Part shown: positions 1 to 62,577 of the stretch, piece after piece
Position numbering within the stretch: the first letter of the stretch is position 1
Layout of the letters: the number at the start of each line of letters is the position of its first letter
DNA from: an archaeon
Lineage (GTDB): Archaea > Nanobdellota > Nanobdellia > Pacearchaeales > UBA284
Assembly (NCBI GenBank): GCA_030612665.1
Contig: JAUWNL010000001.1
Coordinates: forward strand, 1 to 62,577
DNA length: 62,577 nt
Direction: 5' to 3'
Position numbers and translations under genes: made by a program
Notes under the pieces: generated by a model
What the model was told of the DNA's origin: nothing
The model's input: the letters and a program-made list of their open reading frames with translations, nothing else
The model's database searches: none

Positions 1-1
1 A

Positions 2-286
2 AACTTAGAAGAAGAATTAAAAAATATAGCTTGGTGGGTTTGGTTAATAATAGGAATCATTCTTGCTTTGATAATCACTCTTTTCATTGTAAAAAAAGTA
101 TTGCCTATGGCAGGAAAAAGCAACAAAGAAGAAAGAACAAAACTTAGAAAAAAATATCCTGCATTAATTGCATACATCAACAGAGCAAAGAACAAAGGCA
201 TGCTCAAGGAACAATTAAAAACAAAACTCCAAGATAGGGGATGGCCATCAAACGAAGTTGACAAAGCAATAAATGAATTCTGGTAA
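2..286 (+). CDS. 3' end of a larger membrane-anchored (surface) protein gene that begins upstream of the window: TM helix plus cytoplasmic tail
   Basis: The frame is open from nt 2 (NLEEELKNIAWWVWLIIGIILALIITLFIV...), so the 68..286 ORF is only the tail. A hydrophobic helix is followed by a basic tail, KGMLKEQLKTKLQDRGWPSNEVDKAI. This tail is homologous to the tail of the 860-aa protein at 34133..36715. Confidence 0.5.
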   Translation, partial: NLEEELKNIAWWVWLIIGIILALIITLFIVKKVLPMAGKSNKEERTKLRKKYPALIAYINRAKNKGMLKEQLKTKLQDRGWPSNEVDKAINEFW

Positions 287-328
287 AAAATAAGAGCAAA
301 AGCAAAAGAAGAAAAGAAAGGTAAAGAA

Positions 329-365
329 GGATAAAAAGGATAAGAAGGATAAGAGGGATAAAGAG
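329..365. repeat. Four tandem 9-10-nt purine-rich units (GGATAAAAA GGATAAGAA GGATAAGAG GGATAAAGAG) ending 1 nt before the ATG at 367
   Basis: Read directly from the sequence. The same AGGATAA core recurs upstream of another membrane-protein gene at 53578..53610 (sense strand). Confidence 0.7.
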
Positions 366-366
366 C

Positions 367-1638
367 ATGACCAAAAAATCAAGAGTAAAAGAAAAAAAAT
401 TGAGAAAATTTTTTGTTATCTTTAGTTTGTCATTATTATTCTTATTTTCTATATTTATAATAATCCAAGGGGAATATAACGCTACTACAACTTCTCTTGC
501 CCCCCCCTCTACTGGAAAAGTTGCGCTTTCAGGAGAATCCCTTCAAGAAACAATTGAATTCGAACCTTACCTATACAAGACATTCAAATATAAAATTATA
601 AGCAGTCCAGAAAAAGCAATGAATTACAAAATAAATATCCGGGGAAATATAGCAAAATATTTTGAAAGTTCAATAGACCAATTTTTTCTAGAGGCAGGAA
701 AAAGCAGAGATTTAATCGTAGAGATGAACCTGCCACGAGAATTAATCCCTAATTTGTACACAACATATATATGTGTTCAAGAAACTGAATCTTTTGAAAA
801 ACAAGAAGAGGATTTATTTAGTGTTAAAACAGAAGTATGTGCTATAATAAATGTTTTAGTCTTAAATGAAGAAGCCTACATAAAAATTGAAGAGATAACT
901 ATCAAACAAAAAGAAAATAAAGAAACAGAATTTACTCTCATTCTGACTAATTTTGGGAAGGAAGATATAAAATCAGCAAAAGCACAAATTTATATTTACA
1001 GAACAAATGAAACAGGAGAAATAGGGGTTATTGCAATAACCATCACTGAAAAAAAAAGTATTCTCAGCACAGAACAAGAAATTTTCAGTAGTAATTATTT
1101 CCTTGAAGATGGAAAATATAATGCTGATATAATAATTGAATATGATGGTCAAACAAAAAATACTAAGGAAGAATTTATTGTTGGAGAGGCATTAAGGATA
1201 ATAGACTATACAACAGAATTTAAAAATGAAAATGAAAATTCATTCAAGGTAATTTTAGAAAATAATTATGATTATGAACTTGAATCTTATATAGAAATAA
1301 ATATTAGTCAAGATGGAGAAAAAGTCCAAATAGTAAGAACAAATAAAGAATTGATACAAAGTAGAGAAATAAAAACAATTGATGTGCCTTTCTATGTTTA
1401 TTCTCCTGGAGAATATGATATAGAAATGAAAATATATTTCCAAAACAAAGTGATAATTGAAAAAGGGAAAATAAAAATTAATCTAAAGACAGAAATTCCA
1501 GGTTCGTCAGATTACAATGCAGTTTATTGGTTAGCTAGAATTATTGGAGTAATTGCTATTCTTTTGTTTATCCTGTTTTTTATAAAAGAATTAAGAAAAA
1601 GAAAGAAAAGCATAATTATCAAAAAAATCAGGAGATAA
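367..1638 (+). CDS. Hypothetical surface protein with N-terminal signal/anchor helix and C-terminal TM anchor
   Basis: N-terminal basic stretch plus hydrophobic helix (FFVIFSLSLLFLFSIFIII). C-terminal helix (VYWLARIIGVIAILLFILFFI) followed by a basic tail. The body is beta-rich and Ig-like in appearance. I recognise no family. Confidence 0.6.
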   Translation: MTKKSRVKEKKLRKFFVIFSLSLLFLFSIFIIIQGEYNATTTSLAPPSTGKVALSGESLQETIEFEPYLYKTFKYKIISSPEKAMNYKINIRGNIAKYFESSIDQFFLEAGKSRDLIVEMNLPRELIPNLYTTYICVQETESFEKQEEDLFSVKTEVCAIINVLVLNEEAYIKIEEITIKQKENKETEFTLILTNFGKEDIKSAKAQIYIYRTNETGEIGVIAITITEKKSILSTEQEIFSSNYFLEDGKYNADIIIEYDGQTKNTKEEFIVGEALRIIDYTTEFKNENENSFKVILENNYDYELESYIEINISQDGEKVQIVRTNKELIQSREIKTIDVPFYVYSPGEYDIEMKIYFQNKVIIEKGKIKINLKTEIPGSSDYNAVYWLARIIGVIAILLFILFFIKELRKRKKSIIIKKIRR

Positions 1639-2245
1639 TTTTATCAACCTCTAATCTGATGTCAGAAAAAACCACATCAATTTTTCGCGAAGAATCTATT
1701 ATCTTGATGTTATCTTTAAGATAATTAGGCAATAATAAAAATTTCTTTTTAACTCCTCTTAAAATATTAACTTTTTCAAAAAAAGCTTTTTTTTCTCCAG
1801 TCATGGCATATTTCTCCCTCACACGTTCGAGACCTATTTCAACAGGACAATCAAGAATAAAAATAATGCTTGGAAGAAGAAATTGAGAAGCATATTCCTG
1901 CCACTCGTTCTCGTCAAGTTGATAAGCAAGAGTGCTATAATAATATCTATCACAAATAACAACCTTTCCTTCTTCAAGAGCCCCCCGAATCCTCTGTAGA
2001 TTTTCTCTCCTGTCTGCTGTAAAAAGTTCAATCCATCTTTCTTTTTTTACATGAGAAGCTTGTTTTTTTCTCAAAAAACTTTCAATTTCCCGGCCATACT
2101 TACTATCTGTAGGCTCACTTGTAATAAAAACATCATGCCCTTTCCCTTTGGACTTTGATTCTAAATACTTTTTCAACAATACAACTTGTGTTGTCTTGCC
2201 AGCACCGTCAATTCCATCAATAACAATAAATATTTTTTGTTTCAT
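1628..2245 (-). CDS. tmk: Thymidylate (dTMP) kinase
   Basis: P-loop IVIDGIDGAGKTTQ at the N-terminus, DRYYYST motif, and a 205-aa length typical of the family. Confidence 0.9.
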   Translation of the reverse strand: MKQKIFIVIDGIDGAGKTTQVVLLKKYLESKSKGKGHDVFITSEPTDSKYGREIESFLRKKQASHVKKERWIELFTADRRENLQRIRGALEEGKVVICDRYYYSTLAYQLDENEWQEYASQFLLPSIIFILDCPVEIGLERVREKYAMTGEKKAFFEKVNILRGVKKKFLLLPNYLKDNIKIIDSSRKIDVVFSDIRLEVDKIIS

Positions 2246-2259
2246 TTTTGTTTATTCCA

Positions 2260-2658
2260 TCACCTCAAAGATACAATAACTCTCCTTTCACGAGGACCAT
2301 CAAATTCACACAACATAATCCCCTGCCATATTCCAAGCATAAGCTCTCCATCTTTAATTGGAATAAATTCTGAAGGTCCAATAAGCGCAGCTTTAATATG
2401 GGCTGCGCCATTATTATCAACTTTATCATGCAACCATTTTCCCTGTGGAATGATTTTATCAAGAAAATTTAAAAAATCAATACAAACTTTTTCATCATAA
2501 TTTTCATTTATTGTAATGGCCGCAGTAGCATGAGGAACATAGATATAACAAATCCCTTTCCCTTTCTTAGTCTTGTTTTTCTTAACAATCTCCTTAATCT
2601 TTGTTGTTAAATCAACAATCTCTTCTCTTCTTGTTGTTTTTATTATAAAGCTTGGCAT
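2260..2658 (-). CDS. YjbQ/UPF0047 family protein (secondary thiamine-phosphate synthase-like)
   Basis: Family-typical segments are YVPHATAAITINEN, AHIKAALIGPSEFIPIKDGELMLGIWQGI and EFDGPRERRV. Length is 132 aa. Confidence 0.85.
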   Translation of the reverse strand: MPSFIIKTTRREEIVDLTTKIKEIVKKNKTKKGKGICYIYVPHATAAITINENYDEKVCIDFLNFLDKIIPQGKWLHDKVDNNGAAHIKAALIGPSEFIPIKDGELMLGIWQGIMLCEFDGPRERRVIVSLR

Positions 2659-2834
2659 ATATTTAAAAAATCATTTTAATTTATAAACATTATGAGAAAA
2701 GAAAGAAAATAGAAGCAAGATTTAGATATCCTAAAAATAGGATAATATTATACTAAAAATGGATAATTAAAAGAAAAAGATGAAAAAAGAAGGAGGAAAA
2801 AGAGGAAAGAAAGAAGGAAAAGAAAGATTTAAAT

Positions 2835-2876
2835 ATAACCATAATCATGGTTATAATAACCTAAATAATGGTTATT
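2835..2876. promoter_or_regulatory. Two adjacent inverted repeats sharing ATAACC/GGTTAT half-sites with 21-bp spacing; candidate operator upstream of the MNT-HepT pair
   Basis: ATAACCAT-AATC-ATGGTTAT lies at 2835..2854 and AATAACC-N8-GGTTATT at 2855..2876. Both are 35-75 nt upstream of the ATG at 2911 and are followed by an AT-rich TATA-like stretch. Confidence 0.4.
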
Positions 2877-2910
2877 TATATACAAAAATAATAAATAGAG
2901 CGAATTTAAA

Positions 2911-3411
2911 ATGAAGTTATTAAATTTTTTAAAATCAAATAAGAATACAAGAAAAATATTTGGAAAAAGAGAATTAAGAATAATTGAAAAACAAATTTTT
3001 GGAGTAAATTTAACACAATCAGAAAAAAATAGACTTTCAAGAGACATTAGGAAAAAATTTGAATTTATAAAAGAAATTGCAACTCTCTCTGGGGAGTTTA
3101 AACTTAAAAAAGGAAGTGAAATAAAAAAAATGATTAAAGAAGCAAAAGAAGTTATTTTGAAAGATCCTCTTTTTAAGAAAATTAGAAAAATAATATTATA
3201 TGGATCTACAGTAGAGAATAAACTAACTCTTAAATCTGATATTGATATAGCAATTAAATTTTTAGATATAAATTTAAAAGAAGCAACAGTTTTTAGGAAA
3301 AGAATATTAGGGAGAGTTAATCCAAGAATTGACATACAAATATATAATCATTTGCCAAATAAAATTAAAAGAGAAATTGAGAATAAAGGAAAAATTTTAT
3401 ATGAAAAATGA
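2911..3411 (+). CDS. Nucleotidyltransferase-domain protein (MNT-type antitoxin) with N-terminal extension
   Basis: Minimal NTase motif LYGSTVENKLTLKSDIDIAI (GS...DxD). The stop overlaps the start of the downstream HEPN gene by 4 nt. Confidence 0.8.
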   Translation: MKLLNFLKSNKNTRKIFGKRELRIIEKQIFGVNLTQSEKNRLSRDIRKKFEFIKEIATLSGEFKLKKGSEIKKMIKEAKEVILKDPLFKKIRKIILYGSTVENKLTLKSDIDIAIKFLDINLKEATVFRKRILGRVNPRIDIQIYNHLPNKIKREIENKGKILYEK

Positions 3412-3803
3412 GAATAAAAGATAAAATAAAAGAAATTGAAAATTATCTTAATGAATTAGATGAAATTATGCCAAAAAGTTTTAAGGAATATAAAAAAATA
3501 GAAAAAAAAGCAGCATGTGAAAGATATTTTGAGAAAATTATTGAAGCGGTAATTGATTTAGTTTTTCTAATAATCAAAGACAAAAATTTAAAAATCCCTG
3601 AAGAAGATAGTGAAGCTTTTGATATCCTTTTAAAAGAAAATATAATTTCAGAAGAATTAGCTGAAAAATTTAAAGAAGCTAAAGGAATGAGAAATTTAAT
3701 TGCTCATAGATATGGTAATATAGATGATGAAATCGTTTTTCATTCAATTACAGAAGAATTAGAAAAAGATGTAAAAGAACTTATTAAGATTATTAAAAAA
3801 TAA
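3408..3803 (+). CDS. HepT/DUF86 HEPN-domain toxin-like protein
   Basis: Rx4HxY HEPN RNase motif (RNLIAHRYGNID). Length is 131 aa and it is translationally coupled to the upstream NTase gene. Confidence 0.85.
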   Translation: MRIKDKIKEIENYLNELDEIMPKSFKEYKKIEKKAACERYFEKIIEAVIDLVFLIIKDKNLKIPEEDSEAFDILLKENIISEELAEKFKEAKGMRNLIAHRYGNIDDEIVFHSITEELEKDVKELIKIIKK

Positions 3804-3804
3804 A

Positions 3805-4140
3805 ATGAGAAAGGAAACTAGAAAAGAAATCAAAAAAGAAACTAATAAAATATGTAAAATAATAGGTAAAAAAAAGCTAGAAAAATATTTTTCTATAACA
3901 AAAAAAGCTTTGGCTGTTGCAAAGAAACATATTAACAAAAAAAACAAAGGAAAGAAAAAAGAAGCTGAAACAATACTTGACATGGCTCAAAGATATTATG
4001 ACGATGCCCTATGGTTCAAAAAACAAGGCAATATAGTCAATGCCTTCGCCGCATTAAATTATGCTCATGGCTGGCTTGACACAGGCTCCAGATTAGGCAT
4101 ATTTCTTGTAAAAGACTCAAGATTATTTGTCATAAAATAA
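3805..4140 (+). CDS. DUF357-like archaeal protein
   Basis: The C-terminal segment AQRYYDDALWFKKQGNIVNAFAALNYAHGWLDTGSRLG matches my recollection of the DUF357 signature (YAxGWLDxGxRLG). The N-terminus is a basic low-complexity stretch. Confidence 0.65.
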   Translation: MRKETRKEIKKETNKICKIIGKKKLEKYFSITKKALAVAKKHINKKNKGKKKEAETILDMAQRYYDDALWFKKQGNIVNAFAALNYAHGWLDTGSRLGIFLVKDSRLFVIK

Positions 4141-4199
4141 AAAGAAAATAGAAAGGAAAAATAATTATTAATTATTTAATTATTAATTAATAATATTAA

Positions 4200-7100
4200 T
4201 TAATCATGGTCATTGATTGCATTCATCTTTTTCTTTGCTTCTGCCATTATTACAATTTTCTTTTTTGCTTCTGGCTTCCTGTATTTTTCAATACATTTAT
4301 GCATTTTTCTAAGAAGCTTTGATTCAGTTTCCCAAGCCATTATAGGATCATTAGAAATATCATCAATAAATTTCACTCCGGAATAAAATCTACCATCTTT
4401 AGAAAGTAAAGTAACAACACTACCACGCATACTTGCACATTTTCCAATTCTGTGGACATAACTATTATCTGGCTGATGCCCATAATCAAGATAAACTATT
4501 TTCCATCCTTTTACAGCCCATCCCCCTTGGTGTCTGTCTGCTGTGTAAATTACAGTAGAATCTGTTCTAGTGCCATGGATTTGCTTCCAAACATCACTTA
4601 TCTCAGTAGAACGATCAAAAGTCTTATGATAAAAATCTAATTTAAGTTTCTCATTTAACCAAACCTGTGAATAAGTATTTCCTTCGCCAGGATTTGTGAT
4701 AACTTTTAATAAACCAGATTCTCTAAATTCAAGAGGATAATATTTTGAAAGTCTTCCTGTTTCTCCAGGATTATGATTTCCATCTCCCATTAAAACAATC
4801 GTGTTATGATACATCATATCTTCAAGAATAGGTTTAGTTCCCCTAATATGCAGTTCATCCTGATCAGATTGCCTCCATTTAACTCTAAGTGATTCTTGTT
4901 CTTTATTATAGAAGAAAATCATAATATTATATTCATCTTTCGTAATATCCCCTTCCTTAAGAGCTTTATTCAAATATAAAAGATCATCTTGTTTTTCAGG
5001 TAATACTTTTGCTTTTCCTTGAGCTTTAGTATCAAATTGTCCAAATGCTAATTGACCATGAGTCATCTCTGTTAACTTGACATGAGAAGGATATCCAATA
5101 CTATCAAAAGCATTTGTGAAAGTTGTTCTTATGGTGTCCCCTTCAATAGGCCTTCCTTTTGTATTACAAGTTCCTCTATGTTCATCATCATCAAGAAGAT
5201 CTATCTGGAAATTGGCTTTTACTTTATCTAAAATCCCATTAAGAGAATTATTCAATTCTTTTCTTTTTACTTTTGATAATTTTTTATCTTTTAACTGTTC
5301 TTTAATATTCTTATACCTTGTCCAATACTTTGCTCCCATTTTAGCTAATTCATAAGTTTCAATAGTGTAAGCTTCTGGTTTCCCATCAGCTTTATCAATA
5401 TAAATCAAAGGACCTGCCTGGAATCCTCTTTTAATTTTTCTTTTTATAGCCCATGTTCTCCCTGGTCCTCTTGAAGCAATATTATCAATTCTTTCTCCAT
5501 CATGCATAACTGCTCCTTTAATAAAAGTAATTGGTTTTGGGATAGCAACATATTCATTTTCAACCCATGTCTCACCAATAGCTTTTTTTCTCTGAACTTC
5601 AACACCACCAGCACCATACCCTGTAAAAATAATATCTGCAGTACATAATCTTAATTTTGAATATTTGTCTTTCTTAATCTCCCCCGCACTAAGATGCTTG
5701 GCAACTGTCTCTGCAAGAGCTTCATTAAAATATAGTTGGATTCTTCTTGAATCCCCTTCTTTCGGATAACTAGACCTTTGGAAATCAGGATTTGGAAATA
5801 AAGCAATAGTCATTCCTCCAATATCAACATAATGTGTTGCTTCATGGGGGCTGACCCCTGGATCAAATAACTTGCCAGATCTGTATTTTCCTTGGCCAGG
5901 CATTGTTTCTTCTGCTAAAGTTGTCTCAAGGCTGCTTAAAATTCTAAGATTTTTGAATTTCTTGCCTACAAATTTAGGAAGATGTTTGAAAAACATATCT
6001 TGATAATGTTTATTATATCTCTTTTTAACAAGATAAGCAGTCATCTTTGCTTGTAAATTATTAATAGTCCTTTTTTTAGTCAACCACCACATTCTTGCGC
6101 TTGTCTCTTCTTTTAATTTCAGTTTTAATTCATTTAATTTAGAAATTTTTCCTTCTAATCCAAATATCTTTTCATCAGTTTGCTCTATTTTTTCTGTGCG
6201 TATATCTTTCACTCTTTCTGCTTCATAAAGAGATTTAATATTAGCATAAAATTCTAGCATAGCATCATTAAAATACTCATCAAAACTCTTTCCCTTTTCT
6301 TTTCCTTTCTTTTTTTCCTTTCTTTTTTCCTTATCTTTTTCCCAGCGAGTATTAAATCTTATAAATCTCTTCAAACCAATTTCTTCTAGAAGTTTTTTCT
6401 TGATTTTTGCTTTCTTTCTCTGGAAAGCAGTTCCATTATAAATATTATTTTTAACAAAATCTTGCAATTCAGAACCAAGTTTTTCTTTTCCTTCTTTTTG
6501 TCTTTTTTTTGTTTGTTCTAATCTTTTTATAACATAATTGCCTAAGGATTCATACATCTCATATATTGCTCTCTCCTTAACTCTATGTATGTGTTCTTCT
6601 TCTAAATCATCGAGTTTTGCTATTTCTTCTTCTTGTGCTTTTCTTATCTTTTCCCCCACTATAAATAATTCTAATGACTGATTCATATTATAATAATCTG
6701 CCATACTATATTGATAGAATATTGCAGTATTTTTATTAAGAACATCAAAAGTAGGAGCAAGCCAATATGCCCCCTCGACAGATAATTGCTCAAGGGTAGT
6801 AGGAGTATCTATAATATATTTTTTAATATGTTCCCTGTCTTCCTTAGTAAATTCTGGGGATTCCATGGCTCTACGAATCTGCCCCAATTCTTCTTCTATT
6901 TCCTTTGTTGTAATCTCCTTCTTAAGAACCCCTCTCTTTTTGGCAAGTTCTGACCTTGCCACCTGTTTCATTCTTTCATGATTTAATTTTGACCACATTG
7001 CAGGATTTTCAGGCATTCCTCCTCCCTGCATAATAAATGATTTAAGTTTTGGGGCATAATTTTGAGCTTCGATGAAAAGAGCAAATCCTTTGAAGATGTC

Positions 7101-7496
7101 TGAATTCCCATAAGTAGCACCTAATCCTAATTCAGAGCAAAAAATATGAATTTTGTCTTCTTTATAATTTCCATTGTCTTTGCCATCTCCTTCAATTCTT
7201 CTTAGCCTTTCTTGTCTTGCAAGTCTTCTTATTCTTGCTTCATCTTGAGAAAAAATTCCACAAGGCACATCTCCAGGAAGCTCCCAATATTCCTCAACAT
7301 TATCCATTACTCTTCTAATTCTCTTCTCACCAACTCCAATCTTCTTAACTAAATCATCTAAACTAACTTTCCCAGCAGCAAGTGGAGAAGCTTGCGCTTC
7401 TTTAGAAAAAATATTACTTAAATCAGTTCCATCATAAAATTTACCTAAGGTCTTCAATAACTTAAGCTCAAGAGACCCCTTTTTTAGCCCTCTCAT
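4200..7496 (-). CDS. Large (1098 aa) uncharacterised protein: HTH-like N-terminus, K/E-rich coiled-coil middle, phosphoesterase-like C-terminal region
   Basis: Long uninterrupted ORF. N-terminal SLDDLVKKIGVGEKRIRRVM looks HTH-like. A central ~200-aa K/E-rich heptad-like region follows. C-terminal motifs occur in the order DDDEH, GDGNHN, ADRHQGG, DYGHQ. No Walker A is visible. Confidence 0.7.
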   Translation of the reverse strand: MRGLKKGSLELKLLKTLGKFYDGTDLSNIFSKEAQASPLAAGKVSLDDLVKKIGVGEKRIRRVMDNVEEYWELPGDVPCGIFSQDEARIRRLARQERLRRIEGDGKDNGNYKEDKIHIFCSELGLGATYGNSDIFKGFALFIEAQNYAPKLKSFIMQGGGMPENPAMWSKLNHERMKQVARSELAKKRGVLKKEITTKEIEEELGQIRRAMESPEFTKEDREHIKKYIIDTPTTLEQLSVEGAYWLAPTFDVLNKNTAIFYQYSMADYYNMNQSLELFIVGEKIRKAQEEEIAKLDDLEEEHIHRVKERAIYEMYESLGNYVIKRLEQTKKRQKEGKEKLGSELQDFVKNNIYNGTAFQRKKAKIKKKLLEEIGLKRFIRFNTRWEKDKEKRKEKKKGKEKGKSFDEYFNDAMLEFYANIKSLYEAERVKDIRTEKIEQTDEKIFGLEGKISKLNELKLKLKEETSARMWWLTKKRTINNLQAKMTAYLVKKRYNKHYQDMFFKHLPKFVGKKFKNLRILSSLETTLAEETMPGQGKYRSGKLFDPGVSPHEATHYVDIGGMTIALFPNPDFQRSSYPKEGDSRRIQLYFNEALAETVAKHLSAGEIKKDKYSKLRLCTADIIFTGYGAGGVEVQRKKAIGETWVENEYVAIPKPITFIKGAVMHDGERIDNIASRGPGRTWAIKRKIKRGFQAGPLIYIDKADGKPEAYTIETYELAKMGAKYWTRYKNIKEQLKDKKLSKVKRKELNNSLNGILDKVKANFQIDLLDDDEHRGTCNTKGRPIEGDTIRTTFTNAFDSIGYPSHVKLTEMTHGQLAFGQFDTKAQGKAKVLPEKQDDLLYLNKALKEGDITKDEYNIMIFFYNKEQESLRVKWRQSDQDELHIRGTKPILEDMMYHNTIVLMGDGNHNPGETGRLSKYYPLEFRESGLLKVITNPGEGNTYSQVWLNEKLKLDFYHKTFDRSTEISDVWKQIHGTRTDSTVIYTADRHQGGWAVKGWKIVYLDYGHQPDNSYVHRIGKCASMRGSVVTLLSKDGRFYSGVKFIDDISNDPIMAWETESKLLRKMHKCIEKYRKPEAKKKIVIMAEAKKKMNAINDHD

Positions 7497-7560
7497 TATA
7501 CCTTATAATACATTTTTCAATTTAAAAATATTCTTGCAATTTTGAATATACTTTATTTTT

Positions 7561-8337
7561 CTACCTTCTACTCTTTTTCAGAGTAATATAATAAAATCTT
7601 TCACAATTCCCACAATCCTTACAATAAGCTGATTCATATGTGCCACACTGGAGAACCCCATAAAATCTTTTTATGAATGAGTCAAGGACTTCTTGTCTTT
7701 TTTGTTTTTTTATCATGAAATATGGATTAGTGACATTTTTCTTTTTTTCATAATCATTTAAATATTCTTTAGGAATTCTCTCTCCATTCTTATATCTCAT
7801 AAAGGTTAAGATAATGGGGACTTTCTGTCTTTCATAAGCAGCTATAGCACTTTCTGCTAATTTAAGATTCCAGGTATTTATACGGAAGCGAACAAACATT
7901 AAATTTACTGGTGCCTTAACAATAACCGCCATTTCATTAGTTTGTTCTGAATTACAAGTAAAAACAACTGGTCCAGGAAAATCAAATTTTGGGATAGAAG
8001 TATTAAAGAAAAAATCATCAAATTGTTCTGAAACTTTTATAACTAAATCTCTTTGGTTGTTACTATCATTTCCAGAATTAAATCTAACTATTTTTCCTTT
8101 TGTTAATTCTTTTTTGGGAATATTACTTGCATATTTTGGGACATACCATCCATCTTGAAAATAACAATCAATTCCACAATCATGACTTTTAGCTAAAGGA
8201 CACTTACCAGCTTGCGGAGTACAATCAATAATTTTTGTTCCTTTCGATAATTTTGGATTATAAAAATAACCCACCCCTTTTTCTCTCTTTTTCTTTACCT
8301 CTTTTGATCTCTTTTTGTCATCTCCTTTAGCCATCAA
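7561..8337 (-). CDS. Uncharacterised Cys-cluster protein (258 aa), first gene of the operon with 4200..7496
   Basis: Two Cys clusters: CTPQAGKCPLAKSHDCGIDCY (C-x6-C-x7-C-x3-C) and CGTYESAYCKDCGNC (C-x7-C-x2-C-x2-C). GGAGGT lies about 10 nt upstream of the ATG. A 64-nt gap separates it from the downstream gene on the same strand. Confidence 0.7.
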   Translation of the reverse strand: MMAKGDDKKRSKEVKKKREKGVGYFYNPKLSKGTKIIDCTPQAGKCPLAKSHDCGIDCYFQDGWYVPKYASNIPKKELTKGKIVRFNSGNDSNNQRDLVIKVSEQFDDFFFNTSIPKFDFPGPVVFTCNSEQTNEMAVIVKAPVNLMFVRFRINTWNLKLAESAIAAYERQKVPIILTFMRYKNGERIPKEYLNDYEKKKNVTNPYFMIKKQKRQEVLDSFIKRFYGVLQCGTYESAYCKDCGNCERFYYITLKKSRR

Positions 8338-8604
8338 GTTTCTGACCTCCTTCCGCCAGGAAGAATATAATGCATTACAATAAATAATAAAAAATTAAAA
8401 GAAAGCTCTTTAAAAATCATTTCTATGATTTAAACAAGATATCAAAACAAAAATGTTAAAAAAACAGTATTAAAAGAAAGGTATTCTAAAAATAACATTT
8501 AAATATAATCTTTAAATAATAGTATTATAGAAAATAAGAAAATTAGAGACTAAGAAAATAAGAGAATAAAAGAATAAAAAGATATAACAACAAATAATAA
8601 AAAA

Positions 8605-9195
8605 ATGCAAGATTTTTTCATTGGGAAAAAAAATAAGAAAATTGAAAAGAAAGCCCTAGCTCTTGGCCTCGAAATTGTATTTCTCAAAAAAATTTCTAAT
8701 GTTGAAGAATTAGATGTAAAAAAAGATTCAAAAGATTATGATGCAATCCTCATAAAAACCCAAGATACTGGCATGATGAGAAGACTTATTGACAAAACAT
8801 CAAATTTTTTCAAATTTATTATTATCTTAGGCACAAATGACGAAATAAACCGCGCATGTCTTGAACATAAAAAAACAATAGCCCTGCTTAGCCCAGAATA
8901 CAGCAGAAGAAAAGATTTTATCAATTACCGTAATTCAGGCCTCAATCAAGTATTATGTAAAATTGCTCGCGATAATAAAAAAACCATAATTGAAAGTTTT
9001 TCAAGCATCCTCAATGCAGACAAGAAAAACAAGGCAATAATTCTTGGAAGAATAATTCAAAATGAAAAACTCTGTAGAAAATACAATGTAAAATTTATTC
9101 TTAGAAATATGGCAATAGATGAAAAAGAGATGAAATCAGCTCATGAACTAAAGAATTCTCAACAAATATTATCAAATACTACCATCTTAAAATAG
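8605..9195 (+). CDS. rnp3: RNase P protein component 3 (Rpp30/Rnp3)-like
   Basis: The pattern NRACLEHKKTIALLSPE ... SGLNQVLCKIARDNKKTIIESFSSIL ... KAIILGRIIQNEKLCRKYNVKFIL ... A.DEKEMKS matches the archaeal Rpp30 TIM-barrel layout as I recall it. Confidence 0.6.
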   Translation: MQDFFIGKKNKKIEKKALALGLEIVFLKKISNVEELDVKKDSKDYDAILIKTQDTGMMRRLIDKTSNFFKFIIILGTNDEINRACLEHKKTIALLSPEYSRRKDFINYRNSGLNQVLCKIARDNKKTIIESFSSILNADKKNKAIILGRIIQNEKLCRKYNVKFILRNMAIDEKEMKSAHELKNSQQILSNTTILK

Positions 9196-9252
9196 TAAAA
9201 TAGCAAAGTTTTTATAAGGTTCTAAATTGGATTTTATAGGCTAAGGAAAAAA

Positions 9253-10461
9253 ATGGTGCGAGAATATAAAGCACCTGAAGGATGTATTGTTACTACTAAA
9301 ATTATAAGAAAAATATTAGAAACAGGAAAAACAGACGAAAGTGAAAGCAGGATAAAAAATAAAATTAATAGAATAACCAAAACGAGGAATTACTTAAAAA
9401 AGTCTAATAAAAATAACATGTATACATTTATTAGAGAGAAATATGAGAATACTGTAATTAGCCTCTATTTCAAAGATCTAAAAAAACAAATGAAAAATGA
9501 GAGAAAAATAAAAAATTCTGGATTCAGTTTTTATAGTCCTTTTTTTAGGCCAGAAAGATTAAGAAGAGAGAAAAAATTAAGTTATAATCCTCTCATAAAT
9601 GTTAAAATAAAAGTATCAAAACCATTAAAAAAAGAAGAAGAAATTGCACTTTTTCAAGAACTTGGATGGCATGAATATGTTATTAAACATAATAAAAAAA
9701 TCCTTAAAGAAGTACTAGACAATGGCTGTCATCCTACAAAAATAAAATATCTAGAGCAAGTAATTTCAAAACATGAAGAAGAAAAAATAGCAGTAAAAGA
9801 AGAGATTTTTTCCTCTTTTAATCTTTTAATTATAAACAAATTAAAAAAATTTGGAATGAAACATCCAGAAGAAATAGGTAATTTATATGATCTCTATATA
9901 GCAATTTATTATGATTTTGATAAACAAATTGGGAATTTTAAGGAAGGCAGTTCAAATGCCAAATTTACTACATGGTATGAATATCACATCATGCACCAAA
10001 TAAAAAAATGGCCTTGGAAAAATAACATAATCCAAATGTCTCCTCCTTGTAAAAGGAATGCAGAAGAAACAGTAAATATGAAACTAAATGCAAGAAATCT
10101 TTTCTCAATAGATTTTCTTGTAAGTGGAGAAAAAATAAATGAAGGTGAAACCCCTGCAGGAGAAATTATGAAAGCAAAACCAGAGTATTTAAAAGATAAT
10201 TTTGTAAGAGAAATTAATTTAAAAATAACAAACAAAAAAATAAATGATATTCTTGAAAAAAAATTAACTCCACGAGAAGCAAAAATTTTGAAAATACGTT
10301 ATAGTGAACCTTCCCTAGTAAAATTCGGGGAAATTGGAAAAATAGATAAAATAACAAAACAAAGAATTCAACAAATAGAAGCAAGGGCATTAGAAAAGTT
10401 AAGAAAAAATCCAGAAATAAGGAAACTCAATGGAATGGTTAATGATTCTTATAGAAAGTAA
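9253..10461 (+). CDS. Sigma-70 family-like protein (regions 1.2, 2 and 4 recognisable)
   Basis: Region 4: LTPREAKILKIRYS...FGEIGKIDKITKQRIQQIEARALEKLRK. Region 2: FNLLIINKLKKFG...LYDLYIAIYYDFDKQIGNF...AKFTTWYEYHIMHQIKKW. Region 1.2/2.1: YFKDLKK ... PLKKEEEIALFQEL. Confidence 0.75.
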   Translation: MVREYKAPEGCIVTTKIIRKILETGKTDESESRIKNKINRITKTRNYLKKSNKNNMYTFIREKYENTVISLYFKDLKKQMKNERKIKNSGFSFYSPFFRPERLRREKKLSYNPLINVKIKVSKPLKKEEEIALFQELGWHEYVIKHNKKILKEVLDNGCHPTKIKYLEQVISKHEEEKIAVKEEIFSSFNLLIINKLKKFGMKHPEEIGNLYDLYIAIYYDFDKQIGNFKEGSSNAKFTTWYEYHIMHQIKKWPWKNNIIQMSPPCKRNAEETVNMKLNARNLFSIDFLVSGEKINEGETPAGEIMKAKPEYLKDNFVREINLKITNKKINDILEKKLTPREAKILKIRYSEPSLVKFGEIGKIDKITKQRIQQIEARALEKLRKNPEIRKLNGMVNDSYRK

Positions 10462-10484
10462 TTATAAAAAAATTGTAAAAAGAA

Positions 10485-10739
10485 TTATAAAAAATCCGAA
10501 TGACCAAATTGGACAAGCAAATCAACCTTAATCATTTTTAATTCTGGAATATCACAAGCCCCATAACAACTATCAATCCAAATAAAACATTTTGCATTAC
10601 TCTGAGATTCAATTTCATCAACAATCTCCAATGCCTTAGGTTTAAGTCCTTCAGGTAATTGAACCAAAACACTCGATGCTTTTTGTTTCTTGATTTCTCT
10701 GATTACCCGATTTAATTCTAAATCATATATCTCTTCCAT
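10485..10739 (-). pseudogene. dph2: N-terminal ~84-aa fragment of Dph2 (2-(3-amino-3-carboxypropyl)histidine synthase); remaining ~250 aa absent
   Basis: SSVLVQLPEGLKPKALEIVDEIE...CYGACDI...VDLLVQFGHS matches the Dph2 N-terminal domain. The ORF stops right after GHS, and the next 24 nt run into the 3' end of the convergent sigma-like gene. Confidence 0.7.
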
Positions 10740-10740
10740 T

Positions 10741-11256
10741 TTAAATAAGTATTAATTCATATATAAATAATTTTTCAAAGAACATTTTTTGTTCATCAAT
10801 TTTATTAAATTTATATTCATATTTCATGAATAATTCTTCAATATTTTCATTAAGACTATTGCATAATAAAAGGATTTTCCCTTTTTCTTTTAAATATCTC
10901 TTAGCATGATACAAAAATCTTGCTATGACTTCAGTTCCTTTAGCGCCACCATCAAGCTCCTTATTTTTTATTTTTTTGCTGGGAAGATAAGGAGGATTAA
11001 AAAGAATAAGATTAAATTTCCCATTGATATCAGAAAAAAGATTAGAATGAATAAACTGAATCTCCCTGTTTTTATTTTCTCTGCTTAATTTTTCAATTAA
11101 TTCCTTGTTTATATCACAAGCCACAACTTCTCTTGAATATTTTGCTGCTTCTTGTGCGAGAATTCCAGAGCCTGTTCCTATTTCAAGGACATTTCCACTA
11201 GCATAACTTTTTATATGTTTCAACAAAAGAAAAGAATCTTCTCGCGGTTCATACAT
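10741..11256 (-). CDS. HemK/Mtq2-like SAM-dependent methyltransferase (release-factor glutamine N5-methyltransferase family)
   Basis: SAM-binding VLEIGTGSGILA, acidic ACDIN, and catalytic NPPY (LILFNPPYLPS). Confidence 0.8.
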   Translation of the reverse strand: MYEPREDSFLLLKHIKSYASGNVLEIGTGSGILAQEAAKYSREVVACDINKELIEKLSRENKNREIQFIHSNLFSDINGKFNLILFNPPYLPSKKIKNKELDGGAKGTEVIARFLYHAKRYLKEKGKILLLCNSLNENIEELFMKYEYKFNKIDEQKMFFEKLFIYELILI

Positions 11257-11290
11257 CTTTAATTTTTATTTATTAATCTTTATTCTATTT

Positions 11291-11719
11291 TTATTTAATA
11301 ATAATTTGGATTATTCCAAAATACTTTTCGAGAATATTCTTAAGATTATTAATTCTTGTTCTATTTCTGCCTATAATAAGAGCCCTAGCTTGGGGGCCAG
11401 CCTGTATTGTCACTTTATTTGTCTCAATAATAATTCTTTTGAATTTAACAGGATAGATGAGGGTTTCTATAAAATGTGCTATATCAGCGGGAACAGAGGG
11501 GATTGCAACAACTCTAACTTTGTGATTCATTATTCTTGATAGTTTATTAACATTTATTCCTTTTTCCCCAATTGCCTTTGACACTAAATAACCAGGAACT
11601 GCGAAGATAATAGAGTTATTAAATTCAAAACAATATCTTGTTTTAATTCTAGTAATCCTTTCAAAAAGATTAAGATACTGAATTGCTCTCATGTTTATCT
11701 TTGATCTCAAGATTTTCAT
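11291..11719 (-). CDS. nusA: Archaeal NusA-like protein (two KH domains)
   Basis: KH GxxG motifs (KAIGEKGINVNKL; LIIGRNRTRINNL). The position after rpoA and rpl30e is the canonical archaeal one. Confidence 0.85.
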   Translation of the reverse strand: MKILRSKINMRAIQYLNLFERITRIKTRYCFEFNNSIIFAVPGYLVSKAIGEKGINVNKLSRIMNHKVRVVAIPSVPADIAHFIETLIYPVKFKRIIIETNKVTIQAGPQARALIIGRNRTRINNLKNILEKYFGIIQIIIK

Positions 11720-11904
11720 TTTTTTAGATAAATATTATATTTATATTCTTCTCCTGTTGGGATTATACACAAAACAAATGATTTTCTTTGGTTTTTATAT
11801 TTCTTTATTCTGTTGATTATTTGACTATAATCTTTTACAGGACCCCCTTCATGGTCATAAAAATCCAGTTTTTCTAAAAGCTTGGTAAGTTTTAGTTTTG
11901 GCAT
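11716..11904 (-). CDS. Small (62 aa) conserved hypothetical protein wedged between rpl30e and nusA; paralogue of 50837..51073
   Basis: I trimmed the 130-aa ORF to MPKLKLTKLLEKLDFYDHEGGPVKDYSQIINRIKKYK.... Its ATG lies 1 nt after the rpl30e stop and its stop overlaps the nusA ATG. It is similar to LLEKIGYHPDRGEPVKNLERVSEKIKSY in the ORF next to rpoL. Confidence 0.5.
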   Translation of the reverse strand: MPKLKLTKLLEKLDFYDHEGGPVKDYSQIINRIKKYKNQRKSFVLCIIPTGEEYKYNIYLKK

Positions 11905-11905
11905 T

Positions 11906-12364
11906 TTATTTTTTCTTTTCTTCCTTCTTTTCTTTTTTCTTCTTATCTTTTTTCTTTTTTTCCTTTTTTTCCTTTTTTTCTTTTTTGTCTTTCTTGTTTT
12001 TTGTTTTTTGTTTTTTGTTTTTCTCTGGTTTCTTTTTCTCCTCTTTTTCTTTTTCTTTTGTCTCTTCTTCTTTCTTTTCTTCTTCTCTTTTTGGTTTTTG
12101 TTTTCCAAGGATACTCAAGATAGAAATATTAAAAGGTTTTTTACAGATATCTTTTAATTCTTCTTTTGAAAATTCAAGAAAAATAAGGTCTATTTTTTGT
12201 TTTTTAGCTAGAGTATTTATTCTTTTTTTTATTTCTTCAGGACAATCTTCAGCAACATAAATTTTCTCGATGATATCTTTTTTCTTAAAAGCAATTTTTG
12301 TACCGAAAATCGCTTCCTTAGTCTTCAATTCTTTCTTCAATCGTAAAGTTATATTTATAACCAT
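11906..12364 (-). CDS. rpl30e: Ribosomal protein L30e with ~70-aa K/E-rich C-terminal tail
   Basis: Core IFGTKIAFKK...VAEDCPEEIKKRINTLAKKQKIDLIFLEFSKEELKDICKKPFNISILSIL fits L30e. The operon position is canonical. The tail is KREEEKKEEETKEKEKEEKKK.... Confidence 0.8.
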   Translation of the reverse strand: MVINITLRLKKELKTKEAIFGTKIAFKKKDIIEKIYVAEDCPEEIKKRINTLAKKQKIDLIFLEFSKEELKDICKKPFNISILSILGKQKPKREEEKKEEETKEKEKEEKKKPEKNKKQKTKNKKDKKEKKEKKEKKKKDKKKKEKKEEKKK

Positions 12365-12393
12365 CTTATCTTATAATCCCATGATTCTAGTTT

Positions 12394-15300
12394 TTATTTC
12401 TTTGCTTTTGTTGTTTTGGTGGTTTTTGATGTTTTTGCAGGTTTTACAATTTTTGCAGGTTTTGCTTTTTTTTCTTTTTGTTTTCCTTCCTGTTTCTTCT
12501 CTTTTTTTCTTGCTAAGGCCAATGCATCTTGTGCGCTTATCTTAACAAGTAATCCTGGAAGTCCGGTCCCTACTGGAATTGGTTGATTCAACATTACATT
12601 TTCTACAACACTTACAAGATGGTCTGTTGATCCTTTCAAAGAGGCATTTATAAAATGTTTAATTGGAGTTTCAAAACTTGCCCTTGCGAGTATAGAAGAT
12701 TTGTCACGGATAATTCCTACTCTTGTAACCCCCCTGATTATTCCTCCCGAAGTCATGGCATCTGCTACGAGTTTGATATGTTTGTCATCAACATCTAATC
12801 CTTGTTGGGTTATAACTTTAGAAATCTCATTTACAATTGCTTGTCTTGCAGATTCTATTCCAAGAACTTTAGCGATTTCATGAATATCATTTGAAGTAGT
12901 TCTGTGTTTGTCTATTCCCTTTATTTCAAAAATCTCTTCAAGATTAGATCCCCCTGTTAGAATAACATATTTATTTTCTCTCTTCACAAGAAGAATTTGT
13001 TTTATTCCTTTAACTCCACTAACAATTGTATTTTTCAATTTTTCTTTAAGTTTAAACAATTGTTTGAAATCTTGAAAATCTTCTTTTTTAGCCCGAATCA
13101 TTAATCCTTTTTCATTTTTTCTTATCTTAAATAATTTTGATTCCTTAGCCTCAAAGGCTTTGATTATTCTTTCAGGTGTAAGATGAAGATTCCTTAACAT
13201 CTCATTATCTAATAGCACCTGTATTTTTTTATCAAGGAAATTAAGATTAATTTCAGAGGCAACATCAATAAGCTTTATCTCTTTAATTCTTGCAGCCATC
13301 CTCTTTGCATCTTTTTCATTATCATAATCTCTTTCAAGGTAAATTTCCATTGCAGGAGTACTGGGTTTCTTTCTAGCATCAAAGATTTCAATCAGTCTAG
13401 GCAATCCAACAGTAATCTGCATCTCTGAAACACCAGCAAAGTGGAAAACATTAAGGGTCATCTGTGTCGATGGTTCTCCAAAACTTTGAGCAGTGATTAC
13501 CCCAATTGCTTCTCCAGGAGTAATTTTATTGTCAGGAAGGTGTTTCTTAGAAACATCTATTCCATCATCACCATATTTAAACTGAATCAACCTCGAGTTT
13601 GCATCTCTGACTGTACCATCATATTCTATACGGAGATCCTGAAGAGCATTAACAAGTCTTCTATAAAGATAACCAGATTTAGGAGTTCTTAATGCAGTAT
13701 CCATTAAACTATCACGTCCTGTTATCGCACTAAAGAAAAATTCATCAGGATCAAGTCCAGAAAGATAACTTGAAGTTATAAATCCATGAGCTCTGGGGGA
13801 TAGGTCTTTTTCTTTAAAAAATGAGAGAGTTCTGTTATTATAACCTAAATCAATTCTCTTGGCCCATAAAGTTTGTTGACCCACAAGGCAAGACATCTGT
13901 GTGATATTTATCATATTTCCATGAGAACCAGATAAAATCATAGTATAAGCAGGATTAGTTAATGACATCCCTTGTTTTAAGCTCCCATTTAGAAGATCCC
14001 CAACTTTTCCTCTAACTGCATTAAGGGATTGAAGACTTTTAACTTCACGTGTTTCCTCAAGGGTTTTTCCAGGAATTATATTAAGGGAACCATCATAATA
14101 AGATTGGATTATATTTTTAACCTTTTTCTCAGCATCGTTCACAATTTTATCTTTTTCTTTAATGAGTTCTTTACTTGTTTGAATATCTTTAATCGAAATA
14201 GTGAAACCTTTACGAGTTAGATAATTAATCCCCAATAAAAATATTTTTCTTAAGAATTCTATTGTTTTCTCTCTTCCAATTACAGAATCAAGATGCCTGA
14301 TTAGAGTACTCTGTTCAACCCCTACAAGATTATTATCAACAACTCCTGAAATCATTTTTCCATTCTTGATAGAAATATAACTATTATATGGACAATTTTC
14401 TTTTTTACATTTATTATAATGAGGACACTCCTTTCCTTTACAAGATCTCGATTTTGCCTCAAAATTAGTTTTGGGAAGGCAAACTGAAAAAATTTCTTTT
14501 CCGTCGACAATATTTCTAAAACTATTGCTACTCTTTGAAATTTCTCCTGAAGTTAGACCACTTGTAGCAAGAAGTTGAACTGCTTCTTCTTTTGGAAATT
14601 TATCTTGAGTCAATAAGTAGAGTCCAGTTGTTGCATCATCTATACAACCAAAAACATTTGTATTATTCTTTGGGGAGATGAGTTGTTTCTGAGAGTCCAT
14701 CAAAACTTTAGCTTCAGCTCTGGCTTCTTCTGTCTGTGGAACATGAACATTCATTTCATCACCATCAAAATCCGCATTATAAGGGAAAGTAGTTATTGGA
14801 TGAATTCTAAAAGTCCTGTCTGGAAGAACCTTGACAAAATGAGCCATTAAACTCATCCTATGCAAAGAAGGATGTCTATTAAATAATACAACATCTCCAT
14901 CTTGTAAATGTTTTTCAACAATATAACCTGGAACAATCTCTTCATAAATCTGTTCTCTAAGCTCATCTGTAATTCTTTTTTTCTTTCCATCTGGGCGGAT
15001 GATTCCAGTTGCAGCAGGATATTCTTTTCTCTTTATTAATCCTTTAAGGTAATCAATATTATCAAGAGTTACTCGCTCAGGAATTGTTAAAACTTTGGCA
15101 ATTGCATAAGGCACCCCAACTTCATTTATCTTCATAAAAGGTTCTGGGGAAATAACTGTTCTTGAACTGAAATTTACACGTTTACCAGCCAAGTTATGCC
15201 TGATTCTACCCTGTTTACCTTTAATTCTCTCGGTGATAGTTTTTAATGGCTGTCCACTTCTATGTCTAGCAGGAGGAACATGACTTATTGAATTATTAAA

Positions 15301-16059
15301 GAAAGTAGTTATATGATATTGGAGCAAGTCCCAGAGATCTTCTATAATAACTTCAGGAGCTCCGGCATTTAAATTCTCCCACAGCCTTTGATTTGCCCTG
15401 ACAATGTCCCCAAGTTTATGAGTCAAGTCATCTTCACTTCTTTCCCCTGTTTCAAGTGTAATGCTTGGTCTGACAGTTACAGGAGGAACTAATACAAGAG
15501 TAAGTACTGCCCACTCTGGTCTAAATGTTTTTGGATTTATTCCAAACAATGAAAGATCTTTGTCAGATACTTTCACTAGCTTCGCACGAATTTCACTAGG
15601 GAAAATCCTTGATTTACCTTGATAAAAAGTACTTGGTTTCTCGAGTTTAATTTTATCCTGCTTTGTGCCACAATATGGGCATTTCTTCGCAGTCTTTGCT
15701 TTGAGAATTCTTTTAAGACCAATATCTTTTTCATCAAGAAGAATCCTAGCACATTCTTGGCAAGTTGATCGAAGAATTAATTCAATAATTGAAGCAAAGT
15801 TAACATGGATAACTGGTCTAGCTAATTCAATAAAACCAAAATGTCCAAAACATTCTTTGAGTTTTCCCCCGCAGGTTCTGCATCTTACCCCAGGGTCTAT
15901 TGCCCCTAAACGAAGATCCATCAAACCTCCGTCAACAGGATAACCATCCATATCATAAAGTTCTGGAGTAACAATTTTAGCTACCCCCATTTTCTTAATC
16001 TGTTCAGGAGAAAAAATACTAAACTTAATTGCCTTGACTTGTTTTGTTATTGGCTCCAT
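12394..16059 (-). CDS. rpoA: DNA-directed RNA polymerase subunit A, with A' and A'' parts fused in one 1221-aa ORF
   Basis: Zinc motif CRTCGGKLKECFGHFG and catalytic YNADFDGDEMNVH mark the A' part. The trigger-loop GEAIGVITAQSFGEPSTQMTLNVFHFAG marks the A'' part. Both lie in one frame with no stop. The C-terminus has a K/T/A-rich tail. Confidence 0.95.
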   Translation of the reverse strand: MEPITKQVKAIKFSIFSPEQIKKMGVAKIVTPELYDMDGYPVDGGLMDLRLGAIDPGVRCRTCGGKLKECFGHFGFIELARPVIHVNFASIIELILRSTCQECARILLDEKDIGLKRILKAKTAKKCPYCGTKQDKIKLEKPSTFYQGKSRIFPSEIRAKLVKVSDKDLSLFGINPKTFRPEWAVLTLVLVPPVTVRPSITLETGERSEDDLTHKLGDIVRANQRLWENLNAGAPEVIIEDLWDLLQYHITTFFNNSISHVPPARHRSGQPLKTITERIKGKQGRIRHNLAGKRVNFSSRTVISPEPFMKINEVGVPYAIAKVLTIPERVTLDNIDYLKGLIKRKEYPAATGIIRPDGKKKRITDELREQIYEEIVPGYIVEKHLQDGDVVLFNRHPSLHRMSLMAHFVKVLPDRTFRIHPITTFPYNADFDGDEMNVHVPQTEEARAEAKVLMDSQKQLISPKNNTNVFGCIDDATTGLYLLTQDKFPKEEAVQLLATSGLTSGEISKSSNSFRNIVDGKEIFSVCLPKTNFEAKSRSCKGKECPHYNKCKKENCPYNSYISIKNGKMISGVVDNNLVGVEQSTLIRHLDSVIGREKTIEFLRKIFLLGINYLTRKGFTISIKDIQTSKELIKEKDKIVNDAEKKVKNIIQSYYDGSLNIIPGKTLEETREVKSLQSLNAVRGKVGDLLNGSLKQGMSLTNPAYTMILSGSHGNMINITQMSCLVGQQTLWAKRIDLGYNNRTLSFFKEKDLSPRAHGFITSSYLSGLDPDEFFFSAITGRDSLMDTALRTPKSGYLYRRLVNALQDLRIEYDGTVRDANSRLIQFKYGDDGIDVSKKHLPDNKITPGEAIGVITAQSFGEPSTQMTLNVFHFAGVSEMQITVGLPRLIEIFDARKKPSTPAMEIYLERDYDNEKDAKRMAARIKEIKLIDVASEINLNFLDKKIQVLLDNEMLRNLHLTPERIIKAFEAKESKLFKIRKNEKGLMIRAKKEDFQDFKQLFKLKEKLKNTIVSGVKGIKQILLVKRENKYVILTGGSNLEEIFEIKGIDKHRTTSNDIHEIAKVLGIESARQAIVNEISKVITQQGLDVDDKHIKLVADAMTSGGIIRGVTRVGIIRDKSSILARASFETPIKHFINASLKGSTDHLVSVVENVMLNQPIPVGTGLPGLLVKISAQDALALARKKEKKQEGKQKEKKAKPAKIVKPAKTSKTTKTTKAKK

Positions 16060-16113
16060 TTTTCGTTTTTATTTTTTCTTTCTTTATTTTTTGCTTTTTT
16101 ACTTTTATTTTTT

Positions 16114-16368
16114 TTATTTTTTATACTCCCTTACATAAACTTTTTTTGCTAAACAACGAGGAATTTTAATTTCTCTATCATTATTTTTTATAACTATCGA
16201 CTTCCCAGAGGAATTTGATATAACCTTCATCTTTCTTTCACTTTCATAATTTTTAAATCTGTTAATAAAATCTATCACTGAATCATAAGTCCCAAAACGT
16301 TTAACTTTGAAATTTTTACCTACACTAAGTTGGTTTAATGTCTTTATTTTTTTATCAATAGTTTTCAT
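16114..16368 (-). CDS. Small basic protein (84 aa) between rpoB and rpoA, FeoA/SH3-like pattern
   Basis: LNQLSVGKNFKVKRFG ... GKSIVIKNNDREIKIPRCLAKKVYV resembles the FeoA/DtxR-C SH3-like pattern. It is on the same strand as, and tightly spaced with, both RNAP genes. Confidence 0.5.
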   Translation of the reverse strand: MKTIDKKIKTLNQLSVGKNFKVKRFGTYDSVIDFINRFKNYESERKMKVISNSSGKSIVIKNNDREIKIPRCLAKKVYVREYKK

Positions 16369-16383
16369 TTTGTATTTCCATTT

Positions 16384-19300
16384 TTATTCATATTTATTTT
16401 TTAATATTAAATGAGGAAAAATATGCAATGCTCCAAGCTCTTCGAGTAATAATTTTGAAGCATATGAAATTTCTATTGGCTCTAGACTCACTTGGCCACA
16501 AATAGGACAAACCTCGCGCTTTCTAATCCTGTCTTTAATTCCAAGGGCACCACATTGAGGGCAAACATAAGCAATAATATTATCAGAACCAAATCTTTCT
16601 TTTAATAGCAAAGAAGCTCCGTGAGCTACAAGAGCATCTTTTTCCATCTCCCCAAGTCTAAGGGCTCCGCCCTTAGCTCTGCCTTCAACAGGCTGACGAG
16701 TAAGTAAGGTGACTTTTCCAGAAGCTCTCATCTGTATTTTATTAGCCACCATATATTTTAACTTAAGATAATACATATTACCAATGAAAATCTTAGCCTT
16801 GAGAGGCTTGCCTGTCAAACCATCATATAAAGTTTCTTTTCCATCTGGTCTGAAACCAAGATCAAGAAGTTGATGCTCAATTTCCTCAATCTTTTGTCCA
16901 GAAAAAGGTGTTGCATCAACTGATTTTCCAGATAAACATCCAATTTTTCCAGCAAGTAATTCAATAAGATAACTAACAGTCATTCTGCTTGGAATTCCAT
17001 GAGGATTAAAAATTAAATCTGGTCTAACTCCCTTGGAAGTGAAAGGAATATCTTCTTCAGGGGCAATCAATCCAATGACTCCTTTTTGTCCGTGAGTTGT
17101 TGAAAATTTATCTCCAGGTTCAGGACTTCTATAATCTCTGGTTCTAACCTGGACAATCCTATTGCCTTCTTTATCAATTGTAATAAACACTGCGTCTATT
17201 GTTCCTTTTTCTCCTTGCCTTATAACAACACTGTTTTCTTTTTTAGACCTTGCCAAGCTTATCTCTTCCATTTCAAGCAAAAACTTTGGAGGGGAAGTCT
17301 TTCCAATAACAACCTCTTCTTCCTTTAGATTAGCTTCAGGATAAACAATTCCATCATCTTCAAGGAATTTGTAGGACTTTTCAGTTCTATAACCAGTTAT
17401 GTCTTTTGTAGGAATACAAAATTCATCTTTAAGATTTCCAGTATAACGCAATGCAACACTAGAATATGGTCTGAAATAAGTGCTCCTACTTAATCCTCTT
17501 TCAAGGCTTCCTTTGTTCATAACAAGGGCATCTTCAAGATTATATCCTTCATAAGGCAGAAGTGCGACAACCATGTTTTGTCCTGCTGGGTAAAAATTAG
17601 TTGCATCATAAAGAAAACTCCTTACAATAGGTTTTTGAGGATAATGCAAAATACTGACATCAGTATCAATAAGACTCTGAAAGTTTGCAGCATAAATCCC
17701 TAAAGATTGCTTCTGTGTCTTGCTTCCACGATTAAGTCTTGAAGCTCCGTCGTAGTTAGCAAAAGGAACAAGTCCAGTGATTAAACCAAGCATTGCGATA
17801 GAATCAATTTCAACATGAGTAGATGTAGATTCAATATTTTTTTTAGTCATTGCAATAAAACAATTATCTTCCTCAGCAGCATCAACATATTCAATAATTC
17901 CTTTAGTAATTAAATCATTCCAATTTAATTCCCCATTTTTAATATCTCTAATATGTTTCTTAGTCAACAAAGACTTTCCCTCTTTTACAACAACAAGTGG
18001 TCTCAACACACGTCCAGATTCACCACTTATTGTGATAATATTAGTAGACCTATCATGTCTGATACATAAATCGTGAGGAATCTCATCGCCTCTTCTTTTT
18101 TCTTTAAAACTTAAAAGAAAATTCCCAGCATCCTCGATACCACCAAGAAATTTTCCATTATAAAAAACATCAACATATCCTTTATTTATTTCTTTTTTCA
18201 ATCCAATTCCTTGAAGAAGAGAGATAAACTTTTTCTCATCAACCTCAATAAAGGTAGTTACTCTAGCAAGTAAAGCGAGATTTTTTCTGAGGCCAATCGG
18301 TGTTCCTTCAGGTGTCTCGATTGGACAGAATCTTCCAAAATGAGTAGGGTGTAATGTTCTTGCCTTGAAATTTTCTTGTTCACTAGGTAATAAACTAACA
18401 ACACGCTGGAGTTGAGAAAGGATAGATAATCTATTTGTTTTATCCATATTCTGGGTTGTTCCAGTTCTCTCCCCTACCCATGATCCAGTGGCTATTGCAC
18501 TTTTAATTCTATGAGAAAATAATGTTGATTTTGCCATGCTCTTCAGAGAATAAAATTTTTTCTTCTTTGCAATTTTTTGAAGACTGTGCTGCAAGTCACG
18601 AATAAAAATAGTCAAATTTAGCCTAAAAAGATCAAAAAGCAAATCCCCGCTCAATCTAACACGCTTGTTAGAATAATGGTCCTTGTCACTCACCATCTTC
18701 AATTCCTTGGTCATAACTAAAAAATATTTAATAAGTTTACATAAAGTCACAGCTTTTTCATATCTATCTTGTTGTTTTGTTCCAAGATGAGGCAACAGGG
18801 CAGAATCAATTCTGGTCTTGAGTCTATCAAGAACTTCTTTTTGTGTTCCCTGAATATTCATTTTTCCAGCCAAAGCAACAAGAGCTTCTTTTGAATCTTT
18901 GATAGAAGCATATTCATATAAATTAACAATAAAACTATCTGTCTCTCTTTCAATAAGATTTGCAATATCTTCATCGCGGGTAACACCAAGAGATTTAATT
19001 AAAAGTAAGGCAGGCAAATTTTTAAAACGAGAAAAAGAAACTAAAATCATCCCTTCATTTGTTTCAATAATAGAAATGGGGATTCTATAACTTCCTCGTT
19101 TAGAAAAAAGCCTTAGCATAGGTCCCTTTGTAGTTTTTTCAATAAATGGCTGGTTTGGAGCAAGATCTTCAATCATTACAAGAACTCTTTCATTTCCATT
19201 AATAATAAAATATCCTCCAGTATCATCCGGGTCTTCGTAATTTTCAACTAACTCCTCTCGAGACATGCCATAAAGATTACAGCATTTACTCTTAACCATG

Positions 19301-19818
19301 ATTGGAATCCTGCCAATTTCAACATTATTAAATTCCTTTCTATCAAGTCCGGTGCTAATTTCAAGAGTAACTGGAGCAGAATAAGTAAGCTTCCTTAACT
19401 TAGCTTCAATAGGCAATATAGTGTGGGAAGAACCATCTGCTTCAATAATGACTGGTTTCCCAACTTTAATTTTTCCAAGATTTAATTCAACTTCATCTTT
19501 AGAAATGTCCTCATTAATTGAATCAATAATTTGTTGGAGTCTTTTTTCAATAAAAGCATTATAAGAAGTAAGATTAGATTCAACAAGGGAATATTCTTTA
19601 AGGTATTTTTTAATAAGGATATGTTCTCTCTCTTCCTCTTCTTCCCCGCCTGCTTCTTCTTTCCCTTTTTCTTCTTCTTTCTCTACCTCTTCTTTTCCTT
19701 CCTCTCCTTTTCCTTTCTTTTCTTCTCCTTCTTTCTTTTCTTCTTCTTCTGGCTTTTCTCCTACTTTTTCTTTCTTATTTTCAATTTTCTTATTTTTCTC
19801 AGGTTCTACTTCAGCCAT
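16384..19818 (-). CDS. rpoB: DNA-directed RNA polymerase subunit B (unsplit) with ~65-aa E/K/G-rich N-terminal extension
   Basis: GDKFSTTHGQKGV, RMTVSYLIE and LRLGEMEKDAL motifs, plus the C-terminal zinc ribbon CPQCG...CPICG. Length is 1144 aa. Confidence 0.95.
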   Translation of the reverse strand: MAEVEPEKNKKIENKKEKVGEKPEEEEKKEGEEKKGKGEEGKEEVEKEEEKGKEEAGGEEEEEREHILIKKYLKEYSLVESNLTSYNAFIEKRLQQIIDSINEDISKDEVELNLGKIKVGKPVIIEADGSSHTILPIEAKLRKLTYSAPVTLEISTGLDRKEFNNVEIGRIPIMVKSKCCNLYGMSREELVENYEDPDDTGGYFIINGNERVLVMIEDLAPNQPFIEKTTKGPMLRLFSKRGSYRIPISIIETNEGMILVSFSRFKNLPALLLIKSLGVTRDEDIANLIERETDSFIVNLYEYASIKDSKEALVALAGKMNIQGTQKEVLDRLKTRIDSALLPHLGTKQQDRYEKAVTLCKLIKYFLVMTKELKMVSDKDHYSNKRVRLSGDLLFDLFRLNLTIFIRDLQHSLQKIAKKKKFYSLKSMAKSTLFSHRIKSAIATGSWVGERTGTTQNMDKTNRLSILSQLQRVVSLLPSEQENFKARTLHPTHFGRFCPIETPEGTPIGLRKNLALLARVTTFIEVDEKKFISLLQGIGLKKEINKGYVDVFYNGKFLGGIEDAGNFLLSFKEKRRGDEIPHDLCIRHDRSTNIITISGESGRVLRPLVVVKEGKSLLTKKHIRDIKNGELNWNDLITKGIIEYVDAAEEDNCFIAMTKKNIESTSTHVEIDSIAMLGLITGLVPFANYDGASRLNRGSKTQKQSLGIYAANFQSLIDTDVSILHYPQKPIVRSFLYDATNFYPAGQNMVVALLPYEGYNLEDALVMNKGSLERGLSRSTYFRPYSSVALRYTGNLKDEFCIPTKDITGYRTEKSYKFLEDDGIVYPEANLKEEEVVIGKTSPPKFLLEMEEISLARSKKENSVVIRQGEKGTIDAVFITIDKEGNRIVQVRTRDYRSPEPGDKFSTTHGQKGVIGLIAPEEDIPFTSKGVRPDLIFNPHGIPSRMTVSYLIELLAGKIGCLSGKSVDATPFSGQKIEEIEHQLLDLGFRPDGKETLYDGLTGKPLKAKIFIGNMYYLKLKYMVANKIQMRASGKVTLLTRQPVEGRAKGGALRLGEMEKDALVAHGASLLLKERFGSDNIIAYVCPQCGALGIKDRIRKREVCPICGQVSLEPIEISYASKLLLEELGALHIFPHLILKNKYE

Positions 19819-19841
19819 CTTATCCCAATAATAAATTAATT

Positions 19842-20075
19842 TTAATTAATTACAACACGAAAATAATCAATTTTCTGTCCTTTCTCGATACCTTTCCTTT
19901 CAATTTTTATAACATCCCCCACCTCACAATTCTCAGGCAATGCTGGATCTTTTTTTCTTATTTTAGGAAACTGCATTAAAGAAATATTCAGTCTCTTAAG
20001 TAAGGCTTCAACATCATCTTTACTTACCTTTGTATGTTTTGATTGCAATATATGCATTTTTAACAAATTTATCAA
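19842..20075 (-). CDS. rpoH: RNA polymerase subunit H (Rpb5 C-terminal domain homologue)
   Basis: HILQSKHTKVSKDDVEALLKRLNISLMQFPKIRKKDPA...GDVIKIER...YFRVV matches the RpoH consensus. It is the first gene of the rpoH-B-A operon. Confidence 0.9.
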   Translation of the reverse strand: MINLLKMHILQSKHTKVSKDDVEALLKRLNISLMQFPKIRKKDPALPENCEVGDVIKIERKGIEKGQKIDYFRVVIN

Positions 20076-20353
20076 ATTATTATCAAATTAAATAGTTTTG
20101 ACTATTGATTAGATATTGATTGTTATATAAACTAACAGGGTCTAACAGCAATGTATCAATAAATTGGGCTCGCTCAATAAAACTTATTTAAAAATTTTGA
20201 AGTTTAATTAATAATCTCTTGCTTAGAGACTTTAAAAACATTTCGGTTAACTTATATTTATAAAGTTTTCGTTACATGGCCCACAAACAAACAATAAAAA
20301 ACAATAAACAATATCTTATCTTTTGTCATTGCATAGTAATTAAAATAGAAAGG

Positions 20354-20363
20354 TTTATAAATA
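20354..20363 (+). promoter_or_regulatory. TATA-box-like element (TTTATAAATA) with purine-rich BRE-like stretch upstream, about 30 nt before the trmB-like ATG
   Basis: The sequence is AGAAAGGTTTATAAATAAG. Its spacing to the ATG at 20390 fits a leaderless or short-leader archaeal transcript. Confidence 0.4.
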
Positions 20364-20389
20364 AGATAGAATACGACACTGTACACAAA

Positions 20390-21184
20390 ATGGATAACAA
20401 AACAGATTTAATAAAGAAGATAAGATATCATTTTGGATTAAATATTTATGAAAGTAATGTATGGCTTGCTCTACTTAACAAAGGCTCAGCAAGTGTTGGT
20501 GAGATCGCTGAAATGAGCGGAGTTCCAAGAAGTCGAGTATATGATGTTCTAGAATCTCTTGAAAAACAAGGATTTGCAATAGCACAATTAGGAAAGCCAG
20601 TAAGATATATGGCAGTAAAACCAGGTATTGTTCTTGACAGACTTAAATCAAATATGCTCAAAGAAGCAGAAACTAGAATCAAACTTCTTTCAAACATAAG
20701 AACAACTGAAGAATATAGGAGACTTGAAACATTACATAACAAAGGAATTGAACCAATAAAACCAGAACAATTAAGTTCATATTTCAGAGGGAGAATAAAT
20801 ATTCATAGTCAAATAAAACATATGTTAAATGAAGCTGAAAAAGAAGTCATTCTTATAACAACCAGCACAGCATTAAAAAGAAAAATCTCCTTGCTCAAAC
20901 CAATTTTCAAAAAACTTAAAAATAATAATGTAAACATCGTTGTTGGAGCAACTCCAACTGAGAATAAAGGAAAAACATCAGGTAAAATTAATTTTACAAA
21001 AGAACTTGGAGTCCCAGTCAAGAAAATCAATATAAACACAAGATTCTGTGTTGTAGACGGCCATAACACACTCTTCATGATAACTCCAGACAAAGAAGAG
21101 GAAAATGATACAGCAATCCTAGTAAAAAGTCCTTTTTTCAGCAAAGCACTCTTAACATTTCTAAATGCAGCCTGGAAAAGATAA
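20390..21184 (+). CDS. TrmB-family transcriptional regulator
   Basis: wHTH LNIYESNVWLALLNKGSASVGEIAEMSGVPRSRVYDVLESLEKQGF. I trimmed the start to MDNKTD because the TATA-like element lies inside the longer ORF (20276). Confidence 0.8.
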   Translation: MDNKTDLIKKIRYHFGLNIYESNVWLALLNKGSASVGEIAEMSGVPRSRVYDVLESLEKQGFAIAQLGKPVRYMAVKPGIVLDRLKSNMLKEAETRIKLLSNIRTTEEYRRLETLHNKGIEPIKPEQLSSYFRGRINIHSQIKHMLNEAEKEVILITTSTALKRKISLLKPIFKKLKNNNVNIVVGATPTENKGKTSGKINFTKELGVPVKKININTRFCVVDGHNTLFMITPDKEEENDTAILVKSPFFSKALLTFLNAAWKR

Positions 21185-21185
21185 A

Positions 21186-21557
21186 ATGGAAGAAAAAGAC
21201 CCTATTGGTAAAATTTATAAAAGAACAGCAATATTCCTTGGTTTGAGCCTTTTGACAGTTTTATCTGCAGGAGGAATTATAAAATTATTAGAATCACAAC
21301 CAAGATACACTTTAGAACATAGAGATCTTACAGGTGATGGTAGAAAAGATTATTTTGTGACTTGTAATGCATCAAATAAAGAATGGGCACTAATTGCTCA
21401 GGAAGATGAATCTTTTAAAGAAGCTGAGATAAAAACACAAGATGGATGTCCTTTTTACTTTAGTAAAGATGGCTATTATGATTCATGGGGACATTATTTT
21501 TCCAACGACTCTACAGAAAAATTGAATCAAAGGACTAGAGAATTAATGATTAAATAA
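21186..21557 (+). CDS. Hypothetical membrane-anchored protein
   Basis: One N-terminal TM helix (AIFLGLSLLTVLSAGGII). It contains DLTGDGRKDYF, an FG-GAP/VCBS-like calcium-loop motif. The start is 1 nt after the trmB-like stop. Confidence 0.5.
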   Translation: MEEKDPIGKIYKRTAIFLGLSLLTVLSAGGIIKLLESQPRYTLEHRDLTGDGRKDYFVTCNASNKEWALIAQEDESFKEAEIKTQDGCPFYFSKDGYYDSWGHYFSNDSTEKLNQRTRELMIK

Positions 21558-21569
21558 TTAAAAAATAAA

Positions 21570-22064
21570 ATGGCATCAATAAATTTTGAAGCTGAAAGAA
21601 AACTTGAAGAAAGAAGTTATAGGAGTCTTGAAGGCAAGATGGCAAGTTTAGAGATTAAACCAGACCAGGAACATGGTGACCATCAAATTATATTCTATTG
21701 TAGAAGGAAAGAAATTGATGAAAAAACAAAAGAAGAACAAGATATATTATCTCCAGAGTATATTATCTATGGTGTAGAAAAAAATGATATTGAGAATCTT
21801 TATAATTTTTTACAATTAAACAAACAATTTAGTTTTGGTAAAGGTAGAAAGTTCCATAAAGAAGGAAAAGACATTGATTTACTTGGTCCAGTTAAAATAA
21901 TCAAAGAAATTAATCGTAATATGAGATACAATTTAATAACTCAAGTAGAAGAGCCACAAGGTTCTGGTTCTTGGTTCAAAGAATATGAAATCAACAATAT
22001 TTCTTTTGAAAACATAGAAAAAATAAAACAATCCATAAAAAATTATTCTCTTTCAATAAAATAA
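21570..22064 (+). CDS. Hypothetical protein (164 aa)
   Basis: An ORF with coding-like composition in the same-strand string after trmB. I recognise no family. Confidence 0.45.
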   Translation: MASINFEAERKLEERSYRSLEGKMASLEIKPDQEHGDHQIIFYCRRKEIDEKTKEEQDILSPEYIIYGVEKNDIENLYNFLQLNKQFSFGKGRKFHKEGKDIDLLGPVKIIKEINRNMRYNLITQVEEPQGSGSWFKEYEINNISFENIEKIKQSIKNYSLSIK

Positions 22065-22065
22065 A

Positions 22066-22428
22066 ATGACTACTGAAATAAAAAAGAATGTTTTATATGA
22101 TTCTCGTGGAGAATTGATTTCAAGTCCACACTTTAAAAAATTTATGAATATTATGAACGCATCCATAATAAAAAACAGAGGATTTTGTCCTCCATCCATG
22201 TATATTTTGTATGACGAAAAAGGAAATGTTATTGCAAGCCCTTCTAAAGAATTATTTAAAGAACTTGGAGATCCCAAAGAAAGAAAATATGTGGCCGGTC
22301 CAAAAACAGAAGAGGAATACTTAGAACTAATGGGAATTAAATTTCTTTATGATTCAAAGGATAAAATTATTTACAAACACTTTCCTAAGATTGAAAGACC
22401 AAGCATATCGTGGCTTACAAAAAAATAA
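22066..22428 (+). CDS. Hypothetical protein (120 aa) with three internal LYD-x-xG/K-x-(I/V)I repeats
   Basis: The start is 1 nt after the previous stop. The repeats are LYDSRGELISSP, LYDEKGNVIASP and LYDSKDKIIYKH. Confidence 0.45.
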   Translation: MTTEIKKNVLYDSRGELISSPHFKKFMNIMNASIIKNRGFCPPSMYILYDEKGNVIASPSKELFKELGDPKERKYVAGPKTEEEYLELMGIKFLYDSKDKIIYKHFPKIERPSISWLTKK

Positions 22429-22499
22429 AGATTGATAAAACTAATAAAAAAAGAGAGAAACAAATAAGAAAAATAAAAAAAATAAAAAATAAAACTTTC

Positions 22500-22835
22500 T
22501 TATTTCTTAGCTAGGCTAAATACAGACTTTAGAGCGACTATTACTGTTGCTGGTACGAACAATGTCAAAATGTTATTAAAAATAGCACTTAAGTAAGGTA
22601 CTGTAGCAAAAACATTACCGCTCAAAGCACTAATAATAACTAAGATTGTACCTGCAAGTAAGAATGGTTGTATTTCTTTGTCAGTTATATTAAGTAAACC
22701 AACAATAATACCTAAAACTAAAAGTATCCATACAAGCCAGTTTCCTGTTACTGTAATAAATCCAAAGACTATTGCTAAGATAAGACCTATAAGAAAAGCC
22801 CATGCACCAATTGTACCTGTTTTCCTTTTTGGCAT
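22500..22835 (-). CDS. Small integral membrane protein (3-4 TM helices)
   Basis: The sequence is hydrophobic throughout (GAWAFLIGLILAIVFGFITV, WLVWILLVLGIIVGLL, FLLAGTILVIISAL). Confidence 0.6.
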   Translation of the reverse strand: MPKRKTGTIGAWAFLIGLILAIVFGFITVTGNWLVWILLVLGIIVGLLNITDKEIQPFLLAGTILVIISALSGNVFATVPYLSAIFNNILTLFVPATVIVALKSVFSLAKK

Positions 22836-22962
22836 TTTATTTATTACCTCCTTTGATATTTATTTTATAATATATACTTTTTAAGTATAATAATCCTATC
22901 AAGAACCAGGGCTTTTTAAAGGTTATCCAAACTTTAGTCTAGCATTTAAGGTGAAAAGATGA

Positions 22963-23334
22963 TTAAGAAGTTCTAGAGACATATTCCTCAGTTGCTTTTA
23001 TAATTTTCTTGGCTTCATCTGGAAATATTTTTTTACAGTTCTCAATATAATGTCTCATATTCTTCCCTTTTCTAAAGAAAAGGTTTTTCTCTGTTCTTTT
23101 GCTCTTAACTATTTCTAACTTAGACAAACGAGCCAGGCTACTACAAACACCAGCATTCCAATGAAGAAATCCAGGATAAGGTCTTGTATTAGAAAGATCA
23201 AAATTTACTCCAATATTCTCTAATTTTTCTGAAATGTCATTAACTACCTTCATCAATTTATTTTCTGTAACTTTCTGGTGTGCTAGAGAAAGATAAATTA
23301 CAGCTATGATTGATGGACTATATAATTTTTCCAT
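22963..23334 (-). CDS. Hypothetical protein (123 aa)
   Basis: I trimmed the 172-aa ORF to MEKLYSPS.... The first 49 codons of the track ORF are the antisense read-through of tRNA-Cys. Confidence 0.45.
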   Translation of the reverse strand: MEKLYSPSIIAVIYLSLAHQKVTENKLMKVVNDISEKLENIGVNFDLSNTRPYPGFLHWNAGVCSSLARLSKLEIVKSKRTEKNLFFRKGKNMRHYIENCKKIFPDEAKKIIKATEEYVSRTS

Positions 23335-23383
23335 AATCTTCTTAGATATCTTCAATTTAAAATAATTATTGTGATAAAAGACA

Positions 23384-23456
23384 AGCGCGGGGAGGGACTC
23401 GAACCCTCGAATAGTCGGGTTGCAGCCGACTGCCGTAGCCGCTGAGCCACCCGCGC
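23384..23456 (-). tRNA. tRNA-Cys (GCA), 73 nt, no encoded CCA
   Basis: The reverse complement folds as a cloverleaf. Acceptor GCGCGGG/CCCGCGC, anticodon stem GTCGG/CCGAC with loop CTGCAAC, T-arm GAGGG-TTCGAGT-CCCTC, and discriminator U73. It forms a GC-rich island in AT-rich DNA. Confidence 0.9.
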
Positions 23457-23591
23457 ATCGGCTGCAACAATCAAGAATCAAGGCTTTTTAAATTTTTTAT
23501 CATATCCAGAAGACTTTTCTCTTGAGTTTATTATCAGATAGAAATAAATTCATTCTATGTTTAGAAATTATAATTATCTACTATAATAAAG

Positions 23592-23708
23592 TGGGTCCAA
23601 CGTGACTCGAACACGCAACCCCTAGCTATCTTCGTTTTCTCTCCAGGGTCTCTTTCCTAAAGAGAGCCTTTAGAAGGCTAGTGCTCTATCCAATTGAGCT
23701 ATGGACCC
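23592..23708 (-). tRNA. tRNA-Arg (TCT) with a ~43-nt intron at the canonical 37/38 position (about 23628..23670)
   Basis: Acceptor GGGTCCA/TGGACCC and D-arm GCTC-AATTGGATA-GAGC. The anticodon stem CTAGC/GCTAG is interrupted after CTTCTA. T-arm GCGTG-TTCGAGT-CACGT. The mature length would be 74 nt. Confidence 0.85.
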
Positions 23709-23738
23709 AAGAGAACATGTGGTTTTTTATTTTTAAAA

Positions 23739-24449
23739 TTACCTATTAGTGTTATTTCTATTAAAATTATGGACATTAGAAAAAGACATGCTTTGATTAA
23801 ATAAAGTACTTTGGTTTTTACCATGTGTTTTAGCATACTTCAAAGCTATATTTGCTTTATCAAATAAATCATCTTTGCTCCCAGATTCATTTATTGGCAT
23901 GAATTTCTTATAAAGATTTTTACTTTTATCAAAAATACTCTTCGCCTGAGCCTGCTCGCCATTATTCTCGCAGGCAATACCAGCACTAATCGTCAAGTTA
24001 TATGATTTCAAAAAAGGATCATTTAGTACCATAGTTCTCAGTCTTTCAGCCATCTCTTTTGCCCTATCGATTTTTGTTTCAGGAAGTAAAACAGTAAACT
24101 CTTCTCCTCCAAATCTTGCAGGAACATCAGTGTCTCTGACATTGTTTCTGATAATAGATGAAACCCTCTTCAGCATCTCATCACCCATTTTATAACCATA
24201 TTTATCATTAATCTTCTTAAAATCATCAATATCGACGAGAATCATGGCAATAGCCCTCTTGTATCTTTGAGCAATAGCAACCTCATGCTTTACTTGTGTT
24301 TCAAAATATCTAGAATTATATAAATTAGTTTTTGTATCTCTAGTAGCTAATCGATAAAGCTTGGCAACTTCCTGCATATTATACTGGAATTTTTTTTCAG
24401 GCCTGGTTGTAAGTGCCTTCTTGACCTTTCTAACAATCTTCTTAATCAT
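23739..24449 (-). CDS. GGDEF-domain protein (diguanylate cyclase homologue) with RxxD I-site
   Basis: LVDIDDFKKINDKYGYKMGDEMLK...RDTDVPARFGGEEFTVLLPET...ISAGIA...ALKYAKTHGKNQ. I trimmed the start to MIKKIV because the longer ORF (to 24542) would overlap the divergent tatD start. Confidence 0.85.
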   Translation of the reverse strand: MIKKIVRKVKKALTTRPEKKFQYNMQEVAKLYRLATRDTKTNLYNSRYFETQVKHEVAIAQRYKRAIAMILVDIDDFKKINDKYGYKMGDEMLKRVSSIIRNNVRDTDVPARFGGEEFTVLLPETKIDRAKEMAERLRTMVLNDPFLKSYNLTISAGIACENNGEQAQAKSIFDKSKNLYKKFMPINESGSKDDLFDKANIALKYAKTHGKNQSTLFNQSMSFSNVHNFNRNNTNR

Positions 24450-24521
24450 CTTAAAAAATAATAAATTTAATACAAAAAAGATGTTCGATATGTTTAAAAA
24501 TTTAACCCTTTTCACAATATT

Positions 24522-25310
24522 ATGATAGATTGCCATTGCCATCTAGAACAAAAGCAATATCAAGAAAACAGAGAAAAGATTATTCAAGAATCAAAAAAAG
24601 AACTCAAAGCTATAGTAACTTGTGCAGCACATCCTAAAGACATTCAACTCACAATAGACCTTACAAAAAAACACAAGAAATTTATTTTCGCAGCCCTTGG
24701 AATTCATCCAACATACATAAAAGAAATAACAGAACAAGAAATAGAAGCAGCAATCAAAGAAATAAAGAAAAACAAAGATAATATTGTTGCAATAGGAGAA
24801 ACAGGCCTTGATTATCATTGGATAAAAGAACCAGAAGCGAGAGAAAAACAGAAAATTCTTTTTAAAAAACTCATCACTCTTGCAAAAGAACTTGACAAAC
24901 CTTTAGTCATTCATAGTTGGGATGCAACAGCAGAAACAATAAATATCTTAGAACAACAAGGAATGAAAAATAAAAAAGTCCTCATGCATCTTTTCTCAGA
25001 TAGAAAAGTTATTCAAAAAGTCATAGAAAATGGCTGGCTAGTTTCAATTGGACCAGGAATAAAGAAAAGCAAGGATATAAGAAAAATAGCAAGAGATACT
25101 CCCCTAAATAAAATCTTGCTCGAAACAGACTCGCCATGGTTTCAACAAGAAGACCAAGAATATGGAATTCCTAACAATGTCAAAATCCCTTGTCAAAAAA
25201 TCGCTGAAATAAAACAAGTTTCACTTGCAGAAGTTGAAAAACAAACAGATTTAAATGCAATTAACTTTTTCAATCTGAAAATAGAAAGATTTAAAAAGAT
25301 TGTATCATAA
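24522..25310 (+). CDS. tatD: TatD-family metal-dependent hydrolase/DNase
   Basis: MIDCHCHL metal-binding start, GETGLDYHW, VIHSWDA and ETDSPW motifs. Confidence 0.9.
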   Translation: MIDCHCHLEQKQYQENREKIIQESKKELKAIVTCAAHPKDIQLTIDLTKKHKKFIFAALGIHPTYIKEITEQEIEAAIKEIKKNKDNIVAIGETGLDYHWIKEPEAREKQKILFKKLITLAKELDKPLVIHSWDATAETINILEQQGMKNKKVLMHLFSDRKVIQKVIENGWLVSIGPGIKKSKDIRKIARDTPLNKILLETDSPWFQQEDQEYGIPNNVKIPCQKIAEIKQVSLAEVEKQTDLNAINFFNLKIERFKKIVS

Positions 25311-25319
25311 AGTATACAT

Positions 25320-25898
25320 ATGTATCAAAAAGGAAACAAAGAATTAGAAATTTTATGTTTGTATTTGGGGGATTATATTAAAAGTTTTTATCTTAGAGAA
25401 ATAAGCAAACTTTCAAAACTGCCCCTTAAGACAACTCAAAATATCCTTAAAAAATTAGAAGAAAAAAAGATATTGAAAGCAGTACTACATGGAAAAAACA
25501 AATATTTCTCTTTAAATTTAGATAATATAGAAACAAAAAATTATATTTTGCAAGCTGAGATTTATAAAACAAATCTTTTAATTAAAAAATATCCAATTTT
25601 CAAAACCTTCCTTAAAGAATTAAAAAGCACTTCTTTATTAGTAATTTTTGGTTCTTTTGCTCAATTTATTGCAAGAAAAGATTCTGACTTGGATTTACTT
25701 ATTGTACCAAAAAAAGAAAAAGAAGAAATCCCGTTACATTTATTGCCTTATAAAATTCATAAAATAAGTTTAAATGAAAAAAATTTTTTGAAAGCAGTTG
25801 AATCAGAAGAAAAAATTATAAAAGAAATTTTTAAAAATCATGTAATTTTAAATAATCATTCATTTTTTGTGAATATAGCCTGGAATAAAATCTCATAA
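25320..25898 (+). CDS. wHTH plus nucleotidyltransferase-domain protein (NTase partner of the downstream HEPN gene)
   Basis: N-terminal wHTH-like LREISKLSKLPLKTTQNILKKLEEKKIL. NTase motif VIFGSFAQFIARKDSDLDLLIV. Confidence 0.7.
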   Translation: MYQKGNKELEILCLYLGDYIKSFYLREISKLSKLPLKTTQNILKKLEEKKILKAVLHGKNKYFSLNLDNIETKNYILQAEIYKTNLLIKKYPIFKTFLKELKSTSLLVIFGSFAQFIARKDSDLDLLIVPKKEKEEIPLHLLPYKIHKISLNEKNFLKAVESEEKIIKEIFKNHVILNNHSFFVNIAWNKIS

Positions 25899-25918
25899 AA
25901 TAAAGGGAATAAAATGAA

Positions 25919-25942
25919 AATCAAAGATTTTCATCTTTGATT
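25919..25942. other. 10-bp perfect hairpin (AATCAAAGAT-TTTC-ATCTTTGATT) in the spacer between the NTase and HEPN genes
   Basis: Read directly from the sequence. Its function (processing site, terminator/attenuator or protein-binding site) is unknown. Confidence 0.5.
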
Positions 25943-25965
25943 GAAAATTTATAATTTTCAACAAA

Positions 25966-26433
25966 ATGGATAAAAGAAAACTTAGATGGTGTTTTAAGAT
26001 TAAAGATGGTTTAAAAATAAAAAAGCCTAATTTAGATCTGGCAAGATCTTATTTAGAAGAATCTAAGAAATCCTTAAAAAGTGCACAAGAAAGATTAGAT
26101 AAGAAAGATTATTTATGGGCAACAGTAATTATTTATTATGCAGAATATTATGCTTTATATTCTTTTTTACAAAGAATTGGTATAAAATGTGAAAATCATT
26201 CGTGTTCAATTTTGACTGTTCAATTTTTACTAGGAAAAGAAAAAATAAAAACAATTGAAGAGCATAAAGATAAAAGGATAGATGCCCAGTATTATATAAA
26301 AATTGTTGAAGAAATAAAAATCGAAGAAATGTTAAGAGAAGCAAAGATATTTGTTTCAGAATTTGATAATTTAGTTTCAGGGCTATCTGAATCAGAAATA
26401 AACAATTTTAGAAAAAATTTGAAGGTAAAATAA
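25966..26433 (+). CDS. HEPN-domain protein
   Basis: All-helical, with SYLEESKKSLKSAQERLDKKDYLWATVIIYYAEYYALYSFLQRIGIKCENHS typical of NTase-associated HEPN proteins. It lies downstream of an NTase gene. Confidence 0.65.
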   Translation: MDKRKLRWCFKIKDGLKIKKPNLDLARSYLEESKKSLKSAQERLDKKDYLWATVIIYYAEYYALYSFLQRIGIKCENHSCSILTVQFLLGKEKIKTIEEHKDKRIDAQYYIKIVEEIKIEEMLREAKIFVSEFDNLVSGLSESEINNFRKNLKVK

Positions 26434-26477
26434 GGTTATAATTTAAATAAAATAAGAGAATAATAAATAAATAAAAA

Positions 26478-26744
26478 ATGGACATATTGACTATCCTCAT
26501 CTTAACAATAATAGCTCTTGCAGGTTTTCCAATAGGCTTGCTTATAAAAAAGTTCACGCCTGAAGAACTAAAATCAGGAAAAAAATGGTTTAACATTATT
26601 ATTTTCATCTGCGTCATAGCAATAATTGCCACAGTCCTTCTTGCAAAAGGAGAAACAATGATTTTTTTATTCACAAGCCTTTTATTCATAATCCTTTTGA
26701 CATTACCATCATTAATTAAATTCAAAAAGAAAAAGAAGAGGTAA
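26478..26744 (+). CDS. Small membrane protein (3 TM helices, basic C-terminus)
   Basis: Hydrophobic helices ILTILILTIIALAGFPIGLLI, IIIFICVIAIIATVLL and IFLFTSLLFIILLTL. Confidence 0.5.
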   Translation: MDILTILILTIIALAGFPIGLLIKKFTPEELKSGKKWFNIIIFICVIAIIATVLLAKGETMIFLFTSLLFIILLTLPSLIKFKKKKKR

Positions 26745-26758
26745 AAAGAAAAAATAAA

Positions 26759-27460
26759 ATGTTATATCTCATTGGTCTAGGGCTTGATAAAAAAGACATT
26801 AGTCTCTCGTCTCTAGAAGCAATAAAAAAATGCAAGAAGATTTATCTAGAACATTATACAACAACTCTCCCTTATACAAGAAAAGAGCTCGAAAAAATAA
26901 TCAAGAAAAAAATTCAATTAATAGAGCGAGAGAAAGTCGAGTCAGACTTTCTTATTAAAGAAGCAAAAAAACATAACACTATTCTCTTAGTTTATGGAGA
27001 TCCTCTTATAGCCACAACACACATCGCCCTAATTAATGATGCAAAAAAAACAAGAGTCAAGACAAAAGTCCTTCATAATGGTTCTGTCATAAGTGCCATA
27101 GCACAAACAGGCCTACAGATATACAAGTTTGGAAAAACAACAAGCATTCCAAGATGGCAAAAAAATTACAGACCAACATCTTTCTTTGATACAATAAAAG
27201 ATAATCAATCAATAAATGCTCATACTCTTGTTTTAGTTGACATAGGTCTTAGTCTCGAAGAAGCTCTTTATGAACTTAACGAAGCTTCAAACAATGAAAT
27301 TAATAATATAGTTATCTGCTCACAACTTGGAACATCAAAACAACAAATTGTCAATAACTCGATAGACAATTTCATCAAAAAACCACCAAAAGTCAAAGAA
27401 CCTTTTTGTATCATTGTCCCAGCCTCTCTACACTTCTCTGAAGAAGAAGTTTTATTCTAA
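26759..27460 (+). CDS. dph5: Diphthine synthase
   Basis: MLYLIGLGL start, YLEHYTT, LLVYGDPLIATTH and the class III tetrapyrrole-type methylase layout. Confidence 0.9.
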   Translation: MLYLIGLGLDKKDISLSSLEAIKKCKKIYLEHYTTTLPYTRKELEKIIKKKIQLIEREKVESDFLIKEAKKHNTILLVYGDPLIATTHIALINDAKKTRVKTKVLHNGSVISAIAQTGLQIYKFGKTTSIPRWQKNYRPTSFFDTIKDNQSINAHTLVLVDIGLSLEEALYELNEASNNEINNIVICSQLGTSKQQIVNNSIDNFIKKPPKVKEPFCIIVPASLHFSEEEVLF

Positions 27461-27481
27461 AAAAATTAAGGAAAAGGAAGA

Positions 27482-28393
27482 ATGAAAAAAGAATTAAGAA
27501 AATTAATGATAAGAGAGATAAAAAGAATCACAAGGCAATTAAAAAAAGATTCAGGCATTGTTTCAATAATTCAATTTGGCTCTTCTCTAAAGCCAAGAGA
27601 AATGTTTTCTAACAGTGATATTGATTTTGTTGTTATAACAAAAAGAAAAAGAAAACAAAGATCCATTTATATTAAATCTAACTTTGAATCAGACTTTCTT
27701 GTTTATTCGAAAAATGAATTCAAAGAAATGCAAGAAAAAGGTCATCCTATAGCATTAACAGCTATAAATTTTGGCAAGATTCTTTATAATAAAGATAAAG
27801 GCTTCAAATTAGAACAAGTAGAACCAACAGAACTTACAATAAAGACATGGATGAATAATGGCATGAATGTTTTTAATTCAGCAATAATGGAATATTTTGC
27901 TATGGGATGTCCATGTTGTTATCTTAAAGCTGTTCATCATTCAGCGAGAAATCTTTTGAAAGCTCTTATATTAAAAAATAAAGATATTTTATGTCAAACA
28001 AATAAAGAAATTCTCCAAAATCTTCCAAGAAAATACCAAAGAAAATACCAAAAACTCATCAATTACAGAAAAAACCTCAATGATTTCGAGTTTGATATAG
28101 AAAAGATATTAAAAATCAAGAAAATTAAAGGCAAGACAGCCAAACCCCTATTATGCCTCGAATCTCTTGTTCACAATATAATCTTTGAAATGAAACAAAA
28201 GAAAATGTATTCATTAAGGGAAATTATCAACAAAGCAGAAGAAAAAATAAATTATATAAATTATGACCATATTAACTTAATATATTTTTCCAGAGACTTA
28301 AAACAATATTTCATAAATCTTGTTTTAAATAATCAAGATAAAAAAGATTATAAGCCGAAAATGAAATTCTTGAGATTTCCATTATTCAAATAA
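27482..28393 (+). CDS. Fused nucleotidyltransferase plus HEPN/KNTase_C-like protein (303 aa)
   Basis: NTase motif IIQFGSSLKPREMFSNSDIDFVVI, followed by a helical C-terminal half (AVHHSARNLLKALILKN). The last 18 codons lie inside direct-repeat copy 1. Confidence 0.6.
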   Translation: MKKELRKLMIREIKRITRQLKKDSGIVSIIQFGSSLKPREMFSNSDIDFVVITKRKRKQRSIYIKSNFESDFLVYSKNEFKEMQEKGHPIALTAINFGKILYNKDKGFKLEQVEPTELTIKTWMNNGMNVFNSAIMEYFAMGCPCCYLKAVHHSARNLLKALILKNKDILCQTNKEILQNLPRKYQRKYQKLINYRKNLNDFEFDIEKILKIKKIKGKTAKPLLCLESLVHNIIFEMKQKKMYSLREIINKAEEKINYINYDHINLIYFSRDLKQYFINLVLNNQDKKDYKPKMKFLRFPLFK

Positions 28394-28449
28394 AAGTTTA
28401 AAAATCCCCCCTCCTTTAATAAAATATGAAAAAAGGAGTGAAAAGAGGA
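28338..28449. repeat. Direct repeat copy 1 (~96 nt near-identical plus ~16 nt degenerate), partner at 29065..29176
   Basis: ATAAAAAAGATTATAAgCCGAAAATGAAATTCTTGAGATTTCCATTATTCAAATAAAAGTTTAAAAATCCCCccTCCTTTAATAAAATATGAAAAA. There are 3 mismatches over the core and a constant offset of 727 nt. Confidence 0.9.
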
Positions 28450-28468
28450 AAGTGAAAAAGAGTTTAAA

Positions 28469-28756
28469 ATGTTGAAAAATGTTGAAAAAATAAAAAACAT
28501 GATTCTTCCATTACTCAGACGTAATGGTATAATACATGCAGGAATATTTGGCTCTGCTGTTAGAGGTGAGATGAAAAAAGGAAGTGATATAGATATCTTA
28601 ATAAAATTTAGAGGAAAAAAAAGTTTGCTTGATTTAGTAGGGATTAAACAAGATTTAGAACAGAGATTAAAAAGAAAAGTCGATGTTGTAGAATATTCCG
28701 CAATTCATCCATTTTTAAAAAACAGGATATTAAAAGAGGAAGTTAGGATACTATGA
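28469..28756 (+). CDS. MNT-type nucleotidyltransferase (antitoxin-like)
   Basis: [21 protein letters not shown] motif and 95 aa length. It overlaps the downstream HepT gene by 4 nt. Confidence 0.85.
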
Positions 28757-29091
28757 AAAGGGATGTAAAAATTTACTTAACTGACATTATAGAAAGCATT
28801 GGTAGAATAGAACAATATACAAGCAAAATACCAAAAAAAGAGTTTTTGAAAGATATTAAAATACAAGATGCTGTAATGAGGAGGATAGAAATTATAGGGG
28901 AAGCTGCAAAAAACATCCCGAAAGATTTCAGAAAAAAATATCCTAAAATAGAATGGAAAAAAATTTCAGGAATGAGGGATATATTAATACATATTTATTT
29001 CGGTGTGAATATTGAAAGAGTGTGGATTACAGTCAAAAAAGATTTGCCCAAATTAAAAAAAGAAATAAAAAAGATTATAATCCGAAAATGA
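28753..29091 (+). CDS. HepT/DUF86 HEPN toxin-like protein
   Basis: Rx4H motif [13 protein letters not shown] and 112 aa length. The last 9 codons lie inside direct-repeat copy 2. Confidence 0.85.
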
Positions 29092-29176
29092 AATTCTTGA
29101 GATTTCCATTATTCAAATAAAAGTTTAAAAATCCCCTTTCCTTTAATAAAATATGAAAAAGCAGGCAAAAAGAGGA
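29065..29176. repeat. Direct repeat copy 2, covering the upstream region and first codons of the 1379-aa surface-protein gene
   Basis: See copy 1. Copy 2 contains the real ATG at 29153 (MKKQAKRG...). Copy 1 contains a decayed version (MKKGVKRGK-stop). Confidence 0.9.
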
Positions 29177-32100
29177 CTCCTATTAATTGGACTTTTCTTT
29201 ATCATGTTTCTTGTCATTATTTCAGGAGTTGAAGCTGACAGCAAATGGATGGGTTGGGGAGGTGGATGTGCATTTCCGGGTGCTCCAACTTGTAGTCCTT
29301 ATATCCCAGATTATTCCGGAGCAAATTGTGCAGATAAATTTGGATATGACTGGGTAGAATATTATTCTTGGGGTTATCGTGGGTGGAAATCTGTATCAAC
29401 AGGAGATTCTTGGAGTAGTACGAGTGGAGATGGAATGGTTGGAATAAATCCAGAAGTACCAGGATTTACGAGTTTAGATATCAAATTTTCTGAAAAAGCT
29501 GGTGGATGTACATGGCCAGCCAAACAATGCCAATCTGTTTATAGATGTATTGAATGTGGTACTAATGAGGCTAACTGCAACAAACAAGGAGTAGATGGTT
29601 GTGAAGTATATCTTAAGACAGATGAAAATAATTGTGGTTCATGTGGAAATAAATGTTATTCAGGTTACACATGCATAAATGGCGTGTGTACTCCTCCACC
29701 AAGATATACCTGCAACGAGAATTATCAATGTGTTCAAGATCCAAGTGGGCAATATTCCTCATTACCCGCATGTGAAGCAGAATGCTATCCAATTACAACT
29801 AATTGTGATTCTTGTGAAAGTTGTTCTGAAGCATTAAACAATGCGCCTGCTGGAACAACAGTTAAGTTAACTCAAAATATAATAGATGAAAGACTTGGGA
29901 ATACTATTTGTATTGATTTGTCGCCAGGGGAAGAGGATGTTATTTTTGATTGTCAAGGATATAGCATATCTGGCCTTGGTAAAACAGAAGATACAGGAAT
30001 AAATATATTCGCTAATTGGAACCCAACTGTAAGAAATTGTATTATTAACAATTTCAGATATGGAATATCTACATTTACAGGAGGCACAAAGATAATTAAT
30101 AATATTATAGAAGATAATTATTATGGAATCTGGGGAGGTGGTTTTGAACAATATTGGAGTTATATCGAGGATAACACAATAAAGAACAATGATTATGGTT
30201 TTTATTTACAAAGTGGAGGTTCTGGGGTGAGTTATGATCTAAAAGATAATTATATATGTAATAACATAGAATATGATACGGTAATAGGAGATAGCTGGTA
30301 TCAACAAGCAGGAGACTTATGGCTTGGAACAGATAACTGGTGTGATAATTATTATCTTTGGTATGACAAACCAAATGTGCTTCCTAATGAAGGATGTACT
30401 TTGCCTTGCACAGGTTTAGAAAGAATAGGAATTTATCCTTCTGAAGCAAATATCAAATTACAAGATTACATCTCTTACAATGTCACAGCCCATTACCCAA
30501 ATAAACAGATAGATGTCACACTAAATGATTTAACTGCTTATGTTAAAAGTAATGATAATGTTGAGCAATTAACACCTAGAAACAAATTCCGTGCAAAATT
30601 AATAGGAGAAACAAATATAACAGCACATTTCCCTATGGGAATGCTAGAAGAAAAAGAAGATACAACACATCTAACAATCTGGCCAGATACTAACTGTGAA
30701 ATTAATATTGCTGAAATCATTCTAGATTGCGGAGGAGATATTTGTGAAATAGGAGAAAATATTAAACTTAATCTTTCAATGAATCTTGGTTGTCAACAAG
30801 AAAATATTAACAAAATAAAAATTTATGCTACAGATTTTGATGAATGTGAACTTTGGATGTCTTCTGATGATTTAGAATGCGAGGAATATGGAATGCCAAC
30901 AAAATATAATTGCACTGGAACATGGGATATAGAAAGTATAGAACAAGAATGTTATGATAGTAATGTTGGAGCTATATTTGCTGAAGCATGGCAAGATGAT
31001 AATTTCCTTGATTCTTTATCAGGACAATTTGGCTCATTTCAATTTTGGGGACCAACATGTGAGATAACATCTGCGAGTATAACTCCATGGTGTAAAGAAA
31101 CAGGACAACAAGAAGGAGATGGCCAAGATGATCCTTGTGGTGATGAGTGGGGAGATAAAATTTTCCTTGAAGCAGAATTTGAAAATTGTCCGCAAGTTGA
31201 CAGTCTTGAAATAACAGTTGAAGATGGTGATTGTAGTTATCCAATGACTATTTCTTGTGGAGGATCAGCTAATTGTTCTGGCTACCATATACTTGCTGGA
31301 ACCCCTAAAGGTTGTGAAAATGATTTAGTTGTAGCAACCCAGGCAAAATTATTCTATGACAATCAAGAAATAGCAACAGGAGAAGCCACAGGTTTGTTTT
31401 ATTTTGGCGATTTAGTATTAGACTATATAGACTTAATTCCGAACTATGTAACTCTTTTTATCAATAATTATATTGAATTTGACGTCTTTGCTTACTTTGT
31501 CAATAATCCAAATCCTCATGAAATCACATTCGATGATTTAACAAGTTATGAGCTTGAAGCAGGTGAAACTAGATTAGAACAAGATACAATTCAAAAGAAT
31601 AAATTTTGGGCAAGAGCAGAAGGAACAGAAATTCCAATTATAGCAAAATATCCTATGGGATATCCTCATGAAGAAATATCAGAACCCTCACATGTGGACA
31701 TATATGGAGAAACAGATTGTGAGATCCTTAATGCTAAAGCAGCAGCAAAATGTGGTGATGATGGATGCAGATATGATAGTGGAGATTATATTGAATCATA
31801 TGTTATAGTAAATTCTGTTTGTATAAAGGATTTATATATGGACAGATTTAAAATGCTTGCCTGGGGAGATGGTTGTGAAGTTGAAATAAATATAGGTGAA
31901 GGAAGCCAAAATAATATGGAATGTGAATCCTATAACGGAAATTATAATTGTTCAGGCCAGTGGATTGTTGATTCTGAACACTGCCAAGGATCTTGTGAAG
32001 GAATTCCAGATATCAGAGATGGTGCTCATGTAACAACAAAATTAGTTGAAGTTTCTAATCCAAATAGACCCTTAGATTCTTCGTACAATGAGGTAGGTTT

Positions 32101-33292
32101 TGGAGGATTCAGTTTCTGGCCAATCATCGACAGAGTAAGAGCAGTAATAAATATGCCAGAAAACAACGAGATTCTTGATGAAAAAACTGTTATCTTCAAT
32201 GCCTCAAAAAGTTATTATATTGATGAATATTCACAACATGTTTATTGTCCTGATGCTCATCTTGATTTTACATGGAAATTAGATGGTCAAACATTCCAAG
32301 GAGAAGATTGTGAAGCTGAAGTAGTTTATCATCAATATTCCCAACCAAAAAATAATTATCAAGTAACACTTGAAGCAGAATACAATGGAGATGAAGATGA
32401 AGTAACTCATAATTTTAAAATAAAATATTGTATCAAAGATAATGCAAAATTCTTTTCTGGAGATTGTAAATTAATTAATAATCAAGGATATAGATGCACA
32501 GATTCATGTTTTGAAGATATATGTATGGTTTCAAATGATTGTCATAGCGGGGGTGAATGTCGTTGCGGATCGAATTTATATTGTAATCAAAATGATGTAT
32601 GTAGTAGTGATCCAGGAGCAAGTGAATGTGAAGAAGAAGATAATCCTGCAGCATGTTTAGCTGCTCTAGCCTCATGTTATTGGGATTATAATGAAGATTT
32701 AGACCCAGAGCCGCCCTCTCATTTTGAGATTCCACCAAAATGTAAACACTGTGATGATAATAGTAATAATCCAGATTATGATTATGGTAGTCTTACATGT
32801 ACTCATTGTTCAAATTATGTTGATCCATCAAGTTGTGAAGCAGATCATTGTTTCTTAGGAAACGAAGAGCATGGTGATTGTCCTCTAGATTTTAGTTGCT
32901 CAAATTATGAATGTACGTGGGATAGTTTATCATCAGCATGTAAGTTAGTTTATGATAAAACCCCTGAAGGTCAAGGAAGTCAACAACAATGTCATGAATC
33001 AAGAACTTATGGAGATTGTGTTGGAGGTTATATGAATGTAGAAATCACAACAGAATGTTGTAGTATACAAGATTTAGGTAGCCCTACAGGAAATTGTGAT
33101 CCAATGCCAACTAGTTGTAGTTTTGGTACAGGATTACATTTAGTTTCATGTGACACAACCACATACCCACAGCCTTGTGGCATAGTGACAAGAGCATTGC
33201 CAGGATTTGGCTGGCTTAACTTTATTATAGTTATATTTTTAATTTCAGTTTATTATGTAATCTATGTAATATTTATTTTGAAAAAGAGATAA
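29153..33292 (+). CDS. Giant (1379 aa) Cys-rich secreted surface protein: signal peptide, right-handed beta-helix (PbH1/NosD-like) repeats, duplicated Ig-like plus Cys-knot modules, PKD-like segment, C-terminal TM anchor
   Basis: Signal LLLIGLFFIMFLVIISGVEA. Beta-helix repeats NCIINNFRYGIS / INNIIEDNYYGIWGG / IEDNTIKNNDYGFYL. Two homologous ~190-aa modules start near IGIYPSEANIKL and LDYIDLIPNYVTL. The C-terminal helix is WLNFIIVIFLISVYYVIYVIFIL. Confidence 0.8.
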   Translation: MKKQAKRGLLLIGLFFIMFLVIISGVEADSKWMGWGGGCAFPGAPTCSPYIPDYSGANCADKFGYDWVEYYSWGYRGWKSVSTGDSWSSTSGDGMVGINPEVPGFTSLDIKFSEKAGGCTWPAKQCQSVYRCIECGTNEANCNKQGVDGCEVYLKTDENNCGSCGNKCYSGYTCINGVCTPPPRYTCNENYQCVQDPSGQYSSLPACEAECYPITTNCDSCESCSEALNNAPAGTTVKLTQNIIDERLGNTICIDLSPGEEDVIFDCQGYSISGLGKTEDTGINIFANWNPTVRNCIINNFRYGISTFTGGTKIINNIIEDNYYGIWGGGFEQYWSYIEDNTIKNNDYGFYLQSGGSGVSYDLKDNYICNNIEYDTVIGDSWYQQAGDLWLGTDNWCDNYYLWYDKPNVLPNEGCTLPCTGLERIGIYPSEANIKLQDYISYNVTAHYPNKQIDVTLNDLTAYVKSNDNVEQLTPRNKFRAKLIGETNITAHFPMGMLEEKEDTTHLTIWPDTNCEINIAEIILDCGGDICEIGENIKLNLSMNLGCQQENINKIKIYATDFDECELWMSSDDLECEEYGMPTKYNCTGTWDIESIEQECYDSNVGAIFAEAWQDDNFLDSLSGQFGSFQFWGPTCEITSASITPWCKETGQQEGDGQDDPCGDEWGDKIFLEAEFENCPQVDSLEITVEDGDCSYPMTISCGGSANCSGYHILAGTPKGCENDLVVATQAKLFYDNQEIATGEATGLFYFGDLVLDYIDLIPNYVTLFINNYIEFDVFAYFVNNPNPHEITFDDLTSYELEAGETRLEQDTIQKNKFWARAEGTEIPIIAKYPMGYPHEEISEPSHVDIYGETDCEILNAKAAAKCGDDGCRYDSGDYIESYVIVNSVCIKDLYMDRFKMLAWGDGCEVEINIGEGSQNNMECESYNGNYNCSGQWIVDSEHCQGSCEGIPDIRDGAHVTTKLVEVSNPNRPLDSSYNEVGFGGFSFWPIIDRVRAVINMPENNEILDEKTVIFNASKSYYIDEYSQHVYCPDAHLDFTWKLDGQTFQGEDCEAEVVYHQYSQPKNNYQVTLEAEYNGDEDEVTHNFKIKYCIKDNAKFFSGDCKLINNQGYRCTDSCFEDICMVSNDCHSGGECRCGSNLYCNQNDVCSSDPGASECEEEDNPAACLAALASCYWDYNEDLDPEPPSHFEIPPKCKHCDDNSNNPDYDYGSLTCTHCSNYVDPSSCEADHCFLGNEEHGDCPLDFSCSNYECTWDSLSSACKLVYDKTPEGQGSQQQCHESRTYGDCVGGYMNVEITTECCSIQDLGSPTGNCDPMPTSCSFGTGLHLVSCDTTTYPQPCGIVTRALPGFGWLNFIIVIFLISVYYVIYVIFILKKR

Positions 33293-33301
33293 GAAAAAAA
33301 G

Positions 33302-33712
33302 ATGATAAATAGAAAAAGAAGATATAAAGATAAACTTAATTATGCTTTATCAAGTTTAGAAAGAAGCCAAAAATGGCTTATGGAGTTTGAAGAGAGAGAA
33401 AAAGAAAATGATTTATTTGCTGCATACAAAGCATTTCAAGAACTTGTAGAGTCATTAACAGATGTGATTGCCATGTTCTTAAAAGATAAAAACCTAGTTA
33501 TAAAAGATGATTATACAAATATAAATACATTAAAAGAAAAGAATTTAATAATAAAGGCCGAGGCTAAAATATTAATAGAAGCAAATGGATTAAGAAACAG
33601 GATTGTTCATAAATACAATGGAGTTGATATTAAAACATTTATTGAATCAGCAAAATCTTTATTAAAACCTCTAAATGAAATAATTAAAAATTTTGAAAAA
33701 TGGATAAAATAA
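33302..33712 (+). CDS. HepT/DUF86 HEPN toxin-like protein
   Basis: Rx4H motif GLRNRIVHKYNGVD. It overlaps the downstream NTase gene by 13 nt. Confidence 0.8.
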   Translation: MINRKRRYKDKLNYALSSLERSQKWLMEFEEREKENDLFAAYKAFQELVESLTDVIAMFLKDKNLVIKDDYTNINTLKEKNLIIKAEAKILIEANGLRNRIVHKYNGVDIKTFIESAKSLLKPLNEIIKNFEKWIK

Positions 33713-34095
33713 ATAAACAAAAAGAACAAACAATAAAAGAAATAGAAAAAGAATTTTCAAAATTTAAAAGAGAAATTTTTGCCTTAATTCTTTATGGCTC
33801 ATACTCCCAAGGTAATGAAACAATAAAAAGTGATATAGATATCTGTATTGTAGCAAAAAATAAAGAAAAAGCACAAGAACTTTATCGAAATACTCTTGAA
33901 ATCTCATCAAAAAAACCAGAGTATGATATACATTTTTTTGAATTAATGCCTTTACATGCACAAATAGAAGTAATAGAAACAGGACAAATTATTTTTACTA
34001 AAAATATTTCAGAACTTAATTATTATTTTTATTTTTATAGAAAGCTCTGGCAAGATCAAGCAATACACAGAATTGAACAAATAAGGGCAAAATAG
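33700..34095 (+). CDS. MNT-type nucleotidyltransferase (antitoxin-like)
   Basis: LILYGSYSQGNETIKSDIDICIV motif. The gene order is reversed (HEPN first) relative to the other pairs. Confidence 0.8.
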   Translation: MDKINKQKEQTIKEIEKEFSKFKREIFALILYGSYSQGNETIKSDIDICIVAKNKEKAQELYRNTLEISSKKPEYDIHFFELMPLHAQIEVIETGQIIFTKNISELNYYFYFYRKLWQDQAIHRIEQIRAK

Positions 34096-34132
34096 AAAAG
34101 AGATAAAAAAGGAAAAAGAAGAAAAAGGAAGA

Positions 34133-36715
34133 ATGAAAAAAGAGGTAAGAAAAGAAATAATTGTAATGCTACTTGCATTAGTGGCTATCGTCAGTCTTGC
34201 AGTTTTTATTTCTGCGACTATTGAGATTGCAGATCCTTTTATTGATATAGTCGAGATCTATGGTCCTGGCCAAGCAATAAGTGGAATAGCAACTTTTTCT
34301 CTTGATGATGAACCTGGAGATACGATTGTTAAAGGACAGATAGGAAGCAATAGTGTTTCTATGTTGCTCCAAGAATTTCTAGATGAAAATGAAGCAAGTT
34401 ACAGTTGTGAACCATCAGGCTGTTCACAAATTTTTATTTTGAGTAATCCAACTAACTCAAAAGATATTAGTTTTTCTGATAATGAGGGCATGACTGCAAT
34501 AAGAGCAAGTGGCAATGAAGTAAATATTCAAAGTCTTGAATTTTTTATAGAAGGAACCTCAAGTGGAGCAATGGTTTGTGGTGAAACTCCTCTTCGTTTG
34601 GACTTACTTGATGATGAAATCATTGATTGGGAATATAAAGAACCTGGAGCATGGTGTGGAAGCATAATGGGAAAAAATTATAATCCTGGAGCTGCAACAG
34701 AAGAAAAGATTATTAGTGCTACAACTTATTGTGAAAAAATTGAAATAGATAAGACAGGAAAAATAATGATTAATGCTGAAGTTAGATTCAAGGAAGGAGA
34801 ACCTGGAGATGATGACCTTATATACTCAATTTACAATGGAGCTGAGCTCATTGCCCAATGTAGTCCAGGCAAAGTTGATAATACTGAATACTTAACTAAA
34901 AATTGTGAAATTCCTGAAGAGGGATTTTATGTCCAGGAAAAACAGGATTTTTTCATTTGTATAAAAAATTCTGGCTCAGCAGAATATGCAATTAAATCAG
35001 AAAGTGAAAGTCCTTTCTCAGGTTTTTGGGGAGCACCTCCACAAGATGTTTTTACAACTGATTATGCCTTAAGCGTCCTAGTAGCAGGTTTTTCTCCTTT
35101 CAATGGCAGAACAAAGTTTAATTCAACAAATTATCTTGGCCCAATTTTTCTTAAAGATTATGTACAGGATTATATTGACTCAAGATATGGAGGTGATTGT
35201 CCTGAGGTTGAAGGTTGTGGAATTCCAATAAGATTCATAAGAACTGAATCAAACCAGCAAGTCACAATCAATGAACTTTCTTTCAAGTTTGATAATAGTG
35301 GAGGCCCTGGAGAAGATTTTTCATTTTATGATTTTAATATTGAATATCCAGACATAACCATGGCTGAAAAAAGCCTTGCTATTGATGCTCTAAACATAAC
35401 TGTTCCTGATTCATATGGAACCTACACATTTTCTTTTACTTTAGGCACAGAAACTGAATCAGCAGATTTTGAAGTTGCACAAGTTCCAACAATAACTAAC
35501 CTAATACCAAGAACAATAATCCCAGGAACTGAAACAACCTTTGAAGTTACAGCCTCGTCTCCCAAAGGAAACAATATTGTGAGTTATGAATGGGATTTTG
35601 GGGATGGCTCCACAACAAGAGAAACAGTAGTGCCACAAATAAAACATACATACATGACAACAGGCACATTCAGTCTTATTGTAAGTGCAGTTGATACTGA
35701 AGATTTGAAAGGCACGAGAAGTTTTACAATTAGTGCAACAATAACAAAAGAAGGTTTAAATTCCTCGATAAAAAACAAACAAGCAAAAATCTCAACATTT
35801 AGAAACAATCTTGTTGAATGGTATTCTAATATCATTGAAGAAAAACTAAATCTAAACAACACTGAATCAACTCTTGATACTCTTTACTCGCAACTTGAGA
35901 CAGCAACAGAACCAGAATTAGTAAGCATTAAAAATCAGCTTGATAGTCTTGAAATCCCGCAACGTATTGATGATTCCCTTGTTTTTGATGAAAGCATTTA
36001 TATTCCAGCTCCAAATATAATTCGACCAGACTTAGTTGAGAACCTTGGTGGCGGGGGTTATAATAATGAACTAGAAACAGAATATCTTGCTGGAATTATT
36101 GATTGGTACAATAACCAAGATGTAACAATAGAAGGAGCAGTTAAAACTATAATGTTTGATGATGCAACAACCCAGGACACAATAACTCTTACTATAATAG
36201 ATGTTTCCCTTGCTCAGGCAGAAGAAGCATACCTAATCATCAATCTACCAATTGGAGTAGACTTTCAAGAGCTTTCATTCAAAGAAGATTATGGTGAGCA
36301 GGAAATTGAAAACAGCATAGCAATAATTCTTGATACTAGCGAGACAATAGAATTTGTCATGCCAGATGGCCAGCAAATATCAAATATTGAATTATTTCTC
36401 GCACCTAATCTTGATTCACTTGGAATTCAACCAGGAAGCGGATTCGGAGAACAAAAAGTGCCTTGGTTCTGGGCAATTTTCTTTATTATCATTATCCTTC
36501 TAGGTATACTTGCAGCTCTCTACTTCATATGGCATGGAAAGAAAGCAAAGATAAAAAAAGAATTGTTTAGAAACCCAATGGATTTATTCAATTTAACAAA
36601 TTTCATTAAAAACGCGCGACTCAAAGGAATGAACAAAAAAGAAATTGAGGAAAAATTAAAGAAAACAGGTTGGACAAAAAAACAGATTGATTTTGCTTTC
36701 AGTAAAATAAAATAA
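34133..36715 (+). CDS. Large (860 aa) secreted surface protein with PKD domain, C-terminal TM anchor and conserved cytoplasmic tail
   Basis: Signal/anchor IIVMLLALVAIVSLAVFISA. PKD signature YEWDFGDGSTTRE...HTYMTTGTFSLIVSAVD. TM helix WFWAIFFIIIILLGILAALYFIW. Tail KGMNKKEIEEKLKKTGWTKKQIDFAF. Confidence 0.8.
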   Translation: MKKEVRKEIIVMLLALVAIVSLAVFISATIEIADPFIDIVEIYGPGQAISGIATFSLDDEPGDTIVKGQIGSNSVSMLLQEFLDENEASYSCEPSGCSQIFILSNPTNSKDISFSDNEGMTAIRASGNEVNIQSLEFFIEGTSSGAMVCGETPLRLDLLDDEIIDWEYKEPGAWCGSIMGKNYNPGAATEEKIISATTYCEKIEIDKTGKIMINAEVRFKEGEPGDDDLIYSIYNGAELIAQCSPGKVDNTEYLTKNCEIPEEGFYVQEKQDFFICIKNSGSAEYAIKSESESPFSGFWGAPPQDVFTTDYALSVLVAGFSPFNGRTKFNSTNYLGPIFLKDYVQDYIDSRYGGDCPEVEGCGIPIRFIRTESNQQVTINELSFKFDNSGGPGEDFSFYDFNIEYPDITMAEKSLAIDALNITVPDSYGTYTFSFTLGTETESADFEVAQVPTITNLIPRTIIPGTETTFEVTASSPKGNNIVSYEWDFGDGSTTRETVVPQIKHTYMTTGTFSLIVSAVDTEDLKGTRSFTISATITKEGLNSSIKNKQAKISTFRNNLVEWYSNIIEEKLNLNNTESTLDTLYSQLETATEPELVSIKNQLDSLEIPQRIDDSLVFDESIYIPAPNIIRPDLVENLGGGGYNNELETEYLAGIIDWYNNQDVTIEGAVKTIMFDDATTQDTITLTIIDVSLAQAEEAYLIINLPIGVDFQELSFKEDYGEQEIENSIAIILDTSETIEFVMPDGQQISNIELFLAPNLDSLGIQPGSGFGEQKVPWFWAIFFIIIILLGILAALYFIWHGKKAKIKKELFRNPMDLFNLTNFIKNARLKGMNKKEIEEKLKKTGWTKKQIDFAFSKIK

Positions 36716-36818
36716 CTAAAACAACTTAAATAACTAAATTATCACAGAAAAGTTTAATAAGATAAAAAATAAATATAAATTATAAAAGAAAGAAAAAATA
36801 AAAACATAAAAAAAGAAA

Positions 36819-37505
36819 ATGTCGATACTAATCATTCCAAATTTTTTCAAGAGAATTTTTTCTAATCTTTTTACTATAGAAAAACATATCAAACTTGGAT
36901 TTTATGGACCCCCAAACGGAGGAAAAACCACTCTCGCTAACAGAATAACAAAAGACTGGCTTGGTGGAGAAGAAATAGGAAAAGTCTCTAAAATACCTCA
37001 TGAAACAAGAAAAATCCAGATTAAAGAAAAAGTTGAAATAAAACATAAAAGCAGATCGATTATTTTCAAACTTGTTGATACGCCCGGGATAGCTACAAAA
37101 ATAGATTATGAAGATTTCATGAAATTTGGCATGAAATCTAAAGATGCTAAAAGAAGGGCAAAAGAAGCAACAAAAGGAGTCATAGAATCAATAAAATGGT
37201 TAGATGATATGGATGCAGTCATAATCGTCCTTGATTCTACTCAAAATCCATATACACAAGTAAACATTACTATTATAGGAAATCTTGTAGCAAGGAAAAT
37301 TCCAGTTCTTGTTGTGGCAAATAAAACAGATAAGAAAAAATCAAATATTAAAAAGATAGAAGCTGCTTTTCCAGAATATGAAGCTGTAGGTATAAGTGCA
37401 AAATATGGTAAAAATATGGAAGAATTTTATGAGTCTGTATTCAACTTAGTTAGAAAAAGTAAGAGGAAAAGAAAGAAGAAAAAGAAAAGAGGAAGGAGGA
37501 AGTAA
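36819..37505 (+). CDS. Small GTP-binding protein (archaeal, basic C-terminal tail)
   Basis: G1 GPPNGGKTT, G3 DTPG and G4 NKTD. The tail is KSKRKRKKKKKRGRRK. Confidence 0.8.
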   Translation: MSILIIPNFFKRIFSNLFTIEKHIKLGFYGPPNGGKTTLANRITKDWLGGEEIGKVSKIPHETRKIQIKEKVEIKHKSRSIIFKLVDTPGIATKIDYEDFMKFGMKSKDAKRRAKEATKGVIESIKWLDDMDAVIIVLDSTQNPYTQVNITIIGNLVARKIPVLVVANKTDKKKSNIKKIEAAFPEYEAVGISAKYGKNMEEFYESVFNLVRKSKRKRKKKKKRGRRK

Positions 37506-37529
37506 AAAAACGAGGAAAAGAAAAAGAAG

Positions 37530-37949
37530 ATGATAAAAAAAAGAAAAATAAAACTAAAAAGAGGTAAAGGCAAGAAAGGCGTAACTATTCAATTTATCCC
37601 TTACTCAGAATTAGGCTATCTCACGAGTTATAAAAGAGTAAAGAAACTCTTGGAGGTGGTTGGGGAAGAAAAGATTGTTTTCTTTCAAGGAAAACTCACT
37701 CCTGAAGAAGAAGCAGACCTTATTGAAGAAACTATGAAGAAAGTAGGCAGATTAAAAAAATTCAAAGGAATAGAATTAACATCTTTTTCTCCAAAAGCAG
37801 CAAATCTTCCATTTTTCAGTCAAATGCGAGAAGGTATTGCAAGTTTTCTTGCAGGCAATAGGGACATTATGACTGTAATTGGACCAGCAACAGTTGTAAG
37901 AGAAATAAGAAAAGACCCAACAAAAATCCAATTATTATTAAGGAAATAA
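37530..37949 (+). CDS. DUF2073-like archaeal protein (usual partner of the preceding GTPase)
   Basis: IQFIPYSEL...EKIVFFQGKLTPEEEADLIEETMKKV...FKGIEL fits my recollection of the COG3365/DUF2073 pattern. The gene order with a GTPase and a Zn-ribbon protein is conserved. Confidence 0.5.
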   Translation: MIKKRKIKLKRGKGKKGVTIQFIPYSELGYLTSYKRVKKLLEVVGEEKIVFFQGKLTPEEEADLIEETMKKVGRLKKFKGIELTSFSPKAANLPFFSQMREGIASFLAGNRDIMTVIGPATVVREIRKDPTKIQLLLRK

Positions 37950-38012
37950 GAATAATAACAAGAATAATAAGGGTAAGAAATTATTAAGGAAATAAGAATA
38001 ATAAGGGTAAGA
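37934..38012. repeat. Imperfect tandem duplication (~46 plus 33 nt) that repeats the last codons and stop of the preceding gene
   Basis: ATTATTAAGGAAATAAGAATAATAA occurs at 37934 and 37980. AAGAATAATAAGGGTAAGA occurs at 37961 and 37994. Confidence 0.7.
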
Positions 38013-38083
38013 TAATAAGGACAAAAAATTATTAAGAAAAGAATAAAAATAATAAAAAATAAATAAACCCCAAGCTAAGAAAA

Positions 38084-38473
38084 ATGCCACACCAATGTGT
38101 TCGCTGCGGAAAAATCTATGAAGCTACTGACAAAGCCATACTTGAAGGTTGTAGTTGTGGAAGTCATTTTTTCTTTTTCTTTAAAGAAAATGACATCAAA
38201 GAAATAAAACAAGAAACAGAAAAGCTAACAGAACAAGAAAGACATGAAATTGAACAAGATGTTAAGGGGATAATAGGTCCGGGAATAGATCAAAGCAAAC
38301 CAGTTATTCTAGATTTTGAATCTATCCGAGTCAAAAAACCAGGAAAATTTGAAATAGACCTTGTAAAACTTTTCAAGAGAAAACCTCTTGTCTACAAAAT
38401 CGAAGAAGGCAAATATATAATTGATATAGTATCAACGTTCCAACTCAAACATGGAATGAAAGAAGAAGAGTAA
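38084..38473 (+). CDS. Zn-ribbon-containing protein (COG3364/DUF2072-like)
   Basis: N-terminal CVRCG...GCSCGSHFF zinc ribbon. It is the third member of the GTPase/DUF2073/Zn-ribbon neighbourhood. Confidence 0.6.
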   Translation: MPHQCVRCGKIYEATDKAILEGCSCGSHFFFFFKENDIKEIKQETEKLTEQERHEIEQDVKGIIGPGIDQSKPVILDFESIRVKKPGKFEIDLVKLFKRKPLVYKIEEGKYIIDIVSTFQLKHGMKEEE

Positions 38474-38480
38474 ATATATG

Positions 38481-38630
38481 CAATTAAGAGAAGTTTTGCC
38501 GTAGGCAAAATTTGGGAAAGCGAAGTGCAACGAGCTTTCTTCTTAATCGCTGTTAAGTCCCTTTTTCTAAAAGAAAAAGTCGAGAATTGCGAAGCAATTC
38601 GGAGAAGTCAGGGTCGGCGAGCTAAATCTT
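38481..38630. ncRNA. Candidate structured RNA (class and strand unknown) in a convergent intergenic region
   Basis: Visibly GC-enriched relative to its surroundings. Nested helices: ATTAAGAGAAG/CTTCTTAAT encloses TTTTGCC-GTA-GGCAAAA and GAAAGC...GCTTTC. These are followed by CTTTTTC-TAAAA-GAAAAAG and GAATTGC-GAA-GCAATTC. Confidence 0.3.
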
Positions 38631-38643
38631 TATAATACCTTTT

Positions 38644-39249
38644 TTAGAGGATGTCATATCTTTTCTTAAGAAATTCTACAACAGGAATACCTTCATCATC
38701 ACCTTGCATTATACGTTTTTTGATTATAAGCTTACAAAGGTTTCTCATGTCTTTTTGGATACTTTGGATATTACTTCCTAGGGCTATTTCTTCTAGAATG
38801 CTTAATCCTTTGATAAAATTTTCAGCTCTAAACTTTTCTGGAGGATCTAATAAACCCATAATATCCATCTTGGTTGTTAACCCAAAATCCCCTTTAGTTA
38901 TCCATTTTAGCCCCTGTAAAATAGCGTTATATGCTTGATAACCCTTTTTTGGTTGTTCATGTATACAATACTCTAGTATTTCTTCTCTATTTTCGTGAAC
39001 ACTATAAGAATACCCACAATAAGGATGTTTTACAAATTCTAAATTCTCCCGGTAACGCTTTTCTCTTTTTACTTCTTCTCCCTTTTGCTTAGCCTTTTCA
39101 AATTTGCTTATTTCTTTGGGTTTTTCTGTTAAATTTTTTTTCTTATTACCAGACAATTTCAAGGCATAGTCTAGAGCCCTAAGTGGTGGATGAATTCCTT
39201 CCTTCCTAAATTTTCTATAGTCTTTGATTAGACTATACAATTTTTTCAT
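38644..39249 (-). CDS. Hypothetical protein (201 aa)
   Basis: An ORF with coding-like composition, divergent from a TrmB-like regulator gene. I recognise no family. Confidence 0.45.
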   Translation of the reverse strand: MKKLYSLIKDYRKFRKEGIHPPLRALDYALKLSGNKKKNLTEKPKEISKFEKAKQKGEEVKREKRYRENLEFVKHPYCGYSYSVHENREEILEYCIHEQPKKGYQAYNAILQGLKWITKGDFGLTTKMDIMGLLDPPEKFRAENFIKGLSILEEIALGSNIQSIQKDMRNLCKLIIKKRIMQGDDEGIPVVEFLKKRYDIL

Positions 39250-39375
39250 TTTTTCATTTTATTACTTTTTGTATATTTTCATTATTTAGTAGAAGAATAA
39301 GCTATTTAAGCTTTGGTCTTCTTAATCAAGACGACTATAGAAACCTTTAAATATTAATAAATTTTAACTGAAAAT

Positions 39376-40104
39376 ATGGATGAAGGAGTTTTGGAAGAAC
39401 TGGGATTGAGTAAAGGAGAAACAAGAATTTATTTAGTTTTGTTGGGGATAGGTTCAACAACAGCAACAGCCATAATTACTAAATCTGGTTTTCATAAAGG
39501 AACAACTTATGCCATTTTAGAGAGGTTGATTGAAAAGGGTTTAGTTTCTTATATAACCAAGGGGAAGAAAAAATACTTTAAAGCTATGGATCCCAACAGA
39601 TTATTAGATATTGCAAAAGAAAAAGAAGAGCATATAAAAAACATCTTGCCAGAATTACTGAATTTAGAAAAAAAAGCAAAAAAAGAACAACCCGAAACAG
39701 AGATTTATATGGGAAAAAAAGCTTATAAAAATCTTATAGAAGAACAAATAGGAAGTAAAGAACTTTATAGTATTGGTATGACAACTAAAGCATGGAAAAT
39801 ACTAAAATATACCATGCCCCTTCTTGTTAAAAAAGCTATAAAAGTCAATCTTAAGTTTAATATTATAGCTGATGAAGAGACTAAATCGATGTTTTCAAAA
39901 TTCTCTAAGTGGCCTAATGTAAGAATAAAATACTTACCTAAAGGATATAGTAGTCCATCTGCCACAATGATATGGAAAAACAAAATATCAATTTCTGTAT
40001 TAGAAGATAAAAACCAGCCCTTTGTAGCAATTATCAAAAGTAAAAAAGTTAATGATGCTTACAAAAAGTATTTTAATTTATTATGGAAAATAGCAAAGTC
40101 ATAG
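39376..40104 (+). CDS. TrmB-family-like transcriptional regulator
   Basis: LGLSKGETRIYLVLLGIGSTTATAIITKSGFHKGTTYAILERLIEKGLV wHTH, plus a C-terminal effector-like domain. Confidence 0.7.
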   Translation: MDEGVLEELGLSKGETRIYLVLLGIGSTTATAIITKSGFHKGTTYAILERLIEKGLVSYITKGKKKYFKAMDPNRLLDIAKEKEEHIKNILPELLNLEKKAKKEQPETEIYMGKKAYKNLIEEQIGSKELYSIGMTTKAWKILKYTMPLLVKKAIKVNLKFNIIADEETKSMFSKFSKWPNVRIKYLPKGYSSPSATMIWKNKISISVLEDKNQPFVAIIKSKKVNDAYKKYFNLLWKIAKS

Positions 40105-40149
40105 TGTGAGCCGACCTCAATTGGACTCAACAACCAATCACAACCAATC

Positions 40150-40863
40150 CTAACCAGCATAAGTTAGATGTTCTTTATCTGCGATTTGCTGCACTTCACT
40201 AAGTTTACCCATAAAACCTTTAAGTTTTTCTTCAAATTCTTTTGCTTTGTCAATCAAAGGCTTATAATCAACTCCAAGATGGATATATCCATCAAGAATC
40301 TCAATTAATCTTGCTGCAGCAGTATTATCTGGCAAATCACTATGTGTTTCTACAAAAAAGCAAGAAAATTTAGTATTCTTAGCTTTAAGCAATAAAGCTC
40401 CAGTAACTCCAACAATAATTCCCTCTGTCATATTTTTTAACTTCATGCCTTCAAACTTCTTTTTATTCCCCTCAACATTCGTATAAAAGAAAGCATCTGG
40501 TTTTTCAGCAGGCTTGGGACTAGTGACTCCTTCAAGACCAATAATTTCCTTAGCTTTTATTTCCTTAGCAAGTTCAAGAAGAGTTTCAGCAATATCCCAT
40601 TCAATTCCTTGAACAGGAACAACAGCCTGAACAATGATTATATTTTTATCTTCATTATATAAAATCTGTAATGGCTCAATTATCTCAGACTTATGTATAG
40701 CAACAAGGGGAGAGATTTTACTGCTAACAATTCTACCAATAGGTTTAGCATTGATATGTTTAATAATATATTCAGTAGCAATAGTACTAACAAATCCAAA
40801 TCCGGGAAATCCTTCGATAATAGTTGCTCCTGGTTTAGGTTTCACATCAAGTTCAACTCTCAT
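40150..40863 (-). CDS. PAC2-family (proteasome assembly chaperone-like, COG1938) protein
   Basis: GATIIEGFPGFGFVSTIATEYII... typical N-terminus, 237 aa length and a C-terminal helical tail. Confidence 0.7.
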   Translation of the reverse strand: MRVELDVKPKPGATIIEGFPGFGFVSTIATEYIIKHINAKPIGRIVSSKISPLVAIHKSEIIEPLQILYNEDKNIIIVQAVVPVQGIEWDIAETLLELAKEIKAKEIIGLEGVTSPKPAEKPDAFFYTNVEGNKKKFEGMKLKNMTEGIIVGVTGALLLKAKNTKFSCFFVETHSDLPDNTAAARLIEILDGYIHLGVDYKPLIDKAKEFEEKLKGFMGKLSEVQQIADKEHLTYAG

Positions 40864-40893
40864 TTTTATCTTACCTCATTTTATGATTGATTT

Positions 40894-40911
40894 AATTGAT
40901 TATAATCAATT
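40894..40911. promoter_or_regulatory. Perfect 18-bp palindrome AATTGATTATAATCAATT flanked by GATTGA direct half-sites, in the divergent PAC2/argS intergenic region
   Basis: Read directly from the sequence. It lies 31 nt upstream of the PAC2 ATG and about 100 nt upstream of the argS ATG. Confidence 0.45.
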
Positions 40912-41010
40912 TGATTGACTACTAATGATTATGATTGAGAAAATTCATCTTTCTTTATAAATTTAATTGTTGCACGTTATATTTTTAAATTGCTGTTGTC
41001 TCATACAACT

Positions 41011-41622
41011 ATGTTCAAGGAAAAAATAAAAGAAGGTATAAGCAAAGCCACCCATCTTAAAAAACAAGACATAATTCTTAAGATTCCTAAATCAAATTTT
41101 GGAGATTATGCATTTCCATGTTTTATTCTTGCGAAAACAAAAAAGAAAAATCCAAATATCATAGCCAAGGAACTTGCAAAAAAGATTAAAATCCCAGGGA
41201 TACAAATAAAACCCACAGGAAGCTACATTAATTTTTTTGTTGACAAGGAAAAATTCTCACAAAATATAATAAAACAAATTCTGAAAGAAAAAGAAAAATA
41301 TGGCTCAAGTAAAGAAGGCAAAAAAAAGAAAATTATTATAGATTTCTCGTCGCCAAATATAGCAAAGCCATTTAATATAGGCCATCTTAGAAGTACAATA
41401 ATCGGTTATTCCCTTTACAAAATTTTCAATTTTCTTGGATATAAGAGCATAGGAATAAATCATCTTGGTGACTGGGGAACTCAATTTGGCCAGCTCATAG
41501 TAGCATTTAAGAAATGGGGAAAAGAATCACAACTCAAGAAAGAACCAATAAAATATCTCCTCAATTTATACATAAAATTCAACAAAGAAGCTGAAAAAAA
41601 TGAAAATGAAAATGAAAATTAA
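41011..41622 (+). CDS. argS: Arginine--tRNA ligase, N-terminal part (ends at an in-frame TAA)
   Basis: Add-1 N-domain, catalytic IIDFSSPNIAKPFNIGHLRSTIIG (HIGH-type) and NHLGDWGTQFG. I trimmed the start to MFKEKIK. Confidence 0.85.
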   Translation: MFKEKIKEGISKATHLKKQDIILKIPKSNFGDYAFPCFILAKTKKKNPNIIAKELAKKIKIPGIQIKPTGSYINFFVDKEKFSQNIIKQILKEKEKYGSSKEGKKKKIIIDFSSPNIAKPFNIGHLRSTIIGYSLYKIFNFLGYKSIGINHLGDWGTQFGQLIVAFKKWGKESQLKKEPIKYLLNLYIKFNKEAEKNENENEN

Positions 41623-41715
41623 TTTTTATATAACAAAGCAAAAGAAGAATTCAAGAAACTCGAGCAAGGAGATAAGGAGAATACACAATTATGGAAAAAA
41701 TTCAAAGAACTTAGT

Positions 41716-42711
41716 ATGAATGAATTCAATAAAATATATAAAATTCTCAACGTAAAGTTTGATTCTTTTGCAGGCGAATCTTTCTATAATAATCAACTTG
41801 AAAAAACAATAAACCTTCTAAGAAAAAAACAAGTTACAAGAATGAGTGAAGGTGCCTTAATCATTCCACTCGGAGAAGAGATGCCTCCTTGCATTCTGAA
41901 AAAGTCTGATGGAGCATCTACATATCATACAAGAGAAATTGCATCCTTGATTTACAGACAAAATAAATACAATCCAGAAAAAATTCTTTATGTAGTCGGC
42001 TCAGAACAAAAACTGCATTTTCAGCAAGTTTTCAAAGCATTAGATATCGCAAGTTTTAGTTGGTATAAAAAAGGGATTCATGTTCCATTCGGTTTAATAA
42101 GTCTACCAGAAGGAAAACTTTCAACAAGAAGAGGAAGAATAATTTTTATGGAAGATGTCATTAACAAGGGCATAGCTCTTGCAAAAAAAATCATTCAGCA
42201 AAAAAATCCAAAATTAAAGGACAAAGATAAAACTGCTGAGGCAGTTGCAATTGGAGCAATTATCTATGGAGACCTTTCAAGTGATAGGATTCTCAATATA
42301 AGGTTTGATTGGCAAAAGATGCTTAACTTCGAAGGCAATTCAGGCCCATATCTCCAATATTCATATGTCAGAGCAAACAGTATTCTAAAAAAAGTAGAAG
42401 GAAAAGTAAAAGGCAAGAACCAAGGAAAAACTCTATTCAAAAATCTCCATGAAAAAGAATATCTTCTTGTCAAAGAACTCTCGTTATTTCAAGAAATTAT
42501 CAAACGAGCTGCAAGAAACTATAAACCAAACATCATAGCAAACTATACTTACAATCTTGCCAGATTATTCAATGATTTTTATGAATGTTGCCCAGTCATG
42601 AAAGCAAGTCCAAAAGAAAAAGCAAGGAGAATTCAAATGGTCAAGGCAACAAAGCAAGTTCTAGAAAATTGTTTTAATTTATTGTTGATTCCTATTGTCA
42701 AGGAAATGTAA
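41716..42711 (+). CDS. argS: Arginine--tRNA ligase, C-terminal part (same frame as 41011..41622; codons 41623..41715 are also open and homologous)
   Basis: ESFYN, LSTRRGRIIFMEDV (MSTRxG-type motif) and the DALR anticodon-binding domain (NIIANYTYNLARLFNDFYE). The frame offset from 40990 is 726, which is 3 x 242. Confidence 0.85.
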   Translation: MNEFNKIYKILNVKFDSFAGESFYNNQLEKTINLLRKKQVTRMSEGALIIPLGEEMPPCILKKSDGASTYHTREIASLIYRQNKYNPEKILYVVGSEQKLHFQQVFKALDIASFSWYKKGIHVPFGLISLPEGKLSTRRGRIIFMEDVINKGIALAKKIIQQKNPKLKDKDKTAEAVAIGAIIYGDLSSDRILNIRFDWQKMLNFEGNSGPYLQYSYVRANSILKKVEGKVKGKNQGKTLFKNLHEKEYLLVKELSLFQEIIKRAARNYKPNIIANYTYNLARLFNDFYECCPVMKASPKEKARRIQMVKATKQVLENCFNLLLIPIVKEM

Positions 42712-42742
42712 GATTTTTATACTCTTTTTCTTAATCTTTTAG

Positions 42743-44062
42743 ATGATAAAAAATATCTACATCGAAACTTATGGTTGCTCAGCTAATCAAAACAATAGCG
42801 AGATTATTCAGGGACTTCTTGAAAAACAAGGTTTCATAATCGTTTCAAGACCTGAAATTGCTGATCTTGCAATAATTAATACTTGTATTGTTAAAGGACC
42901 AACAGAACATAAAATGATTTCAAGAATCAAAACTCTTTCTAGATTTCAATTTTTGATTGTTGTTGGTTGCATGGCAGATGTAAAGAGTGAAAAAATCAAA
43001 AAGATTGCAAAGCAATCTAATTTTAAGGTAAAACTCGCACTTGTTGGGACAAAACATATCCATGAAATTGCCAAGATTATCAAAAAATTAATAAAAGGGA
43101 AAGAATCTGAACTTATTTCCCAGAAAAAAGAAATAAAATTATGTCTTTTTAAGACTCCAAAGAGAAAGACAATTGGAATTACACAGATAAGTGAAGGTTG
43201 TCAAGGTAATTGTTCTTTTTGTATAGTAAGATTTGCAAAAGGCAAACTTTTTTCATATCCTCAAGATAAAATCATTAAAAATGTTAAACAAGACTTGATT
43301 TCTTGTAAAGAAATATGGCTCACAAGCCAAGATAACGCCTGTTACGGCCTTGATCTCATTCATGGAAAACATGAATTGCCAAAACTTTTGAAAAAAGTTC
43401 TTTCAATAAAGAAAAAATTCTTTGTGCGTCTTGGAATGATGAATCCTTCGAGTCTTTTACCAATAGTTGAGGAGATAATTGAATGTTATAAAGACAAAAA
43501 GATGTTCAAATTCCTTCATGTCCCAGTCCAATCTGGAAGCAACAATATACTTAGATTAATGAATCGTCCTTATTCTGTACAGGATTTTATTTATATTATT
43601 GAGAAATTCCGTAGAGAATTTCCAGACCTTGTCTTGAGTACAGATATCATTGTTGGATTTCCTGGAGAGACTAAAAAGGATTTTGAAAAAACATTCGAAC
43701 TTATAAAAAAAATCAGGCCTGATATCTTGAATATTTCAAAGTTCTGGCCAATGTCAGGCACACTTGCTTCTAAAATGAAACAAACCCCAATCAAAGAATG
43801 TAAAAAAAGAGCAACCAAATTCATGAAACTTCATAAAAAGATTGCTCTAGGAATTAATAAAAAATTTATTGATAAGAAATATCATATTTTAATAGATGAT
43901 TCTCAGGGGGATTCTTGGCTCAGCCATAATAAAAATTATAAATTAATTATTTTAAAAAAATCCAAGATAAAAAAAGAAAATCTCCTTGGCAAATTCATCG
44001 ACATAAAAATTACTAAAGCCATGCCACATTATTTAATTAGTGAAAGAGATAAAGAAAAATAA
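42743..44062 (+). CDS. MiaB-like radical-SAM tRNA methylthiotransferase, archaeal type
   Basis: N-terminal UPF0004 cysteines (YGCSANQ...NTCIV...GCM), radical-SAM CQGNCSFC, and a C-terminal TRAM-like domain. Confidence 0.85.
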   Translation: MIKNIYIETYGCSANQNNSEIIQGLLEKQGFIIVSRPEIADLAIINTCIVKGPTEHKMISRIKTLSRFQFLIVVGCMADVKSEKIKKIAKQSNFKVKLALVGTKHIHEIAKIIKKLIKGKESELISQKKEIKLCLFKTPKRKTIGITQISEGCQGNCSFCIVRFAKGKLFSYPQDKIIKNVKQDLISCKEIWLTSQDNACYGLDLIHGKHELPKLLKKVLSIKKKFFVRLGMMNPSSLLPIVEEIIECYKDKKMFKFLHVPVQSGSNNILRLMNRPYSVQDFIYIIEKFRREFPDLVLSTDIIVGFPGETKKDFEKTFELIKKIRPDILNISKFWPMSGTLASKMKQTPIKECKKRATKFMKLHKKIALGINKKFIDKKYHILIDDSQGDSWLSHNKNYKLIILKKSKIKKENLLGKFIDIKITKAMPHYLISERDKEK

Positions 44063-44150
44063 AAAAAGATAAATAGAAATATAAAAATAAAAAAACTAAT
44101 TTCTCTTTCCCTGCCCTTTTTTATTTCGAGTAACCTTTTTTACTTAACCT

Positions 44151-44972
44151 TTACTTAATCCTTACTTTGCTCAATGGTTTCATCTTCTGCCAAGCAAATT
44201 CGAAAAGTTGTTCTAAAGCCCCAGCAAAAAATTCTGTATTGACCCAGACACCAACATCATATGTTGGATGAACCTCTTCATCGTTAAGAACCATGAACAT
44301 CAATTCTTTCCCGTCAATAACAACAAATCTTGATTTGATAATATTTTCACTTCTCACTTCTGCAAATCTGTTTATCTCCTTAGCAATCTTTATATTCTTT
44401 GGTGTAATTGGCGCAGCAATTTTAATTTTAACTCCTCTTTTCTTTGCTTTTTCAATAGTTGGTTTTAAGGATTCAATCTTCCTATTAAGTCCATCTGCTG
44501 TTGTCACAATTGTCAAGGTTTTTTCTGCTCCACGAATCATCATATCAAGATGATTGTAAAGATTGTGTCTTCCTCTCAATGCTCCACTAAGATCAGTTGG
44601 TTCGATATATTTTACTCCCTGAGTAAATAATGTTGAAAGTTCATTGAGAACTTCTGTTCCTTTTAATTCATCAAGTCTCTTACTAGTTTGATGCGCATCG
44701 CGTGCAACATTTCTTTTAACTCGTTCAACAACTTCTGTTGGCTTTAAAGCAATGAATTTAATTGGTTTTCCAAGTTTCATTACAATAAATCCTTTTTTTT
44801 CAAGTGATTCAAGAATATCATACGTTCTGCTTCGTGGAACTCCACTGATATCACTAAGCTCACCAGCTGTACTAACTCCTCTTGAAAGTAAAGCAGCCCA
44901 AACCCTTACCTCATAAAGGTTCAAACCAAATATTTTCCTCAGCCTACTCAAAAATTCCTCTTTAACGATCAT
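44151..44972 (-). CDS. TrmB-family transcriptional regulator
   Basis: LNLYEVRVWAALLSRGVSTAGELSDISGVPRSRTYDILESLEKKGF. It is a clear paralogue of 20390..21184. Confidence 0.8.
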   Translation of the reverse strand: MIVKEEFLSRLRKIFGLNLYEVRVWAALLSRGVSTAGELSDISGVPRSRTYDILESLEKKGFIVMKLGKPIKFIALKPTEVVERVKRNVARDAHQTSKRLDELKGTEVLNELSTLFTQGVKYIEPTDLSGALRGRHNLYNHLDMMIRGAEKTLTIVTTADGLNRKIESLKPTIEKAKKRGVKIKIAAPITPKNIKIAKEINRFAEVRSENIIKSRFVVIDGKELMFMVLNDEEVHPTYDVGVWVNTEFFAGALEQLFEFAWQKMKPLSKVRIK

Positions 44973-45124
44973 TTTTAATTTTTATTTTTTTATGACTATA
45001 ACATAACAAACTTGATGATTTAAAGTTGAGACGGTATTTAAAGCTTTCTATGAAATATCAATAAAAAAGATATATTTTTCAAATTATATTTTATTTTTAC
45101 TTTTAAAATTTATCGTCGACAAAA

Positions 45125-48055
45125 TTATTTTTTGATATCAAAAAATATAAGTATTATTTTATTTTTTATTTTTTCTTCAAAAGTATATTTGCGTTTTTTT
45201 CTTAATTCCTTAGTAGATAACAGATTTAATTTTGCATTGGTTTTTTCCTCAATCAATTTTTCAAGTTTATATTTTTTTATTGATTTTATTAGATTATCAT
45301 CCTCTAAATATAATTCAAGTTCAATCTTGTCCTGTTTTTTGAGACCAGCTTTTCTTCTTGAAGCTTGAATTTTCCTGATAAATTCTCTAGTGTATCCTTC
45401 AGTTTCAAGTTCAGTTGTGAGTTTTGTATTGAGATCAACTTTTATCTCTTTTTTTCCATGTCCATGAGTCTTGATTTCAATTTTTTTGATATTAACATAA
45501 TCTTCAATTAAACTTATTATTTCTTTTCTTATTTTGTTTTCTTTATGCACATAAACTTTTGCTTTTGAAAGAGGCCATCTTATTCCTATTCCTTTTTCTG
45601 CCCTAATTGCAAGAATTTTTTCAATAACTTGTTTAACTGTCTCAAATTCTTTATCAAGATCTTTATTTATTTCCCTAGCATTGTATTTTGGCCAAAAACA
45701 AAGATGAATTGATTCTTCCTTTAGTTTAAATTCTTTTTTTAGTTCTTGATATATTGCTTCAGTTATAAAAGGACAAATTGGAGCAAAAAGCTTAATACAA
45801 TTCATGAGTGTATTATAAAGAGTCCAGATAACTGCTTTTTTTTGTTTTTTTGTTCCAAGAACAATCTTCTCCCGAATAAGTTGAACATAAAATCTTGAGA
45901 GTTCGAGATAAAGATTCTCAATTGAATCAATTGTCTCATCAATCCTATATTTATCAAATAATTCTGTAACTTTTTGTATTGTTAAATTGACTCGTGAAAG
46001 CATATATTCTTCTTCTGCTTCTAGGGAAGGTTTTTTTGTAATTGTGGGATTAAAATTATGGAGTTTTGCAAGTTCAATAAGATAATTTTTCAGATTCCAA
46101 AGAATTTGTATGTTTCTTTGTTTAATCTTCAAGTCTTCCCAATTAAAACTCATATTTTCTCCAGCACGCTGTTGGATCATATAATACCTAAAAACTCCAA
46201 TACCCACCTTATCAGCAACTTCATAAGGAGAAATAATATTATCCAGACTTTTTGACATTTTCATTCCATGCCAATCAAGAATCATTCCATGCATATAGAC
46301 TGCTTTATAACTATCTTTATTGAAAGCAATTAAAGAACATAGATTCAGCATATAGAACCATAATCTCACTTGCTCTGTTGCTTCTAAAATAAAATCTGCT
46401 GGGAACAATTTTAAATAATCTTTTTTGGCAGGATAATAAAGACAGTTCCATCCAGCAGTTCCAGAATCAATCCATACATCTAGAACATCTGGATCTCTAA
46501 TCATCTCCCCTTTTTTACATTTAGAACAATCCCACTTAACCTTGTCAATCCAGGGTTTATGTAATTCAGAAGGCACTTTTCCTGCCTTTTTTTTAAGTTC
46601 TTGTAATGAACCTATAACCTCAATATTCCCACATTTTTCATTGTCACATTTCCATAAAGGAAAAGGACATCCCCAATATCTTTGCCTAACAACACTATTA
46701 TCCTTCAAATTTTCTACCCATCTATCATAATTAACCTTGCCGAATTTAGGAACCCATAAAACTTTTTTGTTTTCTTTCAAGAGTTTTGGAATCAAATCTT
46801 TTGTTTTTAAGAACCATTGTTCTGTTGCTCTGAAAATAACGGGATTATGGCATCTCCAACAAGTAGGATAATCATGTTCAATTTCAGTAGTTTTAATTAA
46901 AGATCCTTTTTTCTTTAGTAATTCTCTAAATCTGTCATCATCTACTCTTGCAGTCATTCCAGAAAAAGAATTCATATTTTGAAACTTTCCAGATTCATCA
47001 AGTCTATTGAAAGTTGGCAGGTTATATTTATCACCTATTTCTTTATCTTCTGGACCACAACCAGGCGCACAATGCACAAGTCCAGAACCAGCAGTAGTTG
47101 TAACATATTGTTCACTTAATACTATTGTATGAACATTTTTATGTTTCTTTTTTAATTCCTCGTAAATATCTTTTATTTCATCAAGAGGAGGTTCATATTG
47201 CCAGCCCTCCATTTCCTGTCCTTTAAATTCACTAATAATCTTAAAATCTTTTTCAAAAAGTCCAGCAATAACAACATTTGCAAGAGCCTTAGCAAGCACC
47301 CATACTTCATCGCCTACCTGGGCTTTAACATAATCAAGTCCAGGATTTACCATAACAGCAAGATTAAATGGAATTGTCCAGGGGGTAGTTGTCCAGACTA
47401 TCAAATATTCATTTTTCTTATTTTTATCTTTAAGTTTAAACTTTAGAAAGATAGAATCATCTTTAAGATTTTTATATTCTAATTCATGTTTTGCTAACCC
47501 AGTCTCACAATGAGCACACCAATGGGTGATTTTCTTATCTCTATAAATTCTCTTTTGTTCCCATGCTTTTTTAATGAAAAACCATTCTCCCCCAATATAA
47601 TCATTAGCAAAAGTCATATAAGGATCATTAAAATCCATCCAAACACCAAGTTCCCATAAATCTTGAGACATTATCTTAGCATTATCATTGGCAAATTTTT
47701 TGCATGCTTTGATGAATTTATCCACCCCATATTTTTCAATATCCTCTTTATGTTTAAGTTTTAAATTCTCTTGAACTTTCCTAGAAATTGGGAGACCATG
47801 AACATCATAACCTGCTCTATCCCAAACATTAAATCCCTTCATTCGCTTAAATCTCATAATTGTATCTTTCAAACAATTATTCCAAGCTGTTCCAATATGG
47901 ATTCTTCCAGAAGTATATGGTGGCCCCTGGAGAAAGTAAAAATCCTTTCCTTTCTTATTTTTCTGCTTTACTTTCTCATAAATCTTGTTCTTCTTCCAAA
48001 ATTTCAATGTCTTTCCTTCTTGATCTTTTGCAAAATACATTTTAACAAATAGCAA
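45125..48055 (-). CDS. ileS: Isoleucine--tRNA ligase
   Basis: FWKKNKIYEKV...GPPYTSGRIHIGTAWNNCLKD (HIGH region), CP1 editing region, KMSKS (GMKMSKSLDN), and Zn-type CWRCH / CAHCE motifs. Confidence 0.9.
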   Translation of the reverse strand: MLFVKMYFAKDQEGKTLKFWKKNKIYEKVKQKNKKGKDFYFLQGPPYTSGRIHIGTAWNNCLKDTIMRFKRMKGFNVWDRAGYDVHGLPISRKVQENLKLKHKEDIEKYGVDKFIKACKKFANDNAKIMSQDLWELGVWMDFNDPYMTFANDYIGGEWFFIKKAWEQKRIYRDKKITHWCAHCETGLAKHELEYKNLKDDSIFLKFKLKDKNKKNEYLIVWTTTPWTIPFNLAVMVNPGLDYVKAQVGDEVWVLAKALANVVIAGLFEKDFKIISEFKGQEMEGWQYEPPLDEIKDIYEELKKKHKNVHTIVLSEQYVTTTAGSGLVHCAPGCGPEDKEIGDKYNLPTFNRLDESGKFQNMNSFSGMTARVDDDRFRELLKKKGSLIKTTEIEHDYPTCWRCHNPVIFRATEQWFLKTKDLIPKLLKENKKVLWVPKFGKVNYDRWVENLKDNSVVRQRYWGCPFPLWKCDNEKCGNIEVIGSLQELKKKAGKVPSELHKPWIDKVKWDCSKCKKGEMIRDPDVLDVWIDSGTAGWNCLYYPAKKDYLKLFPADFILEATEQVRLWFYMLNLCSLIAFNKDSYKAVYMHGMILDWHGMKMSKSLDNIISPYEVADKVGIGVFRYYMIQQRAGENMSFNWEDLKIKQRNIQILWNLKNYLIELAKLHNFNPTITKKPSLEAEEEYMLSRVNLTIQKVTELFDKYRIDETIDSIENLYLELSRFYVQLIREKIVLGTKKQKKAVIWTLYNTLMNCIKLFAPICPFITEAIYQELKKEFKLKEESIHLCFWPKYNAREINKDLDKEFETVKQVIEKILAIRAEKGIGIRWPLSKAKVYVHKENKIRKEIISLIEDYVNIKKIEIKTHGHGKKEIKVDLNTKLTTELETEGYTREFIRKIQASRRKAGLKKQDKIELELYLEDDNLIKSIKKYKLEKLIEEKTNAKLNLLSTKELRKKRKYTFEEKIKNKIILIFFDIKK

Positions 48056-48200
48056 ATAGCAATAATAAAAATAGAAAATTGAGATGCTATTTAAACTTTT
48101 TTAAACCACAAATAAAAATAATAAAAAGAAGTATAAAGGAAAAAGAAGGAAGAAGAAAAGAAATAAAGATAAAGAAAAAATAAAGAAAAATTATCATCAA

Positions 48201-48311
48201 TCACCAATCATCCTCGAGTTCTTCTTCTTCATCAACTTCATCACTATCTTTTGGTTCATAACTTGTTGATTCAAAATCAACTTGGTCTTCTTCATCAAAT
48301 TCATCAGGCAT
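48201..48311 (-). CDS. Possible 36-aa highly acidic micro-protein (MPDEFDEEDQVDFESTSYEPKDSDEVDEEEELEDDW)
   Basis: Not in the ORF track because it is under 60 aa. An ATG is preceded by GGAGGT with a 4-nt spacer. It lies between cmk and ileS on the same strand. Confidence 0.3.
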   Translation of the reverse strand: MPDEFDEEDQVDFESTSYEPKDSDEVDEEEELEDDW

Positions 48312-48407
48312 TTTACCTCCGATATACCTTTTTTTATTTTTTGAATATTATTTAAAACTATCTAATTTATATCTTAGATATTCTTTTTTAGGTTTTATTT
48401 ACCTTAT

Positions 48408-48980
48408 TTATTCTGAGCGTTTATCTTTTTGTACCTTTATATATTTTTCTACAGTTTTTTGTATGTTTTCTTTTGCTTCTGGAATCGTCATTTTAGTTGA
48501 ATCAAAGAGGATATCATAATTATCCAGATTAAAAATACCAACATGATAATATTTTTTATATCTTCTATCATCACTTTCAATTCTTTTCTTCAAAGCCCCA
48601 TAAGTTTCATCAACATTTTCATATTTTTCAGATTTACCTTGACGTTTAAAAATCCTCTTAGCGCTTTCTTTAAGATCAACATTAATAAAAATCTTAATTG
48701 ACTGTGGAATAAAATGAAAACCCATGCGTCCATCAATAATTATCCTTTCTTCTTTTGATTTTGATTTAGCAAGACTCACAATAAAATCATCTACTTCCTT
48801 GTCTGTAATTGGATTTTTTTCACCAAGTTTATTTAATTCATTAATATTCATTCCTTTTCTAACAGCCATTTCTCTTCTCAAATCCCCCATTCCATAATAC
48901 TTCAAATCAAAAACCTTTGCAAGATGTTTAGCAAGAGTTGTTTTTCCGCTTCCAGGCATTCCAGAAATAGTAATTATCAT
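48408..48980 (-). CDS. cmk: Cytidylate kinase, archaeal type
   Basis: MIITISGMPGSGKTTLAK P-loop, an IIDGR segment and a 190-aa length. The overall pattern is that of the archaeal CMP kinase family. Confidence 0.8.
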   Translation of the reverse strand: MIITISGMPGSGKTTLAKHLAKVFDLKYYGMGDLRREMAVRKGMNINELNKLGEKNPITDKEVDDFIVSLAKSKSKEERIIIDGRMGFHFIPQSIKIFINVDLKESAKRIFKRQGKSEKYENVDETYGALKKRIESDDRRYKKYYHVGIFNLDNYDILFDSTKMTIPEAKENIQKTVEKYIKVQKDKRSE

Positions 48981-49094
48981 ATTAAATTTTCAAAAAAAGA
49001 ACTATATATAACTTTCTCATATTTTTTGTTACTGTGTAATTACTACATACCGAAAGGTTTATAAATATCTGGCAATAATCTAAAAAGTAACAAA

Positions 49095-50309
49095 ATGAAT
49101 AAAAAAAATAATAATTTAATATCAAAAGTATTGTTACCTTTATTCTTAGTACCTACTTTATATTTCGCAAAACCTGGAGAAGTTAAAGGAGAAATAAAAG
49201 AATTTCCACAAACACAACAAATTAACGTAACAATAAATGAAAATGAGACAGAAAACATAACTATTCCTTTAACACTTAATATTTATAATCAGGGAGCAAC
49301 AAAAGCAGATTCAACTCCAGCTAAAGTTGATACAGTATACAAAATCATAAAAGAACCAGTACAACCCGCAGTAAAAGACTCAGCCTCAAGTATCTTAGAA
49401 TTAGAAGAAATGCCGGGTGTTTATAGTGAAAAAGAAGGTGTTGGAAGCCATACAATCAAAGAAACTCCAACTCCAATAGAAAAAACAAAAATAACAAAAC
49501 CAAAACAAAATCTAATTGGGTTAATCAATACTTATGATGAAATTCATCAAGGAATAGAATTTGGATTATTGCATTACAATAAAGACATTCTTGATGACAC
49601 AAATGCTGCTGTCCTTACATTAGGAATTAATGATAAAGTTTATTCTAATCCAATGTTTAACATAACTGGAAGCCTTGAAGGAAAAGCATTTAATTCAGAA
49701 AGTAGAAAAGGATTTCAATTTAATCCTGAAATCCAGGTATTTGGTAATACTTTTGGAACTGGATTTGGTTTCATTGTAAATTCAAAAGATGGAAAAGAAA
49801 TGCCAACTTATTTATATTTACTTGGAAAAGCAGGAATTGGAGGCAAAGACCTTGCTGCAGAGATAACAGCAAGAGGAGGCTCTTCATTAGATATGGATTT
49901 CAAATATTCTTTTGATGCTGCATTATTTTGTCAATTAAATCCAGATTGGAGAGTAAAGATACAAGGTGGAAAAGGAAATTTTAATGACTTGCTCAGAGGA
50001 AATGATGGTTATTTTGACATGACGGTATTAAATGGAAAAGAAAATGAAGTCCAATATGGACTTAATCTTGGAATTCAAACTCCGCTAGGAATTGAAGAAA
50101 TTTATAGGAAATCAGATGAAACAACTGTCGATGATATTTACAAGAATGTTGTTTTAAGTGCTGGTCCAAGAGTTTATATTCCGCTTGAACAAGAATTAAA
50201 AGATGTAAAGAAATACATTGAACTTGGTTTAGACCTCGGAGCTCAATTCAATGGCCAAAACAAAACCACAGTAGGTAAAATAGGCGGGCATATTAAAGCT
50301 AGATTTTAA
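49095..50309 (+). CDS. Secreted hypothetical protein with T/P/K-rich linker and beta-strand-rich, Gly/aromatic-rich C-terminal ~270 aa ending in Phe
   Basis: Signal peptide LISKVLLPLFLVPTLYFA. Alternating-polarity strands (YGLNLGIQT, YIELGLDLGAQF, GKIGGHIKARF-stop). Confidence 0.55.
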   Translation: MNKKNNNLISKVLLPLFLVPTLYFAKPGEVKGEIKEFPQTQQINVTINENETENITIPLTLNIYNQGATKADSTPAKVDTVYKIIKEPVQPAVKDSASSILELEEMPGVYSEKEGVGSHTIKETPTPIEKTKITKPKQNLIGLINTYDEIHQGIEFGLLHYNKDILDDTNAAVLTLGINDKVYSNPMFNITGSLEGKAFNSESRKGFQFNPEIQVFGNTFGTGFGFIVNSKDGKEMPTYLYLLGKAGIGGKDLAAEITARGGSSLDMDFKYSFDAALFCQLNPDWRVKIQGGKGNFNDLLRGNDGYFDMTVLNGKENEVQYGLNLGIQTPLGIEEIYRKSDETTVDDIYKNVVLSAGPRVYIPLEQELKDVKKYIELGLDLGAQFNGQNKTTVGKIGGHIKARF

Positions 50310-50406
50310 TTCTTCTTTTTAATTTTTAATTTCTTTTTAATTATAATTAATTTTAATTTAGAATCACTAAAAGATTTATATTCGTTTCAATTTTAATAGA
50401 TATATT

Positions 50407-50679
50407 ATGGAAATCATACTAATAATTATTGCTTTTCTTTATGCAAGCACAGGAATTATTGCAACAGTAGGATATATTCCAACAATAAGAGATTTAACAA
50501 AAAAGATAGCAAGTGCAAATATTAATTCATATATCATTTGGACATTTTGTAGTTGTATTACTTTCTTATACGCCCTATTAGTAATTTCTGATTTATTGTT
50601 GGAAATCGTTACAGGATTAAATTTTGCATCTTGTACAATAATCTTAATTTTAGCATTAAAATTGAAATATAAAAAATAA
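50407..50679 (+). CDS. 3-TM PQ-loop/SemiSWEET-like small membrane protein
   Basis: 90 aa with three helices. GYIPTIRDLTKK sits in the position of the PQ-loop motif. The C-terminus is basic. Confidence 0.45.
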   Translation: MEIILIIIAFLYASTGIIATVGYIPTIRDLTKKIASANINSYIIWTFCSCITFLYALLVISDLLLEIVTGLNFASCTIILILALKLKYKK

Positions 50680-50717
50680 TAGAACACTGATTCTAAACTT
50701 TTTGAGATTTTTTCTCT

Positions 50718-50834
50718 TTACTTAGCAGCCTGTCTTCGTTGTTTTCTTTTTCTTTTCTCTCGTTTGAGTCTTTTTCTCTGCCATTTCCATCTCATCTGCC
50801 TTTTCTTTTTCCAACGACGAGATGAACGCTTCAT
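50718..50834 (-). CDS. rpl41e: Possible ribosomal protein L41e-like arginine/lysine-rich peptide (38 aa)
   Basis: Not in the ORF track. MKRSSRRWKKKRQMRWKWQRKRLKREKRKRKQRRQAAK resembles eukaryotic/archaeal L41e ([20 protein letters not shown]). Its ATG lies 2 nt after the upstream stop. Confidence 0.4.
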   Translation of the reverse strand: MKRSSRRWKKKRQMRWKWQRKRLKREKRKRKQRRQAAK

Positions 50835-50836
50835 TT

Positions 50837-51073
50837 TTATTCCTTAATATAAATAGTAAAATAATATATTTTATCTTTATAATGTTTATTATTCTTCCAT
50901 TCTTTCATTTCTTTTTTAGTTCTTTTGTGAACATGAAGTATAAAGTTTTGTCCCTCATAAGATTTAATTTTTTCACTTACTCTTTCTAGATTTTTTACTG
51001 GTTCTCCTCTGTCAGGATGATATCCTATTTTTTCTAAAAGATTTCTAACCTTATCTATGGGATGTTTTTTCAT
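50837..51073 (-). CDS. Small (78 aa) hypothetical protein downstream of rpoL; paralogue of 11716..11904
   Basis: NLLEKIGYHPDRGEPVKNLERVSEKIKSYEGQNFILHV aligns with KLLEKLDFYDHEGGPVKDYSQIINRIKKYKNQRKSFVL. The start is 1 nt after the rpoL stop. Confidence 0.5.
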   Translation of the reverse strand: MKKHPIDKVRNLLEKIGYHPDRGEPVKNLERVSEKIKSYEGQNFILHVHKRTKKEMKEWKNNKHYKDKIYYFTIYIKE

Positions 51074-51074
51074 T

Positions 51075-51350
51075 TTACTTTAATTTCTTAAATTCAGAAA
51101 TAAGTTTAGCATTAATATTTTGAATCTTTTTTATTGTATCAAGAAGAACTTTCTTTGGACTCTTGCCTTTTGTCTTGAGCATTAGAATTGGGTTCTTTGA
51201 TGGATGCTCTCTCTGCCAAGCAGCAAGGGTTGTGGCAGGATCTTGCCAAAGATAAGTCCTAAGAAGCTCTGCAATAGTAAGATTATCTATTTCAATCTGC
51301 AATTCATCTTTACCTTTCTTAATTACTTTAATCATGAGAGTAATATTCAA
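51075..51350 (-). CDS. rpoL: RNA polymerase subunit L (Rpb11 homologue)
   Basis: DELQIEIDNLTIAELLRTYLWQD...LAAWQREHPSKNPILMLKTKGKSPKKVL follows the RpoL pattern. Confidence 0.75.
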   Translation of the reverse strand: MNITLMIKVIKKGKDELQIEIDNLTIAELLRTYLWQDPATTLAAWQREHPSKNPILMLKTKGKSPKKVLLDTIKKIQNINAKLISEFKKLK

Positions 51351-51407
51351 AAATGCTTTTTAAACTTTTTCAATTCTCAAATTCTCAATATTCTGCTTTA
51401 TCCAGCT

Positions 51408-52136
51408 TTATTCAGAATTATTATCAGACTTCTCGTCTTTTTCTTCTGGTTCTTTTGATTCTATTGGCTCTCTTGACTCTCCCGAGGTTTTTTCATAATC
51501 CCAAGGGTCAATTGGTTCTAAAGGTCTTGGAACTTCTATTTCTTGCTCAAGTTGCTCTTCTTCTCCAGTTCTCCTAACTTCCTGTATAAATTCATCTATC
51601 TCAAGTTCTGTTTGTTGTGCTTGTTCAAGTCTCGAGTCTATCTCTGTTTTAGGTTCGAGAATTAATTGTGGGGTATTTGAAACAGGAGAAATTTTCCTTT
51701 CCTGCCTTTCTTCATGGCTTTTCCTTTCCTGCATTCTCTTCAAGTCTGAAATAGTCGGAGTTGTAGTCTTTGTAGCCATGCCTATAGAACGAAAGTCTAG
51801 GATGGTTTTTGCTTCTTCAATCTCTCTTTTAATTAATTCTTGTTGTTCTTTTTGTTTATCTCTATCTAATTCTTCTTTTCTTCTCCTTAAAGTATCAAGA
51901 GTTACTTCTTTGGGTCCTTCTTGCCTTGCCTTACGCCAGGCTTTAACTCTTTCTTGTAACGGAGTATCACGAACAGCTCTATCCCATTGTTCAGTTGTAG
52001 GTTTCTTGATTATCACAGCACCATTCATTGCTGCACAAGTAGAACAAAGCTTAGTCATTCTACCTTCGTAGATAACATCATAAGAATTTGAAGAACCGCA
52101 CTCTTCGCACCCTTCTCCTTCATAATCCTCAACCAT
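51408..52136 (-). CDS. Hypothetical protein: N-terminal Zn-ribbon (CEECG...CSTC) plus E/Q/R-rich coiled-coil or disordered region
   Basis: Four Cys in a CxxC...CxxC arrangement at the N-terminus. The charged remainder is visibly less AT-rich than neighbouring genes. Confidence 0.5.
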   Translation of the reverse strand: MVEDYEGEGCEECGSSNSYDVIYEGRMTKLCSTCAAMNGAVIIKKPTTEQWDRAVRDTPLQERVKAWRKARQEGPKEVTLDTLRRRKEELDRDKQKEQQELIKREIEEAKTILDFRSIGMATKTTTPTISDLKRMQERKSHEERQERKISPVSNTPQLILEPKTEIDSRLEQAQQTELEIDEFIQEVRRTGEEEQLEQEIEVPRPLEPIDPWDYEKTSGESREPIESKEPEEKDEKSDNNSE

Positions 52137-52203
52137 AGCCCAACAAAGATTAATTGATATTTATTATTTTCGGTACTTTAACATTACTTTAATATAAATT
52201 TTT

Positions 52204-53541
52204 TTAACTTATCTTTTCGCTTTTCTTGAGAAGATACCATTTCATTGGTCTATTAAACAGGGCTTTAACTATGCCTTTATTAACAAAAAAAGTGGTTACT
52301 AAACCAATAGTAAAAGAAGAAAAAAATGCTTTAGGTATTAATTTTGTTTTTTTTGCTCTGACAAGAGCAAAAGCACTTGCGATAAGAAAACCTCCAGTTA
52401 AAGCAAGATTTCTTGTTATTTCATAGAATGTGTTGTTCCAATCAATTGGAGCAACTGGTTTTGTGAAAAAAGCTATTGCACCACACAAAAAAATTCCGAG
52501 AAATAGGACTACAGGCAATATATAACCAAAACTTCCCATCATAGTAAATAATTTTTGTTTTCCTGAAATCACTTTTGAAGTTAAAATATCTTTACCATGG
52601 TTCTTATATGCAGAGATAACTCCATAAGCCCACCTCATCTGTTGCCTATAGAGATCAAAAGGCCGGCTAGGAGTTTCATTATAACACTCTAATCCAGGAA
52701 GGTAATGTATTTTCTTTCTTTTTTTATGTAATCTTAAAGAATATTCAATATCCTCAGTCAAACTTCCATGTTTCCAACCTCCTAATTCAACAAGATCTTT
52801 TTTTCTAACTGCCTCTGCTGAACCGCAAAGGAATCCAACATCTTGTTTTTTAAGAAAAGATAAAGAAACATGATGAAATGTATATCCAATTGTAGAACCT
52901 AAGGCAGTAACTATATTTTTATTAGCATTATTAAATTTCCATCTTGCTTGGACTCCAGAAACATTCTTATCTTTAAAAGGAACAACAATTCTCTTTAGAA
53001 AATCTTTTCCTGGTGCAAAATCTGAATCAAAAAGAACAATTATTTCTCCCTTGCTGTATTTTAACATATAATTAAGATTTCCTGGTTTATATCCTGACTT
53101 GTCTGGTCTTATTGTCACTTTAATATTCTTAAATTTCTTTTTATATTTTTCCACAAATTTATTAATTTTTTTAGAAACATTTTCTTTAGTGCTATCATCT
53201 CCGATAATAATCTCATATCTATTATTAGGATAACTAAAATTAATACATTTTTTAGCGCATCTTAGGGCAATAATCTCATTTTTAGTGGGAATCTGAATCG
53301 TAACAAAAGGCAATTTTATTTTTTTATTGATTTTTTCTTCTTGTTTAATTTTTTCATCTTTTGTTATAATGACATTGAAGGTCATAAATAAATAACATAA
53401 AGAAACAATAGCTCCCACAGCCAAAGAGATAAAAAATAATATATTAAAAACATGATAAACAGGCTCTGGAATCAAATTATTGATATAGATATATTTCTCC
53501 ATATAAGCATAATATGCTGACTGCAATACTTCAAAAACCAT
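52204..53541 (-). CDS. Membrane-embedded processive family-2 glycosyltransferase (cellulose/chitin-synthase-like)
   Basis: VTIQIPTKNE, IIIGDDST, DSDF (DxD) and QQMRWAYG (QxxRW), with flanking TM helices. Confidence 0.8.
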   Translation of the reverse strand: MVFEVLQSAYYAYMEKYIYINNLIPEPVYHVFNILFFISLAVGAIVSLCYLFMTFNVIITKDEKIKQEEKINKKIKLPFVTIQIPTKNEIIALRCAKKCINFSYPNNRYEIIIGDDSTKENVSKKINKFVEKYKKKFKNIKVTIRPDKSGYKPGNLNYMLKYSKGEIIVLFDSDFAPGKDFLKRIVVPFKDKNVSGVQARWKFNNANKNIVTALGSTIGYTFHHVSLSFLKKQDVGFLCGSAEAVRKKDLVELGGWKHGSLTEDIEYSLRLHKKRKKIHYLPGLECYNETPSRPFDLYRQQMRWAYGVISAYKNHGKDILTSKVISGKQKLFTMMGSFGYILPVVLFLGIFLCGAIAFFTKPVAPIDWNNTFYEITRNLALTGGFLIASAFALVRAKKTKLIPKAFFSSFTIGLVTTFFVNKGIVKALFNRPMKWYLLKKSEKIS

Positions 53542-53577
53542 TTTGTAAATATTTTGTAAGCAATTCAGGATTGATTT

Positions 53578-53610
53578 TATCCTCTTTTATCCTCTTCTGT
53601 CCTCTTTTAT
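53578..53610. repeat. Three tandem 10-nt units; on the sense (minus) strand AAAGAGGACA GAAGAGGATA AAAGAGGATA, 37-70 nt upstream of the GT2 ATG
   Basis: The plus strand reads TATCCTCTTT TATCCTCTTC TGTCCTCTTT. It shares the AGGATAA core with 329..365. Confidence 0.7.
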
Positions 53611-53649
53611 CTGTGATTTGATATCTAGATTAATATCTAAATTAATTAA

Positions 53650-54918
53650 CTACTCACTCTTTAAAAACATTTTCTTTATAACACTTACAATAATTGCGGC
53701 ATTTAAGAGGAGAGTATAGGGAAAATAAAAGAAAATGGCAATCATGCTCTTAAGAGTGAGTTTTCCTTTAAACATATACATTGCCCAAATTATTAAAAAT
53801 AAACTGATAATTCCAGAAACTACCCCAAAAATACTATAAAAAGATACTCCCCATACAGGAATTTTATAAATCACATAAACAGGCCCAAGTAAAGAAAACC
53901 ATCTAAAGAGATACATAAACATCGAGGCAAAGTTTTGATTATTGTAAGGCATCCAATATGCAACCTGATATGCCAACAAAGGAAATAATATAAATGAATA
54001 AAAAGTCCACCAATAATGATTAAAGAAAAGAAAAAGCATAGATGCATTAGATTTAATTGAAAATAAGGATTTATTTCTTTTCAATGAATCTAACGTTGCC
54101 AGCCACCATCTTGTTCTTTGTTTGAAAAGTCCTTTTATAGTATCTGGAACAAGGGTATAAACAAAAGCATTATGAACATTCTTCATTGTATAACCCACAC
54201 GATATATTGACAAATTAGTATTAACATCTTCTCCCATCAGACCTCCTTTAAAATAACCAATTTTCTCTATGGCACTTTTTCTATAACAAGCAAATGCACC
54301 AAAAAACCAGACCACATTTCCAAAGAGATTTGAGAAACTTCTTCTAGAAAGATTGAGGAGATAATATTCTATATTTTGAAAAACACCGAGAAAACAATGT
54401 TTATTCTCGACTAAAAGGGATCCATTTGTCGCTCCAACTTTTTTGTCTTGGAGTGGAACAACTATTCTCTTTAGAGAATTTTTATCAATAAAAGTATCTG
54501 CATCTATAGTAAGAATAATCTCGTGGGAAGACTTTTTAACACCAAAATTTAGAACAAAGGGTTTATGCCATTTTCCAATGTCGCTTTTTTTACGTTTAAG
54601 ATTAAAAATTCTAATTTTTCTGTATTTTTTCTTTAAATTTCTTAATATATTTGATGTATTGTCTGTTGAACCATCATTTATAATAATAATCTCGATCTTT
54701 CTTTTTGGATAATCAAGAGAAAAAATAGAATTCAGACAATTAGTTATATTTTTTTCTTCGTTATAACAAGGCACTATGATACTAACACAAGGTTCATACT
54801 TTTTGTATTCTTTTTTTACGAACAATGAAAGAAAAGTAGTGAAAAAAATGAACATTAGAAAGAGGAATAGAATTAAAAAAACAAAAATTCCAATTTGCAT
54901 TATAATATCTGCAGCCAT
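53650..54918 (-). CDS. Membrane-embedded processive family-2 glycosyltransferase
   Basis: VSIIVPCYNEE, IIINDGSTD, DADT (DxD) and QRTRWW (QxxRW), with N- and C-terminal TM helices. Confidence 0.85.
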   Translation of the reverse strand: MAADIIMQIGIFVFLILFLFLMFIFFTTFLSLFVKKEYKKYEPCVSIIVPCYNEEKNITNCLNSIFSLDYPKRKIEIIIINDGSTDNTSNILRNLKKKYRKIRIFNLKRKKSDIGKWHKPFVLNFGVKKSSHEIILTIDADTFIDKNSLKRIVVPLQDKKVGATNGSLLVENKHCFLGVFQNIEYYLLNLSRRSFSNLFGNVVWFFGAFACYRKSAIEKIGYFKGGLMGEDVNTNLSIYRVGYTMKNVHNAFVYTLVPDTIKGLFKQRTRWWLATLDSLKRNKSLFSIKSNASMLFLFFNHYWWTFYSFILFPLLAYQVAYWMPYNNQNFASMFMYLFRWFSLLGPVYVIYKIPVWGVSFYSIFGVVSGIISLFLIIWAMYMFKGKLTLKSMIAIFFYFPYTLLLNAAIIVSVIKKMFLKSE

Positions 54919-54976
54919 TTGTTAATATTTATTAATTAATCCCTTCCCTTAATTACTTTGTTAATCAATTTATCAA

Positions 54977-55783
54977 TCAAAATAGGGCCCTTGCGCCTGT
55001 TACAATAAAGTAAGTAAAAGTTAAAAGTATTGCGCTATGCTTGATTCCTGCTTTGATTGTCCCCTCACTTAATTTTCCAGTTACAAGCCCTGCGAAAAAG
55101 GCCTGAGTCAACATCAAGATAAAGAAAGCGTTTTTAAAAAGTTGCTGTTGTCCTTCAAGACCTTGCTGTTGTTGTCCAATTGTCCCAGAAATCATTGGTA
55201 ATAAGCTAAGTTCAACAAAAAGCATAATAATAATAAAAATAATAAAAATAATATACCCCTGAACAATCATATTATACATCTTTGACTTTCTTTCCTTCTT
55301 AAGATTCTCTACTTCTTCAACACTCTTAACAACCTGGTCAACTATATTTGCAATATTCCCTCCAGAAGTTTCTGCCTCAATAATCAACTCAACACTCCTC
55401 GATATAATTCTATTCTTTGTATCACTAGCAAAGATCTTGAATGCCTTACGAAATGGAATTCCTATCCTTATCTGATTAGCCAATTTTTTAACATTAACAC
55501 TTAGAGAACCATAATCTTTATCAGCAAGAATCAAGATACTTTTAGTTATTGCTATTCCACTTTTAACATTTTCACTTATATTTCTTGCAAACTCAAGGAA
55601 TTTTTCTTCCTTGTCTTTTTCACGCCCAGACTCAATAATAAAAGAAGCAAAAAAAGGCAATAAGGCGATAACCACAGCAATACCCAAAACAAAAAAGAAA
55701 AGTTTAGTCTGCATTAAAAAAAGAAAGTTGAGAACAACTAAGACAAATGCAATCAAAAGTCCAATAATCTGTATTTTTTTCAT
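54977..55783 (-). CDS. T2SS-F-domain membrane protein (TadC/FlaJ-like) of a type IV pilus-like system
   Basis: N-terminal helices and a cytoplasmic helical T2SSF-like domain (IPFRKAFKIFASD...ELIIEAETSGGNIANIV), then C-terminal TM helices. Confidence 0.65.
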   Translation of the reverse strand: MKKIQIIGLLIAFVLVVLNFLFLMQTKLFFFVLGIAVVIALLPFFASFIIESGREKDKEEKFLEFARNISENVKSGIAITKSILILADKDYGSLSVNVKKLANQIRIGIPFRKAFKIFASDTKNRIISRSVELIIEAETSGGNIANIVDQVVKSVEEVENLKKERKSKMYNMIVQGYIIFIIFIIIMLFVELSLLPMISGTIGQQQQGLEGQQQLFKNAFFILMLTQAFFAGLVTGKLSEGTIKAGIKHSAILLTFTYFIVTGARALF

Positions 55784-55801
55784 TTTTTTATGTTCTCATC
55801 T

Positions 55802-57073
55802 TTACGTTTTTGGTTGAGTGAGTTGAAGGAATATTAAAAAGATAAAATTTAATAGAGCAATAACAACAATACCAATTGTTGAAAGAGTGGCAGCATCAAA
55901 TCCCATGATTCCTGTTCCAAGTGAGCCTATTATCACTAAGATTAACATAAACATGAGTGGCGCTGCAATCAACAAGGCAGTATAAATATCAGCATACATA
56001 CTGATTGTTGTGGCATATTTTTCTCTTGAAAGTTTATAATCTCTCAACATATCTTTTGCTTTTTCATTTAAATAACTCGAGAGATTCCCTCCACCAGTAA
56101 TTGTTGCCGACATCCCATTGAGAAGTTCAGCAAATTTCTTATTACTTGTCATGCTTGCCACATTTTTCAAAGCACTTGTAAGATCATAACCATAAATGTT
56201 AATTTGATTAACAATTTTTCTTGCTTCTTTAGCAATGTTTTTATATTCTCGACTGAGAGCTAAAATTTTGAAGATTTTTGATGGCTCAACACCAGAACTT
56301 GCAATAGCAGACATATGCACGGTTGCAAAAGGTAATTCATTTTCTATATCTTGTTTTGTTCCTGAAATCTTTGAACTAGGATACAAGTAAAATGAAATAA
56401 AAACAATAAAAGGTAATAACAATGAGAGTGCTATATTACGCAAAAAAACTAAGATTGTTGCATTGCTTAAAATACTAATTAAAAAAGCAAAAAATAATCC
56501 TACAAAAAAAGCAACAAAAGTGGAAAAAAACATCAAAGACAAGTATGCTGAGAGCAAAAAAGGCATATTTGCCTTCCTAATCGAATATTTTAAATCTTTA
56601 AATAAGGTCTGAGATAATTCAAAAGCAAGTGGACCAAACAAACGATTAGAAAATCCAATGACTCCAGTTCTTCTTTCAATAGTCCTAAAGCCCTTACCTT
56701 CAATAATTCTCTCCTCTTCTTTTGTTTTTACTTTCCTTTTTATTTTTCTTAGAAGAGATTTCTCAATCTTAAGGTCTTTAAGAAATTGTTCTTTCTCTAT
56801 CTTTGAAACATAAAATCTCCCTTCCTCAGTCACAATCCTAGAATATTTTGGAGGAGGTAATAACTTCTTAGCTCTAGGTTCCTTACCAAGAAGTTCGGGG
56901 ACTGAATCATTCAACACACTAAATTGATGTAACAATGAGAAAATTGATTTATCAAACATAAGTTTCTCTTTCTCAACAAGCTCTCTTCGTTGATCTAGAA
57001 GAAAGTCAATCTCTCCCAAAATCCTCTTTTCCTTGTTGATTGTACTTTTTAATATATTAATTTTCATTTTCAT
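55802..57073 (-). CDS. FlaJ/PilC-like T2SS-F-domain membrane protein
   Basis: LPFATVHMSAIASSGVEPSKIF...LNGMSATITGGGNLSSYL is typical of archaeal FlaJ/TadB-like platform proteins. It has multiple TM helices. Confidence 0.75.
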   Translation of the reverse strand: MKMKINILKSTINKEKRILGEIDFLLDQRRELVEKEKLMFDKSIFSLLHQFSVLNDSVPELLGKEPRAKKLLPPPKYSRIVTEEGRFYVSKIEKEQFLKDLKIEKSLLRKIKRKVKTKEEERIIEGKGFRTIERRTGVIGFSNRLFGPLAFELSQTLFKDLKYSIRKANMPFLLSAYLSLMFFSTFVAFFVGLFFAFLISILSNATILVFLRNIALSLLLPFIVFISFYLYPSSKISGTKQDIENELPFATVHMSAIASSGVEPSKIFKILALSREYKNIAKEARKIVNQINIYGYDLTSALKNVASMTSNKKFAELLNGMSATITGGGNLSSYLNEKAKDMLRDYKLSREKYATTISMYADIYTALLIAAPLMFMLILVIIGSLGTGIMGFDAATLSTIGIVVIALLNFIFLIFLQLTQPKT

Positions 57074-57103
57074 TCATTTTCATTAGTTCTCATTCCTTTT
57101 CAT

Positions 57104-57271
57104 TCATTTCACAATTAAAAGTAAATTTTTAATCTCAGACTGAATCGAGATGATAAAATCTACAACTTCTTTCTCTTTTTTCCTTGACAAATCCTGCTCA
57201 AATTTTTCTAATGCTTTATCCATTGAATCAAGAAGTTGATTCAAAAAGAAAATCTTCTCTTTACTTATCAT
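57104..57271 (-). CDS. Possible 55-aa helical protein between the ATPase and platform genes
   Basis: Not in the ORF track. MISKEKIFFLNQLLDSMDKALEKFEQDLSRKKEKEVVDFIISIQSEIKNLLLIVK. It is on the same strand and fills the intergenic gap. Confidence 0.3.
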   Translation of the reverse strand: MISKEKIFFLNQLLDSMDKALEKFEQDLSRKKEKEVVDFIISIQSEIKNLLLIVK

Positions 57272-57312
57272 CTTTCTTCTTTCTCTTTTTTCTTTTATCT
57301 TTGGCTTTAATT

Positions 57313-58836
57313 TTACTTTATAATCCTATATCTTCTAAGCACAGCCTTAGGATTTTTATAATACTCATTAATTATTTTTTGAATTGCATTAAAATCAGTA
57401 ATTTTTCTTTTAAAAAGTTGAAATAAAAATCTAGTCCTGAGTTTGAATTCTTCATGCAGTTTTTCCTTTTCAATTCCATATCTTTCACTGATCTTTTCAA
57501 AAACCTTGCTCTCAGTCTTGAAATAAAATGTATCATCTTTAGGATTCCACATAAATGGAATGTTAGTCATAGCAACTCCATCAGGAGTAACATCCACAAC
57601 CTCAACAACTCGTCTGAGTCTCCTTGTTTCTTTTTTCTTTACAAGTGCATGACTCATGATAATAACCGCATCAAGAGCATTAACAAGAGTCGGACTCAAG
57701 TTTATTGGTGGAGTCTCTAATCTTTTTATGACTGAATCAATTGAATCTGCATGAATGGTGCTTATCGAAGGATGTCCAGAAGACATGCCCTGGAATAAAA
57801 CAAAAGCTTCTTTACCACGAACCTCTCCAACAATAACATAATCAGGATTTTGCCTAAAACTTTCTTTCAACAAGGCAAATAAATCAATCTCACCAATTCC
57901 TCCAACTCCAACTCCACTCCTAGCAACACTTGGCAACCAATTCTCACGAGGCAACATTAATTCACGGGTGTCTTCAATTGAAACAACTCTTGCTTCGGGA
58001 GGTATAAAAAATGCAAGGGCATTTAACATAGTTGTTTTTCCACTACCCGTACCTCCAGTAATAAGTATGTTGCTTTTATACTCAATCAATATCCAGAAAT
58101 AAGCCAACATTTCAGGACTCAATGTATTCATTTTTATAAGTTGTATCGGAGTCCAAGGTACTTTGGTGAACTTACGGATTGTAAAAGTCGGACCTTTACT
58201 ACTAATATCAGTAGTGTATGTTGCATTCACTCTAGAACCATCAGGCAATGAACCATCAAGAAGCGGAGAAGCATAAGAAACATATTTTCCACAACGCTGA
58301 GCAATTTTTTCAATAAAACTAGCAAGCTCTTTCATATCTTTAAATATAACATTAGTTTTTAAATTCCTGAAAATACGATGAACAATATACACAGGGGTAT
58401 TAACTCCATTACATTCAATATCTTCAATGAAAAAATCCTGCATAAATGGCTCAGCTTCATTTAATCCAACAAAATCACGGAAGATATAATAAAAAAGTCT
58501 CTTATAGCTTTCTTCAGTAATCTCTCTTCCTAATTCTTTAAGAAGCACTCTGGCTGTCTTATCAAGATAATTCACAAGAGCGTCTTGACTTTTTTCAAGA
58601 ACAACATCAAGGTTCATTAATTCAGTAATTCCAATCTCAATCTCTTTAAGAATCTTTTTTTCAATTTCATTTAACAAAGGCTCTTCAATTTCATAGAGAA
58701 CTTCGCTAGTTTCTTCATTCCAATAAATATGAACAGAAACATAAGGAGAAATTAAGACATAACGAATATTGATCTTAGTCTTATCCTCGACATGCACAAT
58801 AGGTGGAACTTGTGGATTTAAATCTATATGCATCAT
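57313..58836 (-). CDS. Type II/IV secretion-family ATPase (archaeal FlaI/PilB-like assembly ATPase)
   Basis: Walker A ITGGTGSGKTTMLNAL, IEDTREL, Walker B/Asp box PDYVIVGEVRGKEA and His box GHPSISTIHA. Confidence 0.9.
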   Translation of the reverse strand: MMHIDLNPQVPPIVHVEDKTKINIRYVLISPYVSVHIYWNEETSEVLYEIEEPLLNEIEKKILKEIEIGITELMNLDVVLEKSQDALVNYLDKTARVLLKELGREITEESYKRLFYYIFRDFVGLNEAEPFMQDFFIEDIECNGVNTPVYIVHRIFRNLKTNVIFKDMKELASFIEKIAQRCGKYVSYASPLLDGSLPDGSRVNATYTTDISSKGPTFTIRKFTKVPWTPIQLIKMNTLSPEMLAYFWILIEYKSNILITGGTGSGKTTMLNALAFFIPPEARVVSIEDTRELMLPRENWLPSVARSGVGVGGIGEIDLFALLKESFRQNPDYVIVGEVRGKEAFVLFQGMSSGHPSISTIHADSIDSVIKRLETPPINLSPTLVNALDAVIIMSHALVKKKETRRLRRVVEVVDVTPDGVAMTNIPFMWNPKDDTFYFKTESKVFEKISERYGIEKEKLHEEFKLRTRFLFQLFKRKITDFNAIQKIINEYYKNPKAVLRRYRIIK

Positions 58837-58921
58837 TTTTCTTATGCCTCTTTTTATAGACTAAATAGAGAAAAATTATATTTAAATTTAACTAAATCTC
58901 TCTAAATACTTCTTATTACCT

Positions 58922-59767
58922 TTACTTACCTCTGCTTTTATCAATATCCTCTAAATTTTCTTTATACCACTCAAAAGTTCTTTTGATTCCTTCTTCTATA
59001 CTAATTTTAGGTTTGAATCCAAGTTCCTCAATTTTAGAGATATCTAATTCTATTTGTTGAGGTTGCGCAATTTCAGGAGGAGAAAATTTTTTCTTTCCCT
59101 TGCCAGCTAACTTTATTATTAAATCTGCCACATAATTTAATTTGATTCCCTTACCATCAGAAATATCAAATTCTTCATTCTTTTTATCCATAACAAGTAA
59201 AAATGCATCAACAAAATTATCTATATATGTAAAATCGAGGGTCTTTTCTTCGTCTCCATATATTTCAAGATCATTGTCATGTAAAGCATTTCTAATGAAA
59301 ATATCTGTTACTCTAGCAGTCAAATCATCAAAAGACCCATAGACTGTGCTTGGCCTTATTATTATATAATCTATATTATAACATTGGCAATATCCTTTGC
59401 ATATTTCTTCACCATAAATCTTGCTCGCAGTATAAGGATTTTTTTCTTTTTTCAAAATTCTAGAAGAACTAGTAAAAATGATTTTTGGAATTTTATTCTT
59501 ACGACAAAATTCTAGAACCTTATAAGTCCCAAGGACATTGTGATGAAAAGCAAGTTCTGGATTCCTTACAATCTTACTAACCTTGCAGAAACTAGCGAGA
59601 TGAATCATAACATCAACTTTCTCATCTAATTTTTTATCAAGAATATTAGCAACATCTTGTCCTTCTCTTAAATCTATAAGCAAAACAGGTTTATGTCCTA
59701 ATTTTTTTAATTTTTCAAGAAGAAAACTTCCAATAAGCCCTTTATGGCCTGTCATAATAAATTTCAT
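58922..59767 (-). CDS. NAD-dependent sugar epimerase/dehydratase (SDR family)
   Basis: Rossmann GHKGLIGS, catalytic YTASKIYGE (YxxxK) and 281 aa length. Confidence 0.85.
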   Translation of the reverse strand: MKFIMTGHKGLIGSFLLEKLKKLGHKPVLLIDLREGQDVANILDKKLDEKVDVMIHLASFCKVSKIVRNPELAFHHNVLGTYKVLEFCRKNKIPKIIFTSSSRILKKEKNPYTASKIYGEEICKGYCQCYNIDYIIIRPSTVYGSFDDLTARVTDIFIRNALHDNDLEIYGDEEKTLDFTYIDNFVDAFLLVMDKKNEEFDISDGKGIKLNYVADLIIKLAGKGKKKFSPPEIAQPQQIELDISKIEELGFKPKISIEEGIKRTFEWYKENLEDIDKSRGK

Positions 59768-59952
59768 TTTTTCTCTATTCTTTCTTTTTTCTTTTCCTTT
59801 TTCTTAGTAGCCCACTTTTTCTTTTTTCTACCAAGCTTAAAGTTCTTACGGCATTTACTAGAACAAAAATGCAATACTTTAGAATCAATTGTAACAAAAG
59901 TTATGCCACGACCAAGTTTCATTTGTTTTGAACAATAATTACATCTTGTCAT
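59764..59952 (-). CDS. rpl24e: Ribosomal protein L24e
   Basis: CNYCSKQMKLGRGITFV...LHFCSSKCRKNFKLGR zinc-ribbon signature. Confidence 0.9.
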   Translation of the reverse strand: MTRCNYCSKQMKLGRGITFVTIDSKVLHFCSSKCRKNFKLGRKKKKWATKKKEKKKERIEKK

Positions 59953-59953
59953 T

Positions 59954-60247
59954 TTAAGTGAAAGCTCCTTTCATAACTTTAGTTCTGATTCTCCTTGCTT
60001 CAATTTCAGTCTCACGCAGAATCAAAATATCTTTTAATCTAATCGGACCTTTTGCATTTCTTCTTATAACCTTGCCTTTATTTGGTCCTTGAAGAATTCT
60101 AACATTAACTTGGGTAAGCTCTCCACGGAAACCTGTCTTTCCACATATTTCTTCAACAACTGCTGGTGAAGCACTATAAGCTAGTTTCTCAGTTCCTTTT
60201 TTCCCAGAGCTTTTACCTTGTCTAACCTGTTGTTTTTTACTTCCCAT
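59954..60247 (-). CDS. rps28e: Ribosomal protein S28e with basic N-terminal extension
   Basis: [50 protein letters not shown]. Confidence 0.85.
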
Positions 60248-60259
60248 TTTTATGATATG

Positions 60260-60472
60260 CTAAACTTTTATTATTATTTTATTTTTAGAAGGATTCATGA
60301 TATAATTCTCATTCCCCTTATATCTTTTTTCTTTTACTTTCTTTTTCCAAGGAATATAAAATTTACATCTTTGTTTAGGATCTTGGGGATTACATTTTTT
60401 ACACTCTTCTAACATAGGGATGCTATTTTCTTTTATCAAACATGAAGTAAGGTTTTTTCCATTTCTTTTCAT
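60260..60472 (-). CDS. Small (70 aa) basic Cys-containing hypothetical protein inserted between rpl7ae and rps28e
   Basis: An ORF on the same strand with tight spacing. It has four Cys (C11, C25, C28, C37). I recognise no family. Confidence 0.4.
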   Translation of the reverse strand: MKRNGKNLTSCLIKENSIPMLEECKKCNPQDPKQRCKFYIPWKKKVKEKRYKGNENYIMNPSKNKIIIKV

Positions 60473-60494
60473 TTTTTAATTATTAATTATTATG

Positions 60495-60827
<333 letters not shown>

Positions 60828-60887
60828 TTAGCTTTAGTCATTTGGTTTATAAAACAAAGAAAAAATACCTTTAAAAACCTATCGCCA

Positions 60888-61871
60888 TTATCTCCATTTC
60901 ACAATAACATCATCAGTTCTTTCATAAGGATTAATATCAACTTTATCAAGATTTTTCCAACTAATAGCTTGATTTTTCTGTAAGAGTCCTAACCAACAAA
61001 TCATAATGGCATTATCAACAAGCACACTTGCAGGAGGACAAAAAAACCTAGCTCCTCGTTCTTTACACATAATCTTACACATTTCTTGAAATCTTTTATT
61101 GCAAGCAACTCCCCCACCAAGCAACAATTCTTTTTTTCCAAGATGTGCCATGGCCCTCTCAGCAACTTCAATAAGCATAGCAAATGCATATTCTTGAAGT
61201 GAATATGCAAGATCTTCAAGTTTATATTTTTTTGAATTATATTTTTGTTTTAAATTTGTAAGGATTCCAGAAAAAGCAACATCCATCCCTTTAACAGAAT
61301 AAGGAAGCTCAATCAAATTTTTTCCTTTACTTGCAAGTTCAGCAATTTTTGGGCCTCCTGGAAAACCAAGTCCTGTATGTCTTGCAAATGTATCAATAAA
61401 ATTCCCTGCTCCAATATCAAGAGTCTCGCCAAATATTCTATATTTGCCTGATGCATAAGCAATAACTTGTGTATTAGCTCCAGAAACATAAAGTAAAACA
61501 GGATCTCTGCATTTACATAACATTCTCCCGATTTCAAGATGAGCAATGCAATGATTTACAGGAATAACAGGCACTTTTAGTCTTGAAGCAAGTTCTCTAG
61601 CAATATCACGACCTTGAAGCAAACAAGGAGCAAGTCCTGGAGCCTGAGAAAAAGCAATTAATTCAACATCATCAAGTTTTATGCCAGCCTCCCGCAATCC
61701 TCTCTCGACAACAGCATACTTAACTTTTTCATGATGTTTCGCAGCTTCAGTTGGAATAATCCCTCCACTTTTAGTTGTATAACTATCTTTAACATTACTC
61801 AAGATTTCTTTATCTTTCATAACCGAAGCCCCGAAAGTATGTGCTGTTGACTCAATTCCTAAACATATCAT
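60888..61871 (-). CDS. kae1: Kae1, the tRNA N6-adenosine threonylcarbamoyltransferase of the KEOPS complex
   Basis: MICLGIESTAHTFG start, metal-binding NHCIAHLE and GGGVACN. At 327 aa it is not fused to Bud32. Confidence 0.9.
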   Translation of the reverse strand: MICLGIESTAHTFGASVMKDKEILSNVKDSYTTKSGGIIPTEAAKHHEKVKYAVVERGLREAGIKLDDVELIAFSQAPGLAPCLLQGRDIARELASRLKVPVIPVNHCIAHLEIGRMLCKCRDPVLLYVSGANTQVIAYASGKYRIFGETLDIGAGNFIDTFARHTGLGFPGGPKIAELASKGKNLIELPYSVKGMDVAFSGILTNLKQKYNSKKYKLEDLAYSLQEYAFAMLIEVAERAMAHLGKKELLLGGGVACNKRFQEMCKIMCKERGARFFCPPASVLVDNAIMICWLGLLQKNQAISWKNLDKVDINPYERTDDVIVKWR

Positions 61872-61873
61872 TT

Positions 61874-62284
61874 TTATTTCTTAATTAAAATATTTTTTCC
61901 TAATCTTATCTTCTTTCCTAAGTATCTTTTTAATAATTCTTCTACTTTAAATTGATTTTTACATAAATCTTGTTTAGTCATATAATCTTCTTTTTCTTTA
62001 CCATAAAACCTAACCCTAATATGTCCTGGCATTAGAACAGCAACATAAGGAAATTCATAATTTACATCTTTATATCTTTCAGATGTCTCTTTTACATAAT
62101 TATTATAGACATTTTCAGGGATTAAAAGAGTGCATCTCGCAATTGGAGACGCATTTTTAATTTTATCTTCTCTTCTATAACAATGACATTCGCAAAGAAT
62201 ACCACTTTTTACTAATCCTTTTTCAGCTTCTTTCCTCCAAGTGTCTATAGCTTCTTCTATTGTATTGAATGTTCTATTCATCAA
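61874..62284 (-). CDS. Hypothetical protein (136 aa) immediately upstream of kae1
   Basis: The ORF stop lies 2 nt before the kae1 ATG. It contains a CECHC motif and has no kinase motifs, so it is not Bud32. Confidence 0.45.
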   Translation of the reverse strand: MMNRTFNTIEEAIDTWRKEAEKGLVKSGILCECHCYRREDKIKNASPIARCTLLIPENVYNNYVKETSERYKDVNYEFPYVAVLMPGHIRVRFYGKEKEDYMTKQDLCKNQFKVEELLKRYLGKKIRLGKNILIKK

Positions 62285-62327
62285 GGAATAGTTTATTCCT
62301 TTATTATTAAATTTTTCTATAATACAA

Positions 62328-62570
62328 TCAGAAACTTAAAGGAAATAAAGAATCATACCCACTAGGGGGATATTCTAATCTTCTTATGAATTCCTGTCCA
62401 AGTTTTTTCTCTTTCTTGGATAAAAGATACAAAGGTTCATTATTCTTAAATCTCTTCAAATATCTTAAAACATCATTTAAAAAATTACAAAAAGACTTGT
62501 CATCTTTATAGTTTTCTTCCAAAACCTGATTAAAAAGATGATCTTTTACTCCTGATTCCCAAGGGTTCAT
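62328..62570 (-). CDS. Hypothetical protein (80 aa)
   Basis: An ORF near the window edge. I recognise no family. Confidence 0.35.
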   Translation of the reverse strand: MNPWESGVKDHLFNQVLEENYKDDKSFCNFLNDVLRYLKRFKNNEPLYLLSKKEKKLGQEFIRRLEYPPSGYDSLFPLSF

Positions 62571-62577
62571 AAAATCT

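Follow-up and report, generated by a model that had tools for sequence, protein, structure and literature searches.

Mre11/SbcD nucleases have a two-metal phosphoesterase fold whose motifs succeed one another as DxH ... GNH ... H ... H; a long coiled coil is supplied in trans by Rad50/SbcC. Further systems for comparison are the PolD subunit DP1 of archaea, a 3′-5′ exonuclease, together with the eukaryotic polymerase B subunits, and the class III phosphodiesterases Rv0805 and GpdQ, which are single-domain small-molecule enzymes of 230–300 aa. Radical-SAM enzymes (viperin, MoaA/PqqE-like and phage proteins) carry a CxxxCxxC(F/Y) motif after strand 1.

Here we describe two neighboring genes on the minus strand of a DPANN-type archaeal chromosome, located within a window of 62,577 nucleotides (the whole stretch of DNA that was analysed). 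The larger protein has the phosphoesterase fold and the motif order in common with Mre11/SbcD, but carries its coiled coil in cis, lacks a Rad50-type ATPase and, at 1098 aa, contains an additional helix-turn-helix-like region, an apparently degenerate half-domain and a basic middle domain. DP1 heads the Foldseek matches of its C-terminal domain (domain C). However, the target TM-score is low (about 0.37), no relation is seen at the sequence level, the overall architectures have nothing in common and no DP2 partner is encoded nearby. Rv0805 and GpdQ show the fold of domain C without the coiled coil or the DNA-binding-like domains. The small protein was modelled as a partial barrel with radical-SAM enzymes as best matches; with about 235 aa it is short, and its C-terminus is distinguished by a C-x7-C-x2-C-x2-C motif.

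Two conserved genes without a family assignment

Both open reading frames, the 64-nt gap between them and every motif quoted in a first-pass annotation were present (Table 1). Judged by conservation both are real genes: homologues of the large protein form 69 clusters, with identities as low as about 23%, and there are 527 homologues of the small protein. The database gene call for the small gene (P0004) starts one codon later, at the ATG at 8334, and yields 257 aa; a GGAGGT Shine-Dalgarno sequence precedes it at 8350–8345. As had been annotated, the genes on either side code for a DUF357 protein and an RNase P p30-like protein. Neither protein had been placed in a nameable family, and indeed neither matched Pfam, NCBIfam, PHROGs, PADLOC or PDB sequences. 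Each is a new and divergent representative of a known superfamily, and the architecture of the large protein is novel.

Table 1 Positions of the two genes, their upstream elements and the protein features within the window
Feature	Position	Strand	Description
Large ORF	4200..7496	-	1098 aa, ATG start, pI 9.3
C-terminal basic helix	4203..4331	-	residues 1056-1098; model helix 1055-1097, pI 9.7
Calcineurin-like metallophosphoesterase domain (domain C), predicted	4332..5216	-	residues 761-1055, C-terminal
Domain B	5217..5966	-	residues 511-760; basic (pI 9.7), strand-rich
K/E-rich helical arm	5967..6704	-	residues 265-510, about 245 aa; predicted antiparallel coiled coil
Domain A	6705..7181	-	residues 106-264; from secondary structure of model
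N-terminal helix-turn-helix-like region	7272..7496	-	residues 1-75; model helices 9-20, 46-53, 57-70
Conserved element upstream of large gene	7518..7554	-	AAAGTATATTCAAAATTGCAAGAATATTTTTAAATTG
Small ORF	7561..8337	-	258 aa from TTG 8337
C231-x7-C239-x2-C242-x2-C245	7603..7647	-	may bind an auxiliary Fe-S cluster or zinc; unchanged across the 49 homologues of the alignment
Cys triad C46-x7-C54-x3-C58, then Tyr-Phe	8164..8202	-	loop after strand 1
Upstream region of small gene	8338..8430	-	AGAAATnnTTTTTAAAGAG and leader TTCTTCCTGGCGGAAGGAGGTCAGAA; conserved in window, L013, L012

Domain organization of the large protein

An AlphaFold2 model of the large protein (pLDDT 85.6, pTM 0.80) was used to delimit its domains. 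Helices are present in the model at the N-terminus, which had been annotated as helix-turn-helix-like, and are followed by a conserved basic helix (84–99); profile matches to Z-alpha and Lrp-type winged helices were weak and individually non-significant (E 0.013–0.12). From the model we infer a helix-turn-helix in this part.

In domain A the order strand-helix-strand, helical insert and strand is the same as in the first half of domain C. The SELGLG segment (at 121), which had been taken for a degenerate motif I, fits by its position and can be assigned only tentatively; QGGG and D267/N270 are further degenerate motifs, the last two residues being invariant in the family alignment (A4). Comparison of domains A and C by hhalign gave P values of 0.002–0.006 versus 0.34–0.57 for reversed controls, which is suggestive of a degenerate copy of the first phosphoesterase half-domain.

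The K/E-rich coiled coil noted before corresponds to a helical arm with model helices at 265–332, 342–373, 405–465 and 480–510 and breaks near 333–342, 374–405 and 466–479. The arm contains no Cys, and PDB profile matches over it were generic coiled coils. Domain B, in which residues 529–559 are disordered, has the family-invariant residues S575, P578, G631, H665, K685, R686 and K689; its comparison with the second half of domain C was not significant (P 0.11–0.18; reversed control 0.077).

The segments DDDEH (769), GDGNHN (904), DRH (987) and YGHQ (1005), previously read as following the metallophosphoesterase order, do map onto a metallophosphoesterase fold according to AlphaFold2 and Foldseek. 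Domain C shows the motifs D771-x-H773-x-G775, E810/H813-G814, G906-N907-H908, H957 and D987-R988-H989 and a helical insert at residues 832–896. Its top ten Foldseek matches in the PDB had a probability of 1.00, with PolD DP1 (9f2a_A, E 2.4e-4), Rv0805 (3ib7, 1e-3) and Mre11 (5dny/4tug, 2–5e-3) in front, followed by GpdQ, Vps29 and the Pol epsilon B subunit. The C-terminal motifs are the most conserved residues of the family; D771, H773, N907, H908, H957 and H989 are (near-)invariant across 45 sequences sharing 15–25% identity, and Pfam Metallophos matches two of 45 members (best E 1.4e-5). At motif II a conserved Glu/His segment, TE.LHG, appears to replace the canonical bridging Asp found in Mre11/SbcD. 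The predicted structure shows a two-metal calcineurin-like phosphoesterase at the C-terminus, with intact catalytic motifs.

Rv0805 and GpdQ reached the highest target TM-scores against domain C (0.42–0.56), a fit about equal to that of the nucleases, as would be expected if the substrate of the large protein were a small molecule, for instance a cyclic or linear nucleotide (cf. Rv0805, CpdA, GpdQ) and its helix-turn-helix made it a regulator rather than a nuclease. We regard this as unlikely, as the large size, the basic domains and the long coiled coil would be atypical of small-molecule phosphodiesterases.

It is similarly improbable that the large protein derives from a known housekeeping machine as a strongly diverged orthologue or a fusion, either an ATPase-less Mre11-Rad50 fusion or a DP1-like exonuclease subunit of PolD. 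DP1 and Mre11 are among its best fold matches, two family members match Mre11_2nd weakly (E 0.029), the arm resembles that of Rad50/SbcC and the gene lies among housekeeping genes. Nevertheless, the large protein has no NCBIfam or Pfam match to Mre11, SbcD or DP1, and the domain C profile found no phosphoesterase among PDB sequences. A P-loop, which had not been visible in the first-pass annotation either, is absent: in 75 family sequences the Walker A pattern G-x4-GK[ST] occurs in a single chance match, and the CxxC zinc hook occurs in none. Furthermore, locus L010 encodes a canonical Mre11 (NF041029, E 9e-31) 5 kb from the homologue of the large protein, which therefore does not replace Mre11 there.

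Distribution and genomic context

The clusters of the large protein were obtained by a search of 1.84 billion representatives (E ≤ 1e-3). So far they are restricted to archaea, the named genomes being Woesearchaeota/Nanoarchaeota, and the proteins have a length of roughly 820–1150 aa. The protein in the window has three close homologues. No homologue was found in IMG/VR viral contigs or GenBank phages. Neighboring genes in the family include NMD3, RPB9/TFS, RpoL, S15, CCA enzyme, CarS and FtsZ; the same genes for MTS methyltransferase, NusA-KH and RNA polymerase are found again in close as well as distant clades. The family is archaeal and chromosomal.

Nucleases joined to a coiled coil recall SbcCD-like and Lamassu-like defence proteins, and the pair had first been proposed as a defence or mobile-element module. 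A toxin-antitoxin pair of the MNT/HepT type lies at a distance of 400 nt, and relatives of the small protein are common in viral contigs. However, the pair is embedded in a conserved RNA polymerase/NusA/RNase P housekeeping block with synteny kept across clades, no PADLOC defence model matched at the pair, and neither flanking repeats nor an integrase or tRNA boundary were found around it. In a 2-kb composition profile its G+C content (0.31–0.33) is slightly above that of the immediate flanks (0.25–0.26) and inside the range of the window. A defence island or provirus setting was rejected on the basis of the housekeeping surroundings, the lack of a PADLOC match and the absence of the large protein from viral contigs and phages, and an anti-virus or cargo function of the pair seems highly improbable.

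The small Cys-cluster protein

The small protein had been described as a Cys-cluster protein loosely recalling radical-SAM arrangements, and the Cys alignment and the fold matches of its AlphaFold2 model (pLDDT 90.6) agree with this. Its N-terminal motif is C39-x6-C46-x7-C54-x3-C58-Y59. In alignment A2 of 49 homologues, C46, C54 and C58 are invariant and coincide with the canonical CxxxCxxC(F/Y) that most of them carry; the clade of the window has a 4+1-residue insertion and thus a non-canonical spacing. When four bona fide radical-SAM proteins were compared by hhalign, the loop of this triad coincided with their cluster loop, though not significantly. Fold matches to viperin (6q2p, E 0.067, probability 0.77) and to the viral radical-SAM protein H6SU85 (E 0.022, probability 0.97) were weak (E 0.02–0.07, TM about 0.42–0.45), and no Pfam Radical_SAM or NCBIfam match was obtained for any of the 49 family members. 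Cys motif and fold matches together weakly point to a divergent radical-SAM-like enzyme.

The family comprises more than 527 proteins, for which Pfam has no model. Most members derive from uncultured viral contigs, and two are named Patescibacteria; IMG/VR contains 143 confirmed relatives. Recurrent neighbors in the viral contigs are genes for DNA ligase, DeoC, deoxyribosyltransferase-like protein, DNA methylase and RNA ligase, pointing to a nucleotide or nucleic acid as substrate.

Pairing of the two genes and their upstream elements

The order small gene-large gene is limited to three loci of a close clade (window, L012, L013), whose large proteins have diverged to 46.5% identity. In the sister lineage L001 the slot upstream of the large gene is occupied by a different gene for a 406-aa Pfam Radical_SAM protein without detectable similarity to the small protein. 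Consequently, a radical-SAM-type gene is found in this slot in all four close-clade lineages in which it is visible, which could reflect a functional link. About 18 more distant loci have no radical-SAM neighbor, except for a B12-type one two genes away in L011, and sampled homologues of the small protein occur without the large one. The placement of the small gene upstream of the large gene is a local peculiarity confined to one clade.

A conserved element precedes the large gene, with a TTTTTAAA box at 7528–7521, 32 nt before the ATG. It is kept in the window, L013, L012 and L001, although the upstream gene differs in L001 and the large protein of L012 is only 46.5% identical. Within the window the octamer of the box is found at only 40 places, both strands counted. 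We interpret the element as a putative BRE/TATA promoter giving a leaderless or near-leaderless transcript. The TATA-like box of the small gene is located at 8416–8409, 82 nt before the ATG. A small hairpin in its leader is not more stable than shuffled sequences (z −0.57), and the region has no Rfam match. The two-gene operon of the first-pass annotation was not borne out, as adjacency is confined to close relatives, distant homologues of the large gene stand alone and both genes have conserved TATA-like elements of their own; co-transcription by read-through is conceivable.

Whether the two proteins form a two-component module has to be weighed against these data. In such a module the radical-SAM enzyme would modify or repair a nucleic-acid or nucleotide substrate, or mature the large protein, which would process the product. 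The position of the partner could be taken by different radical-SAM enzymes. The conserved order despite the divergence of the large proteins, the unrelated radical-SAM protein in exactly the same slot of a fourth lineage, the same rare AATnTTTTTAAA-type box upstream of both genes in the window and the DNA-metabolism genes around viral relatives of the small protein are in line with this. Yet the distant loci lack such a neighbor, the small family is large and widespread in viral contigs from which the large protein is absent, a homologue with 58% identity (P0008) is flanked by a ferredoxin gene and a TtcA-like gene, the large gene retains its own promoter-like element, and the two proteins filling the slot share no detectable similarity. 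Altogether we consider a dedicated module rather unlikely.

Implications for the function of both proteins

The locus is probably best explained by two adjacent, separately promoted DPANN-type genes for a nuclease-like large protein and a radical-SAM-like small protein that do not constitute a dedicated two-gene system. In the small protein the C46/C54/C58 triad would hold a [4Fe–4S] cluster and the four C-terminal Cys residues a second cluster or zinc. The large protein would be a vertically inherited member of its archaeal family. It may bind nucleic acid by its basic N-terminal helix-turn-helix, the basic middle domain and the tail, and then, as a nuclease of the Mre11/SbcD/DP1 kind, cleave phosphodiester bonds at the ends of DNA or RNA, while the coiled-coil arm, inserted in the apparent degenerate half-domain copy, would serve in dimerisation or tethering.

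Two adjacent genes escape standard annotation

Both open reading frames described in the first-pass annotation, one for a small protein and one for a giant protein, are present on the minus strand, 64 nt apart (see the table below). The window is AT-rich (about 30% G+C) and archaeal. The two genes are flanked by the DUF357 and RNase P p30-like genes that had been named as neighbours. Furthermore, we confirmed the motifs reported for the small protein (C39-x6-C46-x7-C54-x3-C58-Y and C231-x7-C239-x2-C242-x2-C245) and for the giant (SELGLG at residue 121, DDDEH at 769, GDGNHN at 904, DRH at 987 and YGHQ at 1005). Of the two possible starts of the small protein the ATG is more likely than the TTG; a GGAGGT Shine-Dalgarno sequence precedes it and the database gene call (P0004) agrees with it. 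Other genes in the window encode RNA polymerase A and B, a NusA-like KH protein, thymidylate kinase, an isoleucyl-type tRNA synthetase and a fragment of a diphthamide-synthesis protein.

When each protein was compared as a single sequence with Pfam, NCBIfam, PHROGs, PADLOC and PDB sequences, nothing rose above noise, so that calling them unassignable is correct as far as standard annotation goes. Matches to the HVO_0758 zinc finger, MepK and phrog_2602 lay below any threshold and were dismissed.

Features of the window, domains of the giant as seen in its model, and counterparts in two close-clade loci (L012, L013) and one locus of a sister lineage (L001)
Feature	Position	Strand	Description	Counterpart
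Giant ORF	4200-7496	-	1098 aa, ATG start
Small ORF	7561-8337	-	258 aa from TTG; 257 aa from ATG 8334
Block upstream of giant	7554-7518	-	about 37 nt, AAAGTATATTCAAAATTGCAAGAATATTTTTAAATTG	conserved in L013, L012, L001
Leader of small gene	8338-8430	-	TTCTTCCTGGCGGAAGGAGGTCAGAA	near-invariant in L012 2084-2199 and L013 883-998
Nucleotidyltransferase (Polbeta/MNT)	2911-3411	+	overlaps next ORF
HepT (HEPN)	3408-3803	+
Sigma-70-like protein	9253-10461	+	402 aa	L001 6578-7936
Diphthamide_syn fragment	10485-10739	-	84 aa	L001 6275-6538, 87 aa
RNA polymerase subunit A	12394-16059	-	1221 aa, Rpb1 domains 1-5	L001, likewise, 1204 aa
Large ORF	29153-33292	+	1379 aa, no Pfam domain
Two short ORFs	33302-34095
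PKD-domain protein	34133-36715	+	860 aa
Giant, N-terminus			helix-turn-helix-like bundle, weak Z-alpha/Lrp-like profile matches; conserved basic helix after it
Giant, domain A	residues 106-264
Giant, helical arm	residues 265-510		about 245 aa
Giant, domain B	residues 511-760		basic, strand-rich
Giant, phosphoesterase domain	residues 761-1055		with helical insert
Giant, C-terminus			basic terminal helix

The giant carries a remote calcineurin-like phosphoesterase domain

An AlphaFold2 model of the giant was built on 45 family sequences (mean pLDDT 85.6, pTM 0.80) and compared with the PDB by Foldseek. Only calcineurin-like metallophosphoesterases were matched (probability 1.00 for the top ten), including PolD DP1 (9f2a_A, E 2.4e-4), Rv0805 (3ib7, E 1e-3), Mre11 (5dny and 4tug, E 2-5e-3) and furthermore GpdQ, Vps29, the Pol epsilon B subunit and purple acid phosphatase. 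The predicted C-terminal domain has the four-layer alpha/beta sandwich of this fold according to Foldseek. Among the 45 sequences, which share only 15-25% identity, residues G906, N907, H908, H957 and H989 are invariant and D771 and H773 nearly so, and the same was seen in two family alignments (A4 and A6); D771-x-H773-x-G775, G906-N907-H908, H957 and D987-R988-H989 never or almost never vary. These motifs follow the canonical order (I DxH, III GNH(D/E), IV H, V H). The place of motif II, after strand 2, holds a conserved T-E810-x-x-H813-G814 and not a GD with the metal-bridging Asp, and the family appears to have T-E-x-L-H-G instead of the Gly-Asp.

Sequence comparison hardly reaches this relationship. 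Pfam Metallophos (PF00149) matches two of the 45 members (best E 1.4e-5), and the giant of the window does not match this model, staying below its gathering threshold. A profile of the C-terminal domain found no phosphoesterase among PDB sequences, where this profile and that of the whole family returned coiled-coil noise or nothing. When the domain was set against one Mre11 and one Metallophos protein of related loci by hhalign, only the strand of motif IV aligned. The motifs that had been called phosphoesterase-like nevertheless do map onto the phosphoesterase fold, as the Foldseek matches, the invariant signature residues and the Pfam matches of two members indicate, and the giant family belongs to the calcineurin-like phosphoesterase superfamily as an extremely remote member.

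In domain A the order of elements (strand-helix-strand, helical insert, strand) is that of the first half of the phosphoesterase domain. The two align in register by hhalign (P 0.002-0.006, compared to 0.34-0.57 for reversed controls), which puts SELGLG, QGGG and D267/N270 at the places of motifs I to III. This suggests an internal duplication that left a degenerate phosphoesterase copy carrying the coiled coil. Similarity between domain B and the second half of the phosphoesterase domain was not significant. As modelled, the giant has no ATPase; it combines a phosphoesterase fold, in which metal ligands and catalytic residues are conserved, with basic domains on the flanks and a long arm of helices.

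The giant is distinct from Mre11, Rad50 and DP1

We tested for membership in three known groups, Mre11/SbcD, DP1 and Rad50, and the giant falls outside all of them. It matches neither the Mre11/SbcD nor the DP1 models of Pfam and NCBIfam, and Mre11_2nd was found in only two of the 45 family members (E 0.029). No Rad50/SbcC ABC-ATPase gene adjoins the giant gene in the window or its homologues in about 20 related loci, and no DP2 gene lies in its neighbourhood; the likeness to PolD DP1 exists at the level of the fold only. A regular-expression search over 75 family sequences detected no CxxC and a P-loop-like match in one protein only, by chance, which upholds the earlier remark that no P-loop is visible. 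Since P-loop and CxxC are missing across the family, a Rad50/SMC-type ATPase with a zinc hook was ruled out.

One locus with a giant homologue (L010) encodes a canonical Mre11 (NF041029, E 9e-31) at a distance of 5 kb, and thus the giant is not simply the Mre11 of that genome. This mre11 gene (1805-3052 of the locus, in a Woesearchaeota-type genome) is located between the genes for S15 and the CCA enzyme and has no adjacent Rad50 gene.

The predicted architecture comprises a helix-turn-helix, a possible degenerate half-domain with coiled coil, a basic domain and a phosphoesterase of the active type. No counterpart was found among Pfam, NCBIfam and PDB matches, and we know of none.

The giant family is archaeal and chromosomal

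A word-indexed search of 5.8 billion proteins retrieved only the giant itself and two relatives (61% and 50% identity), and repeating it with the 45-sequence profile returned the same three proteins. An exhaustive HMMER search with a three-sequence profile against 1.84 billion cluster representatives yielded 69 clusters at E<=1e-3 (23 at E<=1e-30), and the non-fragment clusters are mostly 820-1145 aa long. Seven loci come from GTDB species genomes, labelled Candidatus Woesearchaeota (three), Nanoarchaeota, Nanoarchaeia, "archaeon" and one "Methanosarcinales" MAG. Patterns derived from alignment A1 had no match in GTDB genomes or JGI metagenomes.

Every readable context of a giant homologue is a chromosomal archaeal housekeeping neighbourhood, with genes for NMD3, RPB9/TFS, RpoL, ribosomal protein S15, the archaeal CCA enzyme, CDP-archaeol synthase and FtsZ. 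When neighbours were clustered over 22 loci, an MTS-type methyltransferase recurred in six, from both the close clade and a clade of about 25% identity, and NusA-KH and RNA polymerase genes in three, as expected for an old gene passed on vertically. Searches of IMG/VR viral contigs did not find the family, and tblastn of the giant against GenBank phages gave no match. The family is archaeal, chromosomal and inherited vertically. Signatures of the major archaeal groups are dominated by lineage-specific hypothetical families (PMC9258230), and the giant family looks like one of these. A literature search found no description of it.

The small protein shows radical-SAM features

The small protein has 527 homologues at E<=1e-3, two of which bear NCBI names from Patescibacteria. 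None of 49 aligned members matched Pfam (including PF04055) at E<=1 or NCBIfam with its radical-SAM models. Most of the 49 contain G-x-C-P-x-x-C-x-x-C-(F/Y)-(Y/F)-N, which corresponds to the canonical radical-SAM CxxxCxxC with its aromatic residue. In the protein of the window and its four nearest relatives the three invariant Cys residues are all present, and inserted residues change the spacing to C-x7-C-x3-C; the four Cys residues of the C-terminal part are invariant as well. In the barrel-like AlphaFold2 model (pLDDT 90.6) the Cys triad is placed in the loop after strand 1. Against the PDB, viperin scored best (E 0.067, probability 0.77, TM 0.42), ahead of various TIM barrels. In BFVD, radical-SAM proteins came up repeatedly, led by the radical-SAM core protein H6SU85 (E 0.022, probability 0.97); others were a protein of the MoaA/NifB/PqqE family and several "Fe-S oxidoreductases". 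No match in either database reached E<=0.001. Alignment by hhalign to four genuine radical-SAM proteins covered the Cys loop only, which it set against their cluster loop, and was not significant (P 0.009-0.14). From the Cys motif and the fold matches we regard the small protein as radical-SAM-like with moderate confidence. It would then use a [4Fe-4S]/SAM radical mechanism.

The first-pass annotation had loosely compared the Cys arrangement to radical-SAM and gp37-like proteins. The former comparison is in line with the Cys motif and the weak fold matches. As to the latter, Pfam Gp37/Gp68 (DUF5131) was not matched, and a Gp37/Gp68-like viral protein came only 21st in the fold comparison (E 0.43). 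We see the small protein as a new branch, so far uncurated, that shows radical-SAM features.

The small family is common on contigs of uncultured viruses, with 143 loci in IMG/VR confirmed by tblastn. Neighbours were counted for the 80 loci retained out of these, and include DNA ligase (22 of 80), DeoC aldolase (18), a nucleoside deoxyribosyltransferase-like protein (18), N6/N4 DNA methylase (17), RNA ligase (12), D12 methylase (11), NT5C deoxynucleotidase (10) and Dam (8). These DNA-metabolism neighbours point to nucleotide or nucleic-acid chemistry. A tblastn search of GenBank phage genomes found no relative of the small protein. On the contigs of the 80 loci, which come from uncultured viruses and reach 548 kb, the family and these neighbours may mark a viral module for nucleotide or DNA modification that is as yet uncharacterised.

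The two genes are neighbours in one clade only

The first-pass annotation had taken the pair as a candidate for an undescribed two-gene system and proposed adjacency in other genomes as a check. Adjacency is kept in two close-clade loci. In L013 the small protein is 72% and the giant 90% identical (over 805 aa), and in L012 the values are 71% and only 46.5%, with DUF357 following. The sister lineage (L001-L003) has a 50% identical giant in the same synteny (RNA polymerase, RNase P p30, DUF357), and another gene, for a 406-aa protein with Pfam Radical_SAM (E 4.5e-11), occupies the slot of the small gene. This protein has generic NrdG/PflA-like NCBIfam matches below cut-off and was rejected as a relative of the small protein. 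More distant giant loci lack a radical-SAM-type partner, and their immediate neighbours vary (NMD3, PLD-like, HerA-like ATPase, uracil-DNA glycosylase, LigD 3'-phosphoesterase, methyltransferase). Other members of the small family are found in unrelated contexts; one of them, 58% identical (P0008), has a ferredoxin gene on one side and a TtcA-like gene on the other. An 883-aa protein encoded upstream of the small homologue in L007 was rejected as a relative of the giant. For one member of each family (P0017 of the small, P0128 of the giant) the longest contig given is a Logan contig of 25,867 nt, and the two may lie on one such contig at a distance of more than 10 kb.

The data thus do not support a two-gene system. 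A functional link between the giant and the small or radical-SAM gene is unlikely; the one observation that speaks for it is that a radical-SAM-type gene, of two unrelated kinds, precedes the giant gene in every close-clade lineage in which the slot is visible.

The suggestion of a defence or mobile-element module was likewise a false lead. Neither protein matched PADLOC-DB defence-system models at E<=1, and flanking repeats, integrase or tRNA boundaries are absent around the pair. Scanning 3800-8800 gave nothing meaningful for repeats and no match to Rfam.

The conserved block upstream of the giant gene contains TTTTTAAA 32 nt before the ATG. Since the block is also conserved in L001, it is independent of the upstream gene. 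The octamer has only 40 occurrences on both strands of the window; we read the element as the putative BRE/TATA promoter of a leaderless transcript. Upstream of the small gene lie a conserved TATA-like box of its own, at 82 nt, and a conserved leader that ends in GGAGGT. The simplest reading is that of two transcription units, and read-through from the small gene into the giant gene may also occur. The near-invariance of the leader in three lineages contrasts with an identity of only about 71% between the small proteins. The leader can fold into a short hairpin that overlaps the Shine-Dalgarno sequence; its stability does not exceed that of shuffled sequences, and Rfam gave no match.

Further genes of the window

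A protein with features of bacterial sigma-70 is encoded in this archaeal genome (Pfam Sigma70_r4, 2.2e-8; NCBIfam TIGR02937 sigma70-ECF, 48.8 bits with a cut-off of 42.9). In the sister genome its gene is conserved, adjoining that for the RNase P p30-like protein and lying close to the RNA polymerase operon. A nucleotidyltransferase-HepT toxin-antitoxin pair is found directly beside DUF357, about 400 nt from the stop codon of the giant gene. RNA polymerase subunit A, which is split into A' and A'' in most archaea, is encoded by a single ORF. The Diphthamide_syn fragment matches only the first ~56 of 302 profile positions, and because it has a counterpart of similar length in L001 it could be a mini-gene that has been retained, as opposed to a pseudogene of recent origin. 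The large ORF and the PKD-domain protein are probably surface proteins.

Proposed function of the giant

The giant may act as an Mn/Fe-dependent nuclease or phosphodiesterase on nucleic acid, which would be bound via the helix-turn-helix, domain B and the C-terminal tail, and the coiled coil might serve dimerisation or tethering. The main functional alternative is a small-molecule phosphodiesterase like Rv0805, which is among the closest fold matches. With respect to action on nucleic acid, we consider it quite improbable, though worth stating, that the giant on its own is an ATPase-less counterpart of Mre11-Rad50, seen so far only in DPANN-type archaea. In such a counterpart the degenerate and the active phosphoesterase domains would pair within one molecule as a pseudo-dimer, the arm that interrupts the degenerate copy would tether or sense DNA ends, and the upstream radical-SAM enzyme of one clade would cooperate with the giant on damaged or modified nucleic acid.

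The small protein stands for an uncurated radical-SAM-like family that counts hundreds of members, many of them on uncultured viral contigs, and its position among viral DNA-metabolism genes makes it a candidate for novel nucleotide or DNA chemistry. Naming the catalytic domain of the giant opens a specific biochemical test and supplies active-site residues to mutate. The genomes of DPANN archaea are tiny, and a family of these archaea has kept a gene of about 3.3 kb that could be named from no database. Its size, its retention in reduced genomes and its nearness to core transcription genes suggest that the giant probably has an important role in the handling of nucleic acids.

Follow-up and report, generated by a model that had tools for sequence, protein, structure and literature searches.

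A degenerate descendant of a bacterial primary sigma factor encoded in a Pacearchaeota-like archaeal chromosome

We analysed a 62,577-nucleotide stretch of an archaeal contig (the window) and found that it encodes a true sigma-70 family homologue, not merely a helix-turn-helix (HTH) protein. The gene lies on the + strand at 9253..10461 (ATG start, 402 amino acids plus stop; ORF list, Pfam, NCBIfam, hhalign), and its product descends from a bacterial primary-type (RpoD/SigA-like) sigma factor. Still present in the protein are the sigma-2 fold, a linker resembling region 3.2 and a sigma-4 HTH of nearly canonical form. Most of sigma-3 is gone, as are the polar residues with which bacterial sigmas hold the beta-prime clamp helices and the two tryptophans that melt the -10 element, a pair that survives in one orthologue. 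We favour, at a probability of about 0.4, a tentative reading in which a domesticated bacterial primary-type sigma now acts inside archaeal transcription, mainly through its region 4 HTH. In textbooks, the divide between bacterial and archaeal/eukaryotic transcription is marked by sigma factors on one side and TBP/TFB on the other. A descendant of sigma long kept in a streamlined archaeal genome beside the RNA polymerase (RNAP) operon is a natural experiment, a sigma scaffold without its polymerase.

The open reading frame and its sigma-70 domains

The open reading frame is real, since its openness could not have arisen by chance at its base composition. The chance of a stop per codon at that composition is 0.097, which puts the probability of 402 open codons at ~1e-18, and none of 20,000 shuffled versions stayed open. 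Each of the other five frames of 9253..10461 contains 13-50 stops. We observed intact ORFs of 355-452 amino acids in five lineages where the chance spacing between stops is ~9 codons, which argues for selection on coding capacity. The G+C content of the gene (25.9%) falls within that of nearby 1-kb segments (25-31%), in line with the sequence-only reading of this DNA, which had described its composition as that of its neighbours.

Region 4, which had been recognised from the sequence alone, scored 33.9 bits against Pfam Sigma70_r4 (PF04545; gathering score 24.1) over residues 337-385, and four orthologues scored 33.9-62.7 bits. A phmmer search of the PDB likewise matched region 4 of RpoD/SigA (E down to 1.6e-6). 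Region 2, also claimed from the sequence, was not recovered by Pfam: Sigma70_r2 (PF04542) did not match the protein at E up to 1, and orthologues reached 13.8-16.9 bits, under the gathering score of 24. It was, however, supported by more sensitive comparisons. NCBIfam TIGR02937, a sigma-70 superfamily model covering regions 2 and 4, scored 48.8 bits over residues 185-385 (cut-off 42.9) and was passed by 5/5 family members, the other four scoring 46.9-65.8 bits. Using hhalign, we aligned the family profile to bacterial primary sigmas with a probability of 99.7% (E 8e-27), window residues 179-392 corresponding to regions 2.1 to 4.2. The same profile matched B. subtilis SigA in the PDB (7ckq_F) in a single colinear stretch (E 2.8e-30). 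Pfam found no Sigma70_r3 match in the window protein or its orthologues.

Structure prediction, which the sequence-only reading had named as a check, agreed with this assignment. The AF2 model built with an alignment had a pLDDT of 84-96 over most of residues 121-260 and 78-93 over 321-390, with dips to 57 at residues 201-210 and 71 at 231-240; prediction from the single sequence gave an unusable model (pLDDT 37). All of the best 47 PDB matches found by Foldseek were bacterial sigma-factor chains, nearly all of them sigma70/SigA. The AF2 alignment is dominated by bacterial sigmas, so the fold and the sequence are not two independent lines of evidence. Because region 2 is significant at the superfamily, profile-profile and fold levels, the protein is more than a LuxR-like HTH.

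The N-terminal 149 residues (9253..9699, +) form a family-specific extension that has no Pfam match and contains a conserved PLxKxEExxLF stretch. Its pLDDT stays mostly at 30-65 as far as residue 100 and climbs to 69-94 over the final fifty residues. Four of the five orthologues carry the extension, P0020 being without roughly the first 50-80 residues. No credible PDB match emerged from a profile of the extension, the top one being a haemagglutinin at E 0.31. A region 1.2-like helix follows at residues ~150-180 (KILKEVLD...LEQVISKHEEE; 9700..9792, +), where, in HMMER, positions 149-181 of the family profile pair with residues 103-134 of B. subtilis SigA within one colinear stretch. The sequence-only reading had placed region 1.2 at YFKDL...PLKKEEEIALFQEL, residues ~72-137, and had thereby taken the conserved PLxKxEExxLF stretch for it; this was probably a misplacement, as the alignment puts SigA region 1.2 (RMYLKEIG...) directly before region 2.1.

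The sigma-2 domain (regions 2.1-2.4) occupies residues 181-258 (9793..10026, +), as placed by hhalign columns and by TIGR02937, which starts at residue 185. It is degenerate and is modelled with a pLDDT of mostly 84-91. In region 2.2, DLIQEGNLGL of primary sigmas aligns by hhalign to DLYIAIYYDF, and in region 2.3/2.4, FSTYATWWIRQAI aligns to FTTWYEYHIMHQI. We take E. coli D403, Q406, E407 and N409 as the residues of region 2.2 through which sigma holds the beta-prime clamp helices. The equivalents of Q406/E407/N409 are I/A/Y in the window protein, and the canonical residues are kept in 0/5 family members. At the positions of W433/W434 the window protein has Y/H; the WW pair is retained only in P0007, the remaining members having YH, PG or KQ. 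The window protein does not match the -10 melting/recognition set Y430, W433, W434, Q437 and T440.

Residues 259-330 (10027..10242, +) comprise, by hhalign, a region 3.0 stub (IIQMSPP, compare IRIPVH), the sigma-3 deletion and an acidic, region 3.2-like linker (FSIDF...ETPAGEIM). The linker is of near-canonical length, and its SID/SLD aligns with SLE/SLD of region 3.2. Gaps of ~20 and ~12 columns at bacterial regions 3.0/3.1 show that most of sigma-3 has been lost, so the earlier description of a full-length sigma-like protein does not hold. The pLDDT falls below 50 at residues 260-268 and 279-309.

The sigma-4 domain (regions 4.1-4.2) spans residues 331-386 (10243..10410, +; PF04545, PDB, Foldseek), with the recognition helix ITKQRIQQIEARALEKLRK. 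In the AF2 model it superposes on solved structures of isolated sigma region 4, including DNA-bound ones, with an rmsd of 1.3-2.8 Å (Foldseek). Conservation within the family peaks here (mean pairwise identity 39%), and the region 4.2 helix TRERIRQIE (core RERIRQIE) of P0007 and L093 is identical to that of primary sigmas. Because the region 4.2 DNA-contact residues vary among orthologues (KQRIQQ, KERIRQ, RERIRQ, KQRASQ), a common target sequence is not implied. The protein ends in a tail (10411..10458, +) with the family-conserved motif N-x-x-[Y/N/F]-R-[K/R], in which all five aligned members share N397 and R401; no counterpart was found in the alignment with bacterial sigmas.

Archaeal setting, inheritance and ancestry

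The contig is archaeal and, by RpoB, Pacearchaeota-like, the RpoB relatives bearing Pacearchaeota/Nanoarchaeia names. The sigma-like gene sits between RNase P component 3 and a dph2-mtq2-nusA-rpl30e-rpoA-rpoB block. The upstream, co-directional neighbour is Rpp30 (8605..9195, +; Pfam RNase_P_p30 E 1.7e-5, NCBIfam E 3e-16), which lies immediately 5' of the sigma-like gene in 5/5 lineages. On the downstream side a convergent ORF (10485..10739, -) matches Pfam Diphthamide_syn. The dph2 neighbour named in the sequence-only reading was thus found, but as an 84-amino-acid N-terminal mini-ORF that covers profile positions 1-56/302; mini-ORFs of 83-87 amino acids also occur in L001, L084, L093, L094 and L095. 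Pfam placed an MTS methyltransferase and a NusA-type KH protein nearby. Together with RNase P component 3, RpoA and RpoB, these bear out the earlier statement that both flanks are archaeal. The RNAP subunits seen were all archaeal, namely an Rpb1-type RpoA (12394..16059; 1221 amino acids), an Rpb2-type RpoB (16384..19818) and an Rpb5-type subunit, and no bacterial-type RNAP gene was present among the scanned window ORFs of at least 120 amino acids, which were all but a few. HEPN/MNT toxin-antitoxin pairs occur elsewhere in the window, and an orphan protein of ~1,100 amino acids is encoded at 4200..7496.

A candidate archaeal BRE/TATA promoter, ATAGCAAAG-TTTTTATAAGG, lies at 9200..9220 (+), identified by sequence and by its conservation in orthologues. 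Its TATA-like element AGTTTTTATAAGG (9208-9220) is 34 nt 5' of the ATG, very close to the ~35 nt first noticed. The arrangement AAAG-TTTTTATA / AAAG-TTTAAATA is conserved 5' of the orthologues in L086 and L001, where the element reads AAAGTTTTTATA and AAAGTTTAAATA, respectively; in L084 and L093 it is harder to make out. Sigma-70-type promoters were not in excess around the gene (16 found, 14.0 +/- 3.4 expected), and the TTGACA motif was not enriched as a target (35 occurrences, 46 +/- 6 expected). The sigma-like gene would be transcribed from its own archaeal promoter.

We recovered the same gene with identical junctions in three other independent assemblies, and orthologues of 29-39% identity in the same slot in four further diverged lineages, whose neighbouring proteins are 47-81% identical. 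A contig chimera at this gene, which the sequence-only reading had asked to be checked, is thereby ruled out. In an outgroup Pacearchaeote, L094 (RpoB 68% identical), the neighbourhood is shared, but an arginine decarboxylase (PvlArgDC) fills the sigma slot. Because of the identical junctions, the shared slot and this sigma-free outgroup, the gene is native and vertically inherited: a bacterial primary-type sigma was acquired by the ancestor of one narrow DPANN clade of Pacearchaeota type and then passed down by descent. The original claim of a bacterial-type sigma-70 homologue native to an archaeal chromosome therefore stands on TIGR02937, hhalign, the PDB profile match, AF2/Foldseek and synteny. 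Synteny at such phylogenetic depth may be mere inherited gene order.

No neighbouring gene evolves as fast as the sigma-like gene, whose rate is about two- to threefold that of each of them. The strain-level variants L087 and L002 showed 1 synonymous and 1 non-synonymous change in it; the other orthologues are saturated for dN/dS. Among 1.84 billion proteins, only three other full-length relatives were found, plus L093. A word-indexed protein search with the window protein alone matched only itself, and a search of metagenome contigs with a region 2-only alignment found the P0020 lineage alone. Bacterial sigma region 4 dominated among the matches listed in a family-alignment search of genome contigs. 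The nearest non-family matches (P0009, P0155 and P0162) all lie among bacterial genes and were rejected as archaeal members. As far as these searches reach, the family is confined to one narrow Pacearchaeota-type DPANN clade.

The ancestry was assessed with specific sigma models. For the less degenerate orthologues the best NCBIfam models were of RpoD/SigA type: RpoD_Cterm aligned to L093 over positions 3-229/238 (83 bits) and gave its best orthologue score with P0007 (85 bits), compared with 38.8 bits for the window protein (equivalog cut-off 354). The best matches of the family profile were bacterial primary sigmas with regions 1.2, 2, 3 and 4, and those checked sit in bacterial gene contexts. 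Like RpoD/SigA-type group 1/2 sigmas, the window protein has colinear regions 1.2 and 2.1-2.4, the start of 3.0, the 3.2 linker and 4.1-4.2. Unlike them, it falls far below every equivalog cut-off, has most of sigma-3 deleted and its core-binding residues and W-dyad replaced, belongs to a family with a ~145-amino-acid N-terminal extension and a conserved C-terminal tail, and is encoded alongside an archaeal RNAP.

Other known systems resemble the window protein in part. It is effectively a two-domain protein (sigma-2 plus sigma-4) like ECF (group 4) sigmas, and TIGR02937 is a "sigma70-ECF" superfamily model. Unlike ECF sigmas, it has a region 1.2-like helix, a 3.0 stub and a 3.2-like linker, RpoD/SigA-type models are the best in its family, and no anti-sigma gene adjoins it, the neighbours being Rpp30 and the Dph2 mini-ORF. 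The two-domain state reflects loss of sigma-3, because the alignment of L093 continues to run across positions 3-229 of RpoD_Cterm. In archaea, the HTH of Tfx regulators is of the sigma region 4/LuxR-like kind, a precedent that supplies the functional analogy for our favoured reading. The window protein shares with Tfx and LuxR/GerE-type regulators a region 4-like HTH, in an archaeal cell and presumably for ordinary DNA binding. Those regulators differ in being without a sigma-2 domain, and the Tfx model was marginal for the window protein (13.3 bits, cut-off 60.25). Genes classified as sigma-70 (fam00359) have been reported on DPANN archaeal scaffolds with mis-binning ruled out, most prevalently in Woesearchaeota, without anti-sigma factors and with an unclear mechanism beside TBP/TFB/TFE (Castelle 2021, PMC8204110). 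Judged by the published description, ours is the same phenomenon and raises the same question of role, although fam00359 is most prevalent in Woesearchaeota and the window family was found in one Pacearchaeota-type clade. Since DPANN sigma-70 genes are already on record (PMC8204110), the window family is an unusually divergent case of a known oddity. No functional work on archaeal sigma homologues turned up in our literature searches.

Possible roles of the sigma-like protein

Because Q406/E407/N409 and the WW pair have been lost and sigma-3 has been deleted, the window protein probably no longer works as a bacterial-style initiation factor. The sigma-4 domain is the likely functional core, since it is the most conserved part, keeps RERIRQIE in P0007 and L093, and superposes on solved region 4. 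We suggest that the protein is a sequence-specific DNA-binding factor in the archaeon's TBP/TFB-driven transcription, in which sigma-4 would be the reading head and the sigma-2 domain with the N-terminal extension would be a scaffold or partner-binding module. Of the three roles that the sequence-only reading had put forward, this one, a repurposed HTH regulator, is the most economical. Such a regulator is disfavoured by the varied region 4.2 contacts and by the lack of a target motif in our searches, and the fast evolution of the gene could also mean weak constraint. If the protein merely binds DNA, it shows the demotion of a basal factor to an ordinary regulator.

A plain HTH regulator would not need sigma-2, the 3.2-like linker or the domain order that five lineages have kept, and their retention fits a protein that still spans RNAP. 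An RNAP-bound factor re-tooled for the archaeal enzyme, working next to TBP/TFB as an alternative or accessory factor in initiation, is unlikely, though the likeliest of the rival readings. Its sigma-2 would sit on the Rpo1 clamp coiled-coil, the 3.2-like linker would run towards the RNA exit, and sigma-4 would lie on upstream DNA. The clamp coiled-coil is common to all multisubunit RNAPs and is used in archaea by TFE and Spt5; the replaced core-binding residues could be an adaptation to a different clamp surface, and new contacts could be made by the N-terminal extension and the C-terminal tail, both specific to the clade. The former-interface residues, however, vary among family members, whereas a fixed docking surface would be expected to keep them. 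RpoB has a single clade-specific indel, an N-terminal, low-complexity Lys/Glu insertion that is not at the flap or wall. The fixed position of the gene beside the RNAP operon would suit such a factor but may be simple inherited gene order. We regard a more specific form as rather doubtful: a sigma re-engineered to dock on the archaeal Pol II-like RNAP for hybrid initiation alongside TBP/TFB, whose sigma-2 competes with or replaces TFE or Spt5 at the clamp coiled-coil while sigma-4 reads upstream DNA. Binding to archaeal RNAP would demonstrate that the interface between sigma and clamp is transferable from one domain to another and would bear on the mechanisms proposed to be shared by sigma and TFB/TFIIB. 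The five orthologues and the sigma-free outgroup locus provide a concrete, small protein set for tests of the role of the sigma scaffold.

We also considered a decaying relic of horizontal transfer with little or no present function, which we judge improbable. The gene's 29-39% identity, compared with 47-81% for its neighbours, marks the fastest evolution in the neighbourhood, and the loss of canonical functional residues and of sigma-3, as well as the failure of the Pfam region 2 model, would fit decay. An ORF of 355-452 amino acids has nevertheless stayed intact in five lineages that have diverged to 47-81% (chance probability ~1e-18), and conservation extends to sigma-4 and several motifs. 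Dead genes should vanish from genomes as small and streamlined as those of DPANN archaea.

A factor aimed at the bacterial RNAP of a host or partner of the DPANN cell, redirecting its transcription, was another of the roles first suggested. Rapid evolution is typical of host-parasite interfaces, region 4.2 is still close to that of primary sigmas, proteins that contact both the -35 element and the beta flap, and CPR/Patescibacteria sigmas are among the nearest region 4 hits, among the matches listed. The proposal is weakened by the loss of the beta-prime-binding Q406/E407/N409, of the -10 melting residues and of sigma-3. The protein has no signal peptide or hydrophobic segment (its longest hydrophobic run is 4 residues), and no secretion genes are linked to its gene. 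Most of the known hosts of DPANN cells are themselves archaea, which argues further against this role, and we consider it very unlikely.

The least probable origin, largely refuted by these results, is a viral, mobile-element or anti-phage defence gene, such as the sigma-domain protein MzaA of an MZA-like system. MzaA models did match the window protein (37.8 bits NCBIfam, 32.6 PADLOC) and L093 (86.6 and 54.9), and toxin-antitoxin pairs are present in the window. These matches cover the shared sigma-2 to sigma-4 homology only (MzaA positions 454-702 for the 86.6-bit match) and are far under the cut-off of 800; MzaA is ~700 amino acids long and has the partner genes MzaB-E, none of which is here, so MZA membership was rejected. 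Apart from the Rpp30-like protein, which resembled Cas11e marginally (E 0.007), PADLOC matched none of the neighbours, and the gene has housekeeping flanks in conserved order and the composition of its neighbours. The viral origin raised by the sequence-only reading gained no support from a viral contig search, in which the two matches were both to region 4 alone, and viral structures (BFVD) matched the fold more weakly (best E 1.5e-3) than cellular ones (8e-6).

Sigma-70 homology of the 402-residue protein

The sigma-like gene is an ORF at 9253..10461 (+) that encodes 402 aa from an ATG. Its G+C content is 25.9%, and in such A+T-rich sequence a stop is expected about every 9 codons. The frame stayed open in none of 20,000 shuffles (analytic P for 402 open codons ~1e-18), and each of the other five frames contained 13-50 stops. 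Pfam detected Sigma70_r4 at residues 337-385 (33.9 bits, gathering score 24.1) and nothing credible beyond it, and RpoD/SigA region 4 was the sole type of PDB match by phmmer. The protein also passed TIGR02937, the NCBIfam sigma-70 superfamily model that spans regions 2 and 4 (48.8 vs 42.9 bits, residues 185-385). Judged from this single sequence, region 4 appears solid and region 2 borderline.

Only three other full-length relatives emerged when 1.84 billion representative proteins were searched exhaustively with phmmer: P0006, P0007 and P0020 (38%, 29% and 26% identity). The remaining matches covered region 4 alone or a short C-terminal stretch, except for a 129-aa fragment identical to the query N-terminus. 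Synteny revealed a fifth family member (452 aa) on contig L093. TIGR02937 was passed by all five proteins and Pfam Sigma70_r2 by none (best 16.9 vs 24 bits). The family profile recovered genuine primary sigmas of bacteria, the best at 1e-22. Alignment of the family against primary sigmas with hhalign gave 99.7% probability (E = 8e-27, 203 columns), with regions 2.1 through 4.2 corresponding to window residues 179-392. We observed a single colinear match to B. subtilis SigA (7ckq_F, E = 2.8e-30) in an hmmsearch of the PDB with the family profile.

The AF2 model, built with an alignment, was confident in two stretches: residues 121-260, mostly at pLDDT 84-96 although two blocks of ten residues fell to 57-71, and residues 321-390 (78-93). 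Bacterial sigma-factor chains, almost exclusively sigma70/SigA, made up all of its best 47 PDB matches (~250-460 aligned columns), and it superposed on isolated sigma-4 structures at 1.3-2.8 A. Because the input alignment was mostly bacterial sigmas, the fold match lends support yet is not a line of evidence separate from the sequence. The sigma-70 homologue noted in the sequence-only reading is therefore real and correctly identified, with region 4 found by Pfam and the superfamily by TIGR02937 and profile matches. Its region 2 is borne out by TIGR02937, hhalign, the PDB profile search and AF2, though it stays below the Pfam Sigma70_r2 score. By curated and profile criteria, the predicted protein belongs to the sigma-70 superfamily.

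Sigma-70-classified genes have been described in DPANN genomes, especially Woesearchaeota; mis-binning was ruled out, anti-sigma factors were not found and the mechanism was left open (Castelle et al. 2021, PMC8204110). The phenomenon is thus already reported in outline and is not new here. The present case is a variant of unusual divergence and reduced architecture, for which clade, locus and outgroup are now defined and the sequence is described residue by residue. Our literature searches found no functional work on archaeal sigma homologues.

Genomic context and inheritance

The gene is flanked by the archaeal RNase P component 3 gene (Rpp30) and, on the other side, by an archaeal block: a Dph2 N-terminal mini-ORF, an MTS (Mtq2-like) methyltransferase, a NusA-type KH protein, an L30e/L7Ae-like protein, Rpb1-type RpoA (12394..16059 (-)) and Rpb2-type RpoB (16384..19818 (-)), whose named relatives are from Pacearchaeota, Nanoarchaeota or Nanoarchaeia. 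These identifications agree with the archaeal flanks claimed earlier. The claimed dph2 neighbour does match Diphthamide_syn, but only as an 84-aa mini-ORF (10485..10739 (-)) covering the first 56 of 302 profile positions. All relatives, outgroup included, keep an ORF of 83-87 aa there, which makes it a stable mini-gene, not a recent truncation.

Three other assemblies from different samples carry an identical sigma-like gene with identical junctions (L003, L002 and L087; 100%, 99.84% and 99.74% identity). The order Rpp30(+) sigma(+) dph2N(-) MTS(-) NusA(-) L30e(-) RpoA(-) RpoB(-) recurs in the diverged loci L001, L084/L085 and L093, with GlmS inserted after sigma in L084. On the 2.4-kb contig L086, the upstream Rpp30-like ORF is the only visible neighbour. 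In the outgroup Pacearchaeote L094 (RpoB 68% identical), the neighbourhood is the same except that dph2N and Rpp30 flank a pyruvoyl arginine decarboxylase; no sigma-like sequence occurs within 23 kb. The archaeal flanks, the identical junctions, the shared slot in diverged orthologues and the sigma-free outgroup establish the gene as a clade-specific, vertically inherited resident, neither chimera nor island.

The start codon is preceded, at a distance of 34 nt, by a BRE/TATA-like element (ATAGCAAAG-TTTTTATAAGG), in line with the TATA-like signal proposed earlier. The orthologues in L086 and L001 share its core in their upstream sequence, and those in L084 and L093 do so less clearly. Since Rpp30 is always co-directional and 35-67 nt upstream, co-transcription is also possible.

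We made further observations in this region. The A' and A'' halves of RpoA, separate genes in most archaea, are fused in a single 1221-aa ORF with Rpb1 domains 1-5, as also in L084, L093, L094 and L095 (1171-1204 aa). Over 16 kb, the window and L087 show 35 mismatches, 23 of which are synonymous changes inside rpoA (12394..16059), a clustering that suggests a recombination tract. RpoB has a Lys/Glu-rich 24-aa insertion near its N-terminus (residues 28-51), specific to the sigma-carrying clade; 10 other RpoB sequences of Pacearchaeota type lack it. Within the Lys-rich low-complexity linker of the L30e-like ORF (11716..12364 (-)), the window and L002 carry a 7-nt insertion (11994..12000), so that two overlapping ORFs (152 and 130 aa) replace the 213-aa ORF of L087; this reflects either a frameshift at strain level or misassembly of a repeat. 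Beyond Rpp30, most loci with the sigma-like gene whose contigs extend far enough also encode an orphan protein of ~1,056-1,098 aa (4200..7496 (-) in the window; also L002, L087, L084/L085 at 4863..8033 and L093 from 22892 onwards) that has no Pfam, NCBIfam, PDB or PADLOC match; the 6.8-kb contig L001 does not show it. The outgroup L094 lacks both this protein and the sigma-like gene in the 23 kb surrounding its RNAP operon; the two may have been acquired together or may be functionally linked.

Domain anatomy, residue losses and divergence

Residues 1 to ~149 form a family-specific N-terminal extension without detectable relatives. The following segment (residues ~150-180, KILKEVLD...LEQVISKHEEE) aligns with SigA region 1.2 (RMYLKEIG...) and is most likely region 1.2, which displaces the earlier placement at YFKDL...PLKKEEEIALFQEL. 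Sigma-2 occupies residues 181-258 and is followed by a region 3.0 stub (IIQMSPP, compare IRIPVH), after which most of sigma-3 is missing. Beyond this deletion lie an SID/SLD motif with an acidic region 3.2-like linker, sigma-4 (residues 331-386, helix ITKQRIQQIEARALEKLRK) and a C-terminal end, N-x-x-[Y/N/F]-R-[K/R], present in all five proteins. The orthologue in L093, which is less degenerate, can still be aligned to RpoD_Cterm over positions 3-229 of 238, and among specific models those of RpoD/SigA type score best for the family; the ancestor was therefore a primary-like sigma in which sigma-3 shrank later.

The DLIQEGNLGL motif, which binds the beta-prime clamp helices (Q406, E407, N409; E. 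coli sigma-70 numbering), reads DLYIAIYYDF in the window protein, and these three positions are conserved in no member. The FSTYATWWIRQAI stretch, which carries Y430, W433, W434 and Q437 of E. coli sigma-70, has become FTTWYEYHIMHQI, with WW kept only in P0007. Region 4.2 reads KQRIQQ in the window protein, KQRASQ in P0020, KERIRQ in one further member and RERIRQ in the remaining two. Residues critical for function are gone, and the window protein failed the residue criteria for a functional bacterial sigma and every criterion tested for a primary sigma equivalog, an ECF sigma and MzaA. Overall, our data show descent from a primary-type bacterial sigma, domesticated in one archaeal clade, that kept sigma-2, the linker and sigma-4 and lost sigma-3 and the bacterial core-binding and melting residues.

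Sequence comparison indicates that the protein evolves fast. It is 29%, 30% and 39% identical to its orthologues in L084, L001 and L086, whereas neighbouring proteins are 47-77% (L084, one non-orthologous pair left aside) and 61-81% (L001) identical, and Rpp30 is 78% identical to that of L086. Sigma-4 is the best conserved part of the family (39% mean pairwise identity; other regions 23-37%). Strain-level variants comprised one synonymous and one non-synonymous change, too few for dN/dS.

Possible role and other features of the window

The window protein probably no longer serves as a bacterial-style initiation factor. Its place may be in the archaeal system, where sigma-4 would most simply make it a DNA-binding factor, a tentative reading to which we assign a probability of about 0.4. 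ALTERNATIVES tested were viral or mobile origin, defence, bacterial-type promoters, a docking site on RpoB and the nearest non-family relatives. The main rival, which we consider unlikely, is that the protein still spans RNA polymerase, now the archaeal one; the preserved sigma-2, linker and sigma-4 layout favours it, but a search of RpoB for a docking site gave a single clade-specific indel, the Lys/Glu-rich N-terminal insertion, which does not lie at the flap or wall. That the protein is a relic seems improbable, and an effector for bacterial RNAP is more doubtful still. Neither sigma-70-like promoters near the gene nor TTGACA in the window were in excess.

The nearest non-family relatives checked were all in bacterial contexts. 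CPR/Patescibacteria were frequent among the best region 4 matches listed, only a weak hint of a donor because composition bias could produce this pattern.

A mobile or defence element is very unlikely. Viral contigs gave two matches, both to region 4 alone, and viral fold matches were weaker than cellular ones, which argues against the viral origin offered in the sequence-only reading. MzaA models matched via shared sigma domains only, and PADLOC on the neighbours gave no match apart from a marginal Cas11e match. The probability of an assembly artefact is negligible, a chimera being excluded by the three assemblies with identical junctions and the same slot in diverged orthologues.

Elsewhere in the window, a GGDEF diguanylate cyclase domain protein (23739..24542 (-), 134 bits) gives this archaeal contig a second regulatory gene of bacterial type. 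The arginyl-tRNA synthetase gene is split or interrupted: one ORF (40990..41622 (+)) carries the N-terminal domain and catalytic profile positions 2-113, and the next (41716..42711 (+)), ~93 nt away, carries catalytic positions 144-349 and the DALR domain. MNT/HEPN (Polbeta nucleotidyltransferase and HepT/HEPN) toxin-antitoxin-like pairs are scattered at 2911..3803, 25320..26433, 27482..28393 and 33302..34095. Adjoining genes for the origin-associated proteins OapB and OapC (37530..38473 (+)) suggest a nearby replication origin. A 117-nt tRNA (23592..23708 (-)) beside tRNA-Cys (23384..23456) was called by Rfam and missed by ARAGORN, and presumably contains an intron.

What the first reader, a model, noticed from the sequence alone, without database searches (positions are those of the whole stretch)
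23739..24449. GGDEF diguanylate-cyclase homologue with intact active site and I-site in an archaeal genome
The ORF has the full GGDEF-domain pattern (DIDDFKKINDKYGYKMGDEMLK, GGEEF, SAGIA). It also has an RxxD inhibitory site (RDTD) exactly five residues upstream of GGEEF. The N-terminal region is short, with no obvious sensor domain. As far as I know, c-di-GMP signalling is regarded as essentially bacterial and GGDEF domains are rare in archaea. I see no EAL, HD-GYP or PilZ domain in this window. The window does contain a type IV pilus-like ATPase and two processive GT2 synthases, and these are the classes of machinery that c-di-GMP controls in bacteria. The gene is divergent from tatD and adjacent to two tRNA genes, a typical landing site for acquired DNA.
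Basis: partly seen in the sequence, partly recalled or inferred. Interest (0 to 1): 0.65.

Follow-up and report, generated by a model that had tools for sequence, protein, structure and literature searches.

The report
Genuine diguanylate cyclase gene in DPANN archaea
A small archaeon with a reduced genome carries a real, well-conserved, vertically inherited copy of the enzyme that bacteria use to make the signal molecule c-di-GMP, so this "bacterial" signal may also operate in one branch of the archaea, although no receptor or degrading enzyme for it has been found.

Summary
Window 23739-24449 (-) encodes a 236-aa single-domain GGDEF protein (Pfam E 5e-39). It has GGEEF, the metal and guanine-binding residues, and an RxxD I-site exactly five residues upstream.

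The window is archaeal (Nanoarchaeota/Pacearchaeota-like DPANN). It has Rpb1/Rpb2-type RNA polymerase, TrmB, diphthine synthase and an intron-bearing tRNA.

The gene is neither contamination nor a recent insertion:
- The identical protein occurs on 7 independently assembled contigs.
- Relatives at 48-61% identity keep the block dph5 - small membrane ORF - tatD <-> GGDEF -> tRNA-Arg(UCU). Two of these loci have an archaeal 16S rRNA within 10 kb.
- dN/dS is 0.08-0.16.

A larger family of ~196-aa stand-alone GGDEFs, also near dph5, is found across Nanoarchaeota MAGs. Of the 120 best hits, 119 keep both GG[DE]EF and RxxD.

Best reading: an N-terminal-helix-plus-GGDEF, product-inhibited diguanylate cyclase acquired long ago, presumably from bacteria, and since retained. 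The donor lineage is unresolved.

No EAL, HD-GYP, PilZ, MshEN or c-di-GMP riboswitch was found in the window or in the flanks of the related loci examined. Whole genomes could not be scanned.

Archaeal GGDEF hits are already in databases and mentioned in reviews, but specialists have suspected contamination. This is a new member of a known kind, of moderate to high interest.

The parts
23739..24449 (-). GGDEF gene, 236 aa plus stop. Layout: N-terminal helices aa 1-36; GGDEF core aa 37-165 and 195-220; clade-specific insert aa 166-194; Asn/Ser-rich tail aa 221-236.
   Evidence: Pfam and NCBIfam. AF2 mean pLDDT 82.9, with the core above 90. Foldseek gives probability 1.0 to WspR, PleD, DgcR and DgcB. 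The identical protein sits on 7 contigs. dN/dS is 0.08-0.16.
24096..24110 (-). Active-site (A-site) motif GGEEF, aa 114-118.
   Evidence: Read from the sequence. G114, G115, E117 and F118 are invariant and E116 is conserved in at least 90% of 52 family members. GG[DE]EF is present in 119 of the 120 best hits.
24126..24137 (-). Primary inhibitory site RxxD (R105-D-T-D108), five residues upstream of GGEEF.
   Evidence: Read from the sequence. R105 and D108 are invariant. RxxD is present in 119 of 120 hits. R136, the equivalent of PleD R390, is conserved in at least 90%.
24180..24233 (-). Substrate-binding segment D73-I-D-D-F-K-K-I-N81-...-G-D90. D73 is the metal-binding Asp (PleD D327). N81 and D90 are the guanine-specific pair (PleD N335 and D344).
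   Evidence: Alignment to PleD. D73, D75, N81 and D90 are invariant in the family.
23868..23954 (-). Clade-specific insert between the SAGIA strand and the last helix. It contains a conserved [S/N]xYxxF...MP motif.
   Evidence: Pfam aligns only profile positions 1-146 of 161. pLDDT is 47-60. Alignment of 21 clade members.
24450..24521 (.). A 72-bp AT-rich divergent intergenic region shared with tatD. It presumably holds both promoters.
   Evidence: The equivalent spacer is 52-85 bp in L001, L003, L005 and L094. Promoter function is inferred and was not tested.
24522..25310 (+). tatD-family hydrolase, a conserved divergent neighbour.
   Evidence: Pfam TatD_DNase E 1.5e-62. It is the same neighbour in L001-L005 and L091-L094.
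23592..23708 (-). tRNA-Arg(UCU) with a 43-nt intron at the canonical anticodon-loop position, 31 bp downstream of the GGDEF stop. A conserved neighbour.
   Evidence: Rfam 56 bits. ARAGORN with introns allowed. The same tRNA follows the GGDEF gene in L001, L003 and L005.
23384..23456 (-). tRNA-Cys(GCA).
   Evidence: It also follows tRNA-Arg in L005.
26759..27460 (+). Diphthine synthase (dph5-type TP_methylase). This is the positional anchor shared with the 196-aa GGDEF family.
   Evidence: Pfam. 54% identical to L090 Dph5. It lies next to the GGDEF gene in 9 of the 10 distinct related loci examined.
26478..26744 (+). Small (88 aa) membrane ORF beside dph5, in the same position as small ORFs in related loci.
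   Evidence: 86-88-aa ORFs sit at the same place in L001, L003, L005 and L094. L090 s78 matches L001 weakly (E 4e-6) but not the window.
25320..26433 (+). Nucleotidyltransferase/HEPN pair inserted between tatD and the small ORF/dph5. It is a lineage-specific insertion, not part of the GGDEF unit.
   Evidence: Pfam Polbeta and HEPN. It is absent at this place in L001, L005 and L094.

Best explanation
The gene encodes a genuine, chromosomally fixed, single-domain diguanylate cyclase of a Pacearchaeota-like member of the Nanoarchaeota (DPANN archaea).

Proposed mechanism:
1. The 236-aa cytoplasmic protein consists of a short N-terminal helical stalk and one GGDEF domain. This is shown by the model and the alignment.
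2. Two copies pair, probably through the N-terminal helices as in coiled-coil-GGDEF cyclases. Each holds one Mg-GTP. D73 and E116/E117 would bind the metal, N81 and D90 the guanine, and R112 and K207 the phosphates. This is inferred from residue-for-residue identity with PleD.
3. The pair condenses 2 GTP to c-di-GMP plus 2 PPi (inferred).
4. c-di-GMP then binds the RxxD I-site (R105, D108, plus R136) and locks the domains in a non-productive arrangement, which caps the concentration (inferred).
5. There is no sensor domain. Output would therefore be set by expression, by an unknown partner, or by the clade-specific insert.

The gene entered this archaeal lineage long ago, presumably from bacteria, and has been inherited vertically under purifying selection. 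Its downstream receptors and degrading enzyme are unknown and may be non-canonical.
For: Domain and residues:
- Pfam E 5.4e-39 and TIGR00254 E 2e-43.
- All catalytic, guanine-specific and I-site residues match PleD. They are invariant or at least 90% conserved across 52 family members.
- 119 of the 120 best hits have GG[DE]EF and RxxD.

Fold:
- The AF2 core has pLDDT above 90.
- The best Foldseek hits are the GCN4-zipper-WspR GGDEF fusion 3i5c, WspR, DgcR, PleD, the DgcB coiled-coil-GGDEF and SiaD.
- The 196-aa family has an amphipathic ~35-aa N-terminal helix.

Genuinely archaeal:
- The window holds archaeal RNAP, TrmB, dph5 and an intron-bearing tRNA.
- Related loci hold an archaeal SSU rRNA (1307 bits) 7.8 kb from the gene, exosome subunits, SBDS, proteasome alpha, S6e, and aIF2-gamma/aIF5B-type initiation factors.
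- The identical protein is on 7 independent contigs.

Old and selected:
- Synteny is conserved down to 48% identity, including the downstream tRNA-Arg(UCU).
- dN/dS is 0.08-0.16.
- GC is ordinary.

Not a defence module:
- There is no PADLOC hit, and the neighbours are housekeeping genes.
Against: - No enzymatic data exist for any archaeal GGDEF. c-di-GMP has never been detected in an archaeon (PMC8646023, PMC10249747).
- No EAL, HD-GYP, PilZ or MshEN domain and no c-di-GMP riboswitch turned up in the 62-kb window or in the ~10-kb flanks of the related loci. A complete signalling circuit is therefore not demonstrated.
- The N-terminal helix is short and modelled with low confidence (pLDDT 55-77), so dimerisation is an assumption.
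- R446 of PleD is Lys in this protein.
- Simple NJ trees do not resolve whether this clade and the 196-aa family share one origin, or which bacteria were the donor. In an exhaustive search, many long bacterial GGDEFs score as high as the 196-aa archaeal family.
Confidence: 0.7

Rival explanations
1. The gene sits on bacterial DNA that was mis-binned or mis-assembled into an archaeal contig. Specialists have suspected this for archaeal GGDEF and HD-GYP hits in MAGs.
For: Galperin and co-workers voice exactly this doubt (PMC5847659; bioRxiv 10.1101/2021.11.05.467447). Two related contigs carry bacterial labels, Patescibacteria and Omnitrophota.
Against: - The gene is flanked on both sides, within one 62-kb contig, by archaeal genes and an intron-bearing tRNA.
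- The identical gene and neighbours were assembled 7 times independently.
- An archaeal 16S lies on the same contigs as two relatives.
- The two 'bacterial' contigs encode S6e, aIF2-gamma/aIF5B-type factors and archaeal-type Dtd2. L011 has the full Nanoarchaeota gene order with TrmB 81% identical. The labels are therefore wrong, not the genes.
- GC is ordinary.
Confidence: 0.02
2. The gene is a recent horizontal acquisition that landed next to tRNA genes.
For: The gene lies next to two tRNAs. The GGDEF family is overwhelmingly bacterial. GC3 is mildly raised (z 1.96). A nucleotidyltransferase/HEPN pair has been inserted nearby.
Against: - tatD <-> GGDEF -> tRNA-Arg(UCU) is conserved in relatives at 48-61% protein identity, and in L005 tRNA-Cys follows as well.
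- There is no integrase, no repeat-flanked island and no GC anomaly.
- The window clade is a bootstrap-supported group of short proteins: 88-91% for 22-24 sequences. All 7 members whose contigs were read lie beside tatD, 3 of them amid archaeal core genes.
Confidence: 0.04
3. The domain is intact, but the physiological product or role is not c-di-GMP signalling. It could be a Hypr-type cGAMP or other dinucleotide synthase, a GTP or c-di-GMP binding protein, or a nucleotide-signal generator of a defence system (mCpol- or CBASS-like).
For: - No canonical c-di-GMP partner genes were found nearby.
- GGDEF enzymes with other products exist (Hallberg 2016, cited in PMC10249747).
- There is a faint mCpol hit, E 0.14.
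- In one relative a DAC (c-di-AMP synthase) lies two genes away.
Against: - The specificity position is Asp (D90, equivalent to PleD D344) and is invariant, not the Ser that I recall (unchecked) as the Hypr signature. N81 is also invariant.
- There is no PADLOC hit, no adjacent effector, and the context is stable housekeeping genes.
- The mCpol hit is far below threshold (13 bits against 26.4).
Confidence: 0.12
4. The window clade and the ~196-aa Nanoarchaeota family are two independent acquisitions, or an in-situ replacement, rather than one ancient gene.
For: - The mean distance from the window clade to the 196-aa family is as large as, or only modestly smaller than, its distance to bacteria. 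One alignment gives 1.14 against 1.03-1.13 for the nearest bacterial sequences. The other gives 1.03 against 1.28 for all remaining sequences.
- Monophyly of all the short proteins is never recovered in 100 bootstraps.
- Many long bacterial proteins score 130-175 bits, against 126-147 for the 196-aa family.
- The immediate neighbour differs: tatD in one group, dtd2 in the other.
Against: - Both groups lie 1.3-2.3 kb from dph5, in the same relative orientation, with small ORFs in between. One of those small ORFs is weakly homologous across the two groups (E 4e-6).
- They share the stand-alone helix-plus-GGDEF architecture and an intact I-site.
- The nearest sequences by mean distance are mostly short stand-alone proteins.
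Confidence: 0.3

Closest known systems
PleD / WspR / DgcR-type diguanylate cyclases (PDB 1w25, 2v0n, 3bre, 6zxm)
   Same: - Same GGDEF fold: Foldseek probability 1.0, and target-normalised TM up to 0.89 to isolated GGDEF domains such as GcbC 5euh and 3ign.
- 28-32% identity.
- Identical A-site (GGEEF), metal, guanine (N/D) and phosphate (R/K) residues.
- Identical RxxD I-site spacing and the R390 equivalent.
   Different: It has no REC or other sensor domain. It is only 236 aa. A 29-aa disordered insert follows the SAGIA strand. PleD R446 is Lys here. The host is an archaeon.
Coiled-coil/stalk + GGDEF minimal cyclases (GCN4-WspR fusion 3i5c, Caulobacter DgcB 6ttr, Pseudomonas SiaD 7e6g)
   Same: The architecture is an N-terminal helix followed directly by a GGDEF domain. 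These are the top structural matches over the whole length.
   Different: The stalk here is shorter and of low model confidence. No partner such as SiaC is known. Dimerisation was not tested.
The ~196-aa stand-alone GGDEF family of Nanoarchaeota/Pacearchaeota MAGs (e.g. P0022, P0050, P0095)
   Same: 36-44% identical. Same helix-plus-GGDEF layout, same intact A- and I-sites, the same archaeal phylum, and a position close to dph5.
   Different: They lack the insert and the C-terminal tail. They follow dtd2 rather than facing tatD. A sister relationship is not resolved by the trees.
Methanocella arvoryzae RCIX2274 (CAJ37382), long cited as the only archaeal GGDEF
   Same: A GGDEF domain encoded in an archaeal genome (PMC5847659; bioRxiv 10.1101/2021.11.05.467447).
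   Different: According to those papers it is a REC-PAS-PocR-GGDEF-HD-GYP multidomain protein found in a single genome. The protein here is single-domain and belongs to a family spread over many DPANN genomes. The two sequences were not compared here.
Hypr GGDEF cGAMP synthases (Geobacter GacA; PDB 6d9m)
   Same: GGDEF fold. 6d9m is among the sequence and structure matches.
   Different: From memory, the Hypr signature is Ser at the PleD D344 position. Here that residue is an invariant Asp.

Membership tests
GGDEF domain diguanylate cyclase (PF00990 / TIGR00254) | Profile match above the curated cut-off | tested here: met
   PF00990 scores 134 bits against 23.8. TIGR00254 scores 147.9 against 37.4.
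GGDEF domain diguanylate cyclase (PF00990 / TIGR00254) | GG(D/E)EF active-site motif with catalytic and metal-binding acidic residues (PleD D327, E370, E371) | tested here: met
   GGEEF is at aa 114-118. D73 is equivalent to D327. The residues are invariant or at least 90% conserved in 52 relatives.
GGDEF domain diguanylate cyclase (PF00990 / TIGR00254) | Guanine-specific residues (PleD N335, D344) and phosphate-binding residues (R366, K442, R446) | tested here: met
   N81, D90, R112 and K207 are invariant. The R446 position is Lys in the window protein and Arg in the family consensus.
GGDEF domain diguanylate cyclase (PF00990 / TIGR00254) | Allosteric I-site RxxD five residues upstream of GGDEF. 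This is a feature of product-inhibited members and is not obligatory. | tested here: met
   R105-D-T-D108, then five residues, then G114. Present in 119 of 120 homologues. The R390 equivalent, R136, is conserved.
GGDEF domain diguanylate cyclase (PF00990 / TIGR00254) | Palm-like alpha/beta GGDEF fold | tested here: met
   The AF2 core has pLDDT above 90. Foldseek gives E about 1e-17 to 1e-13 against more than 50 solved GGDEF structures.
GGDEF domain diguanylate cyclase (PF00990 / TIGR00254) | Homodimerisation that brings two GTP-loaded domains together | tested here: inconclusive
   An N-terminal helix is predicted, and the 196-aa relatives have an amphipathic pattern there. No multimer modelling or experiment was possible.
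GGDEF domain diguanylate cyclase (PF00990 / TIGR00254) | Conversion of 2 GTP to c-di-GMP | not testable with these tools
   This needs purified protein and HPLC or LC-MS.
Complete c-di-GMP signalling circuit | A phosphodiesterase (EAL or HD-GYP) in the same genome | tested here: inconclusive
   None among about 48 window ORFs scanned with Pfam. None by motif scan of 326 ORFs. None in the precomputed Pfam lists for the related loci. Only about 62 kb of an estimated 0.6-1 Mb genome was visible.
Complete c-di-GMP signalling circuit | A receptor: PilZ, MshEN, a degenerate GGDEF/EAL domain, or a c-di-GMP-I/II riboswitch | tested here: inconclusive
   The GT2 synthases have no PilZ. The T2SSE ATPase has no T2SSE_N/MshEN. 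Rfam at gathering threshold finds no riboswitch in the window or in 5 related loci. The whole genome was not available.
Hypr GGDEF (cGAMP synthase) | Ser instead of Asp at the PleD D344 position | tested here: not met
   D90 is invariant. The Ser signature is taken from my memory of Hallberg 2016, which was not read here.
Defence-system nucleotide cyclase (mCpol / CBASS-like / type III CRISPR-associated) | A match to defence-system models and an adjacent effector gene | tested here: not met
   PADLOC gives no hit for the protein. The Pfam mCpol hit is 13 bits against 26.4. The neighbours are tatD, tRNAs and dph5.

The most novel reading that the evidence does not exclude
c-di-GMP (or a closely related GGDEF product) is a working second messenger in a large, uncultivated branch of the DPANN archaea (Pacearchaeota/Woesearchaeota-like Nanoarchaeota). 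It would be made by a single stand-alone, feedback-limited cyclase that these tiny genomes have kept since early in the clade's history. It would be read by receptors and removed by enzymes that are not the canonical PilZ/MshEN/EAL/HD-GYP set, possibly to control surface structures used for attachment to host cells.
Probability: 0.35. Interest if true: 0.8.

Novelty: new member of a known kind. Interest (0 to 1): 0.55.

Why it matters
Reviews state that c-di-GMP has never been detected in any archaeon and that diguanylate cyclases are almost exclusively bacterial (PMC10249747). The leading census authors treat archaeal GGDEF and HD-GYP hits from MAGs as possible contamination (PMC5847659; bioRxiv 10.1101/2021.11.05.467447). 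One paper noted more than 300 archaeal BLAST hits without analysing them (PMC8646023).

The evidence here removes the contamination doubt for one family. The gene is syntenic and under purifying selection. It is linked to archaeal rRNA, tRNA and core genes, and it is retained in genomes that discard most non-essential functions.

That makes 'does c-di-GMP signalling exist in archaea?' directly testable with one small soluble protein. It also points to a search for unknown receptors in organisms that depend on cell-cell attachment.

Tried and rejected
1. Genome-contig scan with the family alignment. No taxonomic census of archaeal species was obtained. The loci served only as bacterial outgroups. 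One of them (L011, labelled Omnitrophota) proved to be a mislabelled archaeal contig.

2. The listing of cluster members for 10 NCBI-sourced relatives. No names or accessions came back.

3. Neighbour-joining trees with bootstraps on two alignments. The window clade is solid (88-91%), but deeper nodes and a donor lineage are unresolved. No ML software was available.

4. Exhaustive representative search. It found 472,114 GGDEF relatives, 281 of them at E<=1e-30. Most of the high scorers are long multidomain proteins, so similarity alone does not tie the window clade to the 196-aa archaeal family.

5. Defence-system hypothesis. PADLOC was negative for the GGDEF. The tatD hit to QatD is generic TatD homology, and no QatA-C model matched the neighbouring ORFs scanned.

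6. The longer ORF start at 24542. It was rejected because it overlaps tatD and has no support in homologues.

7. The supplementary table of archaeal HD-GYP ORFs is not held.

8. Regex scan for PilZ, MshEN, EAL, HD-GYP and DAC motifs. The only match was a chance hit in RpoA.
Full report
**1. The observation**

The ORF lies on the minus strand. From the first ATG it would be 267 aa (23739-24542), but that start overlaps the divergent tatD gene. All 52 aligned homologues begin at the Met of MIKKIV. Gene callers on seven independent contigs give 236 aa.

Domain and motifs:
- Pfam GGDEF scores 134 bits, E 5.4e-39. TIGR00254 scores 148 bits.
- GGEEF is residues 114-118.
- RDTD is residues 105-108, followed by exactly five residues, as in PleD R359-D362/G368.
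- Residue-by-residue against PleD: D73=D327, N81=N335, D90=D344, R112=R366, E116/E117=E370/E371, R136=R390, K207=K442. PleD R446 is Lys here.

Neighbours and structure:
- tatD is divergent, 72 bp away.
- Two tRNAs follow the gene. tRNA-Cys was found by ARAGORN. An intron-bearing tRNA was found by Rfam only. ARAGORN with introns allowed shows that it is tRNA-Arg(UCU) with a 43-nt intron.
- AlphaFold2 gives mean pLDDT 82.9. The GGDEF core is above 90. The N-terminal helices score 55-77. The 166-194 insert and the tail are poorly modelled.
- Foldseek matches more than 50 solved GGDEF structures at probability 1.0. The top hits include the GCN4-zipper-WspR GGDEF fusion, WspR, DgcR, PleD, the DgcB coiled-coil-GGDEF and SiaD.

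**2. The genome is archaeal and the gene belongs to it**

The window (GC 30.5%) encodes:
- Rpb1- and Rpb2-type RNA polymerase subunits, TrmB regulators, a diphthine-synthase-type methylase and IleRS;
- RNase P p30, OapB/OapC, PAC2 and split ArgRS ORFs;
- Kae1/TsaD and archaeal-type pilus genes.

The gene's GC is ordinary (z 0.67). Its GC3 is slightly high (z 1.96). The identical protein, with the same neighbours, was assembled on 7 contigs from different samples.

**3. Relatives**

A search of 5.8 billion proteins gave 504 hits.
- The nearest 21 (41-96% identical, mostly 226-253 aa) form a clade with 88-91% bootstrap support.
- They are followed by a large family of ~196-aa stand-alone GGDEFs.
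- Every named member is labelled Pacearchaeota, Nanoarchaeota or Nanoarchaeia, with one exception labelled 'Patescibacteria'.
- 119 of the 120 best hits keep both GG[DE]EF and RxxD.

Genomic contexts:
- Window-clade members P0007, P0006 and P0011 (61, 59 and 48% identical) all show dph5(-) - ~86-aa ORF(-) - tatD(-) <-> GGDEF(+).
- These sit amid exosome subunits, SBDS, proteasome alpha, enolase and RNA polymerase.
- An archaeal SSU rRNA lies 7.8 kb away in L001, and a partial one in L003.
- tRNA-Arg(UCU) lies immediately downstream, intron-bearing in L001 and L003 and intron-less in L005. In L005 tRNA-Cys follows it.
- The tRNA adjacency is therefore ancestral to the clade and is not an integration scar.
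- dN/dS against the 96% and 92% relatives is 0.08 and 0.16.

The 196-aa family lies in a conserved Nanoarchaeota gene order: ArgRS - TrmB - IleRS - dph5 - small ORFs - dtd2 -> GGDEF ... RNase HII - SMC.

Two contigs carry wrong public labels:
- The 'Patescibacteria' contig (L089) encodes S6e and aIF2-gamma/aIF5B-type initiation factors.
- An 'Omnitrophota' contig returned by the genome scan (L011) has this full gene order, with TrmB 81% identical.
- Both are mislabelled archaeal contigs.

**4. Origin**

- Both archaeal groups sit 1.3-2.3 kb from dph5 in the same relative orientation. One intervening small ORF is weakly homologous between them. This argues for positional orthology.
- Sequence trees do not settle the matter. 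On one alignment the window clade is as far from the 196-aa family (1.14) as from the nearest bacterial domains (1.03-1.13). On another it is somewhat closer to the family (1.03) than to the remaining sequences (1.28).
- Monophyly of all the short proteins was never recovered in 100 bootstraps.
- In an exhaustive search of 1.84 billion representatives, many long multidomain (presumably bacterial) proteins score 130-175 bits, against 126-147 for the 196-aa family.
- The best GTDB bacterial hits were from Nitrospirae/Thermodesulfovibrio MAGs at 38-41% identity.
- I conclude that the acquisition was ancient and that the donor is unknown. One origin or two for the archaeal forms remains open.

**5. 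Mechanism**

Shown:
- a complete, conserved catalytic half-site, guanine specificity pair and I-site;
- the GGDEF fold;
- no sensor, transmembrane or receiver domain;
- an N-terminal helix, which in the 196-aa family is about 35 aa long and amphipathic, with 4-3-4-4-3 spacing.

Inferred:
- pairing through that helix;
- condensation of 2 GTP to c-di-GMP;
- product inhibition through R105/D108/R136.

The window clade has a clade-specific insert after the SAGIA strand with a conserved [S/N]xYxxF...MP motif. Its role is unknown; it could be a partner-binding or regulatory element.

**6. The rest of the circuit**

- Pfam scans of about 48 window ORFs and a motif scan of all 326 ORFs of at least 50 aa found no EAL, HD-GYP, PilZ or MshEN domain and no second GGDEF.
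- The two GT2 synthases and the T2SSE/T2SSF genes are 28-35 kb away, lack PilZ and T2SSE_N, and are not linked to the GGDEF gene in any relative.
- No c-di-GMP riboswitch reached Rfam thresholds in the window or in five related loci.
- PADLOC gave no defence-system match for the protein.
- These negatives cover only a fraction of each genome.

**7. What is known**

- Galperin et al. 2018 list Methanocella arvoryzae as the only archaeal GGDEF and question MAG-derived bacterial-type regulators (PMC5847659).
- The HD-GYP census repeats the contamination caveat (bioRxiv 10.1101/2021.11.05.467447).
- Braun et al. 2021 found no c-di-GMP in Haloferax or Sulfolobus. They note more than 300 archaeal GGDEF BLAST hits, many in Asgard and DPANN (PMC8646023).
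- Römling 2022 says that such proteins 'need to be confirmed in archaeal contigs' (PMC10086821).
- A 2023 review says that c-di-GMP has not been detected in any archaeon (PMC10249747).
- A groundwater study counts diguanylate cyclase genes in ultra-small prokaryote MAGs without separating archaea from bacteria (PMC9938205).
- I found no paper that analyses this family, its synteny or its conservation.

**8. Verdict**

The core interpretation, an intact diguanylate cyclase homologue in an archaeon, is supported. The 'landing site' reading is not.

The protein is a canonical GGDEF, so this is a new member of a known kind. Its value lies in showing that the gene is genuinely archaeal, old, selected and widespread in a DPANN clade. 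That makes archaeal c-di-GMP signalling a concrete, testable proposition.

Noticed in passing
window 40990-42711 (+), stop at 41620-41622: Arginyl-tRNA synthetase is interrupted by one in-frame TAA, directly after an (AATGAA)n Asn-Glu run. A tblastn alignment to the intact ArgRS of L090 runs straight through it. It could be a sequencing or assembly error, a split gene or a pseudogene. The other long ORFs are intact, so a change of genetic code is unlikely.
   Followed up: partly
window 12394-16059 (-) and 16384-19818 (-); L005 13375-20350: RNA polymerase subunit A is a single 1221-aa ORF containing Rpb1 domains 1-5. From memory, archaeal RpoA is normally split into A' and A''. Subunit B is unsplit here (1144 aa) but split (517 + 599 aa) in the relative L005.
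   Followed up: no
window 23868-23954 (-), aa 166-194 of the GGDEF protein: The window clade carries a 25-60-aa insert after the SAGIA strand. It contains a conserved [S/N]xYxxF...MP motif, is modelled as disordered, and is absent from the 196-aa family and from bacterial GGDEFs.
   Followed up: partly
window 2911-3803, 25320-26433, 27482-28393, 33302-34095: There are four nucleotidyltransferase/HEPN (MNT-HepT-like) loci within 62 kb, three of them two-gene pairs. The 27482-28393 locus is one ORF with only the nucleotidyltransferase domain detected. The pair at 25320-26433 is inserted between tatD and dph5 relative to L001, L005 and L094.
   Followed up: partly
L007 10589-11696: In one 195-aa family member's locus, a diadenylate cyclase (DAC, c-di-AMP synthase) lies two genes downstream of the GGDEF gene, after a dUTPase/dCTP-deaminase gene. 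This was not seen in the other loci.
   Followed up: no
L011 (DATJPO010000045.1) and L089 (Ga0369713_1000492): The public labels 'Candidatus Omnitrophota bacterium' and 'Patescibacteria group bacterium' are attached to contigs with archaeal content. L089 has S6e, aIF2-gamma and aIF5B-type factors. L011 has the Nanoarchaeota ArgRS-TrmB-IleRS-dph5-dtd2-GGDEF gene order. They are probably mis-binned.
   Followed up: yes
window 37530-38473 (+): OapB and OapC (origin-associated proteins) lie side by side. This suggests that a replication origin is close by, possibly in the 38.5-39.4 kb region.
   Followed up: no
window 4200-7496 (-), 29153-33292 (+), 34133-36715 (+): Three very large ORFs (1098, 1379 and 860 aa). 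Two have no Pfam match and one has only a PKD domain. Similar giant ORFs sit near dph5 in L001, L003 and L005. They are probably surface proteins.
   Followed up: no
window 9253-10461 (+): A 402-aa archaeal ORF whose only Pfam match is bacterial Sigma-70 region 4 (E 2e-8) at its C-terminus.
   Followed up: no
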